From Heterodontus francisci (Eukaryota): a DNA stretch of 64,000 bases. This document shows, in pieces, positions 1 to 64,000 of this stretch. The notes under the pieces were generated by a model. That model was not told the DNA's origin. It worked only from the letters and a program-made list of their open reading frames with translations, and did not search any database. The position numbers were made by a program, and so were the translations under genes. Positions within the stretch are counted from its first letter, which is position 1. Each line of letters opens with the position of its first letter. Location of the stretch: positions 101,688,922-101,752,921 of the forward strand of contig NC_090375.1 in assembly GCF_036365525.1 (NCBI RefSeq). Direction: 5' to 3'.

Positions 1-999
1 GAACAGCCTCCCTGCATCTAACTTGTCTAGTCCTGTTAGAATTTTATAGGTTTCTATGAGATCCCCTCTCATTTTTCTAAACTCTAGTGAATATAAGCCT
101 AGTCGACCCAATCTCTCCTCATATGTCAATCCTGCCATCACAGGAATCAGCCAAGTAAATCTTCTTTGCACTCCCTCCATGGCAAGAACATCCTTCCTCA
201 GATAAGGAGACCAAAACTGCACACAATGCTCCAGATGTGGTCTCACTAAGGCCCTGTATAACTGCAGTAAGACATCCTCGCCCCTGTACTCAAATTCTCT
301 TGCAATGAAGACCAACATACCATTCGCCTTCCTAACTGCTTGCTTCACCTGAATGCTTGTACAAGGACACCCAGGTCTCGTTGCATGTCCCCCTTTCCCA
401 GTCTATCACCATTCAGATAATAATCTGCCTTTCTGTTTTTACAACCAAAGTGGATAATCTCACATTTATCCATGTTATATTGCATCTGCCATGCATTTGC
501 CCACTCAGCCAACTTGTCCAAATCACATTGGAGCCTCTTTGTACCCTCCTCACAACTCACATTCCCCCCAGATTTGTGTCGTCTGCAAACTTGGAAATGT
601 TACATTTAGTTCCCTCACCCAAGTCATTAATATATATTGTGACTAGATGGGGCCCAAGCACTGATCCCTGCGTGACCCCACTAGTCACTGCCTGTCACCT
701 GGAAAAAGACCCATTTATTCCTACTCTCTGTTTCCTGTCTGTCAACCAATTCTCAATCCATGCCAGTATATTACCCCCAATCCCATGTGCTTTAATTTTG
801 CACACTAACCTCTTATGTGGGAAATGATCAAAAGCTTTCTGAAAATCCAAATACACCATATCCACTGGTTCTCCATTATCTATTCTACTAGTTACATCCT
901 CAAAAAACTCCAGTATATTTGTTAAGCATGATTTTCCTTTCATAAACCCATGGTGACTTTGTCCAATCCCGTTTATGCTTTCCAGGTGTTCCACTATCA
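1..999 (-). mobile_element. CR1 LINE, RT/3' part of ORF2 (decayed); same element as 4090-5660
   Basis: ORFs 695..1033 and 345..560 carry CR1 RT motifs (HGFMKGKSCLTN, YLDFQKAFD, WQMQYNMDKC). The protein continues from IKDVIAEH on the far side of the RTE insertion. Confidence 0.93.
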
Positions 1000-3900
1000 T
1001 CTTCTTCTTTGGCCTCCTTGTCTTGAGAGACAATGGGTAAGTGCCTGGAGGTGGTCAGTGGTTTGTGAAGCAGCGCCTGGAGTGGCTATAAAGACCAATT
1101 CTAGAGTGACAGACTCTTCCACAGGTGCTACAGATAAAATTGGTTGTCGGGGTTGTTACACAGTTGGCTCTCCCCTTGCGCTTCTGCCTATTTTCCTGCC
1201 AATTGCTAAGTCTCTTCGATTCACCACACTTTAGCCCTGCCTTTATGGCTGCCTGCCAGCTCTGGCGATCGCTGGCAACTGACTCCCACGACTTGTGGTC
1301 AATGTCACAGGACTACATGTCGCGTTTGCAGATGTCTTTAAAGCGGAGACATGGACGGCCGGTGATTCTGATACCAGTGACAAGCTCGCTGTACAATGTG
1401 TCCTTGGGGATCCTGCCATCTTCCATGCGGCTCACATGACCAAGCCATCTCAAGCGCCGCTGGCTCAGTAGGGTGTATATGTTGGGGATGTTGGCCGCCT
1501 CGAGGACTTCTGCGTTGGAGATACGGTACTGCCACCTGATTCCAAGGATTCTCCGGAGGCAGCGAAGATGGAATGAATTGAGACGTCGCTGTTGGCTGAC
1601 ATATATTGTCCAGGCCTCGCTGCCATAGAGCAAGGTACTGAGGACACAGGCTTGATACACTCGGACTTTTGTGTTCCGTGTCAGTGTGCCATTTTCCCAC
1701 ACTCTGTTGGCCAGTCTGGACATAGCAGTGGAAGCCTTTCCCATGCGCTTGTTGATTTCTGCATCGAGTGACAGGTTACTGGTGATAGTTGAGCCTAGGT
1801 AGGTGAACCCTTGAACCACTTCAAGAGCGTCGTCGCCAATATTGATGGATGGAGCATTTCTGACGTCCTGTCCCATGATGTTCGTTTTCTTGAGGCTGAT
1901 GGTTAGGCCAAATTCGTTGCATGCAGCCGCAATCCTGTCCATGAGTCTCTGCAGACACTCTTCTGTGTGAAATGTTCATGCAGCATCGTCAGCAAAGAGG
2001 AGTTCCCTGATGAGGACTTTCCGTACTTTGGTCTTCACTCTTAGACGGGCAAGGTTGAACAACCTGCCACCTGATCTTGTGTGGAGGAAAATTCCTTCTT
2101 CTGAAGACTTGAACGCATGTGAGAGCAGCAGGGAGAAGAAGATCCCAAACAGTGTAGGTGCGAGAACACAGCCCTGTTTCACGCCACTCAGGATAGGAAA
2201 GGGGTCTGATGAGGAGCCACCATGTTGAATTGTGCCTTTCATATTGTCATGGAATGAGGTGATGATACTTCGTAGCTTTGGTGGACATCCGATCTTTTCT
2301 AGTAGTCTGAAGAGACCACATCTGCTGACGAGGTCAAAGGCTTTGGTGAGATCAATGAAAGCAACGTAGAGGGGCATCTGTTGTTCGCGGCATTTCTCCT
2401 GTAGCTGGCGAAGGGAGAACAGCATGTCAATGGTGGATCTCTCTGCTTGAAAGCCGCACTGTGCCTCAGGGAAGACATGTTCAGCCAGCTTCTGGAGCCT
2501 GTTTTAAAGCAACTCGAGCGAAGACTTTCCCCACTATGCTGAGCAGAGAGATTCCACGGTAGTTGTTGCAGTCACCGCGGTCACCCTTGTTCTTATAGAG
2601 GGAGATGATATTGCAATCGCGCATGTCCTGTGGTACTGCTCCCTCGTCCCAGCACAGGCAAAGCAGTTTGTACAGTGCTGAAAGTATAGCAGGCTTGGCA
2701 CTCTTGATTATTTCAGGGGTAATGCCATCCTTCCCAGGGCTTTTCCGCTGGCTAGAGAATCAATGGCATTACTGAGTTCCGATTTTGTTGGCTGTACGTC
2801 CAGCTCATCCATGAGAGACTGGGCTGCACTGAGGGTGGTCTCAGTGACAACATTTTTCCTGGAGTACAGTTCTAGGTAGTGCTCCACCCAGCAATCCATT
2901 TGCTTGCGTTGGTCAGTGATTGTGTCCCCTGATTTAGATTTGAGGGGGGCGATCTTCTTGATGTTTGACCTAAAAGCTCTCTTAATGCCATCATACGTTC
3001 CTCTGATGTTTCTGCTGTCGGCGGCCAGCTGAATATGACTGCATAGGTGTTGCCAGTAGTCATTTGCGCAGTGCCTGGCTGTTCTTTGTGCAGCGCTTCT
3101 GGCTGCTTTAAGTGCTATGGATGTTAACTCACTGGGGGCTTTCTTGTAGTTCAGCAGTGCAAAGCGCTTAGCGGATATGACAGGTTCCAGCTCTTCAAAG
3201 TGTGATTGAAACCAGTCTGCATTCCGCTTCACACGTTTGCCAAAGGTGGTCATTGCTGAATCATGGATGGCGTCTCTAATGTGGGCCCACTTGGTCTCTG
3301 CATCCCCTGTGGGAGTGTTTTGAAGGGCTTTTTCGAGTGAATTTAGAAACTTACGTAACAGCTGTGGATAAGAAATTCTGCGAGTGTTGATGCGCGGGCG
3401 GCCCTTCTGCTTGGAGTGATGCAGCTTCTTTGGTTTGAGTCTAACCTTGCTGCACACCAGGGAGTGGTCAGTGTCGCAGTCCGCACTGTGGAAGCTGGGT
3501 GTGGTTTGAATGCTGTTTAAAGAGGCTCGCCTTGTGACGAGGAGGTCCAGCTGGTGGCAATGACGTGATCTTGGGTGCCTCCAAGAAACCTGGTGACAGG
3601 GTTTATTGTGAAAGAACAAGTTGGTGATGCAGAGGTTAGGATAGGTACACAACTCAAGGAGTCTCTGTCCATTCTCATTCATCTTTCCAATGCCATAGCA
3701 CCCAAGGCAGGAGGGCCATGTGTCATGGTCGGCCCCAACCCTGGCATTAAAGTCCCCCAGCAGGAACAGGTGTTCGGTATTGGGGATGCTACTAATGATA
3801 TTATGGAGTTCCTCGTAGAACTGGTCTTTAGCTTCAGGTGGGGAGCAGAATGTTGGAGCATAGATGCTGAGTAGGTGTACTGGACCAGAGGCGGTGAACA

Positions 3901-4089
3901 GTCGGATGGACAGTATGCGTTCTGAGCCATTTGAAGGTGGCTCTATCATGCTGAGCAAAGAGTTTATGATGGCGAAGCCCACTCCATGCTGTCTTGGTTC
4001 TTCAGGATCCCTACCCTGCCAGAAGAAGGTGTAGTCTTGCTCTCTTAGAGATCCACTCGTAGGGAGGCATGTCTCCTGAAGTGCTGCAA
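1000..4089 (-). mobile_element. RTE-clade LINE, 5'-truncated, frameshifted APE+RT ORF, (GAA)n tail
   Basis: ORF 2708..3982 has APE motifs (SIYAPT, GDFNARVG, DTDHSLV); 1976..2425 has GVKQGCVLAPTLF and LFADD; 1313..1942 has RRLRWLGHV. Tail TCTTCTTCTT at 1000-1009; 13-bp TSD at 987-999 and 4090-4102. Confidence 0.95.
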
Positions 4090-5660
4090 TGTTCTGCTAT
4101 CACATCCTTAATAATAGACTCTAGCAGTTTCCCCACTACTGATGTAAGGCTAACTGGTCTGTAATTCCCTGTTTTTTCTCTCCCTCCTTTTTTAAATAGT
4201 GGGGTTACATTTGCCACTCTCCAATCTGTAGGAACTGCTGCAGAGTCTATAGAATTTTGGAAGATGACCACCAATGCATCCACTATTTCCACTTCCGTTA
4301 GTACTCTGGGATGTAGATTATCAGGCCCTGGGGATTTGTCAGCCTTTAATCCTATTAATTTCCCTAGCAATATTTTTTTACTCATACTGATTTCCTTCAG
4401 TTATTCCCTCTCATTAGACCCTTGGTTCCCTAACATTTCTGGGAGGTTATTTGTGTCCTCCTTTGTGAAGACAGAACCAAAGTACGTGTTTAATTATTTT
4501 GCCATTTCTTTGTTCCCCATTATAATTTCCCCCATTTCTGACTGTAAGGGACCTACATTTTCCTTCATTAATCTTTTTCTCTTCACATATTTATAGAAGC
4601 TTTTCTAGTCAATTTTTATGTTCCCCGCAGGTTTACTCTCATACTCTTATTTTCCCCCGCTTAATCAACCTCTTTGTCCTCCTTTGCTAAACTGCTCCTA
4701 ATCCTCAGACTTGCTGCTTTTTCTGGCAATTTTATATGCCTCCTCTTTGGATCTAATGCTATCTCTAATTTCTTTTGTAAGACATGTCTGAGCCACCTTT
4801 CCGGTTTTATTTTTGTGCCAGACAGGAATGAATAATTGTTGTAATTCATGCACACGTTCTTTAAATATTATCCATTGCCTACCCATTGTCAACCCTTTTA
4901 GTAAAGTTCCCCAATCTACCGTAGCCAACTCACGCCTCATACCTTCATAGTTTCCTTTATTTAGATTCAGGACTCTAGTTTCAGATTCAACTCTCCATCT
5001 TAATGAAGAATTCTATCATGTTATGGTTGTTCCTCCCCAAGGGACCCGCACAACAAGATTATTAATTAATTCTTTCTCATTGCACAATACCCACTCTCGG
5101 ATAACCTGTTCTCTAGTTGGTTCCTCAACGTATTGGTCTAAAAAACCATCATGAACACACTCCAGGAAATCCTCCCCCACAGTATTATTGCTAATTTGGT
5201 TTGACCAATCTATATGTAGATTAAAATCACCCATGATTACAGTTGTACCCTTATTGCATTATCTCTAATTTCCTGTTTAATGCCATCTCTTACATCTCCA
5301 CTACAGTTTGGGGGCCTATAGACAACCCCCACCAAAGTTTTCTGTCCCTTGGTGTTTCTTAGCTCCACCCATACAGATTTCACATCATGATTTTCCAAGC
5401 CAATATCTTTCCTCACTATTGCATTGATTTGCTCCTTTCTTAACAACGCTACCACTCCTCCTTTCCCTTTTTGCCTGTCCAAACTAAATATTGAATACCC
5501 CTGGATGTTCAGTTCCCATCCTTGGTCACTCTGCAGCCATGTCTCCGTAATCCCAACTATGTCATAACCGTTTATATCTATTTGTGCTGTTAATTCATCT
5601 ACCTTATTGCGAATGCTCCGTGCATTAAGACACGATGCCTTTAGACTTGTCTTTTCAACA
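4090..5660 (-). mobile_element. CR1 LINE, endonuclease/linker part of ORF2 (decayed)
   Basis: ORFs 5237..5773 (CLNARSIRNK, GITETWL, VYRPPN), 5016..5234 (GDFNLHIDW) and 4011..4385 (KSPGPD, NYRPVSLTS). Confidence 0.93.
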
Positions 5661-6412
5661 TTGTTATTGGGAAAGAAAATCAGGTGTGGCATAAAGCCAG
5701 CAGCCAATTCAAACCTAACCCCCGGCTTCAGACTAGGAGGAATCCTGGGGGAACATTGGGGGTGATGGTGCATGAGTGGAAAGTGCAGCTATTGCTGAGA
5801 TTCTTTGGTTATAATTGGATAAGAAAGGAAACCAAGCAATGATAGTTTCAATAGAGCTAGACAATGGAGGAGAGATGTTGGACGAGGGTCATTAATTGAC
5901 TGTGTTGAAGGGCTGCAAAGAGTTTGAGGAAGGATATTGCACTGTAGCCACATAACCGTTTCTGGTTATGGCTCTTTCGGTGCTGTGGGGTACAAACCTG
6001 ATTGGAGAGTTTAAACAGAACTTTGTGGAAGGGGTAGGCACAGATCTGGTAGGTGACATGATGATCTTGATGACTAATAGGTGATTGTCCATCCTAACTA
6101 CCATCAAATCTCCAGAGAAGTCAGGGGTAGATTTTTGAGAAGCAGAGCGATCATGAGTGCAGTTTTGAAAGTTAATGTTCAATTGCCAGGGGACAAATCT
6201 TTTTTTGGCTTAAACTGGGGCCAAGAAAGGAAGTCAGGGAGTCAGGAGTATAGTCGGAATGGGTTTAAGGGCGAAAGTAGTATGTCTCTTGCCTGAGATG
6301 CTGTAGGAACTAAAGGGTGAACAACTGCCAATGTATTATATTAGAATTAAGCTACGTACCTTGTGTTTCAAGTCGTGTTCTTATGTGAAATGTATACTTG
6401 TATACTGTATTG

Positions 6413-7305
6413 TGTTACGATCAGGTGAGAAAGGGGTCTAGAGGTCCCTCTCAGCCTTCACCTGGTCTTACCATAACAGTGTTTAATTTTTAAACACACC
6501 GTGTTTTTAGCTCCTCCTTGGTGAATCCTTGTTCACCGCTTTCCAATTATAAGGCAAAGAAACTAGCACAGACAGGTTTTCTTAGGTTTAGAGAAGAAAA
6601 GTTGAAATTTATTAAACTTAAACTGTATTTTGGTTGACGCCTATGCATACACGAAACGTCCACGCGAGCATGCATGCAAATAGAGACAGAAAAGAGCAGA
6701 AGAAAAATAAAGTGGAAAAGTTTGAGGCAATATCTGAAGAATTTTTGTAATGGTTCTTCGAGCTCACTGTAGAGTCCTTGATTGGAGGTAGATCTTGCTT
6801 TTCGTCGGGGCCCAGTATTCTTCTTAAACCTTGTACACTGTAGGAGACTTTTCTCTCTTAGGATTCATGTGTCTTCAGTAGATTCAGAGGCTTGTGAGAA
6901 AGTGATGGGAGCAGACAGGAGAGATCTTCTCAGTCCAGGAGCAAACAGTCTTTCTCAGTTCAAACTCTCTGTGGCTAGTTCAAAGGACCCTGGAACAGCC
7001 AGTTAGTCACGTGGCCAGCTGGTCCAACCAGTCCTGGCCCTCTAGATTGTATCACCCCAACAGGCCCTGGAATGCACTACCCCACCCCCTCTCTGTCCTG
7101 TGATCAACATCCATTGTGGGTTGAATGTGTCAAGGAATGGTCCTTTGTCTACACAAGCACCATCTGTTAGTATGCAAATGTTTTTTGCCAGCCAAGGCTG
7201 ATCTGTTCAACAAGTCATTTTCTTGCTTCAGCAACAGTTCTAAATCAATGTTCATATGACAAAACCAATGTGCCTCATTCTTGGCAGATGGGGGGCTGCA
7301 TGACA
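6413..7305 (-). mobile_element. Solo LTR (Gypsy-like), 893 bp
   Basis: TGT...ACA termini; exact 4-bp TSD ATTG (6409-6412 and 7306-7309); minus-strand AATAAA at 6608-6613, about 195 bp from its 3' end. Confidence 0.8.
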
Positions 7306-7356
7306 ATTGGAGAGATGGTGAAAGACTGCAGCAACAATAACAGAAGTGGCTTTTGC

Positions 7357-7938
7357 TGTGAGACAGGATGTCCTGATAATTGCCCTTCTGCATTTCAATT
7401 AAGACAGATTCAGAGTATCAATAAGTGATAGACTTGTAGGCCTCATGGGGATGGAAATGCAAGTAAAGATATTCGGAGACCATTCATGACTGGAATGTTG
7501 ATGGGGATAGCAATCATTCCTCATTGTGTGACAATGACTTAGGGCATCAAAGCATCTGTAGAGACAATGTATAGAAGGTGAGGTCATATCTGACCAATCA
7601 AAAGGGTTAAAGTGGAATGTAACCTAATATGGAATGAAGGCACCCTTGGAGGGGGTATAAAAGAAGGGTGCTGAGAGACATTGGGGTGAAAAGATTTGAT
7701 GAAGAGACCATACTACAGTCAACAGAACACAGAGAGAAGACTACGCCACAGCTGCTCAGGAGGCAAGAACCGAGGACACTCTGCACGCTGCTGTATAACT
7801 ACTACCGTTGGTTAGGTATTGCTTGTAAATCCTTGCTATGCTTAATAAACTCTCTATCCTGATTTAAGAATACCAGAGTCTGTACCCTGTGGGTCAAAGG
7901 CCAGTCAACGTTCTGCCCAAACACACAACAATCTTACA
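7357..7938 (+). mobile_element. Solo LTR, 582 bp
   Basis: Inverted termini TGTGAGAC...ATCTTACA; flanks TTGC/ATGC match at 3 of 4 bases; CCAAT 7594, TATAAAAG 7656 and AATAAA 7844 are in canonical LTR order. Confidence 0.7.
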
Positions 7939-8181
7939 ATGCACTTGGAGAGGATGGGACAATGGGAGACACTAGAGGGACATGAATAATCAGATCTACC
8001 TTGATGATGAAAAAATCCATAATCCCTTTGCAATTGTTGTTTGAGAGGCCGGCAGAGGGGCTTCGAAAAGAGGTTGATAGTAGAGAAGAGGAATCTGTGT
8101 TTACCTTTATTAGAATGATTCTCTATTAGTGGGCTGTTTTGGCAGAGGAGAGCTAGGTCAGGTAGAACTTGATGTGGTCCG

Positions 8182-8405
8182 TGTCTCTCAGCACCCTTCT
8201 TTTATATCCCCTCCAAGGGTGCCTTCATTCCATATTAGGTTACATTCCACCTTAACCCTTTCGATTGGTCATATATGACCTCACCTTCTATACATTGTCT
8301 CTACAGGTGCTTTGATGGCCTAAGTCATTGTCACACAATGAGAAATGATTGCTATCCCCATCAACATTCCAGTCATGAATGGTCTCCAAATATCTTTACT
8401 TGCAT
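8182..8405 (-). repeat. Inverted duplicate of 7457-7680 (LTR promoter segment)
   Basis: 224-bp reverse-complement match with about 8 mismatches by eye. Confidence 0.95.
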
Positions 8406-9486
8406 GGATGCCTAAACCAGTTACGCATCAAGTATGCTCAAGTTTGTGCTCTTTGAAATTAAGAAAGTGAAGGTGGTGGCCCTACCAGAGGAATGACTGT
8501 ATATGGAGATGGTTAAAGTTTTGCTGGGGACAAAGAAATGCAGTGGTAGTATTATGAATGAAAAGTTAAAGGCTCATCATTATGGAGTTTGAGTATGCAG
8601 TTATAAGTGACATGGGGAGAATTTTCTCCTGGAGCTAATACAGAAGGAAGCAATGTTGAAAGAGGGTAGGGGGATATGGGTAGTGAGGCATACAAGGAAG
8701 TGGTCATGGCCTTGTCAGTGATTGAAACCATGATAGTGGAGAGCTCACAGAAAATGGTGACGTCAAGGAATAGGTATGAAAATGGATAGGCAAGTTTATA
8801 TGGACGGAGAAGTTTAGAGAGGACAAGAGGGCAGTGAACTCAAAGGAGGGAGTGCACAGGAAGCTGAGATGGCAATTGAAAACCCCACGGATGAGGAATT
8901 GCTTGATGCATTCACAGAGGTAGGAAGAAAGGAGGACATCTCAGGGAGAATCTCATGGCTGTGCTTGGATGGGCAGTAGACAATAAGGATTTTAAAGAGG
9001 CAAGAAGGGTGGAACTCGTTGAGGAGGTTGAAGGAGGATAAGGTGTCAGAGAATACAGAGCAAGTCCGAAGTGTGACTTGCTGATGGGGCCTCGATGGGT
9101 TTTGCACATAACTTGAAAGAAAGTTAATTTCTGAGGTATTGTTGATAACAATATGATGAAGCTGGTCAAATATGTTAAATGAGTGGAAGCTGTGGCAAAG
9201 AGGAGAGCTAGGCCAGGTAGAACTTGATGTGGGATAATCTGAGACTTTTGTGCTGGTGTGTCAAAAGCATAACATTAGAATTTCAGCGGTACTAAGTAAC
9301 CTGAAACTACATTGTTAAACTTTGATACTGTTAATATTCAGACTGGTATTCGCCAAGTAACTCAGGAGATTATAGATTAATTTCCCACATTAATGCAACA
9401 ACCAAAGTGCCATGTTTTTCTGATTAGTTTACTGAGAAGAAATCTAATGCAGACATCTACACAGCAGTTTATTTCAAGTAGTATAT

Positions 9487-9857
9487 GTTTGGTCTAGTGA
9501 TAGTATTCCTGCTTTGGAGCCAGGGGATCCTGCGTTCAAGGCACAGTCTGATAATTTGAGCTCATTGTCCAGGCGGATACATCAGTGCTATATTGTTGCA
9601 AGTGTCATTTTTCAGATGAGATGTTAAACTGAAGTCACATCGGTTTGTTCAGGTGGATGCAAAGGATCCCATGGCACGATTTGAAGACGACCAGGGGAGG
9701 TGACTGGAATATTTATTCCTCTATCAACACCTCCAAAGGTAGACCAATAACTGTTTGTAGACCTTGCCAAGTCCAAATTGGCTGTCGCATTGGCCTAAAA
9801 AGGACTTCAGGATGGACTGAGAATGTGAACAATGCTATGTAATTACAAATTCTTTCA
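9487..9857 (+). mobile_element. Decayed DeuSINE (SacSINE1-like)
   Basis: tRNA-like head (TGGTCTAGTGA...GTTCAAG), core GAGATGTTAAAC...CAGGTGGATGCAAAGGATCCCATGGCAC resembling the Deu domain as I recall it, and an L2-type tail remnant. Confidence 0.6.
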
Positions 9858-10038
9858 CTCACTGTCTTCCAAAATGACTTACTCATGTGGCCCCTGTGCA
9901 AAAGTTACAAAACCAGCTGAGTGATCTCTAGTGATATCAGTATATAATTTGACTAAAAATCATTTTGTTCTATAACATTAAGTTTATTAGTTTATAGATT
10001 AAAAGCTGCATTGACATATTTATAGGCTGTTAACATAA

Positions 10039-10890
10039 GGGATGGAATTTTATGCTCTCCCCCGCAGTGGGTACGGAGGCAGAGAGAGCTTAAAATTGGG
10101 TGGGATGGTGGTGGGGAGGAGACCCCGCCACCATCCCGCCTCTACCGAAATTTAGTCTGGAGTGGGAAGGCCTGTGAATGGCTTTCCTGCACTGCCACCA
10201 ATTGAGGTTCTTAACTGTGTAATTAACTCCTAAGTAAAAACCTCTTCCCACCACAGCCACAATTACCCATGCGGCAGGCGGCCCTGTCGCCACATGGGAA
10301 GCACAGCACAAAAAACCGTGCGGGCTGCTTCCCAGCTGTGATGGAGGTGGTCCCTCGTTCAAAGGCACTTAGTGCCTAGTGCCTGTGTGAGGGACCTGGC
10401 ATTGGGAAGTGTGGGGACGGCCCACTGACAGCCACCACCCTACCCTTGGTGCTGACACGTCTACATCCCTCCCCCACGACCCCCACCCTTGAGACCCCCT
10501 CCCGCCCTGATCTACCTTGAGCCCGGTTCCAGCGCCACTCTTCAGCCTCCGCAATGGAGCTGCAGCTGCCAGCCTCTGATTGGCCAGCAGCTCTGCAAGT
10601 CCGAGACCTCTGGCGGCGGGGTCCTAAATCATACAGAAGGCCTGATGCTGTCCAGTTAAGTGCATGATCGGCACTATATTTGGCTGGCCTTCCATACATG
10701 AGCTGACATGGAGATTATGACAAGTAAACTCCTGTCTGAAACAGCCAGCGGCCTGGGAGTCATTGTGAAGGCTTCAAATAAAATGGCAGAGGAAGGAATG
10801 AGTGCAAGAATGGGACATAAGTTCAATGCCATGATTTTAAGAGCCTAACAATCCTGATGTCGCCTAATGAAGGCTTTGAAAATCAGCCCC
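10039..10890. mobile_element. GC-rich non-autonomous Harbinger-type element (MITE)
   Basis: Degenerate TIRs GGGATGGAATTTT / GAAAATCAGCCCC, flanked by TAA and TAT. Internal sequence is related to 13820-14220, 49970-50600 and 52991-53732. Confidence 0.55.
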
Positions 10891-10934
10891 TATTTTTAAT
10901 ATTAAATGACATTCTTTGTTCTGTGAATTGACCC

Positions 10935-11290
10935 TCGATAACTAGCACAGGTAGATTGGAAAAGGAGATTGCAGGGTAAAGCAGTAAGGGAGCAATGGAG
11001 GGCATTCAAGGAAGAGATAGTTCAGGTGAAAACTAAGCACAGTCCTTTGAAGGGAAAAGGTAGAGCATCCAAAGCTAATGCACCCTGGATGACAAAGAAT
11101 TAAAAGTTAAAATAAAACAGGAAAAGAAGGTTTTTGATAAATGTCATGAGCAGGATTCAGTTAACAACTAAGACGGTTATGGAAAATACAGAATTGAAAT
11201 AGTTAATACGGGAGGTAACGAGAGGTTACAAGAAAAGATTAGCAGGCAATATGAAACTGAACCCTAAAACATTTTATAAACAAACAAGAT
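10935..11290 (+). mobile_element. Old CR1 ORF2 linker fragment
   Basis: Translates in pieces to EQWRAFKEEIVQ, APWMTK and NPKTFYK, typical of the CR1 linker region. Confidence 0.65.
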
Positions 11291-11799
11291 ACCAAACTTG
11301 GACACCTATAGTGCCCTGTTACCTGTAGTTTTGTCACTACATGCGTGGTTAAAGTACCAAAATGGCATCTGTACCATGCATACACTTCTGGCATGGCCCA
11401 TGCCAAATGCTATCTTGGTGAGGATATTAGGGCAGGCATTAAGAGTGTGCGCCAGAAGTATGCAGAGCCAGCAAATCGTGATGTCAGCCTATCCCACCTG
11501 TGGTAAGATTGCTTGGCAACGGGGAGGTGATGGGCCCTCTGCCACCTCACGGTTCTACATGCCCTCCCTGCCCACCTCCGACTCCGCCTCAGGGGGGCCC
11601 ATATAATCCCGCACAATGGGTCATCAATTACTCTCATGTTAGTTGCTGATGAATTTCTATTGGCTCTGTTTGAGTGTGTAGAAGTGCTTGGTGGTTTCCA
11701 GAGTTGCTCAACATTGGTGAGGTCAACGGGGAGTGGTAATGCACGTGGAGAATGCCTTGGTTCTCACTTCAAGAGCTTTGATCAGACCACTTGCTCCCA

Positions 11800-12949
11800 C
11801 CCATGGGTGCTGTAGTTGCCATTGCCTTGATATGCAGCATGAGAGGGAGATGGAACAAGGGCAGCACAGAAGTGGACAAGCTGCTTGCAGAGAGAGGAGG
11901 GGGAAGAAAAGCTCTCAGCAGGTGGGTCTTCCAAAAGTATTTCTTTTAACACACCCTAAGCCAGGAGCGGTGTGTGCGTTGTTTGCATTTTACAAAGGAG
12001 ATGCTCACAGAACTCCACCACCTCTTGCAACTCAGACCTGCAACTTCAGACCACGGCAAGGATGGTCCTGCCAGTGACTGTGAAGGTGACCCCGGGCTTG
12101 AATTTCTTTGCATCAGGATCATTCCAGGCTGGACCTCACAACATATATAGCATCTGCTGTATAAGAGAGCTGTCTATTGCTGTATATGAGAGGTGACAGA
12201 TGCTTTTATGCCAGGAGAGGGGAATTCATTGTGTTCTCTGTAAACAGAGGGAATCAGGCAAAGCGTGGACATGGCTTTGCCAAGATAGCAAATTTCCAGA
12301 TGGTGTAGGGTGCCACCAACAGCATACACGTGGCTTTGCAACACCTCAGCCCAATGCTCAGATTTACCACAACTGCAAATGTTACCACTCACTGAGTGCA
12401 GTTGCTGCAGAATGCCCTCTATCCTGGCAGCAGTTATGATGCTTTTATTCTTGCCAGTCTGTTGTTCCCTCAGTATTTGAACCACCACACCAAACCAGAC
12501 GGTAGCTGCCAGGAGACAATGTCTATCTGTTTAACACCTGGCTCATGATTCCACTTCGCAACCCAATCGCAGGTGGACAGCATGTGTACAATGAAAGCCA
12601 TGCTGCCACACGAAACATCATCGAGCTGACCACTGAAGTGCTGAAGCAATGGTTCAGCTGCCTGGATCGCTCTGGAGGAGCCCTGCAGCATTCACTGGAG
12701 TGTGTGCTCCAGTTTGTGGCAGTCTGCTGTATCCTCCACAACCCAGCCATCATGTGCACACAGTCCTTGTCACCAGGCATATGGCAAATAGTTAAGGATC
12801 AGAAGGAGGAGGAGGAGGAGGAGGAGCAGGAGGAAGAGAGGACACAGCCAACATCCCCTTTCGAGCTGGGCTGTCCGTGATCACCTCATCCAACTGATCA
12901 TCCAGCTGAATACATTGAATACAGCAAAGGCTATGGGCCCTGTGATTAG
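11800..12949 (+). pseudogene. PIF/Harbinger (HARBI1-like DDE) transposase, decayed
   Basis: LPVTVKVTPGLNFFASGSFQ in ORF 11972..12196; PLRNP...YNESHAATRNIIE...LKQWFSCLDRSGGALQH...CCILHN plus an acidic tail in ORF 12545..12880. Confidence 0.88.
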
Positions 12950-13195
12950 CCAGGATGCTGATGGTGGGGGATTCAACATTGATATTGCCCATGAATGTTA
13001 TGGCAGATGGTTAGATTTTCTCTTTTTGGAGGTAATAATTGCCTGACACTTGTGTGGCGCGAATATCACTTGTCACTTATCAGCCCAAGCCTGAATGTTA
13101 TCCAGGTCTTGCTGCATCTGGACACCGACTGCTTCAGTATCTGAAGAGTCACTAATGGTGCTGAACTTTGTGCAATCATCAGCGAACATCCCCAC
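12950..13195 (-). repeat. Inverted duplicate of LINE segment 13693-13819 + 15855-15973
   Basis: 246-bp reverse-complement match, about 7 mismatches by eye. It is continuous across the point where the forward copy is split. Confidence 0.93.
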
Positions 13196-13819
13196 CTACC
13201 CAACAATGTGGGAAATTGCCCAGATATATCCTGTCCACAAGAGGCAGGACAAATCCAATCTGGCCAATTACTGCCCCCCATCAATCTACTCTCAATCATC
13301 AGCAAAATGATGGAAGGTGTTATCGACAGAGCTATCAAGTAGCACTGACTCAGCAATCACCTGCTCACAGATCCTCAGTTAGCTTTCTGTCAGGGCCACT
13401 CAGATCCAGACCTCATTGGATCCTTGGTCCAAACATGAACAAAGGACTTGATTCCAGAAGTGAGGTGAGAGTGACTGCCCTTGACATCAAGGCAGCATTT
13501 GACCAAGTGTGTCATCAAGGAGCCCTTGCAAATTGAAGTCAATGGGAAAACTCGCCAATAGTTGGAGTCATATCTGGAGGCCAATCATCTCAGCCCCATG
13601 ACATTGCTGCAGGAGTTCCTCAGGGTAGTGTCCTAGGCCCAACCATCTTCAGCTGCTTCATCAATAACTTTCCCTCCATCATAAGGTCAGAAGTGGGGAT
13701 GTTCGCTGATGACTGCACAATGTTCAGCACCATTAGTGACTCTTCAGATACTGAAGCAGTCGGTGTCCAGATGCAGCAAGACCTGGATAACATTCAGGCT
13801 TGGGCTGATAAGTGACAAG

Positions 13820-15296
13820 GGGGGGTTCAGCAGCAAGGGCAGTGGGTGACTCTCAACAGGCCCCCCTTCCCGATACTGGGTCCCTCATTCAGGCACTAAG
13901 TGCCTTTTAATGGGCCCCCCCTCACCCCCACCATGCCAAAAGCCGGCAAGCACCCCGCACAGATTTGCTTGGTGTGCTCCTCGTGTGGAGACTGGCTCGC
14001 CCGCCACTGGACTAATTCCGGCGATGGCAAGATGTGGCCCTTCATTGGTCATTAATTAAGGGTTTCAATCAGCAGTGGGGTGGGAAGGCAGGTTCCCACC
14101 CCAGTCTTAATTTGGGTGGAGGCAGGAAGGTGGCAGGGTGCCCACCCTACCACCATCCTGCCCAATTATACGCTCTCCCTGCATCCAAATCCGATGCGGG
14201 GAGATCTTAAAATTCCCCTCATTGTATGAACAACAAATAATGGATGAGTTTCTGTTATTCACTCATATGGCAGTAATTATCCCATTTTCCTTCACAAAAT
14301 TTTAGCACCCAAATTCCACTGCTGAGCTGTATTTTATGGGTCCCTGGGAGACGGCATGGGCAGTGGGAGGGGTCCATAAAATAGTGATGGAAGACAGCAG
14401 ATGGTTTGCCTATCACCATGTGATTTTGTTAGGGGGTGGGAAAGACCAAAGACAGCCATCCGGCCCAGAGGCCAGTTGAGGCCCATAAGTGGCTAATTAA
14501 TAGCCACTTACGTCCTCTACCAGCCGCCACTAATATTTTACCAGTGGCTGGTGGGAGCCCCGCCACGTGGGGAGGTTGCCCAGTAAAACAAGGTGGCCTC
14601 CTGCGGGCTTGGCGGAGCTGGGGTTTGCGAGCCCTCCTCCGTGGGCAATCTGTGGCCCACAGAAGGCACCTGGTGGCGGAGGCTGCCCCTCCGCTAATAA
14701 CTCCCACCCCTGCCCTCATCGAACACCAGCACCCCCCTTGCCATGACCTGTTGGACTGGCCCTGGCGACCCTGCCACACTTACCTGTGGTCCGGGGTGGG
14801 CGGTGGGGTTTGGAGTTTTGTTCATGGAGTTTTAACAAAGGAGGGCTCAGCCACAGCTGTGGCTAGGGAACCTGCTGCTGTGTTGGTGGAATGTCGGGAA
14901 TGGTGGGGTCTTTGGATGTGGAGAGCTGGTCCAATGGTGGGGGGGGTGGTGGGTGGGGTGGAGGTCCAATGGCATGGTAGAAGGTAGCTTGGTGAGCTGA
15001 GATGAAGCACTCCTGCTCCTTCTGTCCCACAAGTAGTGCTGTGAGGCAACCTACCGTTTCCCCAAAACTGTCTTTCCCTCTCTTTAGTTGTCACATTTCC
15101 TGGCCAGGGTTAAACCTGCAAATGAGGCTTTTGTAATTACTTATTACAATATTTAAATGGTCAACATGCAACCTGGGAGCGGGCTGGCTGCCCGCCCCCT
15201 GTCCCGCCTCAAGGTTGGGGTCCAGTTTGAGATTTTCATAATTTTTACATTTCACTTGACACCAACCTACCCATTTTTGGGGTTAAAAGTACCCCC
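13820..15296. mobile_element. Fragments of GC-rich Harbinger-type MITEs
   Basis: 13820-14220 matches the internal and terminal part of the 49970-50600 and 10039-10890 family; 15100-15290 resembles 28190-28400. Confidence 0.55.
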
Positions 15297-15515
15297 TGGG
15301 AGTTAGTTTTGGTTCCTCACCATTCTATTGAGTTCAGTCATACTGTTTTAGGAGGCAAGGGGTATCCTTGCAGAAAGGAAGAGAAAATCTAGATGGAGAG
15401 TTCCCACCAGGGCACTGTTAATTGCCATCTGGGAAATGGCTAAGAATAGTATTAGCAGTAGGCTGAAAACAGAAAGGCTCTCATAACATCAAAGGTATAG
15501 GAGATGGCTGGGAAA

Positions 15516-15853
15516 GGGTGGCACAGTGGCGCAGTGGTTAGCACCGCAGCCTCACAGCTCCAGCGATCCGGGTTCAATTCTGGATACTGCCTGTGTGGAG
15601 TTTGCAAGTTCTCCCTGTGTCTGCGTGGGTTTCCTCCAGGTGCTCCGGTTTCCTCCCACATGCCAAAAGACTTGCAGGTTGATAGGTAAATTAGCCATTA
15701 TAAATTGCCCCTAGTATAGGTAGGTGGTAGGGAAGTGTGGGGATGTGGTAGGAATATGGAATTAATGTAGGATTAGTATAAATGGGTGGTTGATGGTCGG
15801 CACAGACTCGGTGGGCCAAAGGGCCTGTTTCAGTGCTGTATCTCTAAAAAAAA
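15516..15853 (+). mobile_element. HE1-type tRNA-derived V-SINE
   Basis: A box TGGCGCAGTGG, B box GGTTCAATTCT, V-domain core TGTGTGGAGTTTGCAAGTTCTCCC...CCGGTTTCCTCCCACA, CR1-like tail GGGCCTGTTTCAGTGCTGTA followed by A8. Confidence 0.92.
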
Positions 15854-16639
15854 GTGACATTCGCACCACACAAGTGTCAGGCAATTATTACCTCCAAAAA
15901 GAGAAAATCTAACCATCTGCCATGACATTCATGGGCAATATTAATGTTGAATTCCCCACCATCAGCATCCTGGGGGTTACCATTGACCAGAAACTAAACT
16001 GGACCAGCCATATAAATATTGTGGTTACAGGAGCAGGTCAGAAGCTGGGAATTCTGCTGAGAATAACTCACCTCCAGACTCCCCAAAGCCTGCCCACCAT
16101 CTACAAGGCACAAGCCAGGAGTGTGATGGAATACTCTCCACTTGCCTGGAAGAGTATAGCTCCAACAGCACTCAAGAAGTTCGACATCATCCAGGACAAA
16201 GATGCCGCTTAATTAGTACCCCATCCACCAACTTCAACATTCACTCTCTCCACCACCGGTGCACAGTGGCAGCAGTGTGTACCATCTACAAGATGCACTG
16301 CAGCCATTTTCCAAGTCTCCTTCAAAAGCACCTCCCAAACCCGCGACCTCTTCCACCTAGAAGAATAAGGGCAGCAGATGCATGGGAACACCACCACCTG
16401 CAAGTTTCCCTCCAAGCCACACACCATCCTGACTTGGAACTATATCGTTGTTCTTTCACTGTCGCTGGGTCAAAATCTTGGAACCCCTTCTCTAATAACA
16501 CTGTGGGTGTACCTACACCCCAAGTACTGCAGCAGTTCAAGAAGGCAGCTCACCACCGCCTTTTCAAGGGCAATTAGAAATGGGCAGTAAATGCTGACCT
16601 AGCCAGCAACGCTCACATCCCATGAACGAATAGGAAAAG

Positions 16640-17896
16640 CTATGATTCCAATGAGTACAACACCAAATCACCATTACACAACAGTCACACAATTTACACA
16701 TCACAACATCCACTTGGCCGCAATTCTGAAGTGAAAGCCACCACGAAACAACCATTCCAAATCAACTTTATCCAACAAAAAATCTAATATTCCATACAAA
16801 AGTCAACTAATTACCCTTGTGTATTTCCTGAATACTTCTGTGTGCTTTTGCCTGTCCTAGTGCTCCTATACCGTGCTACCCCAGTGGCTGCAGCATGGTT
16901 AGTAGAAGGCTGCTGATTTTCAATGGGGGGAGCTGCAGATGACTTTTGTGAATGGCTTGGGGCAGTCCTAAGCCTATAAGACCCAGCTTCAGACTGCACC
17001 AGCTCAGCATGGGAGGCAGCAGTCTGTGCTGGCTGGCAGAGAGGCAGTGGTGGGAGACGAATGCTGTCATACTGAGAGAGGTCAGCAGGATTGTGCTCCA
17101 TGAAGCCACTGTCATTCCCCCAGGCAGTGCCACGGATATCTTAATAATCTACTGGATCACTGATTGCTGAACTGCTGCAAGCTCCTTTGAACTCTGGTAA
17201 CCGCAGCCATAATGGCAGCAGTCTGAGCTTGCAAGGCAACAAGCTGACATTCCAGGAACTTGGCCTGAACTTCCACTTCAGCACCCAGAGATTGGGTTGC
17301 TTCTGCTTGTACTCCAATGGAAGCTGAGCCATCGACCATCAGACGCTGCATCATGGTTGGGTCCAATTGTTCTCATGTAGTTGGCTGTCATTACATGCTA
17401 CAAAGGATGGGCTCCAATCTCTGCACAAAGCCCTGTGACAAGTTGGAGATGGACTCCTCCATGCTCCTTGGCAGCGACATCAGGTTTCCTGGCAGGCCTT
17501 CCAATGCACCAAAGCATTTCATTGTGCATGTGCATCAGCCTTTTTCTGTACACCACCCCATCTGAGTCCTCTGCAGCAGAACTCGTATGCAATCTTACCC
17601 ACCAGGAAGCTGGCAGCTGCACTCTTCTACCTTGGCTGCAGACCACTCGTGCCCAGTGACTCACATATGCCGAATCCATTCTAACGTACGTGCTGTACCA
17701 GCATCTGAGCTGGTGGCTGCAAATGAGAGATCGAGTGACGATGTTTCTTCTTCATCAGTGTCATACTCCACTTCAACCTCAGTGCTTGACCAGATGCCAA
17801 TTCTTGCATATTCAAAAGGATAAAGGCACAAGGGTAGGCTTGTATGAGGGAAGACAGGGTAAGCAAGAGGTGCATGTTTACACCGCTTACACTTTT
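16640..17896 (-). mobile_element. Harbinger element, remnant of the second (Myb/SANT-type) gene; probably the continuation of the 11800-12949 element
   Basis: Convergent to the transposase; acidic/Ser-rich and coiled-coil-like remnants (EEETSSLDLSFAATSSD, RSMEESISNL) parallel to 61800-62300. Confidence 0.5.
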
Positions 17897-18302
17897 GGGG
17901 GGGAAATTGGATTAGGCTGGAAAACAATTACACTGCGCCCATTCATTGCCATGCAATCAGCATTCAAACTTTGCGCTGCCTGCTAATTTAAATGATAGTG
18001 GCGTGCAGCCTAGTTCTAGGTGCACTGCTAAGTGGCTGAATCCCTCAGCAGAGGGCCTAAGTTTGTGGAAGGCTGGCACCACTTAAAGCTACCCGGCACT
18101 ACTTAAAGCCAGTCTGCAACTCTTAAAAGCGAGGTGCATTCTGGCTGCAGCAGGTGCTAGAACTGGTAACAGAAGAGTCTTCGAGCAGGAAATGGCACAA
18201 CAGGGTAGAGAGCATGCTTCAAGGTTCTCTGGAACAGCACTGTAGGCCTTGGTGCAGGAGGTGGAGAGAAGGAGAGAGGCCCTCTTCCCACAGGGTGCAG
18301 GA
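17897..18302 (+). mobile_element. Harbinger terminus with the N-terminal Myb/SANT-like coding remnant
   Basis: Starts GGGGGGGAAATTGG. From ATG 18192 it reads MAQQGREHASRFSGTAL*ALVQEVERRREALFP, an MSANTD-like helix 1; truncated by a CR1 fragment. Confidence 0.6.
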
Positions 18303-18443
18303 TAGTGAAATGGGCAGAGGCATGGCAGATGGAGCTCAATATGGAGAAGTGTGAAGTGATGCACTTTGGGAAGACTAATATGGAAAGACAGTATACTATA
18401 AATATCACAATTTGAAAAGTGTAGCTGAGCAGAGAGACTTTCG
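18303..18443 (+). mobile_element. Short CR1 RT fragment
   Basis: Translates to KWAEAWQMELNMEKCEVMHFGKTN. Confidence 0.75.
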
Positions 18444-20739
18444 TGTCGATAGGTCCCTTTATTTGTGGTACGTATCAACGATTTGGACTTAAACATGTCA
18501 CGCTTATGCAATATGAACTTATAGAATCATAGAAAGTTTAAGGCACAGAAAGAGGTCACTTGGCCAATCGTGTCAGTGTTGGCTGAAAAACAATCCACCC
18601 ACTCTAATCACACCTTCCATCATTTGGTCTGTAGCCCTGCAGCTTACGGTACTTGAGGTGCATATCCAGACTCCTTTTGAATGAGTTGAGGGTTTCTGCC
18701 TCAACTACCTTTTCAGGCAGTGAGTTCCAGACCCCCACCACCCTCTGGGTAAAAAAGATTTTCCTCATCTCCCCTCTGATTTTTCTACCAATCACTTTAA
18801 ATCTATGCCCCTTAGTCACTGACCCCTCTGCTAAGGTGAATAGGCTCTTCACCTCCACTCTATCCAGGCCCCTCAAAATTTTGTACATTTCAATCAGATC
18901 TCCCCTCAGCCTTCTCTGTTCCAAGGAGAACAACCACAGCCTATCCAATCTTTCCTCATAGCTGCATTTTTCCAGTCCTGGCAATATCCTCATAAATCTC
19001 CTCTGTACCCTTTCCAGTGCAATTACATCCTTTCTGTAAACAGGTGACCAAATCTGCACACAGTGCTCAAGTTATGGCCTAACCAATGAGTTATACAGTT
19101 CCAGCAATAACCTCCCTCCTCTTATATTCTATACCTTGGCTAATAAAGGAAAGGATTCCATATGCCTTCTTAACCACCTTATCGACCTGTCCTGCTACCT
19201 TCAAGGATCTGTGGACATTCACTCCAAGGTCCAACACTTCCTCTATACTTCTCAGTATTTTCTCATTAATCGTGTATTCCTTTGCCTGGTTTGACCTCCC
19301 CAAAATGCATCACACTTCTCCGGGCTGAATTTCATTTGCCACTTTTCTGCCCATCTGACCAGACTATCAATATCTTCCTGCAGCCTACAGCTATCCTCCT
19401 CGCTATCTACCACACAGCCAATCTTTGTGTTGTCTGCAAACGTCTTGATCATGCCCCCTACATTTACGTCCAAATCGTTAATGTATACCACAAAAAGCAG
19501 GGGACCCAATACTGAGCCCTGTGGAACGTCACTGGAAACAGCCCTCCAGTCGCATAAATACCCGTCAACAATTACTCTTTGTTTCCTGCCACTGAGCCAA
19601 TTTTGTATCCATCTTGCTTCATTTCCCTGGATCCCATGGGATTTATTTTTTAACCAGTCTGCCATGAACTATAAATATGAACTTATGAAGTATAAACCTG
19701 AAATGGATACTTTCCTGTAAAACAAAATGGAGTTGAGAGGTCAGGTGACCTTTTCTTTCCTGCCAATACACATGGAAAATGCAAGAACCCTGTTCTAATT
19801 TTCATGTCTGGACAAGGCTTGGCCAAGTCATTGAAATGCGAACGACCTTTCTGGACATATCTTTGAGAAGTCATTAAAATATAAATTACCCTTCCTGTGG
19901 TAATGGCTGTATTTCTTCAACTAATTAAAAAAAATGGATTCGCAATACTGTTGCAAAACTCTTTTAACTCCAAACTTGAAATCCAGAAAATTGGTGTGAA
20001 AATCTCTATTTTATCAATTTGCTATGTGGATGAGTGAAACCCACACTCCATTGTCTGACAATGGCCTAAGCATTAGAAATGATTTAGGAGGACAATGGAA
20101 AGAAATGCTCTGAAACTAGGTTTCTGATAAGGCACAGTCTGAGCAAACAGTGACAGGGGAAAAACATTTATGCCAATGAAGGGAGAAGACTCTGCCTAAC
20201 ACCACCAGCTTTAAGCCACATGTAGGCAGATGCCTGAGTTGGCCCTGAACTCTCCACCTGAGAAACCACAGCAGGGCTTTGCCAATGAACCGTATCTGGA
20301 GCATAACAAGAGAAATATGCTACTGTGAGCATAAAACAACAGCGAATCCGTCCTCCTAAATCTCCAGAGCTTTTCTTCGGTGGATAAAGGAAAGATTACA
20401 GGCCTGCATCGTTTCAAGTCTTCAGCCTGGGGAAAAAGCAATGTAACAGAGAACTCAGAAATCAAAAGACCTAAATGCATGCTACTTTTAAAATCGCAGT
20501 CTTTTCTTGAGTGTGTGTGTATCTCTTTGAGTGTGAGAATGGTGTAGTTGTGCATATTCAGGAGTTGAACAATAAATATTTATCTTTTAAAACTTACGAG
20601 AAAACCTGTCATTTATCTGTTCCTGACAATTAAAGAACTCAGGAGCTAAAACACTTTTTTTTAAAAACATGCTGTCTTCAGTCAGTGGAGAAGTGAAAAG
20701 GGGGATTTCATTCCTATTATTTCTCCCCTGTCCATAACA
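18444..20739 (+). mobile_element. Putative LTR (about 1.1 kb once the nested CR1 is removed)
   Basis: Starts TGTCGAT, ends CCATAACA, AATAAA near 20571. The flanks do not form a TSD, so the left boundary is uncertain. Confidence 0.45.
18523..19673 (-). mobile_element. 5'-truncated CR1 with TSD
   Basis: ORFs 19252..19665 and 18604..19059 encode the RT C-terminus; TTCTATGA-type tail; 13-bp TSD AATATGAACTTAT at 18510-18522 and 19674-19686. Confidence 0.92.
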
Positions 20740-21665
20740 AATGTAAGGGGTATGAGCAAGAAGTTTGCAGATGATACAAAAATTGGCCATGTGGTTGATA
20801 ATGAAGAAGAAAGCTGTAGACTGTGGGAAGATATCAATGGACTAGTCAAGTGGACAGAACAGTGGCAAATGGGGTTCAATCCGGAGAAGTGAGAAGTAAT
20901 GCATTTGGAGAAGGCAAACGAGGCAAGGGAATACACACTAAATGGTTGGATTCTGAGAGGTATAGAGGAACAGAGGGATCTTGGAGTGCATGTCCACAGA
21001 TCCCTGAAGGTGGCTGGACATTTAGGTTAGGTGGTCAAGAAGTTATGCGGGATACTTACCTTTATTGGCCGAGACATAGAATATAAGAGCAGGGAGGTTA
21101 TGCTGGAACTGTATAAAACACTAGTTAGGCCATAGCTGGAGTACTGCATGCAGTTCTGGTCACCGCACTATAGGAAGGATGTGATTGCACCAGAGAGGGT
21201 ATAGAGGAGATTTCGGAGAATGTTGCCTGGACTGGAGAATTTTAATTATGATGAAAGAATGGATAGGCTAGGGTTGTTTTCTTGGGAACAGAGGAGGCTG
21301 AGAGGAGACCTAATTGACATGTATAAAATTATGAGGGGTCTAGAATAGATAGGAAGGCCCTATTCCCTTTGGTTCAGGGGGTCCATAGATTTAGGGTAAG
21401 AGATAGGAGGTTTAGAGGGCATTGAAGGGGAAATTTCTTTCACCCTGAGGGTGGTGGGGATCTGGAACTAACTTTCTGAAAGGATGGTAAAGGAAGAAAC
21501 CCTCATAAAATTTAAAAAGTACTTGGATATACAATTGAAGTGCCGTAACCTAAAAGGCAATAGACTAAGAGCCGGAAAGTGGGATTAGGCTGGATCGCTA
21601 CTTGTCGACCGGCGTGGACACAATGGGCTGAATGGCCTCATTCCATGCTGTAAATTTCTATGATT
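20740..21665 (+). mobile_element. 5'-truncated CR1, decayed
   Basis: KFADDTKIG through the C-terminus, then 3' tail GGGCTGAATGGCCT...TTCTATGATT. Confidence 0.88.
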
Positions 21666-21900
21666 TTACACATAAATCCTTAAAGGTAGCACAGCAAGTT
21701 GATAAGGTGGTTAAAAATATGGATTCCGATGGATTACTTACAGAGGAATAGAATATAAAAGCAAAGAGATCATGCTAAAACTGTATAAATCACTAGCTGG
21801 GCCTCAGCTGGATTAGAACAAAGAACAAAGAACAAAGAAAATTACAGCACAGGAACAGGCCCTTCGGCCCTCCAAGCCTGCGCCGATCCAGATCCTCTAT

Positions 21901-24856
21901 CTAAACATGTTGCCTATTTTCCAAGGGTCTGTATCTCTTTGCTTCCTGCCCATTCATGTATCTGCCGAGATACATCTTAAAAGACGCTATCGTGCCCGCA
22001 TCTACCATCTCCGCTGGCAACGCGTTCCAGGCACCCACCATCCTCTGCGTAAAGAACTTTCCACGCATATCCCCCCTAAACTTTACCCCTCTCACTTTGA
22101 ACTCGTGACCCCTAGTAATTGAATCCCCCACTCTGGGAAAAAGCTTCTTGTTATCCACCCTGTCTATACCTCTCATGATTTTGTACACCTCAATCAGGTC
22201 CCCCCTCAACCTCCGTCTTTCTAATGAAAATAATCCTAATCTACTCAACCTCTCTTCATAGCTAGCGCCCTCCATACCAGGCAACATCCTGGTGAACCTC
22301 CTCTGCACCCTCTCCAAAGCATCTACATCCTTTTGGTAATGTGGCGACCAGAACTGCACGCAGTATTCCAAATGTGGCCGAACCAAAGTCTTATACAACT
22401 GTAACATGACCTGCCAACTCTTGTACTCAATACCCCGTCCGATGAAGGAAAGCATGCCGTATGCCTTCTTGACCACTCTATTGACCTGCGTTGCCACCTT
22501 CAGGGAACAATGGACCTGAACACCCAAATCTCTCTGTACATCAATTTTCCCCAGGACTTTTCCATTTACTGTATAATTCACTCTTGAATTGGATCTTCCA
22601 AAATGCATCACCTCGCATTTGCCCTGATTGAACTCCATCTGCCATTTCTCTGCCCAACTCTCCAATCTATTTATATTCTGCTGTATTCTCTGACAGTCCC
22701 CTTCACTATCTGCTACTCCACCAATCTTAGTGTCGTCTGCAAACTTGCTAATCAGACCACCTATACTTTCCTCCAAATCATTTATGTATATCACAAACAA
22801 CAGTGGTCCCAACACGGATCCCTGTGGAACACCACTGGTCACACGTCTCCATTTTGAGAAACTCCCTTCCACTGCTACTCTCTGTCTCCTGTTGCCCAGC
22901 CAGTTCTTTATCCATCTAGCTAGTACACCCTGGACCCTATGCGACTTCACTTTCTCCATCAGCCTACCATGGGGAACCTTATCAAACGCCTTACTGAAGT
23001 CCATGTATATGACATCTACAGCCCTTCCCTCATCAATCAACTTTGTCACTTCCTCAAAGAATTCTATTAAGTTGGTAAGACATGACCTTCCCTGCACAAA
23101 ACCATGTTGCCTATCACTGATAAGCCCATTTTCTTCCAAATGGGAATAGATCCGATCCCTCAGTATCTTCTCCAGCAGCTTCCCTACCACTGACGTCAGG
23201 CTCACCGGTCTATAATTACCTAGATTTTCCCTGCTACCCTTCTTAAACAAGGGAACAACATTAGCAATTCTCCAGTCCTCCGGGACCTCACCCGTGTTTA
23301 AGGATGCTGCAAAAGATATCTGTTAAGGCCCCAACTATTTCCTCTCTCGCTTCCCACAGTAACCTAGGATAGATCCCATCCGGACCTGGGGACTTGTCCA
23401 CCTTAATGCCTTTTAGAATACCCAACACTTCCTCCCTCCTTATGCCGACTTGACCGAGAGTAATCAAACATCTGTCCCTAACCTCAACATCCATCATGTC
23501 CCTCTCCTCGGTGAATACCGATGCAAAGTACTCGTTTAGAATCTCACCCATTTTCTCTGACCCCACGCATAACTTTCCTCCTTTGTCCTTGAGTGAGCCA
23601 ATCCTTTCTCTAGTTACCCTCTTGCTCCTTATATATGAATAAAAGGCTTTGGGATTTTCCTTAACCCTGTTTGCTAAAGATATTTCATGACCCCTTTTAG
23701 CCCTCTTAATTCCTCGTTTCAGATTGGTCCGACATTCCCGATATTCTTTCAAAGCTTCGTCTTTCTTCAGCCTCCTAGACCTTATGTATGCTTCCTTTTT
23801 CCTCTTAGCTAGTCTCACAATTTCACCTGTCATCCATGGTTCCCTAATCTTGCCATTTCTATCCCTCATTTTCACAGGAACATGTCTCTCCTGCACGCTA
23901 ATCAACCTCTCTTTAAAAGCCTCCCACATATCAAATGTGGATTTACCTTCAAACAGCTGCTTCCAATCTACATTCCCCAGCTCCTGCCGAATTTTGGTAT
24001 AGTTGGCCTTCCCCCAATTTAGCACTCTTCCTTTGGGACCACTCTCGTCTTTGTCCATGAGTATTCTAAAACTTACGGAATTGTGATCACTATTCCCAAA
24101 GTCGTCCCCTACTGAAACGTCAACCACCTGGCCGGGCTCATTCCCCAACACCAGGTCCAGTATGGCCCCTTCCCGAGTTGGACTATTTACATACTGCTCT
24201 AGAAAACCCTCCTGGATGCTCCTTACAAATTCTGCTCCATCTGGACCTCTAACACTAAGTGAATCCCAGTCAATGTTGGGAAAATTAAAATATCCTATCA
24301 CCACCACCCTGTTGCTCCTACATCTTTCCATAATCTGTTTACATATTTGTACCTCTATCTCACACTCGCTGTTGGGAGGCCTGTAGTACAGCCCCAACAT
24401 TGTTACCGCACCCTTCCTATTTCTGAGTTCTGCCCATATTGCCTCACTGCTCGAGTCCTCCATAGTGCCCTCCTTCAGCACAGATGTGATATCCTCTTTG
24501 ACCAGTACTGCAACTCCTCCACCCCTTTTACCTCCCTCTCTATCCCGCCGGAAGCATCGATATCCTGGGATATTTAGTTGCCAATCATGCCCTTCCCTCA
24601 ACCAAGTCTCAGTAATAGCAATAACATCATACTCCCAGGTACTAATCCAGGCCCTAAGTTCATCTGCCTTACCTACTACACTTCTTGCATTAAAACAAAT
24701 GCACCTCAGACCACCAGTCCCTTTGCGTTCATCATCTGCTCCCTGTCTACTCTTTCTCTTTGTCATGCTTACTTCATTATTTAGTTCCTTACAGGCTTTA
24801 GTTACTACCTCCTTACTGTCCACTGACCTCATTTGGTTCCCATCCCCCTGCCACAT
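21901..24856 (-). pseudogene. CR1 ORF2 (APE endonuclease + reverse transcriptase), single frameshift near 23311
   Basis: CFNARS, TETWL, YYRPPN and SDHN in the endonuclease; QGSVLGP and FADD in the RT. The two ORFs join if one base of an A4 run is removed. Confidence 0.93.
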
Positions 24857-25789
24857 TAGTTTAAACCCTCCCCAACAGCGTTAGCAAAGGCACCCCCAAG
24901 GACATTGGTTCCAGTCCGGCCCAGGTGTAGACCGTCCAATTTGTAATAGTCCCACCTCCCCCAGAACCGGTCCCAATGTCCCAGAAATCTGAACCCCTCC
25001 CTCCTGCACCATCTCTCAAGCCACGCATTCATCCTGACTACTCTTTCATTTCTACTCTGACTATCACGTGGCACTGGTAGCAATCCTGAGATTACTACCA
25101 CTGAGGTCCTACTTTTTAACTTGGCTCCTAACTCCCTAAATTCTGCTTGTAGGACCTCATCCCGTTTTTTACCTATATCATTGGTGCCTCTGTGCACAAC
25201 GACAACTGGCTGTTCACCCTCCCCTTTCAGAATGCTCTGCAGCCGATCTGAGACATCCCTGACCCGTGCACCTGGGAGGCAACATACCATTCGGGAGTCT
25301 CGTTTTCGACCACAGAACCGCCTATCTACTCCCCTTACAATCGAATCCCCGATGACTATAGCCCTTCCACTCTTTTTCCCGCCCTTCCGAACAGCAGAGC
25401 CAGCCACGGTGCCATGAACCTGGCTGCTGCTGCCTTCCCCTGGTGTGCCATCTCCCTCAACAGTATCCAAAACAGTATACCTGTTTTGGAGGGAGATGAC
25501 CGCAGGGGACACCTGCGCTGCCTTCCTGCTCTTTCTCTGCCTTTTGGTCACCCTCAGCAATCCTGATCTGCGATGTGACCAATTCGCTAAACGTGCTATC
25601 CACGACCTCCTCAGCATCGCGGATGCTCCAAAGTGAGTCCATCCGCAGCTCCAGAGCCGTCATGCGGTCTAACAAGAGCTGCAGCTGGACATACTTCCAG
25701 CACGTGAAGGAGTCAGGGACATCAGCTGTGTCCCTGAGCTCCCACATTGAGCAAGAGGAGCATAACACGGGTCTGAGATCTCCTGCCAT
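24856..25789 (-). pseudogene. CR1 ORF1: zinc finger/coiled coil plus SGNH esterase, one frameshift near 25550
   Basis: CSSCSMWE...TCWKYVQLQLL at the N-terminus; VIGDSIVR, GTNDIG and DGLHL esterase motifs. Confidence 0.88.
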
Positions 25790-26355
25790 TTTCAATCTTA
25801 AGCTTAAGTTAGTCTTAACTTAGATAAACGAAAAAGGAACGAAAAGTTTTTACCAATCACACGAAAAAAAAATAAATAGAAAAAGCCTTACCTTATCTGC
25901 ACACCACCGATTCCTTCTTTTTGGTTAGAGGAGGAGGGCGGGTGGGAGACACGACAGGTGTAGTGTCTCGGGTTCAACCGCTGCCCAAATATATAGGACT
26001 TACTTACCCAGCTGCCACCTCGCTCTCCCTGTCGCCGCTGCAAAAAGAAACCGCCAAAACGAAAAGGTAAGTTTATGTAAGTTGTAAACTCACTTACCCA
26101 GCTGCCACCTCGCTCGCCCTGTCCCTGAGGACAATTCTGAGCATTACACTTCATGAAAGATGTAAAGACCTTAGAAAGGGTTAGACAGAAGAGGTTTACC
26201 AGGATGTTATCAGAGTTGAGGGACTTCAAATATAAAGAGAGATTGGATAAATTCAGACTATTCTCTTTGGAACAGAGAAGGTTGAGAGGTGACCTGATAG
26301 AGGTTTACAAAATGATGAGGGATTTTGATAGAGAAGTTAAAGAAAAATTAGTCCC

Positions 26356-27091
26356 CCTGGGGAAAATTGATGTCCAGAGAGATTTGGGTGTTCAGGTCCA
26401 TTGTTTCCTGAAGGTGGCAACGCAGGTCAATAGAGTGGTCAAGAAGGCATACGGCATGCTTTCCTTCATCGGACGGGGTATTGAGTACAAGAGTTGGCAG
26501 GTCATGTTACAGTTGTATAGGACTTTGGTTCGGCCACATTTGGAATACTGCGTGCAGTTCTGGTCGCCACATTACCAAAAGGATGTAGATGCTTTGGAGA
26601 GGGTGCAGAGGAGTTTCACCAGGATGTTGCCTGGTATGGAGGGCGCTAGCTATGAAGAGAGGTTGAGTAGATTAGGATTATTTTCATTAGAAAGACGGAG
26701 GTTGAGGGGGGACCTGATTGAGGTGTACAAAATCATGAGAGGTATAGACAGGGTGGATAACAAGAAGCTTTTTCCCAGAGTGGGGGATTCAATTACAAGG
26801 GGACACGAGTTCAAAGTGAAAGGGGAAAAGTTTAGGGGGGATATGCGTGGAAAGTTCTTTATGCAGAGGGTGGTGGGTGCATGGAACGCATTGCCAGCGG
26901 AGGTGGTAGACGCGGGCACGATAGCGTCTTTTAAGATGTATCTAGACAGATACATGAATGGGCAGGAAGTAAAGAGATACAGACCCTTAGAAAATAGGCG
27001 ACGGGTTTAGATAGAGGATTTGGATCGGCGTAGGCTTGGAGGGCCGAAGGGCCTGTTCCTGTGCTGTAATTTTATTTGTTCTTTGTTCTTT
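26356..27091 (+). mobile_element. 5'-truncated CR1 of the same family as 21815-26125
   Basis: Near-identical reverse complement of 21815-22553, with its own TTCTTTG tail. Confidence 0.93.
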
Positions 27092-27899
27092 GATGAGTGG
27101 GTAAATAACTAGAGGACATAGATTTAAAATCATTTTCAAAAGATCTAGAGAGGAGATGAGAAGAAATGTTTTCACTCAGAGAGATGTCAGGATCTCGAAT
27201 GCTGTACCTGAAAAGGTGGTGGAAGTGATTTCAGAAATAATTTAAGAGGGAGATGGACAGTTACTTGAAGATGAGAAATTTACAGTATTATGGACAAAAG
27301 GGGAAGATGTGGATCTGAGCACAACTATTCTTTCAATGAACCAGCACAGGCATGATGGGCTAAATGGCCTCCTTCGGTGGTCTAAGTTTCCATGATTCTA
27401 TAACTCTAACTACATTGTTGTTACTGTCTGTCAGGTTCGGTTCATTAGGTTAAAGGAAAATTGTCAAATGTTCAGAAATAAAGTCAAGTTCAGTTTAATT
27501 CAGTTAACTTCAGCTTAAAGCACAAAAAAATTGTGATGCATTCAATATTATTTTTTGAATTGGTAACATTTTGTAACTTCAAAGCCATGTAATTTGTTTC
27601 TTTTCCATTATGTTAATTAAGTGATCTACCTTACCACAAAACATACCTTTAACCTTAGACATCGGGAAAAGGCCTTGAAATTATACTGTGTGAATAGTCG
27701 CACATGAATGTTTTACACATTTATGTGAAGGTCCTTTGTTTTCTGTTTCAAGAGGTTCATATGTCTATTAAAATAGCAGTCACAAGAATTTTTTTACTAA
27801 CACATTAAACATATTCATATTCTTTATTTTCAAGGCCCTAATAAGCAATAAAAGCAAGGTACAAATTAAAGTAAATAAGCTCCAAGATATTCTGTCATG

Positions 27900-28400
27900 C
27901 AGTTGGTGTAAGTCGGTGATCAAGGAGGGTGGTGTGGGATCAATAAGCACATGGTGGGGGGGGGGGCGGGGGGTTCCAAACTTGGGTGGCGGTCAGTGAT
28001 CGCTGGGAGAAGGGGCAGGGGATGGTGCAGTTGTGTCGAGTGGGAAGCAAGTTTACTTGGGTGGGGGCAGGGGAAGCATTCCTGCTCCTCCTGGCCCATA
28101 AGCACTACCGGAAAAGTACTCACCTGTTTCATTCAGCAGTCCTCGCCTCCCGTTTGCTACCAAGTTTCCCGAGGCCTCTGAAACCTGGTTGGCCAGGGTT
28201 AAAGCTGAATGAGAGAGAGAGAAAATCTCAGGCACACAACCTTATTAAAATATTTAAATGAATGACCCACCTCCTGGGACCATGTCGGTCGCCTGCCTTC
28301 CGACCTGCCTTTGTTGAAACCAAAAGTGGGGGGTGATTTGTGTTCAAGGGAGGTTAGGTTTCAATTTGACTTTTTTGCATTTTAACATTCCACCTGACCC
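27900..28400. mobile_element. GC-rich Harbinger-type MITE fragment
   Basis: Similar to 15100-15290 and to the reverse complement of 44736-45240. Confidence 0.45.
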
Positions 28401-28495
28401 AAACCTACACCCAATTTATCTTGTGTATAGCTTATCACACAGCAATATATTATGTAGCACACTAAATCGGTATCAGAAACAAAACGAGGATAGAA

Positions 28496-30930
28496 GGGGT
28501 GCAGAACGACTCAGTTTTGCAGAGCAACCTATTGCGCACCAAGAATGCCTGAAAAAACTCCCATCCCAAACTAGGTTGGGGCCATTATTCAGGTGTCTGG
28601 GGAAGCTGGTTCATACAGGCGTTAGGCCTCTTACCTATGTAAATACCTGTTTTAGTCCCCTCACTAAAACTGGATTGTAATGCGTGGAACAGGAACCAGA
28701 CCTCCGCTTTCTTGCTGATCAATCATGACGTTTCTCTGACCTACTGACCTTTGTCTGAGACCTTTAGATGGACTACTCAGATGAAGAAATACATAAAAAA
28801 AAACCTACTGATTAAATTTATATTTATATATATATCTCTCTATAAATGACAAAATACTTGGACCCGAAAGGAATAGTTTGGCTCCGCTCTCGGGCACCGA
28901 GGCAGAAAAAAACTTGTATTATGCAACAGATATATCAAAACATACCGGATAATTTTCTATTAGTGAACATAGTTTTTAACTTCATTGCACAGAATTTCGC
29001 AACTGTGAATGCTCGGTCATTGAATATATTAAGACAAAGGTCAATAGATTTTGGGGTACTAAGGGATTTAAGAAATATGGGGATAATGCGGAAACGGGGA
29101 GTTGAGGTAGAGGAATAACCATGATCTTGTTGATGGCAGAGCGAGTTCGAAGGGTAAAATGGCCTACTCCTGCTCCTCTTCCTTATGTTCTTATGTTTGG
29201 AGCTGTCATCTACCCTTTGGAGATTTGGAGGTCTGGCCTGCACTTTAGAGTTCTGATCAATCAGATCAGGATGGTGTCATTTATGCTGCCTTAAATTGGA
29301 CATCAGATGAAGATGAAGATGACCAGCACTAGCAGCAGCAACAGCTTGCTGCTCACAGACCTGTAGCTCCACAGCAGAGAAGAGAGCAGCATAGGGTCTA
29401 CAGACAGTGGCTAATCTTCCTTGACGTGTCTGAAAACTAGTGTATCAGGATGTTGGGAGGTCAATAGTGTCATGTGAGGTGGCGGCAGGTATTTGTACCC
29501 TGCAGGAACATGGTCTGCTGCCAGATGAACCTGGTGGCCACATGTTACTAGTGACTGTCCAATTACCAACGTCCTCAATATCTTTACCTCTGGATCCTTC
29601 CAAGGCTCTACTGGAGATACTTGCAGGATCTCGCAGTCGGCAGCACACAAATACAAAATACTGATGGCTTGTTTGCCTGGGCTGGCAATTATGTCAACTT
29701 TGCTGATGATAACGCCAAGTGGGTACTCAAGTTTGCAGCTCTGGTTGGCTTCCCATAGGTGCAGGGTGCCATTGACTGCATACATGTGGCAACTAAGACA
29801 CCCATAGATCACCCAGGAGCGCTTGTCAACCACAAGGGCTTCCAATCCATCAAAGTATAGTTGGTTTGCAAACACAAAAAGATGCTTATGCAGGTATATA
29901 CAAGATTCCTAAGGAGCTGCCATGATGCTTTCACCTTGTGACAGTCCAACCTTCCAGATGTCTTCGCACCTGGAAGCAGTGTTATCAGTTGGCTTCTGGA
30001 GACGAATGACTCCCACTTAAAATGTGGCTAATGACACATCTCAGAAACCCAAAGAATGAGGCTCAGGAGCACTACAATGAATGTCATATAACCACCAGAT
30101 GTGTCATCAAGCAACCTATCGGCATTCTGAAGATGCACTCCTGGTGCTTGGACAGATGTGGAAGCGCCCTTCAGCATGCATCAGTCAGGGTCTCTGGAAT
30201 GGTCATGGTTTTCCGCACTCTGGTCAGCATTGTCCAGGAGTGAGGCTTGGACCTACAGGAGCCTCTCAGACGATTCTGAGGAGGAGGAGAAAGTCAAGGA
30301 TGAGGAGGAAGACGAAGAGGCAGCAGGTGATGTGGGCAATGCACCTCCATCTGCTTACGTTGCTGCCCAGGATGCCTTGATTATTGCAAAGCTCACTTAG
30401 ATTCCATCAGCACACCCATCCAGCAAGCAATGCAGAAGCCACTTCTCCTCCCACCCCATCTGCACTGTCCCACCCCTACCCAATGCCACTAACACAAAGC
30501 AGTCCTGCAAACAACCAAGCAACTCTTTCACATCTTTTCATTGATCGCCATCGATCCATGTCTTCCCATTCTTCATTAAACAGCTGGAAAGGCCACTTGC
30601 CAACCAGTAACCAATTTTAAATCTTTTTCCTACCACTGCTAGGTGGTGAAAATCCCATGGCTTCAGCAGAGGTACAGGCAGGCTGTCAGATCCCTGCTCT
30701 GACTGATAAGATGTTCTTGGTAGAAGTCTTCTGGGTTTTGAAGCACGTGAGGCTTCGCCAAAGACTACCACCTGCACCTGTGCAGGGGCAGATTCGGCCA
30801 TCGGGGCACGAGGCAGCATGTGGGGTACTGCGTCGAGGGTGGTGGTGAGGGCAGCAGGTGCTAGCACTGTGCTGGAAAACACTTTGCTGCAGATCAGGGG
30901 TGCTGAACGGCCAAGGCTAGGGTATCATTC
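28496..30930 (+). mobile_element. Decayed PIF/Harbinger transposon (transposase about 29270-30400)
   Basis: Remnants GFP*VQGAIDCIHVA, HKGFQSI, RFLRSCHDAF and WLMTHLRNP...LDRCGSALQH, plus an acidic tail; colinear with 54177-55384 and 60942-61550. Confidence 0.85.
29004..29197 (+). mobile_element. CR1 3'-tail fragment
   Basis: ATGGCCTACTCCTGCTCCT...CTTATGTTCTTATGT tail. Confidence 0.8.
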
Positions 30931-31764
30931 ATCTTATTTAAGGTAGCATCCAGAGTGTGCAAGCCATTGCCATTGCATGCACTTGTTCGACTACCTGCCA
31001 GTTGATATGTGCTATATTGCTGCAGCAAATTTGCAGCATTACAGTGATGAACAAGTCAGTATTGTGTCTGGTTGCCGCAGAATGGTGGTAAACATAAAGT
31101 CTTGGACTGTCGATAAGCAAAACCACCAAAGATTTATGAGTACAGAAGTGAGTTTGCAGACTCAAGTGATAATGATGTTCACTAAACTCTTTCAAATCAA
31201 TTTAAAATTTAGTTGTAATGTAAACTGTGAGATCACAACAGACAGAATGGTAATTGATTCAATCTTTTCAATACATCGTTCAGTTCTGTGTAAAAAAAAT
31301 GGCCTAACTAGAAACCACTGCCACATATTTTTATAATACTGCTTCTTCTGCTCTGAGTGTTTTTATTTATTGTATATCATTAAACAAATCAAATTCTTCA
31401 TCACCAGTTTCACAGTATTTTTTGTATAATTAGAGCTACGTTGCATATGCTATTAACTCTTGAAGATTTTCTGTATGTAGGAGTTCGCTATTGTCATTTT
31501 ATATTCTTTATTTTTGATTTTATGGCCTTTTTTCTTATATCTGGTTAATATGCACTAGGATGATTTCTTTGATCTCTATGCCATGCCATTTAACTGTTGA
31601 TCTTTCTCACTTAATTCTTCTAGCTAGAAGCCTTTATCCATATCCATATTTAAAAATACATTATTTTCCATTTTGATATTGAATTTTAATTAGCTTTTTT
31701 TTTGGATGGAGAAGACCTTTATTTTGCTAAAATCTCTTGATTCAGTTGACAATTATTTGTGCTG

Positions 31765-31870
31765 TTTCAATTGGCTCTGTAGTTGTCATGGCTGTGATTT
31801 CAGAGATTGATTGGTTATATTGAAATGTGCAGCAGATTGGTGGCAATGTGGTTGCTAAGGGAACATCTAT
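31765..31870. promoter_or_regulatory. Candidate RFX X-box / NF-Y (CCAAT) regulatory module
   Basis: ATTGG at 31770, 31810 and 31836; X-box-like GTTGTCATGGCTGT at 31782 and GTTGCTAAGGGAAC at 31851; lies in non-repetitive DNA. Confidence 0.4.
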
Positions 31871-32823
31871 TATTTAGAACAACATTTCCCCAGCAGTCAG
31901 AGGTTAATCTATGATCATGTTCTGTCACACTCAAATGGAAGAAAGAATTTCTCTCTGTGTTTCTTGTAATAAAATTATAAACCTGTTAATAAAGAATGGG
32001 TTTACAATGTTGTTACATATACTACACAGACAGACTCTTCTCCCATAGAGAATAAAAAGATTTCTGGGAAAATTGCTCACGATGGATATCATTTCTCGGA
32101 GCTGAATAGTATGATCTACAGAATAAATCAGGAGTTGGTTCTATAGATTTCTCCAGGCAACATAAGATGGAAAAAATAAGTGGGCTGTATGGACTTTGCT
32201 TAAATGAAAGTGCAAGATCTAGTCCTGAACTGTTATCTCAATTGGATTCTAACAATTACTACTAATACAAACTAAGGGAGCCTTGAAGTGACTTGTCCAT
32301 GGTAACATTTCCAGGAATCTTTATGCCCATGCTTCAGGAACAAAATCATAGTAATAAATATCATTGCTTAGTGAATATTTTTGATTTTATCAGCATGGAT
32401 GCTTTCTATTTGCTACTGCCTGTTCTTTATATTCCCTTTTTACATACTAATTGCATTATTTTTCTCTAACTTGTTCAAATTCTGTGTGCAATAATATCAA
32501 CCCTTGCATAAACAATCAGTTATCTATAAAGACAAATATTGATTTATTAACGAGAACTCAAAACTGTTTTAGGAGAAGGGGAGAAATGTCTTAAAGTTTG
32601 TGTACTTAAGTATGCTTAGGAGGAGACTACTCAAGTTGACTTTGACTAAAAAGTAATCATTGGAGATCTTTGAGAATGTCATCTTGATTTTTTTTTGTGC
32701 ACCAGTTTGAGAATTTCAGATGGAAGGTGAAATAAATCTACCAAGCGCTGCTGAAGTGCAAGAAACATAGCCTCTGTCTGGCAATGAGACAGAAGACACA
32801 GACGTATATCAGTAGGTATCAAA

Positions 32824-33183
32824 ATTAGATTAGATTAGATTAGAGATACAGCACTGAAACAGGCCCTTCGGCCCACCGAGTCTGTGCCGACCATCAACCA
32901 CCCAGTTATACTAATCCTACACTAATCCCATATTCCTACCCAACATCCCCACCTGACCCTATATTTCCCTACCACCTACCTATACTAGTGACAATTTATA
33001 AAGGCCAATTTACCTACCAACCTGCAAGTCTTTTGGCTTGTGGGAGGAAACCGGAGCACCCGGAGAAAACCCACGCAGACACAGGGAGAACTTGCAAACT
33101 CCACACAGGCAGTACCCAGAATCGAACCCGGGACCCTGGAGCTGTGAGGCGGCAGTGCTAACCACTGCGCCACTGTGCCGCCC
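32824..33183 (-). mobile_element. HE1-type V-SINE with (TCTAA)n tail
   Basis: Reverse complement of the 15516 and 58056 SINEs; intact A box and B box (GGTTCGATTCT). Confidence 0.93.
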
Positions 33184-33324
33184 ACTCCATAATATGTACT
33201 AAAGACTGTGATTTATCGACAAACGATGACCAATTTGAGGTGAATAGTAACTGCATAATTTTAGGATTGCTGACCATTTTCATCATCCTGGAAAGGGTTT
33301 TGGGGTTGAGTTATGTTTTAGAAC

Positions 33325-33420
33325 AAAGAAAGAAAGACTTGCATTTATATAGCATCTTTCACAGCCTCAGCAACTCCCAAAGCACTTTAGAGCCAATTAA
33401 GTACCTCTTTTATGAGTAGC
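33325..33420 (-). mobile_element. L2/DeuSINE-type 3' tail fragment
   Basis: Minus strand reads ...GATGCTATATAAATGCAAGTCTTTCTTTCTTT. Confidence 0.6.
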
Positions 33421-33789
33421 ACTTTACCATGTTTTACAAAAACCTCAAGGCACTTCCTCAGGAAAGCCTTATTCACAAGGTAGTGCACGTCACATCCAAG
33501 GGAGAAATGAGTTGGGAAACATGGCAGCTCAGGTCTGTGGATGGCACCTATTATGCATATGAATTATGCATGGGAACTATGGTAACTACAATAAGAAAAA
33601 TACCAATAGAGCTCAGATATGGAGGGAGGTTAGGGAATGTAATAGAGCAGATTTACACTTTGGAGCAAGTAGAAGACATGAACCAGACCTGCTGAAAGAT
33701 CAAAATCTGAGGCTTGCTTAGAAGTCAACAAAACTTTGAAGGCGAACTGAGAACAAGAGCAACTGCAAAATTGTGAACAACACTCAAAA

Positions 33790-34885
33790 CAGTGAGAATA
33801 ACTGGTACAGTATCAGATTGATTCCTGGAATTAGAGGGTTGGCCTATGAGGAGAAATTGAGTAGAATGGCCTGCACTCTCTGGAGTTTAGAAGAATGAGA
33901 GGTGATCTAATTGAAACATATAAGATTCTGAGAGAAAGAGAAACTGAAAGTGCTGGAAATACTCAACAGGTCTGGCAGCATCTGTGGAGAGAGAAAGAGA
34001 GTTAATGTTTCAGGTCTGTGACCTTTCATCAAAACTGGCAAAAATTAGAAATGTAATAGCTGAAAGGGGGAGGGGGAAGAAGAGCAAAAGGGAAGGTGTG
34101 TGATAGGGCAGAGGGCAGGAGAGATTAAATGACAGCGATGGCACGGAACACAAGGCAAAAGGAGTACTAATAGTTGTAGTAAAAGACAAAGCATGAGTCC
34201 AGAGACAGTGTTAATGACAGAATAATGAACAGCTCTGTCCAAAAGCGAAAACATGAAAAACAAGTTTAAGACAGGCACATGGTTAAAAAATAAATAAAAT
34301 TTAAAAAATGGCAGTCATGCTCTGAAATTGTTGAACTCAATGTTGAGTCCAGAAGGCTGTAGAGTGCCTAATCGGAAGATGAGGTACAGTTCCTCACACT
34401 TACATTGAGCTTCATTGGAACACTGTAGCAGGCCAAGGACAGAAATGTGCACTAGACAGCAGGGTGATGAATTAAAATGGCAAGTAACCAAAAGCTCGGG
34501 CCATGTTTGTGGACTGAGTGGAGGTGTTCCGATTCTGAGAGGTCTTGGTAGGGTAGATGCTGAGTGGCTGTTTCCCCTGGCTGGAGAGTCTAGAACTAGG
34601 GGGCATTGTCTCAGGATAAAGATTGGCCATTTAGAACTGAAATAAGGAGAAATTTCTCCATTCACAGAGTTATGAATCTTTGGAATTCTTTACCCCAGAA
34701 TGCTGTGAATGCCAGTCTTTCAGTATATTCAAGGCTGAGAGCAACAGATATTTGGACTCTAAGGGAATCAAGGGATATTGAAATTGGGCAGTAAAGTGAG
34801 TTGAGGTCAATGATCAGCCATGATTTTGCTGAATGGTGGAGAAGACTCAAAGGGCATCTGGCCAAGTCGTTCTTCTATTTCTTAT
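33790..34885 (+). mobile_element. CR1 3' fragment interrupted by a Penelope piece
   Basis: EFRRMRGDLIETYKILR | GLGRVDAEWLFP is colinear across the insertion; tail near 34880. Confidence 0.85.
33935..34530 (-). mobile_element. Penelope-like element 3' fragment with pseudo-LTR
   Basis: C-terminus LIFRLGTLQPSGLNIEFNNF matches ORF 48805..49467; 11-bp TSD GATTCTGAGAG at 33924-33934 and 34531-34541; hammerhead-like motif at 34000-34036. Confidence 0.85.
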
Positions 34886-35099
34886 GACATGCCCTTTGAA
34901 TGACGTCCTGAGAAGGCAATCAGAATTTTAGATAAGCTTCCTAGTTGAACTCTGGGACCTGTCAGGAAGTAGGGAATCCTTGTTCAGCCTAATGCCAGAA
35001 CTTCAATGCAGGAATCCAGCCTGCCTACTCTGGGATTGTGGGTAATTCCTGAGAGGAGCATCGATAAGGATTAACACATATACAACAGTATGTGATTGG

Positions 35100-35515
35100 C
35101 ATCCTTCTATCTATGAAAGATGATGGACATGCAGCAAACAATCCACTTAGATGGGGTGTCTTCTCTTGGTGCACCTTTGCTGATGGCTGTGAAGGCCAAT
35201 CCTTGAGAGGCAGGTTCTGGTATAAGCATCGCATGTGAAGCTGAAAAGTGATGCTGTGAGTTGTTGTTTTCAGCATTGGCGTCTGCTGCTAAGCTGCTGT
35301 AGGCACTGGCCGTCGTGGTAGTGCAAGCCGGTCCACAGGATGTGTCGCCAATTCCCTGTTTCACCAGCTAACTGCCAGTAACTCCCAGGTGCAATAGTCA
35401 ACATTTAGAGCCTTCATATCATGCTTGGAAGCATCCTTGAAGCGAAACTTTGGGTGCCCCACTTGCCGTCTGGCCCCAGCTACCTGACCACACAAAAGCT
35501 CCTTGGGTATGTGCA
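35100..35515 (-). mobile_element. Old RTE-type LINE 3' fragment (second family)
   Basis: HIPKELLCGQV...GHPKFRFKD and a terminal TCLSRIGLHSHQQRC zinc knuckle-like motif. Confidence 0.65.
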
Positions 35516-35539
35516 GTGAAGATGGAAACAAGAAGATCT

Positions 35540-35700
35540 AACAGATCTGGCAGCAGCAATGGAGAGAGAAACAAAGTCAATGTTTCAGGTCAATGACCCT
35601 GTTTCTCTCTCCACAGATGCTGCCAGACCTGCTGAGCATTTCCAGCAATTTTTGTTTCTATTTCAGTTATTCCAGCATCCATAGTATTTCACTTTTGTAT
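35540..35700. repeat. Fold-back Penelope terminal-repeat fragment
   Basis: TCTGGCAGCA...GGAGAGAGAAACA is mirrored by TGTTTCTCTCTCCA...TGCTGCCAGA. Confidence 0.75.
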
Positions 35701-35949
35701 AAGAAGACCTAGCCTGGGATGTCTGGAAAGCCTTATAGGAGCTGCCAGTTTCATAATTCCTTGGCATCCTTAGATGAATGCCATGCGTCAAAGCAATGCT
35801 CAGAGGCAAACTGATCACTGCTGAAATCTGGGCAGCAATCCCAACTCTCAAGGAAAGCAAGAGGATTGAAATCTCAAACATTGAGATTTCTTGAACCAAC
35901 AAATCTAATAATTGAGAGCAGTAATTTTAGGCTACAAACATTAAGCTGC

Positions 35950-38900
35950 CTGAGAAAGTGTTTCTTCCTCACAGAGGCACACTGTTTTATGTTAGGAGCA
36001 TTATGTCAACCTAACCATTTCTCCATGATCTTCAACTCCACTATGATTGCTGAGTCCCCACTGTCAACATACTGGGGGGGTCACTACTGACCAGAATTTT
36101 AACCGACCAGGCACATTAACATTGTGGCGAAAGGAGTAGAGCAGAGCACTGTGCAGTAAGTGGCTCACCTGTTGACTCTTCAAAGCCTTTCCATCATCGA
36201 CAACAACAACAAAAACAATTTGTCATAGAGTCATAGAGTTATACAGCACAGAAATAGACCCATCAGCCCACCGTGTCCATGCCGGCCGGCAAGCACCTAT
36301 CTATTCTAATCCCATTTTCCAGCACTTGGCCGGTAGCCTTGTCTGCTATGGCATTTCAAGTGCTCATCTAAATACTTCTTAAATGTTGTGAGGGTTTCTC
36401 CCTCTACCACCCCTTCAGGCAGTGTGTTACAGATTCCAACCACCCACTGGGTGAAAAAATCTTTCCTCAAATCCCCTCTAAACTTCCTGCCTCTTACCTT
36501 AAATCTATGCCCCCTGGTTATTGACACCTCTGCTAAGGGAAAAAGTTTCTTCCTATCTAACTTATCTATGCGCCTCAAGTCCCCCCTCAGCCTTCTCTGC
36601 TCTAAGGAAAACTACCCTAGCCTATCCAGTCTCTCTTCATAGCTGAAATGCTCCAGCCCAGGCAACATCCTGGTGAATCTCCTCTGCACCCTCTCCAGTG
36701 CAATCACATCCTTCCTATAGTGTGGCGACCAAAATTGTACACACAGTACTCAAGCTGTGGCCTAACTAGCCTTTTATACAGATCCATCATAACCTCCCTG
36801 CTCTTATATTCTATGCCTCGACTAATAAAAGCAAGTATCCCATATGCCTTCCTAATCATCTTATCTACCTGTGCTGCTGCCTTCAGTGATCTGTGGACAA
36901 GTACACCAAGGTCCCTCTGACTCTTTGTACTTCCTAGGGACCTACCACCCATTGTATATTCCCTTGCCTTGTTAGTCCTCCCGAAATGCATCACCTCACA
37001 CTTCTCAGGATTAAATTCCATTTGCTACTGTTCTGCACATCTTACCAGCCCATCTATAATTTCCCGTAATCTAAGGCTTTCCTCCTCACTATTTACGACA
37101 CCACCAATTTTTGTGTCATCTGCAAACTTACTGATCATTCGTCCTATAGTCACATCTAAATCATTAATGTACACTACAAACAGCAAGGGTCCCAGCACCG
37201 ATCCCTGCAGTGCACCACTGGTCATAGGCTTCCACTCGCAAAAACAACCCTTGACCATCACCCTCTGCCTCCTGCCACTAAGCCAATTTTGGATCCAATT
37301 TGACAAATTGCCCTTGATCCCATGGGCTCTTATCTTCTTAATCAATCTCCCATGTGGGACCTTGTCAAGAGCGTTACTGAAGTCCATGTAGACTACATCA
37401 ACTGCTTTACCCTCATCTGTACATCCAGTCACCTCCTCGAAAAATTCAATCAAGTTTGTTAGACACAATCTCCCCCTGACAAAGCCATGCTGTCTATTCC
37501 TGATTAATCCCTGCTTCTCCCAAGTGGAGATTAATCCTGTCCCTCAGAATTTTTTCCAATAGTTTCCCTACCACTGATGTTAGACTAACCGGTCTGTAAT
37601 TACCTGGTTTATCCCTGCTACCCTTCTTGAATAATGGTACCACATTTGCTGTCCTCCAGTTCTCTGATACCTCTCCTGTGGCCAGAGAGGATTTGAAAAT
37701 TTATGTCAGAGCCCCTGCTATCTCCTCCCTTGCCTCACATAACAGGCTGGCTACATCTCATCTGGGCCTGGGGATTTATCCACTTTTAAGCCCACTAAAT
37801 CCACTAATACCTCCTCCCTTTCAATGCTAATTTGTTTGAGTATATCACAATCCCCATCCCTGATCTCTACACCTACATCATCCTTCTCCACAGTGAACAC
37901 AGATGAAAAGTAATAATTTAAAACATTACCTACATTCTCCGGCTCCACACACAGATTGCCACTTTGGTCCCTAATGGGCCCTACTCTTTCCCTGGTTGTC
38001 CTCTTGCCCTTAATGTGCTTATAAAATGCCTTGAGATTGTCCTTTATCTTGTCCACCAGTGTTTTTTCATGCCCCCTCTTCGCTCTCCTAATTATATTTT
38101 AAGTACCCCCTCTACATTTTCTATACTCCTCTAGGGCCTCCACTGTTTTTAGCCCTCTGAATCTGCCATAAGCCTTTTTTTTTTCCAGATACAATCCACT
38201 ATATCCCTTAACATCCAGGGTTTCCTGGACTTGTTGGCCCTGAACTCTCACTATTTCCTTTTTGAATGATTCCCACTGGTCTGATGTAGACTTTCCTACA
38301 AGTAGCTGCTCCCACTGCACTTTGGCCAGATCCTGTTTTATCATATTGAAATCAGCCTTTCCCCCAATTCAGTACCTTTATTTCTGGTCCATCTTTGTCC
38401 TTTTCCATAACTACCTTAAATTGTACAGAGATATGATCACTATCCCCAAATGCTCCTCCGCTGACACTTCTACCACTTGTCCAGCCTCATTCCCTAGGAT
38501 TAGGTCCAGTAACGCCCTCCTCTTGTAGGACTATCTACGTGCTGGCTCAAAAAGCTCTCCTGTATGCACTTTAAGAATTCCGCCCCCTTTAAGCCTTTTG
38601 CACTAAGACTATCCCAGTTAATATTGGGGAAGTTGAAATCCCCTACTATTATTACCCTATTATTTCTACACCTCTCTGAGAGTTGCCTACATATCTGCTC
38701 CTCTATCTCTCCCTGACTACTTGGAGGCCTGTAGTACACTCCCAGCCAAGTGATTGCCCCCTTTTTGTTTTCAAGTTCTACCCATATGGCCTCATTTGAG
38801 GAACCTTCTAAGACATCATCCCTCCTTACTGCAGTAATTGACTCCTTGAGCAATAGTGCAATGCCACCTCCTCCTTTACACCCCTCTCTGTCACGCCTGA

Positions 38901-40860
38901 AGATTCTATATCCTAGAATATTGAGCTGCCAGTCCTGCCCTTCCGTCAATCATGTCTCTGTGATAGCAATAATATCATATTCCCATGTGTTAATCAACGC
39001 CCTCAATTTATTTGCCTTACTTGTAAGACTCCTTGTGTTAAAATAGATGCAATCCAGCCTTGCATTATTCGCTTGTGCCTTAACAGGTCTATATTTACTC
39101 TGCCTTCCAGACTGACTTAATTTCTCTTCTAAATTTGGCTGTGCATCACCCCCTACTGTACCTCCACTCTGTATCCCATCCCCCTGCCAAATTAGTTTAA
39201 AGCCCCCACCACCACCACCACCACCCCCCCTCCCCCGCCCCACACCAGCACGAGCAAACCTCCCAGCAAGGATGTTGGTCCCACTCTGGTTCAGGTGCAA
39301 CCCATCCAACTTGTACAGGTCCTACCTTTGCCAGAAACAGACTCAGTGATCCAGGAAACTAAAGCCCTCCCTCCTGCACCATCTCTTCAGCCACGCATTC
39401 ATCTGCTCTATCCTCCTATTCCTATACTCACTAGCATGTGGCACCAGGAGAAATCCAGAGATTATGGCCTTTGAGGTCCTTCTTTTTAGTCTGCTACCTA
39501 ACTCCCTAAATTCTTGTTGCAGGACCTCATCCCTCTTTCTACCTATGTCATTGGTACCAATGTGAACCACAACCGCTGACTGTTCACCCTACCCCTTCAG
39601 AATGTCCTGCAGCCACTCCGTGACATCCTTGACCCAAGCACCAGGGAGGCAACATACCATCCTGGAGTCACGTTTGTGGCCACAGAAATGCCTATCTGTA
39701 CTCTTTATGATAGAATCCCCTATCACTATAGCTCTCTGACTCTTTTTCCTTTCCTCCTGTGCAGCTGAGCCACCAGTGGTGCCACAGACTTGCTCTTGCT
39801 GCATTCTCCTGAGAAGCTATCTCCCCCAACAGTATTCAAAGTGGAAAATCTGTTAGAGAGGGAGATGGACCCGGGGATTCCTGCCACTACCTGCCTAGTT
39901 CTTCTACTCTGCCTGGCGGTCACCCATTCCCTTCCTGCCTGAGCAGTCTTTACCTGCTGTGTGACCACCTCCCTGTACAGGCTATCCACATTGATCTCAG
40001 CCTCACGGATGGTCCACTGTGTCCCCAGCCGCCGCTCCAGATCTGAAACGCGGATTTTGAGTAGCTGCAGCTGGAGACACTTCCTGCACACATGTTCGCC
40101 CTGGACACTGGAAGTGTCCCTTACTTCCCACACTGGACAGGAGGAGCACTCCACACTGCTGAGCTGCCCTTAATTTACTCCCCTAAATTACTCGAAAAGT
40201 TGAGATTATTTACATGAGGGACCTTGATTCCCTAGAAACCACTACTCACTATATAAAAAATAATTACTAATTAATAAATTACACTAATTAATTTAAAAAA
40301 CACACTTTTGTAGTACTAACTAACTTTAGTAGTACTAACCTTATCACCTCTCAGTATTTGTGCTCATATAGCACCTTTAATGTAAGAAAACATCCTAAGG
40401 CTTTTCATAGGAGCATTATCAAACAAAATTTGACAGCGCTCAGCATAATCAAATACTCATAACTTACCTGAATGGGTGCAACAAAAACAACACTCAAGAA
40501 GCCTCAAACCATTCAGCAGAGAGCAGACTACCTGTCTGGTTTCCTTCTCATTCGATTCAATATTCCACTGTGACTGTAGTTTGCATTATCTACAGGATGC
40601 ACTGCAGAATGTCCCAGTCCCATGACCTTTACCACTAAGGAGGACAAGAGCAAATTTCCCTCCAACTCATACACAATTTTGACTTGGACACATCTTTCCT
40701 TCATCCTTGCTAAGTCAATATCCTGGATTTTGCTGCCTTCGTTGTGTAAACACCATCAGCACAGAGACTGCAGTGGTTCAAGGAGAAGGCCCACATCTCC
40801 TTTTCAGGACAGCCAAGAATAAACTATAAATGCAGCCTTGCTAGCATCCCATGAACAAAT
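35950..40860 (+). mobile_element. Old CR1-group LINE relic (35950-36200 and 40440-40860) containing an L2 tail, which in turn contains a full CR1
   Basis: Similar to 15900-16630; an L2 3' tail is split between 36200-36222 and 40363-40435. Confidence 0.55.
36223..40355 (-). mobile_element. Full-length decayed CR1 (ORF1 zinc finger + SGNH esterase, ORF2 APE + RT)
   Basis: CSSCPVWE..CRKCLQ, IGDSII, GTNDIG and DGLHL in ORF1; TET, YYRPP, GDFNFP and FADD in ORF2; (ACTCTATG)n tail; many frameshifts. Confidence 0.93.
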
Positions 40861-41369
40861 TAAAACAAATAAATTATAGGCTGCTTTGCCCTGCTGTTGC
40901 TCACAGATAAAATTAAATCCTATAAATGTCTTTCTGCTTCTTGACCACTGTAATTCTTTTCATATCACTTTCGCTGTCTGTCAGGCTAATGAAAGGAAAC
41001 GAGAAAGCAGGTCACAAACGTGGGGAGTGGATCAATAGAACTTCAGCAGAAGGAGTGCAACCACAATGAAGAGGGGATATGCTTACTTTGATGGGATGGT
41101 CTGCAGGAAGTTGTGTGAAATCAAACTATCGACAGAAAAAAAGTTAAGAAAACATAACTCAAAAGTTCCAGACAAGTACTCCACAGGTTTCCAACACAAG
41201 AGTAGGATATTAAGTTCAAAATATACTTGAATTGATGTGGAATAACTAACTGCTTTTATTTCTAGACCCTATAGAAGATTCCCATCAAAGAATAACAAAG
41301 GAATACAAAAATGTAATTCCTGCAATGTGCTTCCTCCCATCAGACGACCATCTAGTGTTCAGTTAGCAA

Positions 41370-41720
41370 CATGTCTCCGCTTTAAAGACGTCTGCAAACG
41401 CGACATGAAATCCTGTGACATTGATCACAAGTCGTGGGAGTCAGTTGCCAGCGTTCGCCAGAGCTGACGGGCAGCCATAAAGACGGGGCTAAAATGTGGC
41501 GAGTCGAAGAGACTTAGTAGTTGGCAGGAAAAAAGACAGAGGTGCAAGGGGAGAGCCAACTGTGCAACAGCCCCGACAAACAAATTTCTCTGCAGCACCT
41601 GTGGAAGAGCCTGTCACTCTAGAATTGGCCTTTATAGCCACTCCAGGCACTGCTTCACAAACCACTGACCACCTCCAGGCGCGTATCCATTGTCTTTCGA
41701 GATAAGGAGGCCAAAGAAGA
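41370..41720 (+). mobile_element. RTE 3'-end fragment, same family as 1000-4089
   Basis: Reverse-complement match to 1000-1353; ends GGCCAAAGAAGA; ACATGT present at both junctions. Confidence 0.9.
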
Positions 41721-42351
41721 TACATGTACCATACATATCACATTGCAGCATGTTCGAGTCATTTACACCGTATCGGCAACTATTTGCTTAAGAATATGTA
41801 TTTTATTTTGAATTGTTTAACGTACTAGGATTTCTTACTTAAATGAGTATATTTCTAACTCACTGAAAAATCAATATGTTGTCTCGAGCAAAGTTCACAA
41901 AAATTCTTTCAGCAATTTAATTATGCAAGTTTCTGTTGCTTACTCAGTTTTCATGGTACTTACTGACTGAATCAAACTGCTTGTCTCGAATGTAAATTGG
42001 ACTGGCAGTGGGCAGGATAATTGCTCCACCTGATGATACTGCCAGGAGATCTGATTAATGATGATCAGGCCTCACTTACCTGTAAAAGACAAGCTGTCAG
42101 TACTAATTGCTCAGAAGCAATTCATTGGTAGGGTAGGAAATTCACTGGGGCATTGTTCATTGTGGGCCTCAGCAGGAGGCACCAGGAGTGAAATGGAGCA
42201 GCAGTGGGAAAATTTTAAAGCACACACAGCAGCATGGAAATTAAATTATGGAAACCTTTAAAGTTGAAAACATTTAAGAGAATTAAGTAATAATGAATGC
42301 TTGATCTACTTCCAGCTTTCCTCGATAGCAGGTAAGGACCCTTTCATATAC

Positions 42352-43740
42352 AGCAACAATTTGTATTTATATAGCATCTTTAACATAGTAAAACATCCCA
42401 AGGCTCTTCACAGGAGCATTGTAAAGTAAAATTTGACACTGAGTCACATAAGGAGTATTAGGGCAGGTGCTGTTAGGTTCTAAGGAGCATCTTAAAGGAA
42501 GATAGAGAGGTGGACAGATTTAGGGAGGAAATTCAGAGGTGAGGGCCTTGCATTTGAAGGTATGAGCTCCAATGGGGGCGGGCAATTAAAATCGGCAATG
42601 CTGAAGAGGCCAAAATTAGATGAGCGCAGATGTCTCAGAGACTGGAGGAGATTGCAGAGATAGGGAGGGACAAGGCCATGGAGAGATTTGAAAACAAGGA
42701 TGAATATTTTAAAATAGAGGTATTGCTTAACTGGGAGCCAATGTAGGTCAATGAGCACAAGGGCAATGAGTGAATTGAACTTGGTGCGAGTTAGAACATG
42801 CACAGTAAAGGCCTGCTCAGGTCAGGAGAAAAAAACCCAACCCGAACCCAACAGAACCACTTCAGACACGAGCCCAACCTGGCCCAAGTTCCTCCACTTT
42901 TTTCCGCGCCCGAGCCGGACCTGAGCCCGACCCGACCACCAGAATGTTCACTTTACCTTCTGATTATGAATCTGCAGGAAGCTGCAGCATGAGCACGAAG
43001 ATGTCATAGAGTCGCTCACTGTGCAGACTCAGAGTTTCCTTCCTTGATGTCCCAGACTCCCAGCTCGGGTAGGCTTTTCAACTTTTGACGCTTACTAAAC
43101 TCAACTTCCCAGCAGAGCAAAATGTAATACTTACTGTGTGTGTCCGACCTGGACACGGCCCGAACCGACCCGAGCCCGAAAGCCGGAGTCGGAAGAGCGA
43201 CCCAACCCGAGCCCGACACATGTCGTCTGGTCCTGTTGGGGAGCAGGCCTTTAATGGACAGTGGGGTTTAGGATGGCCTCAGGTTTATGGAGGGTAGAAT
43301 GTGGGATGCTGGCCAGGAGTGTGTTGGAATAGTCGGACCTATAGGTAAAAAAGGCAGGAATAAGGGTTTCAGCAGCAAATGAGCTGAGGCAGGGGCAGAG
43401 TCTGGTGACGTTATGGAGGTCTTAGTGATGGTGTGGATATGTGATCAGATGCTCATCTTGGAGTCAAATGTGACATTCAGGTTACAAACAGTCAGGTTCA
43501 ACCACAAACAGTTGCCAGAGAGAGGGATGGAGTCAGTGTCCAGGAACGGAGTTTGTGGTGGGGACTGAAAACAATGGCTTCAAACTTCCCAATATTTAAT
43601 TGAAGGGAATTTCTGTTCATCCAGCTCTGGAAGTTGGGTAAGCAGTCTGACAATTTAGAGACAGTGGAGGGCTCGTGGATGGTGGTGGCGAGGTAAAGCC
43701 AGGTGTCATCAGTGTATATGTGGAAACTGACGCAATGTTT
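42352..43740 (-). mobile_element. L2 LINE 3' fragment
   Basis: LVLIDLHWLPVKQ..FKIFILVFKSLHGLVPPYL in ORF 42492..42803; L2 tail ...GCTATATAAATACAAATTGTTG. Confidence 0.88.
42806..43253. mobile_element. hAT-family MITE
   Basis: Perfect 13-bp TIR TAAAGGCCTGCTC; 8-bp TSD ATGCACAG / ATGGACAG; repeated subterminal CCCGA motifs. Confidence 0.88.
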
Positions 43741-44244
43741 TCATTGGGAATGGCAAGCTCCCACGACATTACTGATGGAAATTATTTGTGGGTAGATTGA
43801 GGAAGTCATGGCGGCAGCACTTGATGAGCCAAAAATAGTTATGGGTGTCCTGACAATGGAAAATGTTAGCCCACGCCTGTTACCATTGGAAGCGCTGGCT
43901 TCTTAAATCAAGGTCCACAAGTGAAAGGGAATGGGTAATGAAGGAGGTTTAGTGTTGATACCAAAGCTGAGCTCTGGGGAAGCACCCCACTAAGCAGTCC
44001 AAACAGCGGCTTCTTTGAGTATGCCATAAAATAATTCACTTTGAGAAATATTCCTGGCATATTTATACTTTGTAACTGTTTCTAAGTTTCTATGCATATT
44101 CACAAGTCATAGCCACAGATGATAGCCCGAGTCTTCCAACAATCATGTTCCAAATCTACGTAAGCCTACAGACACTATATTGATTACCACATAATGAAGA
44201 CTTGAAGAATGCTTCCCAGAATGGGGGAGTTAACTTGCATTAAG

Positions 44245-44730
44245 ATAGGAGTATTCTGTCCAATTCTGGGCACCACAGGTGTTAGAGAGCGTGCAAAAAA
44301 GATTTACAAGAATGGTTACAGGGATGAGGAACTTCAGTTATGTGGATAGATTGGAGAAGCTGGGGCTGTTTTCCTTCAAGAAGAGAAGTTTAAGAGGAGA
44401 TTTGATAGAGGTTTTCAAATCATGAGGGGTCTGGACAGAGTAGAGAGAGAGAAACTGTTCCCATTGGCGGAAGGGTCAAGAACCAGAGGACACCGATTTA
44501 AGCTGAATGGCAAAAAAAACAAAGGCGACATGAGGAAAAATGTTTTTAGGCAGCAAGTGGTTAGGATCTGGAATGCACTGCCTGAGGCAGATTTAATTGT
44601 GGCTTTCAAAAGGGAATTGGATAATTACCTGAAAGGAAAAAAATTGCAGGGCAATGGGGAAAAGGTGGGGGAGTGGCACTAGCTGAGTTTCTCTTGCAGA
44701 GAACATTCTATGATTCTAGGAATCTATGAT
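44245..44730 (+). mobile_element. CR1 3' fragment
   Basis: ORF 44422..44682 (MRGLDRVEREKLFPLAEGSRTRGH); TTCTATGA tail. Confidence 0.85.
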
Positions 44731-44735
44731 TTCAA

Positions 44736-45857
44736 AGGGGGTAATTTCAACCATCAAAAATGGGTGTGTTTGGGTCAGGTGGGATGTTAAAATATTATAA
44801 AATTGAAACCAGAACCCACCTTGCCTCAAACCCACCCAGTTTTGATGGAGGGATGACTTTTTGGTCATTTAAATATTATAACGAAGCTACGTGTCTCAGA
44901 TTTAATCTGTCTTCCAAATTATCATTGCTTGGCTTTTCTGCTCTCTACCTCTGCTTTTCTAAGATGCTCCTTAAAACGTACCTCTTTGATCGAGTGTTTG
45001 GTCATTTGTCTTGATATCCTTTTCTGTGGCTCTGTGTCACTCTTGTTAATGTTTTATTATGTTAAATGCGCGATATCAATATAAGTTGTTTTTTTTAACA
45101 CTGGTCGGCTTGGTTTGCTGGCTCCAGGACTAAAGACTCCCAACTAAAAGGAGGCAGGAACTGCTTCATGTAAAGGGTAACTGCCTTTGCAGCACTGCTT
45201 ATGGGCCGAGAGGAGCAGGAGTGCTAACTCCCATTGTACTTAGCTTTCCTGCTTCTCAACCCAATATAAGACCCCCACCCTCAAGGATCCAAAGCACCAG
45301 CCCCCTACTCGCAACCCCCACTCACCATACCCTGCAATCACCACCCAACCCATATATTCAAAGCTGAGTTAGACAGATTTTTGACTGACAAAGGAGTCAA
45401 GGATTATGGGTGGCAGGCAGGAAAGTGCGTTAAGGCCACAATCAGATCAGCAATTATCTTATTGAATGGTGGAGTAGGTTCAAGGGGCTGAATGGCCTAC
45501 TCCTGCTCCTATCTCTTAAATTTCTTAAACCCCCCCGCCCCAAAAAATCTGACTAGTCTCCTGGGAATGCTAACACCCTCCCATGCTCGGACCCATTCCT
45601 GGGATTGGAAACCCCACCCCACCACCCCCCCCCATCCTGGAATTGGCAATCACACTCCTCCTCCAATGCAGCCACTAACTCAGCCACATGTGCCCTACCT
45701 GCTCCTGGGCTGCAGCCTCCTTCGAAGTGTACACCACCCGACAAAGATACTAGTCTATCAAGCAGGCTGGCCTCCGGATGGGAGACTTGCTGGAAAAAGA
45801 GATGTACGCTGTGACTTTAAAACAGTATAAACCACCCAGCTTGCAAAATCTTGCCCC
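44736..45857. mobile_element. Harbinger-type MITE with nested L2-tail (44930-45090) and CR1-tail (45355-45520) fragments
   Basis: Ends GGGGGTAATTTC / AAAATCTTGCCCC; the nested LINE tails are recognisable. Confidence 0.5.
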
Positions 45858-46784
45858 AGTCAAAATTGGGGCCTACCAATCCAATCACAACATTCTTGCT
45901 ATTGACTCACTATTTCACCCATTTCACATGGGTGTGGGGAGCTCTGTGATCAGAGATTGTTACCCTGAATTTGGCACTGGGCTTCATGAACAAACCTCTA
46001 CCTTCGTAAGGAAGCTGCCTTCCTTTAAACCACTTTTTTTTCTGAGTTGTGGCACACAAGCCAACATCTCAAAGCGGACTCACACATGGCAAGATCCTGC
46101 TCTGCCAGCAGAGTCTCACAATTACTAGACTAATAGGGTTGATTTTACAAATTGGTTGGAATATCGTAGGGAAGCATCCCCATAATTTCACAACATATGC
46201 TCCCGGCAGGCAGGGTTCCACTCTGGAAACGTGCATTTATAAAACTGGAACTGTATATCATTTATAAAGGGACCTGTGAGATCCAATACTTTATGAATAG
46301 TGATGTTTACTCTATGATACATGGAGCTGCAGCTGAGGTAAATTATTTTCTCGATTCACTGAGATGAAAAATGAATGTACTCTCCGGCTTGCACGTAGCA
46401 AAAATTAGTTTAACCATATTTCCAATATTTCACAGATTCTCTGCTTCCTTGTTGCATTTGTGTCCTGTTGCATTTCTTCTGAAAGCTCATTAGCTGTACA
46501 AAAAATAGTTTGTAATGTTCTCTTTTTAAATTAAAGTACTTGCTAAATGAAAAGTTAATTTTGGTAAGGTCAGTTGGGGGATGGTGTGGGTGATGGGTGG
46601 GGAATCCAAGAAGCTAAGGATCAAGTAATTATTACAACACTTTGTCGGTGCTGTATGTAGCATGAATTCACATTGCAATAGTTATTAAGTAAATGTTGAT
46701 TAGATATCATTCCAGGAAATTCCCATTTGAAGAGTCATTTTGCTGTGCTATAGCGAAATGAGTTCAAAGTGAAACCTGGTATGA

Positions 46785-46990
46785 AAATGGAAAATGTTGA
46801 CAATACACAGCAGGTTAATCAGCATCTGATATGAAAAAGTGGAGTTAATATTTTGAGTGGGGTCATTCATGAAAAATAATGACAAAGGACCCACACAAAA
46901 CAGTGACCTGTCTTTCTTCAGATGTTGTCATGTGATTCCAACATTTTCTGTTTTTATTTCAGATCTATAGGATTCATAATATTTTTTCTC
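46785..46990. repeat. Old fold-back Penelope terminal-repeat fragment
   Basis: Decayed version of the inverted structure at 55020-55240. Confidence 0.55.
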
Positions 46991-47080
46991 GTGTCACACA
47001 AATGCACAAACTGGCTGAAGTATAACAAATTTTAAAGAAAAAGTCATTGTCTTTAGCAAATACTTAACTTTAAAAAGAGT

Positions 47081-47526
47081 GGGGGTGCTTCAACCATCCG
47101 TTGATGCCCAAGGCCCACCGGATGCAATTTTAGGTGGGTTGATAAATGGATGAGCAGCACACTTGCCCTTTTTCTGTGAAGGCAGCTTAAATATACAAAT
47201 CGCGGCTTGATAGCTGTTCTGGAAAAGGCACAAAATTTCCTTGGGAGATTTTTATTATTGCCAGGAGAAGCAGAAGTGCTTCTCCTCGCTTCAGAAAAAT
47301 AATGCCAGTTACTGCTGGCCCATGTTCGACCCTGCTGGGATCAGGTCCCCTCTCCCCAGGCTGACATGCTAGCTAGCTGAGCATAGGAACTGGCCACTTT
47401 CCCACCCTCCAACACCCGACTGGGGCACTAGCTTGTCATCTGCAGATTTCTGATGGCTACAAGTGACTGTGGCAGCTGCTGTTCTCAATAAGCGCATGTT
47501 TTGGGCAGATGTTGAAAATCATCCCC
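47081..47526. mobile_element. Harbinger-type MITE
   Basis: Degenerate TIRs GGGGGTGCTTCAAC / GTTGAAAATCATCCCC. Confidence 0.5.
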
Positions 47527-47689
47527 ATAAGTCTTTAAAACCTACCTGATGTGCTGGCAGCAACTGGGCATTGATATAAATTAGGCCAAAAAATGCCTTT
47601 AAAAAAAAATATGATCTCATTGGCCAAGAAGGTTCCAGAGGACTTGACGAAATTATTTATGATCAGATCAAAGAAATTACATGGCAGAA

Positions 47690-48350
47690 GCAAGCTATTT
47701 GGTCTTTGTGCCAGTGCTAGTTCTTCCATTGGTGTTAACCACTTTAACACCCTTTCCATAGGCTTTGCCTAGACCATTTTACACTTCTCTTTACAAACAC
47801 TTATCGTACTCCCTTTTGAATGACTGATTTGCCAACCGATGGAAACAATCTTTTACAGTTTTCACTTTCAAAGCCATTTGTTACCTTGGAAACATTTATC
47901 AGATATACATTCAATCTCTTTGTTCCAGTGGGAAAAGCCTCAGTTTTTCAACCCTTTCTTTATAACCATAGCCCCTTATTTCTGGTATGATTTCAGTGAA
48001 TCTTCACTGCACCCTTTCCATTGTTCGAATACCATTTCTTTGATAGGATACCCAGTGCACTATGCAACCCATTATCTGGAGACTAACCAATGTCTTGGAC
48101 AAATTTAACAAAACTTCCCAGCCAATATGTCTTTATGTATACCACCAACACGCTAATGTTCCTCTTTTTGTCTTTTTCAACCTTTAATAATGTAGGTACT
48201 TGCAATCTAGAGTCTCCTGTTCCTTTGCTCTGATAAAATATATCATTTAGGTCATATTTCCTTCCACTGGTCTTTTCCCCAAATGTATTGCTTCACTATT
48301 TTCTGCGTTGAACTACATCTGCCACCTATCTACCCATTGCATGAACATGT
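47690..48350 (-). mobile_element. Very old CR1 3' relic
   Basis: Minus-strand remnants WQM*FNAENSEAIHLG and LEQWKGCSEDS, plus a CR1-like tail. Confidence 0.5.
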
Positions 48351-48489
48351 CTATAGCCTCCTGATCTCCCCCGTGAGATCTACATGCTCTCCTCAGCTGT
48401 GGCTTTGTGTTGTAGTCTTCTCACCCAACAGGCCTTCAGCCTGTCAATCAGGCTGCCTGTCAGGCTACCTAAAAGAAAAATTTAAGGAA

Positions 48490-49975
48490 GCACTGCAGGT
48501 AAAAAAACTGTTGGAAATGTAATATGTTTTGAGCAAGCAAAAGGGGGATGGTGGGAAGAAGAACAAAAGGGAAGGTCTGTGTTAGAGTGGAGGGCAGGAG
48601 AGATTAAATGATAAAAAGATTTCATGGCGCAAGGCCAAAGGGAGTAGTAATGGGACAAGTAAAGAAACAAAAGATGTGGCTCGAGGAGAAATTAATGACA
48701 GGATCCTGCATAGCTTCCATCGAAAGCAATGTCAAGGAAATAAGAGAGAAACAAGAGAAAAAAACAAATCAGTAAAGAAAACAGAAACAAAATGGAGTTA
48801 GAGGTTACGATTTGAAATTGTTGAACTCAATGTTGAGTCCAGAAGGAGGTAAAGTGCCCAGTCGAAAGATGAGGTGCTGTTCCTCAAACTTGTGTTGAGC
48901 TTCAATAGAACACTGCAGCAGGTCAAGGACAGAAATGTCACACTGGGAGCAAGATGGAAAATTAAAATGACAGGCGACTGGAAACTTGGGATCATGCTCA
49001 TGAACTGAACAGAGGTGTTCTGCAAAGCAGTCACCCTGTCTGCATTTGGTCTTCCCAGTGGAAAGAAGACACATCCTGAACAGTGGATACTGTTTACTAA
49101 ATTGAAAGAAGTACAGGTAAATCGCTGTTTCACCTGGAAGGAATGTTTGGGGCCTTGGATTGTGAAGATGGAGGAGATAAATAGCAGGTGTGGCATCTCC
49201 TGCACCTGCATGGAAAGGTGTCGTAGGAAAGGGGGGAAGTGTTAGGGGTAACTGAGGAGTGGACCAGGGTGCCACAGAGGGAATGGTTCCATCAGAATGC
49301 TGAAAGGGAAGGGTGGGAAAGATATAATAAAAGCAAAATACTGCAGATGCTGGAAATCTGAAATAAAAACAGCAAGTGATGGAAATATTCAGCAGGTTTG
49401 ATAGCATCTGTGGAGCGAGAAGCAGAGTTAACATTTCAGGCCTGTGATCTTTCATCAGAACTGGCAAAGGTTATAGGTGGGAAAAATATGTTTGGCGGTG
49501 GCATCATGCTAAAGGTGGCGAAATGGTTTGTTGAATCCAGAGGCCGGTGGGGTGAAAGGTGAGGACAAGGGGAACCCTATCATGGTTCTGGGAGGTAGGG
49601 GAAAAGGTGAAAGCAGATGTGCATGCAATGGGATGGACATGGTTGAGGGCCCTGCCAACCATGTTGGGGGTGGGAGAGAATTCTTTGGTTGAGGAAAAAG
49701 GAAGACATATTGGTAGCCCTAGTATGGAAGGCTGCATCGTCTGAACAGATGCGACAGAGATGGAGAAACTGGGAGAATGGAATAGAGTCCTTATAGGAAA
49801 TGGGGTGTGTGGAACTGTAGTTGTGGTAGCTGTGGGAATCAGTGGGCTTATAGCAAACATTTGTTGATAGCCTATCCCCAGAAATAGAGACAGAGAAGTC
49901 AAGGAAGGGAAGGGAAGAGTTGGAGATGGAGCCTGTGAAGACAGGAGAAGGGTGGAAATTGAAAACAATGGCTGG
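48490..49975 (-). mobile_element. Penelope-like retroelement (RT thumb + GIY-YIG endonuclease), frameshifted
   Basis: LPFLDFSV..YKPTDSHSY..SIPFSQFLHLCRICSD in ORF 49580..50053; FTCTSFNLV..IHCSGC, GKTKCRQGDCFAEH and GTLPPSGLN in ORFs 48798..49211 and 48805..49467. Confidence 0.9.
49426..49462 (-). ncRNA. Minimal type I hammerhead ribozyme motif in a Penelope terminal repeat
   Basis: Minus strand reads AGTT-CTGATGA-AAGATCACAGGCCT-GAAA-TG-TT-AACT: conserved core boxes, stem I AGTT/AACT, imperfect stem II. Confidence 0.65.
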
Positions 49976-50600
49976 GATTTTATCTGGATCTCTAACTTTG
50001 GCAAAAGTGCTGGTGAGAACCCTGTGTTGCCCCTTCTGTGAGAGGCCTGCCAAATCAAGTGCTAATTAGGCACTTAATTGGAGAGCAGAGGGCCTTCCAA
50101 TGGAAGCAAGGACCCCGGCGATGGATGTTCCGCCCTCTGAAAGATACTAGCCAATCAGAAGCTGGCAGCTCTTTAACTGAGCAGCGCCACTGCACAGGCA
50201 GTGACTGCTGCTGGTACAGCACCCACCTGAGGCCTAGAAGCGGTGCTGGACCCAGGCCACAGGTAGGTTAGGGTGGGAGGGGACTTGTGGGGGAGGGGAT
50301 GTGGGGGTCAGCAGCAAGGAAAGGGGGGTGGTTCTTAGCGGGCCCCCCACTTCCTGATGCTTGGTGCCTCATTAAGTGTCTTTTAATGAGGGAGATCCAC
50401 CCCTACCCACAGAGATGGCAAGCAACCAACACGGTGTTTCTTGCCATGCTTCCTGTGTAGCGACAGGCCCGTCCGCCGCTGGGCTAATTGCAGCGGTGGT
50501 GGGATGAAGCCCTTAATTGGGCATTAATTGCCCACTTAAGGGCCTCAATTTGTGATGGGGCAGGAAGGCCATTCACAGATGGAGTCTACCCCTCCACCAT
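49970..50600. mobile_element. Harbinger-type MITE, truncated by a CR1
   Basis: Starts GGCTGGGATTTTA; internal match to 13820-14100 and to the reverse complement of 10200-10600. Confidence 0.6.
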
Positions 50601-52122
50601 GGCTGCTGAGATAGTTATATGCATTGGTTTTACTTTTCCAAAATTCCCTAGATTCTGAAAAGGTCCCAACAGATTGGAAAATAGAGAATGTGACTCCTCT
50701 ATTCATGAAAGGAAGGAGACAGAAAGTATGAAACTACAGGCCAGTTAGCTTAACATCTGTCATAGGGAAAATGCTGGAATCTATTATTAAAGAAGTTATA
50801 GTGGAGCACTTAGAAAATGTCAATGTAACCAGGCAGAGTTAACATGGTTTAATGAAAGGGAAATCATGTTTGATTAATTTATTGGCGTTCTTTGAGGGAG
50901 TAACAAACAATGTGGATGAAGTAGAACCTGTGAATGTGCCCTACTTAAATTTCTGGAAGGCATTTGATAAGGTGCCACATCAAAGGTTACTAAGCAAAAT
51001 AAGAGTTCATGGCATTGGGGGTAACATATTAGAATGGATGAAGGATTGGTTATCTAGCAGGAAACAGAGAGTAGGCATGAATGGATCATTTTCAGGTTGG
51101 CAAGAAGTGAAGAGTGGAGTGCCACAGGGATCAGTGCTGGGACCTCAACTATTTACAATTTATATCTATGACCTGGATGAAGGGACCAAATGTATCATTG
51201 CTCGATTTGCTGATGACACAAAGATAGGCAGGAAAATCAGTTGTGAAGAGGACATAAGGAGTCTGCAAAGGGGTATAGATTGGTTAAGTGAGGGGGCAAA
51301 AATTTGGCAAATGGAGTTTAATGTGGGAAAACGTAAACTTATCCACTTTGGCAGGAAGAATAGTAAAGCAGCATATTATTTAAATGGAGAGAGATTGCAG
51401 AACTCTGAGGTACAGAGCGATCTGGGTGTCCTAGTACATAAATCACAAAAGGCTGGTGTGCAGAAACAGCAAATGATCAGGAAGGCAGATGGAATGTTGT
51501 CATTTATTGCAAGGGAATGGAATATAAAATTAGAGATGTTGTGCTACAGTTATATAGGGTATTGTTGAGACCACATCTGGAGTACTGTGTACAGTTTTGT
51601 CTCCTTATTTAAGAAAGTATGCAAATGTGTTCGACACACTTCGGAGAAGGTTCATTCAAGTGATACCTGGGATGGTGGGGTTACCTTATTAAGAAAAGTT
51701 GGACAGGTTGGATCTGTATCCATTGGAGTTTAGAAGAATGAAAGGTGATCTTATTGAAACATATAAGATCCTGAGGGGACTTGACAGGGTGGATGCTGAG
51801 AGGATGTTTCCCCTTATGGGAGAGACTAGAACTAGGGGACACAGTTTAAAAATAAGGGGTTGCCCATTTAAGACGGAGATGAGGAGAAATTTTTTCCCTC
51901 AGTGTTGTGAGTCTTTGGAACTCTCTTCCCCAGAGAGCGGTAGAGCTAGAGGTAAATAAATTCTAGACTAACAAGGGAGTCAAAGGGTATCAGGGCTAGG
52001 CGGGAAAGTGGAATTGAGGCCACAATCAGACCAGTCATGATCTTATTAAATGGCAGAACATTATACTCCATTGAAAGGGCAAAATGGCCTACTCCTGCTC
52101 CTAATTCGTATGTTTGTATGTA
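50600..52122 (+). mobile_element. 5'-truncated CR1 (RT domain), decayed
   Basis: ORF 50852..51568 (QGSVLGP, FADDTK) and ORF 51699..51959; tail TTCGTATGTTTGTATG. Confidence 0.92.
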
Positions 52123-52556
52123 TGCCCTTTCTACTGATTTCACATTCATCCTAAGTCACATATAAGGCTATAAACTTAGTATTATGTGATGCACTCGCTT
52201 TGCTGGCATGCATCAGGTTATTAATCCTTTTATGTCACTGCAGTCACATGCAAGGAACAACCCTATGGCTACTGAACTCCTCAGCGATCTCCATCCACAC
52301 TTGCTTTCTTTATCGGGCCAGTCTCATTCTCCCATCCCAGAGGAACAGGACCTCCTTCCTAGCCCAAGCAGCCTGAAGGAGTACCTGCAGGGAGGCATCC
52401 GTGAACCGTGGGGCCACCCTTGATCTCCCTTCTGCAATTTCTGGATGCATCTCGGTTGCCTGGGCTCCTTCTCCGGTCTCTCCAGGGCTGCAACTTTTGC
52501 TCTACTACTGGCTGCCATTTAACTATAGCGCCAGCTGTTACCTCCTGATAACCGAC

Positions 52557-52660
52557 TGTTAACTCCGTTTCTCTCTCTGCCAGACCTGTTGAGTATTTCC
52601 AGCATTTTCTGTTTTTAATTTCATATTTCCAGCATCTGCAGTAATTAGCTTTTGTATTAG
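52557..52660 (+). repeat. Penelope terminal-repeat fragment (single arm)
   Basis: GTTAACTCCGTTTCTCTCT...TTCCAGCATCTGCAGTA matches 55131-55238. Confidence 0.7.
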
Positions 52661-52990
52661 GTAGCAGTGGCACTGGGGAAAGTGGTCTAGTTGGAGCTGG
52701 TTTTTGTCAGCCAATGCTGATACCTGGATCTGGTAGCAAACAAGCAGAATGCTAAAAGCCATGGAGCACACAACGAGTATCAGACATATAATGACCTGAT
52801 TCCAGCTTAATGCTTGGCCATTGTAGTTGGGGGTGCAGGGAAGGGTGGAGGATGGAGGTGGATATGGTGCTAATGCTTCTCCATTGTCCAGTACCCTTTA
52901 TGATGGCCAGATTGTGCTCAGCAGTTAAACATTTGTTCTATAAGTAAGAGTTTATGGAAGTTATATAGCACAACTGCAAGCTGATGTATT

Positions 52991-53732
52991 GGGCTGAATT
53001 TTACCGGTCCCAAGTGGTGGGAATGAAGGCAGGGAGTCAGTAAAACAGCGGGGAGCCATGTCGGGACAGCTTCCTGTTTCTGTCCCACCACTGGGGGAGT
53101 TTCCCAGCAGCAGGCAGGATGCAGATTGGCTATCCACTCCACAAAGGCAGGCAGCCAATTTTCGTAATTAAGGGCTCAATTACAGGCCATTTTATATGGT
53201 CGCTGGCATTTTTTCCAACAGCAGAGTGGCCCTCCGCCACGTGTGGAAGCTGCCAGTCTCTTGGTAGCGACATCCCTGTGGCAGCCTGGGTGGGGGGCCA
53301 TCAGAGCTAGAGGCTCCATGACCCAAAGATGGGGCTGTGGGCACGAAAGGCAACTCCCACGGTCATGATGATGGCTCCTGAGGGGTTTCCACTCCATTCT
53401 CGCGGGGGCTACTTCCCTCGACCCCCTAAATTTTAAATACCTATCCAAGGGCGCCCCCATTTTGAGGTGCCCGAGGTTGCTGACCTGCCTCAGCAGCCCC
53501 CACCTGTCTCAGTGAGGCTGCTGAGGCTTTAGACCTGTCAGTCCTCTGATTGGTCTGGCAGCATCAGGAGTCCACCCGCCTTCCCTAATTGGATGGTGGG
53601 CCCACAAGCAGCCAATTAGGAGGCTGCCTGTGATAAAATCGCCGAGCCGGTCCCACTGCCAGCAAGTGCGGGCCTGGGGCTCACTTTTCACCCCAACATC
53701 GAGGTCCTGAAGCCCGCATTAAAATTCAGACC
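52991..53732. mobile_element. Harbinger-type MITE
   Basis: TIRs GGGCTGAATTTTA / TAAAATTCAGACC (12 of 13 match); 3-bp flanks ATT / AAT. Confidence 0.75.
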
Positions 53733-54176
53733 AATGGGGGGAGTTTTAACATGGAATAATATGTGGGTTTGTGTACACATGGACGATTAAAACCAGGGAA
53801 ATGGCAGTGTGTCGGGAAACTAGCTCCAACCTGCTGACTTCTGCACTTCCCTCCAGTGTGTGTTAGGCTGCATGTCTGCAGTCCCCTCAGGAGAGAAAGG
53901 TTAGCAATTAACTATATTAATCACTCAATTACAGAGATATTTACAGACTTTTGGCATAACATTGAGTCAATGAGTTTTCCAGTTTTCCTGAAACTCACCA
54001 GTGAAAACAAGGAAAGAACACCACGACAAATGAGGGGTCAAACTATCTCATGGAAATATGGCAATAAAAACTTGGGACTCACAGCTGCTTTCTTACCGCT
54101 TGTGAGAAAGAGTACTCACAGTACTTTAGTTGAGTGTTAACTTTTTGCACTTTGGAGGTTTGTTTTAACACATCAG

Positions 54177-55010
54177 GATGAGTGGAGCTTTAGCTGCCTT
54201 AGGTTGGAGCTCAGATGAGGAGCAACATGACCAGCCCTAGCACCAGCAGCAGCAGAGGGCTGCTGGTCACACAACGGTAGTTGCACAGGAGAGAGGAGAG
54301 CAGAAGATAGGGGAGCAACAGAGCCAGCAGCAGGGGGCTGCAGCTCACTGGAGATGCTATCCAGGAAACAGAGTGTACAGGCTGATGCTCGCTTTCCTTA
54401 ACACAACTGAACAGCAGTGTCTCTGGAGACTCAGGTTCTCAGTTCATGTGGTGGCAGACACTGCAGCCTCCTAGAAGAAGACTGCTCCCTGCTGGACCTG
54501 GTGATCACGAGTTACCAGTGGCTGTCAAAGCCGCTGCCACCCTTGACTTCTTTGCTTCCTGATCCTTCCGGAGCTCTGTCGGAGAAATATCCAGGATCTG
54601 CCAGTCAGCTGATGGTGGTTTGCCAGAGCCCGCAATTATGTCAACGCTACCTGCGATGGCACCAGTCAGAAGGAGCAGGTGCTCAGGTTTATGTCTTTGT
54701 ATGTGCAGTGAGAAGCCAGCCAGTCAGTGCACCTCCAGATCACACAGGAGTATTCATGAATCACAAGTGCTTCCATTCCTTCAATGTGCAGCTGGTGTTC
54801 AATCACACAAAGATATTCCTGCAGGTATGGGCAAGATTCCTGCACCAGAATCATAGTGGTTTGTACAGCAATGCACAGGTGCGAGGTTTGGTCTGCAGGA
54901 GGAAGAAAATGCAGAGCTCAGATCCTCCATGGATGATTTGAAGGCGGAGGAGGATGACGAGAAGAAAAAAGAAGCTGAGAACAATGCAACACCAGCTCCT
55001 CACATTGCTG
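54177..55010 (+). pseudogene. Harbinger transposase remnant with an internal deletion
   Basis: FMNHKCFHSFNVQLVFNHTKIFLQVWARF in ORF 54417..54941; LPVAVKAAATLDFFAS in an alternate frame; acidic tail. Confidence 0.8.
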
Positions 55011-55019
55011 TCTGGAATT

Positions 55020-55240
55020 AATAATAATAAAAACAGAAAATGCTGGAAGTACTCAGCAAGTCTGGCAGCATCTGTGGATAGAGTAACAGAGTTAATGTTT
55101 CACATTGATAAAGGGTCATCTACCTGAAACGTTAACTCTGTTTCTCTCTCCACAGATACTGCCATACCTGCTGAGTATTTCCCCCATTTTCTGTTTTGAT
55201 TTCAGAGTTCCAGCACCCACAGTATTTTGCTTTTGTATTA
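55020..55240. repeat. Fold-back Penelope terminal repeat with a degenerate hammerhead in the loop
   Basis: Inverted arms 55030-55102 and 55125-55197; the loop and right arm read TTGATAA-AGGGTCATCTACCT-GAAACGTT-AACT. Confidence 0.8.
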
Positions 55241-55798
55241 ATGCCCTTATTAATGAAGGGTTCATTTAGTTTGCACTGGTGGACTCATGTCACAAGCACA
55301 TGCAACGGCCACTCTTCCTACCCACCTCCTCCCCACCCCCGCAAACCCAATGCCATTGCCACAAACCAGTCCTGCAAACAACCATACGCACATACGAATT
55401 AGGAGCAGGAGTAGGCCACTCAGCCATTCGAGCCTGCTCCGCCATTCAGTAAGTTCATGGCTGAACTGATTACTCCACATTTCTAACTACCCCCAATAAC
55501 CTTCCACCCCCTTGCTTATCGAGAATCCATCTACCACTGCCTTAAAAATATTCAAAGACTCTGCTTCCACCGCCTTTTGAGGACAAGAATTCCAAAGACT
55601 CACGACCCTCGGAGAGAAAAAATTTCTCCTCATTTCTGTCTTAAATGGGCGACCCCTTATTTTTAAACAGTGACCCTTAGTTCTAGATTCTCCCACAAGG
55701 GAAAACATCCTTTCCACATGCACCCTGTCAAGACCCCTCAAGATCTTATATGTTTCAACCAATCGCTTCTTACTCTTCAAAATTCCAAAAGATACAAG

Positions 55799-58700
55799 TC
55801 GCAAGTGAAATAAATGAAGGGGAACTAGTAAATAAGGCCAGTAAGACTAAGAGGAAGAGCAGGCAGGGAGATGTTGCTGAGCACAGCGGGACTGGTGGTC
55901 TGAAGTGCATTTGTTTCAATGCGAGAAGTATAACAGGTAAGGCAGATGAACTTAGAGCTTGGATTAGTACTTGGAACTATGATGTTGTTGCTATTACAGA
56001 GACTTGGTTGAGGGAAGGACAGGATTGGCAGCTAAATGTTCCAGGATTTAGAAGCTTCAGGTGGGATAGAGGGGGATGTAAAAGGGGTGGGGGAGTTGCA
56101 TTACTGGTTAAGGAGAATATCACAGCTATACTGCGGGAGGACACCTCGGAGGGGTCATGCAGCGAGGCAATATGGGTGTAGCTCAGGAATAGGAAGGGTG
56201 CAGTCACGATGTTGGGGGTTTACTACAGGCCTCCCAACAGCCAGCGGGAGGTAGAGGAGCAGATATGTAGACAGATTTTCGAAAGATGTAAATGTAACAG
56301 GGTTGTAGTGGTGGGTGATTTTAACTTCCCCTATATTGACTGGGACTCACTTAGTGCTAGGGGCAGAATTTGTAAGGAGCATCCAGGAGGGCTTCTTGAA
56401 ACAATACGTAGATAGTCCAACTAGGGATGGGGCCGTACTGGACCTGGTATTGGGGAATGAGCCCGGCCAGGTGGTCGAAGTTTCAGTAGGGGAGCATTTC
56501 GGGAACAGTGACCATAATTCCATAAGTTTTAAGGTACTTGTGGATAAGGATAAGAGTAGTCCTCGGGTGAAGGTGCTAAATTGGGGGAAGGCTAATTATA
56601 ACAATATTAGGCGGGAACTGAAGAATTTAGATTGGGGGCGGCTGTTTGAGGATAAATCAACATCTGACATGTGGGAGTCTTTCAAACGTCAGTTGATTAG
56701 AATTCAGGACCAGCATGTTCCTGTGAGGAAGAAGGATAAGTTTGGCAAGTTTCAGGAACCTTGGATAACGCGGGATATTGTGAGCCTCGTCAAAAAGAAA
56801 AAGGAAGCATTCGTAAGGGCTGGAAGGCTAGGAACAGACGAATCCCTTGAGGAATATAAAGACAGTAGGAAGAAACTTAAGCAAGGAGTCAGGAGGGCTA
56901 AAAGGGGTTATGAGAAGTCATTGGCAAACAGGATTAAGTAAAATCCCAAGGCTTTTTATACGTATATAAAGAGCAAGAGGGTAACCAGGGAAAGGGTTGG
57001 CCACTCTAGAACAGAGAAGGGAATCTATGTGTGGGGCCAGAGGAAATGGGCGAGGTACGAAATGAGTACTTTGCATCAGTATTCACCAAGGAGAAGGACT
57101 TGGTGGATGATGAGCCTAGGGAAGGGAGTGTAGATAGTCTCAGTCATCTCATCATCAAAAAGGAGGAGGTGTTTGGGTGTCTTGCAAAGCATTAAGATAG
57201 ATAAGTCCCCAGGGCCTGATGGGATCTACCCCAGAATACTGAGGGAGGCAAGGGAAGAAATTGCTGGGGCCTTGACAGAAATCTTTGCATCCTCATTGGC
57301 TACAGGTGAGGTCCCAGAGGACTGGAGAACAGCCAATGTTGTTCCTTTGTTTAAGAAGGGTAGCAAGGATAATCTAGGAAATTATAGGCCGGTGAGCCTT
57401 ACATCAGTGGTAGGGAAATTATTAGAGAGGATTCTTCGGGACAGGATTTACTCCCATTTGGAAAAAAACAAACTTATTAGCGAGAGGCAGCATGGTTTTG
57501 TGAAGGGGAGGTCGTCTCTCACTAATTTGATTGAGTTTTTTGAGAAAGTGACAAAGATGATTGATGAAGGAAGGGCAGTGGATGTTATCTATATGGACTT
57601 CAGTAAAGCCTTTGACAAGGTCCCTCATGGCAGACTGATACAAAAGGTGAAATCACATGGGATCAGAGGGGAGCTGGCGAGATGGATACAGAACTGGCTC
57701 GGTCATAGAAGACAGAGGGTAGCAGTGGAAGGGTGCTTTTCTGAATGGAGGGATGTGACTAGTGGTGTTCTGCAGGGATCAGTGCTTGGACCTTTGCTGT
57801 TTGTAGTAAATATAAATGATTTGGAGGAAAATGTAGCTGGTCTGATTAGTAAGTTTGCGGACGACACAAAGGTTGGTGGAGTTGCGGACAGTGATGAGGA
57901 TTGTCAGAGGATACAGCAGGATATAGATCGGTTGGAGACTTGGGCGGAGAAATGGCAGATGGAGTTTAATTCGGACAAATGTGAGGTAATGCATTTTGGA
58001 AGGTCAAATGCAGGTGGGAAGTATACAGTAAATGGCAGAACCCTCAGGAGTATTTGGCGGCACAGTGGCGCAGTGGTTAGCACCGCAGCCTCACAGCTCC
58101 AGCGACCCGGGTTCAATTCTGGGTACTGCCTGTGTGGAGTTTGCAAGTTCTCCCTGTGTCTGCGTGGGTTTCCTCCGGGTGCTCCGGTTTCCTCCCACAT
58201 GCCAAAGACTTGCAGGTTGATAAGTTAATTGGCCATTATAAATTGCCCCTAGTATAGGTAGGTGGTAGGGAAATATAGGGACACGTGGGGATGTGGTAGG
58301 AATATGGGATTAGTGTAGGATTAGTATAAATGGGTGGTTGATGGTCGGCACAGACTCGGTGGGCCGAAGGGCCTGTTTCAGTGCTGTATCTCTAAACAAA
58401 AATTGACAGGCAGAGAGATCTGGGCGTACAGGTCCACAGGTCACTGAAAGTGGCAACGCAGGTGGATAAGGTAGTCAAGAAGGCATACGGCATGCTTGCC
58501 TTCATCGGTCGGGGCATAGAGTATAAAAATAGGTAGGTCATGCTGCAGCTTAACAGAACTTTAGTTAGGCCGCACTTAGAATATTGCGTGCAATTCTGGT
58601 CGCCACACTACCAGAAGTACGTGGAGGCTTTGGAGAGGGTACAGAAGAGGTTTACCAGGATGTTGCCTGGTTTGGAGGGCATTAGCTATGAGGAGAGGTT

Positions 58701-59127
58701 TGATAAACTCAGATTGTTTTCACTGAAACAACGGAGGTGGAGGGGCAACATGATAGAGGTTTACAAAGTTATAAGCAGCATGGACAGAGTGGATAGTCAG
58801 AAGCTTTTTCCCAGGGTGGAAGAGTCAGTTACTAGGGGACGTAGGTTTAAGGTGAGAGGGGCAAAGTTTAGAGGGGATGTGCGAGGCAAGTTCTTTACAC
58901 AGAGGATGGTGAGTGCCTGGAACTTGTTGCCAGGGGAGGTGATGGAAGCAGGTACCATAGAGACGTTTAAGAGGCATCTTGCCAAATACATGAATAGGAT
59001 GGGAATAGAGGGATACAGACCCCGGAAGTGCAGAAGGTTTTAGTTTAGGCAGGCATCAAGATCGGCGCAGACTTGGAGGGCCGAATCGCCTGTTCCTGTG
59101 CTGTACTGTTCTTTGTTCTTGTTCTTT
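55799..59127 (+). mobile_element. CR1 with almost complete ORF2 (APE + RT), several stops and frameshifts, TTCTTTG tail
   Basis: ORFs 55750..56181, 56315..56941, 57173..58228 and 58540..59043; related to the 21815-26125 family. Confidence 0.94.
58056..58401 (+). mobile_element. HE1-type V-SINE inserted in the CR1 RT region
   Basis: Same sequence as the 15516 SINE; it splits the host sequence AGGAGTATT|GACAGG. Confidence 0.93.
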
Positions 59128-59647
59128 GTACAGAAAGGATGTAACTGCACTAGAGCGTGTACAGAGGAGATTTATTTGGATGTTGCCAGAACTGGAAAAA
59201 TGGAGCTCTGAGGAAAGATTGGATAGGCTTGGGTTGTTCTCTTTGGAGCAGTGAAGGCTGAGTGGAGATCTGATTGAAATGTACAGAATTTTGAGGGGCC
59301 TGGATAGAGTGGAGGTGAAGGGTCTATTCATCTTAACAGAGAGGTCAATGACATGGAGCCATATATTTAAAGTGATTGGTAGAAACATTAAAGGGGAGGT
59401 GAGGAATGTGTTTTCACCCAGAGGGTGTTGTGGGGCTGGAACTCACTGCCTGAAAGGGTAGTTGAGTCAGAGACCCTCAACTAATTCAAAAGTACTCTGG
59501 ATATGCACCTCAAGTGCCATAAACTGTAGAGTTCCGGACCAAATCCTCAAGGTGGGATTAGAATAGGTGGATCATTTTTTGGCTAGGACAGACATGATGG
59601 GCTAAATGGCCTCTTTAATTGCCTTAAACTTTCTATAGTTCTATGAA
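59128..59647 (+). mobile_element. CR1 3' fragment (family of 18523-19673)
   Basis: ORF 59279..59461 (MYRILRGLDRVEVKGLF); tail TTCTATAGTTCTATGA. Confidence 0.85.
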
Positions 59648-62559
59648 ACTGATGTTTACAAAATAAAAAATAAATACACTCATTATACAAGCCTATCCTG
59701 TCCAATCCTTCCTCATAATACAGCCTGCCCATTCTAGGTATTCGTCTGGTCAACCACCTCTGTACTGCCTCCAACGCATTTACATCCTTCCTTTAATAAG
59801 GAGACCAGTACTGTACACAGTACTCCAAATGTAGTCTCACCAATGCCTGGTATAGCTGAAGCATAACCTTCCTACTTTTGTATTCAATTCCCCTCGCAAT
59901 AAATGATAACATTCCATTAGCTTTCCTAATTACGTGCTGAACCTGCATACTAACCTTTTGCAATTCATGCATTAGGACACCCAGATCCCTTTGCATCGCA
60001 GAGCTCTGCAATCTCTCACTATTTAGATAATATGCTTTTTTATTCTTCCTGCCAAAGTGGACAATTTCCCACTTTCCCACATTATATTCCATTTGCCAGG
60101 TCTTTGCCCACTCACTTAACCTATCTATATCCCTTTGTCGCCCCCTTATGTTCTCTTCACAAGTTACTTTCCTACCTATCTTTGTGTCATCAGCAAATTT
60201 ACCAACCATACCTTCAGTCCCTTCATCTAAGTCACTTATATAAATTGTAAAAAGTTGAGGCCCCAGCACAGATCCCTGTGGCACACCACTCGTTACATCT
60301 TGCCAACCAGAAAATGATTCATTTATGCCTACTCTCTGTTTCCTGTTAGCTAACCAATCTTCTTTCCATGCCAATATGTTACCCCCTACACCATAAGCTT
60401 TTATTTTCTGCAATAACCTTTGATGTGGCACCTTATCAAATGCCTTCTGTAAATCTCAGTACAATACATCCACCAGTTCCCCTTTATCCACAGCACATGT
60501 AACTCCCTCAAAGAACTCCAATAAATTGGTTAAAATGATTTCCCTTTCACAAAACCATGTTGACTCTGCCTGATTACCTTGAATTTTTCTAAGTGCCCTG
60601 CTATAATGTCTTTAATAGCTTTTAACATTTTCCCTATGTCGGATGTTAAGCTAACTGGCCTGTAGTATCCTGCTTTCTGTCTCCCTCCCTTTTTGAATAA
60701 AATAAGTTGCATTCACTATTTTCCAATCTAATGGAACCTTGCCCGAATCTAGGGAATTTTTGAAAATTAAAACTAACGCCTAAACTATTTTACTAACCAC
60801 TTCTTTTAACACCCTAGGATGAAGTCCATCAGGACCCGGGGACTTGTCAGCTTGCAGCTCCAACAATTTTTTCAGTACCACTTCCCTGGTGATTGTAATT
60901 TTCTTGAGTTCCTCCCTCCCTTGCATTTCCTGACTTACAGGACCAAACACCCTTAAACAACTCCCCATTGGTCTTCATCAATTCGTGTCTTCCCATTCAT
61001 CGTGAAACAAGTTAAAAGGCGATTTGCCACCTGAGACACAAGAATGGACAAGACGGGAAAGTAGTGAAAAACAATTGTTACCTAACTAAGGAACAGAAAC
61101 TTAACAACATCACACTTCTTCATTCACCTATGTGCATACCCTTGTGCAACTACAATCTTTAATCTTCCTTTTCCTATTGCTCCTATGTGGTGCAACTCCT
61201 GTAGAGACAGGCTACTCAGATCCCTGCTCTGTCTGCTAAGTTGCTCTTGGCCAATATTCTCTGAGCTTTGGAGCTTGCGATGGCCCTGTCAAAGACTGCT
61301 CCACCTGCACTTGTGCTGGGCAGACTCAGCCATTGGCAGAGGCAGCATGTGGGGTGGTGGGGGATGGGGGCAACAGGTGAGAAATGGAAGAGATTTTGAG
61401 TGGAGTCCACACTTCCACGTCCCCTATCACCATCATCTTTCTCAATGTTGGCCAATTACATTTCACTGCTACCATGGTGCTGAAGAACACTTTGGTGCTG
61501 ATCAGTGAGGCTCTGTAAGGCCAAGGCTAAAGCATCTGCCATCCTATTGTCTCTTTCTCTTTCTTACAGCTGATTTAGAACTATAATTTAGCCAGATAAT
61601 TGTGTCAAGAGTAGCAGTGTATATTGCTGTGATGCCTCCTTCATATTTTGGAAATGGGCATTGAGTAGTTCGACGTTCTTGTATGTTCTGGGTGACCACA
61701 GTTGATACTGAAGAGTATCTGTATCTAAAATAAAAGCAAAATACTGCAGATGCTTATAATATATATATTATAGAAGTATCTGTATCTGCCTTGGTATTTG
61801 CAAATGTCGTTTAGCATTGCCCACAAGCTTCATCATAATGTGGCAGACATTTTGGCATCCAGAATCTGCAGGACAGTGGCAAAGGCATACATGGACTCAT
61901 TTTATTGGAACATTTGATGTTCCACGGCTCTGGTCACTCTTCCCATGGAAAAACACATCATCTCAATGGCCTACGATATCAACTCACATATGCTTGAGGT
62001 GGACTCCTCCATTCTCTATGCAGTTGTAGTGAGTGTGCTTGGAATTTCTGTCAGTGCATCACAAATTATTTGCTGATTCTCCTATTTATCAATGGTCCCT
62101 GTGGTCAAGCATCGGTGTACAGCCAAGCAAAGTTTGGAGAGGGCTGCGGACACTCCACAACTGTCCCTGTCTGCACCATCTGCACTTGCTCACTTGTGTG
62201 GTGTAAGTCACCAGGTGAAAACCCAACCACCTGTGAATGAGGTCCCACTGAAATGTGAGTTTCTTAACTGGTGCATGGTCTGCGTGTATGCATCCTCAGA
62301 AGAATTCAGCTGCTCTGAGAAATTGTCATCCGCGACTTCCATCAACTTCTACTGTATGCATGAAACCCTTATCAATGATACAAGACATGAATTAGTGCTG
62401 TCAAAATAAGAATGTTGCAACTTACCATTAATCATTATCACTAATATTTCACTCGGTGTTTAAATAAAGTCAACATGACTGAGTAACATCTAACATGTGG
62501 GTGGCTGATGGTTTCAGTAGGCAGCTGATAGCACCCCCCACTGCCTCACACACACATCC

Positions 62560-63240
62560 CACCACCCATTTCTGACAACCAGAAACTCTACTGATCCCTT
62601 GGGTCCCCTCCTCTGCACTAGTGAGTTGTGAGATGATTGGGGGGGCCACCTCCAGCTCTGCCCTTCTCCCTGGTGTTTTGTACTCTCTTCTCCTGCGATG
62701 AGGGAAAGAACAGACCTATGAGTGAGTGTAATGCGATGTGTTAACCCAATGAATGCAGTGCATTTGGTGAGGGTGACTTTCAGGGAGAGGCATGAAACTG
62801 CATAACAATGAGGGTGAACGGGAGTGGTTGATGGACAGATGAGGATGTGAGGAAGTGCACAGGCAGAGAAGGATGGGGGTATGTGGGTGTGAGGAGTGAT
62901 GTGATGGAGTAGGCTTGAGAAGACAGAGTGAAAGGGTTGGGGTGGGGTGATGTGCATGGCAGAATGTGGTTGAATGTGCAGCTGTAGTCACCTTTCGTGG
63001 TCTGGTTAGGTCATTAAAGTCCATCCTGCTTGCATCCAGGAATATGTCTCTATCCTCCAACTGCTGGGCAACCTCCAACCTCCAACCACATATTCTTTGT
63101 TTCTGCTACAGGTTTCACCTCTCATTGCTGGAGAATGATATGTTCCCTTCGACTCCTCACAGCCAACCCCCCAGCAGCACATCAAAGGAGGCATCAATGA
63201 GCCGAGGCTCAGACTTGGAACATCTCGGCTCCACTCTTTA
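62560..63240 (-). pseudogene. Harbinger Myb/SANT-like DNA-binding gene remnant with a GT-AG intron (62693-62991)
   Basis: WLEVAQQL...DFNDLTRPRK splices in frame to EKRVQNTREKGRAGGGP through AAG|GTGACT...CTCATCGCAG|GAG. Confidence 0.7.
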
Positions 63241-64000
63241 ACCTTCCCTTCTGTTCTTCCCAACTCCAACGCCTTCAAATTGTATCTCTGGATTGTACCT
63301 TGAAATACTGAAGTTGAGATCGTGTCATGCAGGTCCTCATCATGTCTGCTGCTGCGGATTGGATAGAAAACCGGTAATTAAAATGTTAATGAGGTGGCTT
63401 TGTTATGAAGATACTGACCGACGTGCTGAAGGTACTTTTATGTTTCCCACGGGATATCAAACCTGGCCACCACACCCCACCCCCCTCCACCCCAGCTCCC
63501 AGTGCATCTCCCAGCTAGTATTGGCACCATTTATGCCATAATCCCATCCTACTAAGTTTGCATGACCTATTCCAATCCCAATGGAACTGATGCACATGAC
63601 AACATCAGAAGGCATAAGGTTCAGTATATTCGGTTGAAGCTTTGATCTATGAATATATTTTTGAAATGTGTACCTTTCTAAAATGAAGAGAAATACAGTT
63701 CTTCTTTATCTGTCTTCATGAGATTACTGTCTCATCTTTATAGCAAGCTGATATTAATAGAAGGTAATTTTAGTTTGCATGTTAAATTTAGAACATGTCA
63801 CGTGCAGACACATCTCACACTAATTTAAGTTAAGCTGAATACCTTCAATACTACTCAAAGGATTATCACTTAGACAAGGCCATCTGTTCTTTGGAATAAG
63901 TCCTAATACTAAAGCAAGCATTACAGATTCGAGTGTAGAAATGGAATACAGCTATTGATAAGGAGATTAAACCTTCATTGTTTTACTGTTTAAACAGTGT

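What the first reader, a model, noticed from the sequence alone, without database searches (positions are those of the whole stretch)
7457..13819. Two unrelated local inverted duplications with almost identical geometry
Seen: 7457-7680 is mirrored at 8182-8405 (224 bp, about 8 mismatches, spacer 501 bp). 12950-13195 mirrors the LINE segment starting at 13693 (246 bp, about 7 mismatches, spacer 497 bp). The copied material is unrelated (an LTR interior versus a LINE RT interior), has no element ends or tails, and shows similar divergence. Inference: a recurrent DNA-level templated-insertion process, such as fork template switching or break repair copying from about 0.5 kb away, with a characteristic length scale. 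Standard repeat annotation would hide this by labelling each copy as another TE fragment.
Basis: partly seen in the sequence, partly recalled or inferred. Interest (0 to 1): 0.75.

Follow-up and report, generated by a model that had tools for sequence, protein, structure and literature searches.

The report
Two backwards DNA-repair copy scars
Two short pieces of dead jumping-gene DNA in a shark-like genome each occur again, backwards, about 500 bases away, likely pasted in while broken DNA was being repaired; such scars are already catalogued in vertebrates, and the near-identical spacing is probably chance.

Summary
Both mirror pairs are real. Pair 1 is as described (224 bp, 8 mismatches, spacer 501). 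Pair 2 (246 bp, 7 mismatches, spacer 497) holds only if a 2,032-bp insert that splits its source arm is removed.

Each copy came from its neighbour, not from the wider family. Both arms carry letters that other family copies lack, and in pair 2 they share a stop codon and a frameshift. Copy 2 lies inside its LINE, replacing about 91 bp with 7 bp of filler, so it is not a 5' inversion made at insertion.

This fits repair-mediated duplications (Pace 2009: median 147 bp, donors within 5 kb) and human inverted duplications (median 284 bp). A broad scale of hundreds of bases is therefore known; a sharp 500-bp peak is not shown. Two random human cases match this closely about 0.07% of the time. The two events also lie 4.5 kb apart in mirror layout, so a coupled origin is not excluded. 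No genome was held for the decisive scan. The scan noted similar copies before on other DNA (spacers about 0.3-9.8 kb, unchecked).

The parts
6302..7938 (+). Solo LTR-like element B (about 740 bp without the nested element), donor element of pair 1; TG...CA ends, 4-bp target duplication ATGC, TATA-like and AATAAA-like motifs; class of retroelement not determined
   Evidence: Ends and duplication read and; multicopy in organism A, nearly absent from B and C at 7700-7899
6413..7305 (.). Second solo LTR-like element A nested in B; TG...CA ends, 4-bp target duplication ATTG
7457..7680 (+). Donor arm 1 (interior of LTR B)
   Evidence: lies within a longer LTR that continues on both sides
7681..8181 (.). 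Spacer 1, 501 bp: rest of LTR B plus a piece of the old host repeat
8182..8405 (-). Acceptor arm 1: inverted copy of 7457-7680 inside an old repeat, no tail, no target duplication seen
   Evidence: shares two letters with the donor against the family (rows 8221, 8348)
7943..9200 (-). Old host repeat on both sides of acceptor 1; read as an L2-like LINE ORF2 from recalled motifs, label not confirmed by any search
   Evidence: Contigs of organisms B and C align to 8011-8180 with 27 and 30 other letters in 170, and give depth at 8500-8899; Pfam, profile and protein searches gave no significant hit
9199..9232 (+). 34-bp direct copy (33 of 34 alike) of 8144-8177, which ends 4 bp from the acceptor-1 junction; possibly a third templated piece
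11762..12903 (+). DDE transposase relic (PIF/Harbinger-like by recall) into which the LINE inserted; continues at about 16638-18300
   Evidence: PF13359 E 1.4e-11; related copies at 29238-30900 and 60800-61400 show no large loss at the site
12904..12942 (+). Likely 5' stub of the same LINE on the far side of acceptor 2 (reads L-N-T-L-N-T-A-K-A-M-G-P)
   Evidence: profile positions 451-466, weak alone (2.9 bits, E 0.04 among 30 frames) but in order with positions 498-530 at 13197
12943..12949 (+). 7-bp filler at the outer junction of acceptor 2; no second copy on either strand in 11000-17500
   Evidence: boundary inferred
12950..13195 (-). Acceptor arm 2: uninterrupted 246-bp inverted copy of the LINE RT segment, replacing about 91 bp of LINE (inferred)
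13196..13692 (+). Spacer 2, 497 bp: LINE RT coding relic
   Evidence: PF00078 E 1.4e-15
13693..13819 (+). Donor arm 2, first half
13820..15851 (+). 2,032-bp insert in donor 2: begins in the middle of a small repeat, ends in a tRNA-headed SINE-like element with an A tail; 1-3-bp target duplication
   Evidence: SINE label recalled
15852..15973 (+). Donor arm 2, second half
15974..16637 (+). Rest of the LINE to its decayed 3' end; candidate 4-bp target duplication AGCT at 12904-12907 and 16638-16641, unverified

Best explanation
The two mirror pairs are inverted local copies, likely left by two separate repairs of broken DNA in which a broken end copied about 230 bases from roughly 0.5 kb away in reverse and was then rejoined. 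Shown: the copies, their direction, their local source, and the lack of tails. Inferred: a trimmed 3' end folded back on its own strand or invaded the sister or homologue, a polymerase extended it away from the break, and the new strand was released and joined to the other end. This cost about 91 bp and added 7 bp of filler at locus 2. Both events came long after the host elements had landed and decayed; the 2-kb insert most likely entered donor 2 afterwards. The scale is the broad one known for repair-mediated duplications, and the 4-bp match of the spacers is probably coincidence. The scars likely have no function.
For: Local source at locus 1: at 8221 and 8348 family reads differ from both arms (X15: 31 of 31 and 23 of 23 reads; X1 depth 2019 of 2180 and 4615 of 4620); a third row, 8307, is private to the acceptor. 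Only 40 of 652 rows were shown. Local source at locus 2: in the 30 letters 13008-13037 both arms are identical and differ from the family majority at 6; in 12975-13004 they share about 10 differences including a 1-bp gap (counted by eye table 7; these windows are biased to diverged spots). Both arms carry a stop where P0001 and P0002 have W, and both shift frame after N-H-L-P. Interrupted element with deletion and filler: the LINE motif lies left of acceptor 2, and in 38 of 38 homologues that matched the pattern (of 65 examined) the spacing to the next W is 32 residues, which gives a 91-nt loss. Known class: 824 human proximal duplications, median 147 bp, maximum 619 bp, with deletions, filler or microhomology and no tails (PMC2671141); 277 human inverted duplications, median 284 bp (PMC12350158).
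Against: The match is tight: only 11 of 24,753 pairs among the 223 typed human cases agree within 4 bp and 22 bp, and the smoothed chance is 0.0007. The events are 4,544 bp apart, of like age and in mirror layout. At human densities (0.2-0.6 per Mb) 0.001-0.03 such neighbouring pairs are expected per genome; about 6 per Mb or more is needed to expect roughly one (the 6-Gb genome size there is my assumption). The 91-bp loss exceeds the 1-15 nt deletions in Pace's Table 1. Microhomology could not be tested, as no empty sites were available. Host continuity at locus 1 rests on recall.
Confidence: 0.65

Rival explanations
1. The two copies arose together or at one break-prone spot: two breaks about 4.5 kb apart were processed alike, each outer 3' end looping back about 500 nt and copying about 230 nt before rejoining the middle piece.
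For: Mirror layout donor-501-acceptor, 4,544 bp, acceptor-497-donor; equal divergence within error; low chance under independence at human densities. Mouse germline deletions at hotspot pairs carried local inverted inserts of 16-709 bp, one with an insert from each hotspot (10.1101/2020.06.23.168138, passages).
Against: The tolerances were chosen after seeing the data, and the window was picked from a very large scan. The divergence intervals are wide. This window may simply be rich in local copies (2-4 in 64 kb). The mouse events delete the middle piece, which is kept here.
Confidence: 0.2
2. The copies are not newly synthesised: small fragments cut out of the sister chromatid or homologue by two close breaks were ligated backwards into a nearby break.
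For: The junctions look blunt from the window alone (0 nt extension of either arm). Insertion of 15-349-bp double-cut fragments with 0-2 bp microhomology is described in mouse germlines (passages).
Against: It was described mainly in Atm-null mice. It needs three breaks per event. The sequence outcome cannot be told from synthesis.
Confidence: 0.06
3. Copy 2 was made during the LINE's own insertion (5' inversion, twin priming or fold-back of the new cDNA) from an already defective RNA.
For: Acceptor 2 lies only about 45 bp from the LINE's apparent 5' end, and the host shows no large loss. Inverted duplications beside L1 insertions are described (10.1101/2024.12.14.628481, passages). The profile hit for the stub is weak on its own.
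Against: LINE-sense sequence lies outside the inverted arm. The arms share a stop, a frameshift and many differences from the family while differing by only 2.8%. It does not explain locus 1.
Confidence: 0.05
4. The acceptors are independent element fragments that were later made similar to their neighbours by gene conversion.
For: Both donors belong to multicopy families.
Against: The acceptors have no ends, tails or target duplications. Similarity covers each acceptor from end to end, on both sides of the 2-kb insert.
Confidence: 0.03
5. The pairs are assembly or amplification artefacts.
For: The listing showed no contig across the junctions of pair 2 (24 of about 222,000 pieces listed). Run X1 may be the source sample.
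Against: The arms differ by 15 substitutions, 12 of them transitions. One donor holds an insert with a tail and a target duplication. An X1 contig spans 7824-8237 across the 8181/8182 junction, and another spans 8376-9632 with 30 letters left of 8405/8406.
Confidence: 0.01

Closest known systems
Repair-mediated proximal duplications (RDs), Pace, Sen, Batzer and Feschotte 2009, PMC2671141 (read: parts 1-6 of 8 of the text; Table S1 parts 1, 5, 8 of 15)
   Same: Insert of 50-619 bp inside an old element; donor within 5 kb; no poly(A) tail; deletion and filler at the junction; found from primates to zebrafish.
   Different: Here the donors are repeats, which their pipeline excluded. The 91-bp loss is larger than their 1-15 nt. 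They give no orientation counts ('inverted' occurs 0 times) and no cartilaginous fish. The 500-bp spacers sit at about the 7th percentile of the 223 typed distances.
Inverted duplications among human structural variants, PMC12350158 (passages)
   Same: 277 events, median 284 bp, mostly with 1-15 bp microhomology; replicative origin suggested.
   Different: Those are polymorphic human alleles; the passages seen give no donor distances. Microhomology could not be tested here.
Four-point template-switch mutations of type 3-2-1-4 / 1-4-3-2, PMC5453318 (passages)
   Same: One reverse-complement copy of nearby sequence creates an inverted repeat with an uninverted spacer.
   Different: That study targets short mutation clusters; the arms and spacers here are hundreds of bases.
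Inverted duplications by self-annealing of resected break ends, including beside L1 insertions (10.1101/2024.12.14.628481, passages; yeast fold-back insertions PMC11724301, search listing only)
   Same: A fold-back primed copy of local DNA at a break gives the same layout.
   Different: Their inverted duplications involve small hairpins (yeast copies about 5-34 bp); here the loop would be about 500 nt, and the events postdate element insertion.

Membership tests
Repair-mediated proximal duplication (Pace 2009) | Insert of at least 50 bp, within the observed range up to 619 bp | tested here: met
   224 and 246 bp
Repair-mediated proximal duplication (Pace 2009) | Donor more than 50 bp and less than 5 kb away | tested here: met
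   501 and 497 bp
Repair-mediated proximal duplication (Pace 2009) | Insert interrupts an element whose halves are in order | tested here: inconclusive
   Locus 2: LINE motif left and RT right, in order, but a 91-nt gap exceeds their +/-30-bp filter and the stub hit is weak. Locus 1: old repeat on both sides, but order not confirmed (negative)
Repair-mediated proximal duplication (Pace 2009) | No poly(A/T) tail on the insert | tested here: met
   Junctions printed
Repair-mediated proximal duplication (Pace 2009) | Deletion, filler or microhomology at the breakpoints | tested here: inconclusive
   Locus 2: inferred 91-nt deletion and 7-nt filler. Locus 1 and microhomology: no empty site available
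Repair-mediated proximal duplication (Pace 2009) | Donor identified unambiguously (their operational rule: single other copy) | tested here: inconclusive
   The donors are repeats, so their single-copy filter cannot apply; shared letters and lesions point to the local donor, but only 40 of 652 difference rows were shown and no full family comparison was possible
Repair-mediated proximal duplication (Pace 2009) | Empty orthologous site in a related genome | not testable with these tools
   No genome held; other organisms hold only 0.05 of the words; the metagenome motif scan gave 4 unrelated loci of 4
LINE 5' inversion (twin priming or fold-back at insertion) | Inverted segment forms the outer 5' end of the insertion, directly against host DNA | tested here: not met
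   LINE-sense K-A-M-G-P stub lies between host and inverted arm; evidence moderate
LINE 5' inversion (twin priming or fold-back at insertion) | Arms as old as the insertion | tested here: not met
   Arms differ by 2.8% but share a stop, a frameshift and 6 of 30 and about 10 of 30 differences from the family majority
Transposon with terminal inverted repeats (MITE-like unit) | Target duplication outside the arms and both arms at element ends | tested here: not met
   Donor arms continue into their LTR or LINE on both sides; outer flanks share 0 nt

The most novel reading that the evidence does not exclude
The two copies are one coupled germline event, or mark a preferred reach of the repair machinery. 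Each break end looped back about 500 nt and copied about 230 nt, giving a mirror-symmetric pair 4.5 kb apart. The same lower limit of about 0.4-0.5 kb may hold from sharks to primates: only 1 of 223 typed human cases lies under 300 bp and 5 of 223 under 400 bp. The authors ascribe their distance peak partly to method bias, but donor 2 here lies in the same element as its copy and is free of that bias. Repeat-derived copies hidden by annotation would then be a fossil ruler of germline end resection or loop size.
Probability: 0.2. Interest if true: 0.6.

Novelty: new member of a known kind. Interest (0 to 1): 0.27.

Why it matters
As it stands these are two tidy shark examples of a catalogued repair scar. 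They show that copies with repeat donors, which the main survey excluded, can be found by shared private letters. If a genome-wide scan showed a sharp distance floor or paired mirror events, old genomes would record how far germline break ends reach, and slowly evolving shark genomes (slow rate recalled, not from a call) would be a good place to measure it.

Tried and rejected
Whole-genome scan: no genome is held. Read check of the host across locus 2: not obtained, so host continuity rests on two distant copies in the window (about 60% alike, resolution tens of bases). Identity of the host at locus 1: Pfam gave nothing; one profile search and one word search were sent in frames that were mostly off and found nothing, which is weak evidence; a gapped motif scan of metagenomes gave 4 loci, none related to the window. 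First idea that arm 2 sits at the LINE's 5' end: dropped. A 6-bp target duplication at 12930-12935 / 16639-16644: not excluded, but it overlaps the LINE motif, and LINE-sense sequence lies outside the arm either way. Source for the 7-bp filler: none in 11000-17500. Earlier notes near the locus or like its sequence: none. Literature searches for a published fixed 500-bp spacer; none listed such a result, but the library lacks most subscription papers and I read only the texts named. PMC7025897 and PMC5398296 (passages) gave context only. Runs X5-X14 hold a small share of the words and are not used as evidence of orthology.
Full report
Setting. The window is repeat-rich vertebrate DNA with no N. 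Earlier scan notes call this genome horn shark (unchecked), and one hit protein is labelled Heterodontus francisci. No whole genome is held, so no genome-wide test could be run.

Observation. Pair 1 is as reported: 7457-7680 mirrors 8182-8405 without gaps, 8 mismatches, spacer 501. Pair 2 is real but misdescribed. The 246-bp arm 12950-13195 mirrors 13693-13819 (127 bp, 2 mismatches) and then 15852-15973 (122 bp, 5 mismatches), with a 3-bp overlap. A 2,032-bp insert ending in a SINE-like element and an A tail splits the source arm. Shuffles gave at most 34-nt inverted matches in 10 of 10 trials. Twelve of the 15 mismatches are transitions. An X1 contig crosses the 8181/8182 junction and another reaches 30 letters past 8405/8406; none was listed for pair 2, and X1 may be the source sample.

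Locus 1. A solo LTR-like element B (6302-7938, target duplication ATGC) holds a second one, A (6413-7305, duplication ATTG). Both sit in an older repeat that other organisms share. I read that repeat as L2-like from recalled motifs; no call confirmed the label. The donor arm is an interior part of B. The acceptor lies in the old repeat, 243 bp beyond B's end, with no tail. Of the 40 difference rows shown (of 652), three fall in the acceptor. At 8221 and 8348 family reads differ from both arms (31 of 31 and 23 of 23 raw reads in X15); at 8307 only the acceptor differs. The acceptor was therefore copied from this particular LTR. A 34-bp direct copy of 8144-8177 lies at 9199-9232 and may be a third templated piece.

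Locus 2. A truncated LINE with an RT relic (PF00078) lies in a DDE transposase relic (PF13359) that shows no large loss at the site (low resolution). I first took the inverted arm for the LINE's 5' end. However, 12904-12942 reads L-N-T-L-N-T-A-K-A-M-G-P. It aligns weakly (2.9 bits) to positions 451-466 of a profile built from homologues, just before positions 498-530 at 13197. In 38 of 38 homologues matching the pattern, of 65 examined, the spacing to the next tryptophan is fixed, which puts the loss at 91 nt with 7 nt of filler. Both arms carry a stop where P0001 and P0002 have tryptophan, and both shift frame at the same place. They agree with each other and differ from the family majority at 6 of 30 and about 10 of 30 letters in the two windows that one search printed (by eye; biased to diverged spots). 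The copy is thus much younger than the LINE and sits inside it. The simplest order is LINE insertion, decay, inverted copy, then the 2-kb insert; copying from an allele that lacked the insert is not excluded.

Mechanism. Shown: local source, reverse direction, no tails. Inferred: at a break, a trimmed 3' end primed about 500 nt away, on its own strand or on the sister or homologue, copied 224-246 nt, was released and rejoined. Any inverted insertion has this layout, so the sequence cannot separate fold-back, strand invasion, fork switching or ligation of a cut-out fragment. Microhomology could not be tested without empty sites.

Comparison with what is known. Pace et al. 2009 (PMC2671141; text parts 1-6 of 8) found 824 human repair-mediated duplications within 5 kb, mean 162 and median 147 bp, with an apparent distance peak near 1,200 bp that they flag as partly method bias. 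Such events were also found in chicken and zebrafish, and repeat donors were excluded. Human long-read data list 277 inverted duplications with a median of 284 bp (PMC12350158, passages). The four-point model names this layout (PMC5453318, passages). Supplements of the bioRxiv papers were not seen.

Is the matching geometry meaningful? The median distance is 1,145 bp; 13 of 223 lie at 450-550 bp, 26 of 223 are 200-260 bp long, and 1 of 223 is both. Of 24,753 pairs, 11 match within 4 and 22 bp, and the smoothed chance is 0.0007; within 5% and 10% it is 0.005. With an assumed 6-Gb genome, a matched neighbouring pair is expected 0.001-0.03 times at human densities, about 0.5-3 times at 6 per Mb and 5-34 times at 20 per Mb. 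The shark density is unknown; this selected window holds 2-4 local copies in 64 kb. So chance is plausible given post-hoc tolerances and a very large scan, but it is not proven. The mirror layout keeps a coupled origin alive, with a loose precedent in mouse hotspot pairs (10.1101/2020.06.23.168138, passages).

Verdict. Real, old, likely functionless repair scars of a known kind: a new member of that kind, interest 0.27. The bolder reading, a coupled event or a conserved reach near 0.5 kb, has probability about 0.2 and would merit about 0.6.

Noticed in passing
window 13820-15851: 2,032-bp insert that starts in the middle of a small repeat, carries about 1.7 kb of mixed repeat and other DNA, and ends in a SINE-like element with an A tail and a 1-3-bp target duplication; looks like a retroposed read-in transcript (5' transduction) or a distant templated copy.
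   Followed up: partly
window 21819-22555 and 26356-27092: 737-bp inverted pair, 97% alike, 3,800 bp apart, both ending in the LINE's microsatellite tail; other family copies in the window are about 79% alike. Twenty of 24 mismatches fall in the 300 bp nearest the tail. Probably two insertions of a young family, but a local copy or conversion is not excluded.
   Followed up: partly
window 8144-8177 and 9199-9232: 34-bp direct copy, 33 of 34 alike, 1,055 bp start to start, ending 4 bp from the first acceptor's junction; may belong to the same repair event.
   Followed up: partly
window 6302-7938: One solo LTR nested in another, each with a 4-bp target duplication; the outer family is common in organism A and nearly absent from organisms B and C.
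   Followed up: partly
window 1003-4090: A roughly 3-kb element that reads like a little-decayed LINE on the minus strand interrupts an older CR1-like copy; its first 351 bp match 41370-41720 at 91%.
   Followed up: no
window 21800-26200: Long LINE copy on the minus strand with open stretches of 530, 473 and 267 codons, so a young insertion.
   Followed up: no
window 25998-26033 and 26088-26123: 36-bp direct repeat, 94% alike, 54 bp apart.
   Followed up: no
window 55026-55201 and 35542-35631: Self-complementary stretches (176 bp, 82%; 90 bp, 76%) made of copies of a small repeat family also found at 33934-34042, 49329-49468 and 52557-52660.
   Followed up: no
PMC2671141 Table S1: Human donor-acceptor distances are almost absent below 300 bp (1 of 223 typed rows) and rise steeply at 400 bp.
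   Followed up: partly

What the first reader, a model, noticed from the sequence alone, without database searches (positions are those of the whole stretch)
13820..15853. A 2-kb composite insert ending in an HE1 SINE tail: candidate SINE-driven 5' transduction
Seen: the block starts abruptly inside a MITE, runs through MITE pieces and unique DNA, and ends at the CR1-type tail plus A8 of an HE1 SINE. Only AAG is duplicated at the junctions, and the SINE's own left flank does not match its right flank. Known: CR1-clade RT recognises the 3' tail that HE1 shares. Inference: a read-through transcript ending in the SINE tail was retroposed with about 1.7 kb of upstream flank, a route for SINEs to move neighbouring DNA.
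Basis: partly seen in the sequence, partly recalled or inferred. Interest (0 to 1): 0.7.

Follow-up and report, generated by a model that had tools for sequence, protein, structure and literature searches.

The report
Shark SINE carrying upstream DNA
A 2-kb block of non-coding DNA that ends exactly at the tail of a short jumping element sits cleanly inserted in an older retrotransposon, likely because a long RNA ending in that element was copied back into the genome, but the source copy that would prove this was not found.

Summary
The insert is real in the window. It spans 13820-15854 and splits a decayed RT-bearing LINE. An inverted duplicate of that LINE (12950-13195, 7/246 differences) keeps the empty site with one AAG; the filled site has AAG at both ends. 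The block starts inside a repeat and ends at the tail of a full-length HE1-type SINE, and another copy of this SINE in the window also has a 3-nt duplication. One correction: AAAG lies at both ends of the SINE itself, which fits a SINE that already sat in a donor locus. The donor test was only partly possible: no genome is held. Contigs of one sample cover the unique DNA with one contig, 0 differences, and no diverged second copy at 80% or more. An identical donor is undecided (depth 1.5-1.7x other loci in one run, 0.8x in another; an unexplained contig end 3 nt into the SINE). Best reading: tail-primed retroposition of a Pol II transcript with its 5' flank (0.5). Rivals: fresh SINE plus captured 5' DNA (0.22), DNA-repair insertion (0.15). 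One event, non-coding cargo, donor unproven.

The parts
12930..12935 (+). GCTATG, left copy of the host LINE's likely target-site duplication
   Evidence: same hexamer follows the LINE tail at 16639-16644; TSD reading is inference
12936..12949 (.). 14 nt of unassigned 5' filler before the inverted arm
12950..13195 (-). Inverted duplicate of the host LINE across the insertion point; keeps the empty site with one AAG
   Evidence: 7 differences in 246 nt against 13693-13819 plus 15855-15973
13196..13819 (+). Host LINE, part left of the insert (decayed RT frame)
   Evidence: Pfam RVT_1 E=2.1e-9 on 13597-13812; stops and frameshifts in the translations
13817..13819 (+). AAG, left copy of the 3-nt duplication
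13820..14218 (+). Right-hand part of a high-copy non-coding repeat (MITE-like; label recalled), cut about 235 nt inside its shared left part
   Evidence: 65-70% to copies at 10044-10455 and 50303-50569; thousands of partial contig matches
14219..14323 (.). Unique DNA 1
   Evidence: no copy in the window beyond a weak 43-nt match; bin 14267-14325 depth 11.9 against 11.5 for the one 383-nt contig
14324..15297 (.). Second repeat-derived stretch (MITE-like pieces; limits approximate)
   Evidence: 62-77% patches elsewhere in the window; patchy high depth
15298..15515 (.). Unique DNA 2
   Evidence: no copy in the window; bins 15329-15446 depth 10.4, equal to the one 883-nt contig
15513..15516 (+). 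AAAG at the SINE's left edge, also found at 15851-15854; candidate duplication of the SINE's own earlier insertion
   Evidence: interpretation is inference
15516..15851 (+). Full-length HE1-type SINE with A-box (15519) and B-box (15572) motifs, CR1-type tail and A-run
   Evidence: 8 substitutions (all C>T or G>A) and a deletion of about 10 nt against the other two copies; family name recalled
15852..15854 (+). AAG, right copy of the 3-nt duplication
15855..16638 (+). Host LINE, part right of the insert, to its 3' end
   Evidence: continues the arm at the next base; its 3' end does not share the SINE tail (alignment score 18 against 57-61 for three other LINE ends)
16639..16644 (+). GCTATG, right copy of the host LINE's likely target-site duplication

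Best explanation
The 2,035-nt block is a clean insertion into an older LINE, and it was likely made when the reverse transcriptase of a CR1-type LINE bound the tail of a SINE lying inside a longer RNA and copied through the whole SINE into 1.7 kb of upstream DNA. Steps: (1) shown: a LINE with a 5' inverted duplicate was in place first, and the duplicate lacks the block; (2) inferred: at a donor locus the SINE already sat in repeat-rich DNA, perhaps with its own AAA(G) duplication; (3) inferred: an RNA polymerase II transcript ran through that locus in the SINE's sense (14 runs of four or more T's on this strand argue against polymerase III read-through); (4) inferred: the enzyme nicked the target, primed on AAG at the tail end and copied 2 kb before stopping inside a repeat; (5) shown: the result is flanked by AAG with no target base lost. 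If the donor still exists, it must be almost identical, so the event would be recent.
For: Empty site in cis, no target loss, 3-nt duplication. The SINE copy at 58056 has a 3-nt duplication too: ATT twice in the filled site, once in an uninterrupted LINE copy; the third copy shows none that I could see, so 1 of 2 comparators. Zebrafish ZfL2-1 inserts carry 1-8-bp duplications in 93% of cases in DT40 cells (PMC4245944), and about 80% of ZfL2-2 copies have 3' microhomology (PMC2666801). The 3' end falls at the tail, chance 0.0004-0.0008. In the eel system the 3' tail is reported as the only cis element needed for mobilisation in trans (PMC1636434). AAAG at both SINE ends and 8 decay-type substitutions in 330 nt (2.4%), against at most about 1.4% per lineage since the arm formed (7/246 pairwise), lean towards a SINE older than the move. 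No AATAAA or ATTAAA in the block, so a cryptic poly(A) end is not needed to explain the 3' end.
Against: The donor was not found. In four runs of one sample the contigs at 14110-14492 and 14636-15518 match the window with 0 differences (listed for all four runs), and in run X1 at 80% likeness the unique bins hold the depth of that one contig; a donor that had diverged by even 1% should have shown as a second contig or as other letters (the tool warns that filters drop records). Depth does not settle an identical donor: 1.5-1.7x the median of 10 listed other-locus contigs in X1, 0.8x the median of 5 in X4; X1-X3 appear to share reads, and depth is not a copy number. The 883-nt contig stops at 15518, 3 nt into the SINE, in all four runs; a fork there is expected if a donor lacks the SINE, and needs a C/T variant at the 15519 CpG under this model. 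The SINE-age argument is weak (8 observed against about 5 expected). A 3-nt match is short. One event only.
Confidence: 0.5

Rival explanations
1. A new SINE copy was inserted by ordinary tail priming; at the SINE's 5' end the enzyme or the repair machinery jumped to another RNA or DNA and added 1.7 kb before joining the target. The donor of the 1.7 kb then has no SINE.
For: Same 3' anatomy as the best reading. The SINE is full length, where end-to-end jumps are expected. The 883-nt contig ends at 15518 in 4 of 4 runs, and the extra depth in bin 15447-15505 allows only about 4 of 10.4 to continue into the SINE if the overlap is 30 nt (short contigs may be filtered out). About 40% of ZfL2-2 copies have 5' extra nucleotides (PMC2666801).
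Against: Reported 5' extras come mostly from the flanks (PMC4245944), and L1 templated insertions are typically under 250 bp and within 15 bp of the site (bioRxiv 2024.08.27.596794); no source lies in the window. AAA at the SINE's left edge would be chance. If recent, the source SINE would have had to carry 8 decay-type changes and a deletion; if old, the donor must have been lost.
Confidence: 0.22
2. DNA-level templated insertion at a break: a 2-kb stretch was copied or captured from elsewhere by end-joining or synthesis-dependent repair, with AAG as microhomology, and happens to end at a SINE tail.
For: Class 2 templated insertions exist in germ lines and show microhomology (PMC5110952). No splicing or cap mark points to RNA; the 5' G-run is native to the repeat. 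A scan of many windows will meet rare coincidences.
Against: Needs a 0.0004-0.0008 coincidence at the tail plus a clean join with an apparent duplication, whereas class 2 events are described with no duplication and with microdeletions. It also predicts a donor.
Confidence: 0.15
3. Two separate events: the 1.7-kb block (13820-15516, which itself ends in AAG) was inserted first, and the SINE later landed on its right junction with an AAAG duplication.
For: Removing the SINE with one AAAG leaves a block flanked by AAG on both sides.
Against: The SINE must hit the junction to the base. The SINE is no younger by its decay than the arm that predates the block. A SINE-less allele would fork the contig at 15516, not 15518.
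Confidence: 0.05
4. Assembly artefact: single-copy DNA from elsewhere was joined into the LINE in the assembly.
For: One contig, 0 differences and about single depth in X4 fit a single true location; no listed contig bridged a junction.
Against: A mis-join that leaves and re-enters the LINE at adjacent bases with a 3-nt duplication and ends at a SINE tail is not how assemblers err (own knowledge). The piece tables were cut to 32 of hundreds of thousands or thousands of rows, so missing bridges say little.
Confidence: 0.04

Closest known systems
SVA 5' transduction, and SVA_F1 with a 3'-terminal AluSp (PMC3287187, passages)
   Same: A non-autonomous element is retroposed together with upstream sequence from a Pol II transcript; a SINE at the RNA's 3' end raised mobilisation of the upstream RNA about 25-fold in that paper (another group found 2-fold or less).
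   Different: L1 machinery and poly(A) recognition, long duplications, sources identified. Here a tRNA-type SINE with a CR1-type tail, a 3-nt duplication, no poly(A) signal and no source found.
Tail-dependent mobilisation of SINEs by CR1-group LINEs (UnaL2/UnaSINE; HE1/HER1 pair) (PMC1636434; PMC3747384; passages)
   Same: SINE tail shared with LINE ends in the same genome; engineered RNAs bearing the tail are mobilised in trans.
   Different: Those reports concern SINE RNAs and engineered constructs; here natural flanking DNA five times the SINE's length lies inside the duplication.
5' extra nucleotides and templated insertions at LINE junctions (PMC4245944, PMC2666801, bioRxiv 2024.08.27.596794)
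   Same: Foreign DNA between the 5' target flank and an element with a normal 3' end.
   Different: Usually short and local; this one is 1.7 kb with no source within the 64-kb window.
Templated sequence insertion polymorphisms, classes 1 and 2 (PMC5110952, parts 1-2 of 4)
   Same: Non-element genomic DNA copied to a distant site.
   Different: Class 1 needs a duplication of 5 bp or more, a poly(A) signal and 10-40 A's, all absent here; class 2 has no duplication and no link to an element's tail.
Alu-driven transduction survey (bioRxiv 2024.04.29.591526, parts 1-2 of 3)
   Same: Asks whether a SINE can carry flanking DNA.
   Different: It looked 100 bp upstream and 4,500 bp downstream, so at 3' transduction only, and confirmed none among 118,489 AluY copies; 5' cargo was not examined.

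Membership tests
HE1-type (V-SINE) tRNA-derived SINE | Pol III A and B boxes in the head | tested here: met
   motifs at 15519 and 15572 (patterns recalled); ARAGORN and Rfam found nothing in the window
HE1-type (V-SINE) tRNA-derived SINE | 3' tail shared with a CR1-type LINE of the same genome | tested here: met
   82-84% over 44 nt to three LINE ends; RT frame of one such LINE hits RVT_1, E=2.8e-34
HE1-type (V-SINE) tRNA-derived SINE | Tail folds into a stem-loop | tested here: inconclusive
   similar hairpins in 4 of 4 tails folded, but z only -1.0 to -1.9
HE1-type (V-SINE) tRNA-derived SINE | Identity to the reference HE1 sequence and V domain | not testable with these tools
   no repeat library; the name is recalled, the HE1/HER1 pairing is from a table in PMC3747384
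5' transduction by a retroelement | Flank and element lie inside one target-site duplication at a shown empty site | tested here: met
   AAG at 13817-13819 and 15852-15854; one AAG in the arm; only 3 nt
5' transduction by a retroelement | 3' end at the element's priming tail | tested here: met
5' transduction by a retroelement | Source locus with the same element and the same 5' flank but another 3' flank | tested here: inconclusive
   no diverged copy laid at 80-88% or more; identical copy undecided; no genome held
5' transduction by a retroelement | Upstream transcription through the source | tested here: inconclusive
   one run guessed to be RNA was laid; see Tried and rejected
Class 1 templated insertion (cryptic poly(A)) | Duplication of 5 bp or more, poly(A) signal, 10-40 added A's | tested here: not met
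   3 nt, no AATAAA/ATTAAA, 6-8 A's that belong to the SINE tail
Multi-copy composite element | The whole block recurs in the genome | tested here: not met
   unique bins carry the depth of one contig; no copy in the window
Segmental duplication | Homology continues beyond the element into shared flanks | tested here: not met
   both ends abut the same host LINE at adjacent bases

The most novel reading that the evidence does not exclude
In genomes run by tail-specific CR1-group LINEs, the many SINE copies lying in sense within Pol II transcripts act as portable priming tags, so any upstream intron or exon can be retroposed. This insert is one natural product, and sharks hold a hidden class of tail-ended retroduplications with very short target duplications that standard searches miss.
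Probability: 0.3. Interest if true: 0.62.

Novelty: new variant of a known kind. Interest (0 to 1): 0.33.

Why it matters
Tail-specific ('stringent') LINEs are thought to copy only RNAs that bear their tail (PMC3747384, passages), and genomes dominated by them are held to make few processed copies of ordinary RNAs (recalled). A natural case in which a resident SINE lets such an enzyme copy 1.7 kb of neighbouring DNA would give these genomes a route to retroduplication, and it is testable by a simple genome survey. SINE-driven transduction is poorly documented: a survey of AluY confirmed no 3' case and did not look at 5' cargo. As it stands this is one event with non-coding cargo and no proven source, so it is a lead and not a demonstration.

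Tried and rejected
Whole-genome search: no genome is held. Donor inside the window: none for the unique DNA, and no truncated left half of the first repeat. Earlier scan notes by place, sequence, relatives and words: nothing on this stretch; one search listed 8 of 88 notes, all on a tRNA-headed LINE, which do not bear on this. Relatives: contigs of organisms C (X11, about 92% read) and D (X16) and one run guessed to be RNA from the same sample (X6) gave depth 0 over the unique bins at 80% likeness; lack of cover proves nothing. I laid 7 of the 24 runs listed; the four raw-read runs were left out because they are capture or RAD libraries and no SbfI, PstI or EcoRI site lies in the block. One search was flooded by LINE and SINE copies (about 146,000 records a run), so joints and loose ends at the block's ends could not be read; one search was flooded by repeat copies at the left junction. 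Joints that skip the block (13814-13819 to 15852-15863) are not evidence of an empty allele: other copies of the LINE give them. A flank-based baseline (6.7 for X1, 7.4 for X4 after correcting for words shared with the arm) gave the same split answer as the medians. DNA transposon or Helitron: the block's ends are not inverted repeats and it has no such termini by eye; not pursued. Pol III read-through: 14 T-runs. Co-insertion with the host LINE: the arm lacks the block; the arm is nearly centred on the site (127 and 119 nt), which I take as chance (17% of the LINE lies in the arm) but cannot explain further. Literature: ten searches listed no report of 5' transduction by an HE1- or CR1-tailed SINE; the term with the prime sign cannot be searched, most listings were seen as titles and abstract starts only, and subscription papers are missing, so this is a weak negative. 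PMC9132208 (abstract only), PMC2912911 and PMC13343379 (passages) added nothing decisive. No supplements were read; those of the two preprints are closed and could hold junction lists that bear on how long 5' extras can be.

Full report
Setting. The window is repeat-rich animal DNA with CR1-type LINEs and a tRNA-type SINE that I recognise as HE1 of sharks and rays (name recalled; the HE1/HER1 pair is listed in a table of PMC3747384, passages seen). No whole genome is held, so the donor test had to rely on the window and on contigs of public runs.

The insertion is real in the window. A decayed LINE runs on the + strand from 13196 to 16638; 13597-13812 hits Pfam RVT_1 at E=2.1e-9. It is interrupted after 13819 and resumes at 15855. 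An inverted copy at the LINE's 5' end (12950-13195) matches 13693-13819 with 2 mismatches in 127 nt and continues without a gap into 15855-15973 with 5 in 119. This arm is the empty site: it reads AAG once, while the filled site has AAG at 13817-13819 and 15852-15854, and no target base is lost. A 5' inversion with internal duplication is a described product of twin priming (bioRxiv 2024.08.27.596794, passages); with a 14-nt filler and GCTATG on both sides of the LINE I infer that the arm formed when the LINE inserted. The block is then younger than the arm, at most about 1.4% divergence per lineage.

Anatomy of the block. It starts inside a high-copy repeat: two other copies in the window match it from 13822-13827 at 65-70% and share about 235 nt more upstream. 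Then come unique DNA (14219-14323), repeat-derived pieces (14324-15297), unique DNA (15298-15515) and a full-length SINE from 15516, 90-93% like two other copies. Its tail is 82-84% like three LINE ends in the window over 44 nt and unlike the host LINE's own end, so the host is a passive target. The block has 14 runs of four or more T's on this strand and no AATAAA or ATTAAA: an RNA template would be a Pol II transcript, and the 3' end is not a cryptic poly(A) site.

Does the junction look like retroposition? A random break would fall at an outward-facing tail with probability 0.0004-0.0008 (post hoc). The SINE copy at 58056 has ATT on both sides where an uninterrupted LINE copy has it once; the copy at 33183 shows no duplication that I could see. 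ZfL2-1 inserts have 1-8-bp duplications in 93% of cases in DT40 and up to 9 bp in 21 of 30 in HeLa cells (PMC4245944, parts 2-3 of 5 read); about 80% of ZfL2-2 copies show 3' microhomology and about 40% have 5' extra nucleotides (PMC2666801, passages). The eel tail is reported as the only cis element needed in trans (PMC1636434, passages). So tail priming explains the right end well. It does not tell whether the 1.7 kb was on the same RNA or was added at the SINE's 5' end.

Two observations lean towards a SINE already present in the donor. And the SINE carries 8 substitutions in 330 nt, all C>T or G>A, plus a deletion of about 10 nt, somewhat more than the about 5 expected since the arm formed. 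Both are weak.

The donor test. Four runs of one sample hold 72-77% of the stretch's words; the other 16 holders hold 12% or less. Laid at 88%, all four list contigs at 14110-14492 and 14636-15518 with 0 differences, depth 9.9-11.5 in X1-X3 and 7.1-7.2 in X4. Laid at 80% without the LINE and most of the SINE, X1 gives 10.4 in bins 15329-15446, the depth of that one contig, and 11.9 in 14267-14325 against 11.5. So no diverged second copy was laid, with the tool's warning that filters drop records. An old event therefore needs a lost donor; a recent one needs a nearly identical donor merged into the same contigs. Depth does not decide: insert over the median of listed other-locus contigs is 1.5-1.7 in X1 (10 contigs) and 0.8 in X4 (5 contigs) (the 124-nt and flank contigs of this locus were left out of the medians); a flank-based baseline splits the same way; X1-X3 give nearly the same figures and probably share reads. 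One more clue: the 883-nt contig stops at 15518, 3 nt into the SINE, in 4 of 4 runs, whereas another contig runs 109 nt into its SINE. A fork there means two sequences: a C/T variant at the 15519 CpG (allele or donor), or a donor without the SINE. A 124-nt contig at 14481-14604 with 2 differences may likewise be an allele, a donor or another repeat copy. No listed contig bridged either junction.

Weighing. Tail-primed copying of a longer transcript explains the 3' end, the duplication, the AAAG match and the SINE's decay, and needs a recent or lost donor plus a variant at 15519 (0.5). A fresh SINE with a captured 5' piece explains the fork but needs an unusually long, distant filler and a decayed source SINE or a lost donor (0.22). 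A DNA-repair insertion needs the tail coincidence (0.15). Two events at one junction (0.05) and an assembly artefact (0.04) remain possible. These odds are my judgement, not computed.

Comparison with what is known. It works like SVA 5' transduction, and most closely like SVA_F1 RNAs that end in an AluSp and are mobilised better for it (PMC3287187, passages). It fails the class 1 templated-insertion test (PMC5110952) and is neither a multi-copy composite element nor a segmental duplication. Membership in '5' transduction' is not established, because the source locus is the defining feature and stayed inconclusive. Ten library searches listed no report of 5' transduction by a CR1-tailed SINE, a weak negative; an AluY survey confirmed no 3' case and did not examine 5' cargo.

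Verdict. Observation confirmed with two corrections; interpretation plausible and best supported, but unproven. New variant of a known kind; interest 0.33, rising to about 0.6 if a donor and further cases are found.

Noticed in passing
window 12930-13195 and 13196-16644: The host LINE has a 246-nt 5' inverted duplicate of an internal stretch, a 14-nt filler and GCTATG on both sides: a twin-priming-type insertion in a non-L1 LINE. Arm and host share a TGA stop just before the insertion point. The arm is nearly centred on the later insertion site (127 and 119 nt).
   Followed up: partly
window 12506-12877: The host LINE sits in a decayed DNA transposon: this frame hits Pfam DDE_Tnp_4 at E=8.7e-12 (Harbinger-like by recall).
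   Followed up: partly
window 7457-7680 and 8182-8405: 224-nt inverted repeat, 96% alike, 501-nt spacer, almost the same spacer as the arm at 13069-13195/13693-13819 (497 nt); a 34-nt piece at 8144-8177 recurs at 9199-9232. Possibly another fold-back insertion.
   Followed up: partly
window 21819-22555 and 26356-27092: 737-nt inverted pair, 97% alike, 3.8 kb apart, each arm being the 3' end of a CR1-type LINE with its tail facing outward: one element with two 3' ends.
   Followed up: no
window 58055-58404: A full-length SINE copy inside its partner-type LINE with a 3-nt duplication (ATT) and one extra T; the RT frame reads on across the empty site.
   Followed up: yes
window 15518/15519: Contigs of the sample end here in 4 of 4 runs, 3 nt into the SINE, at a CpG-derived T: two sequences exist at this point.
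   Followed up: partly
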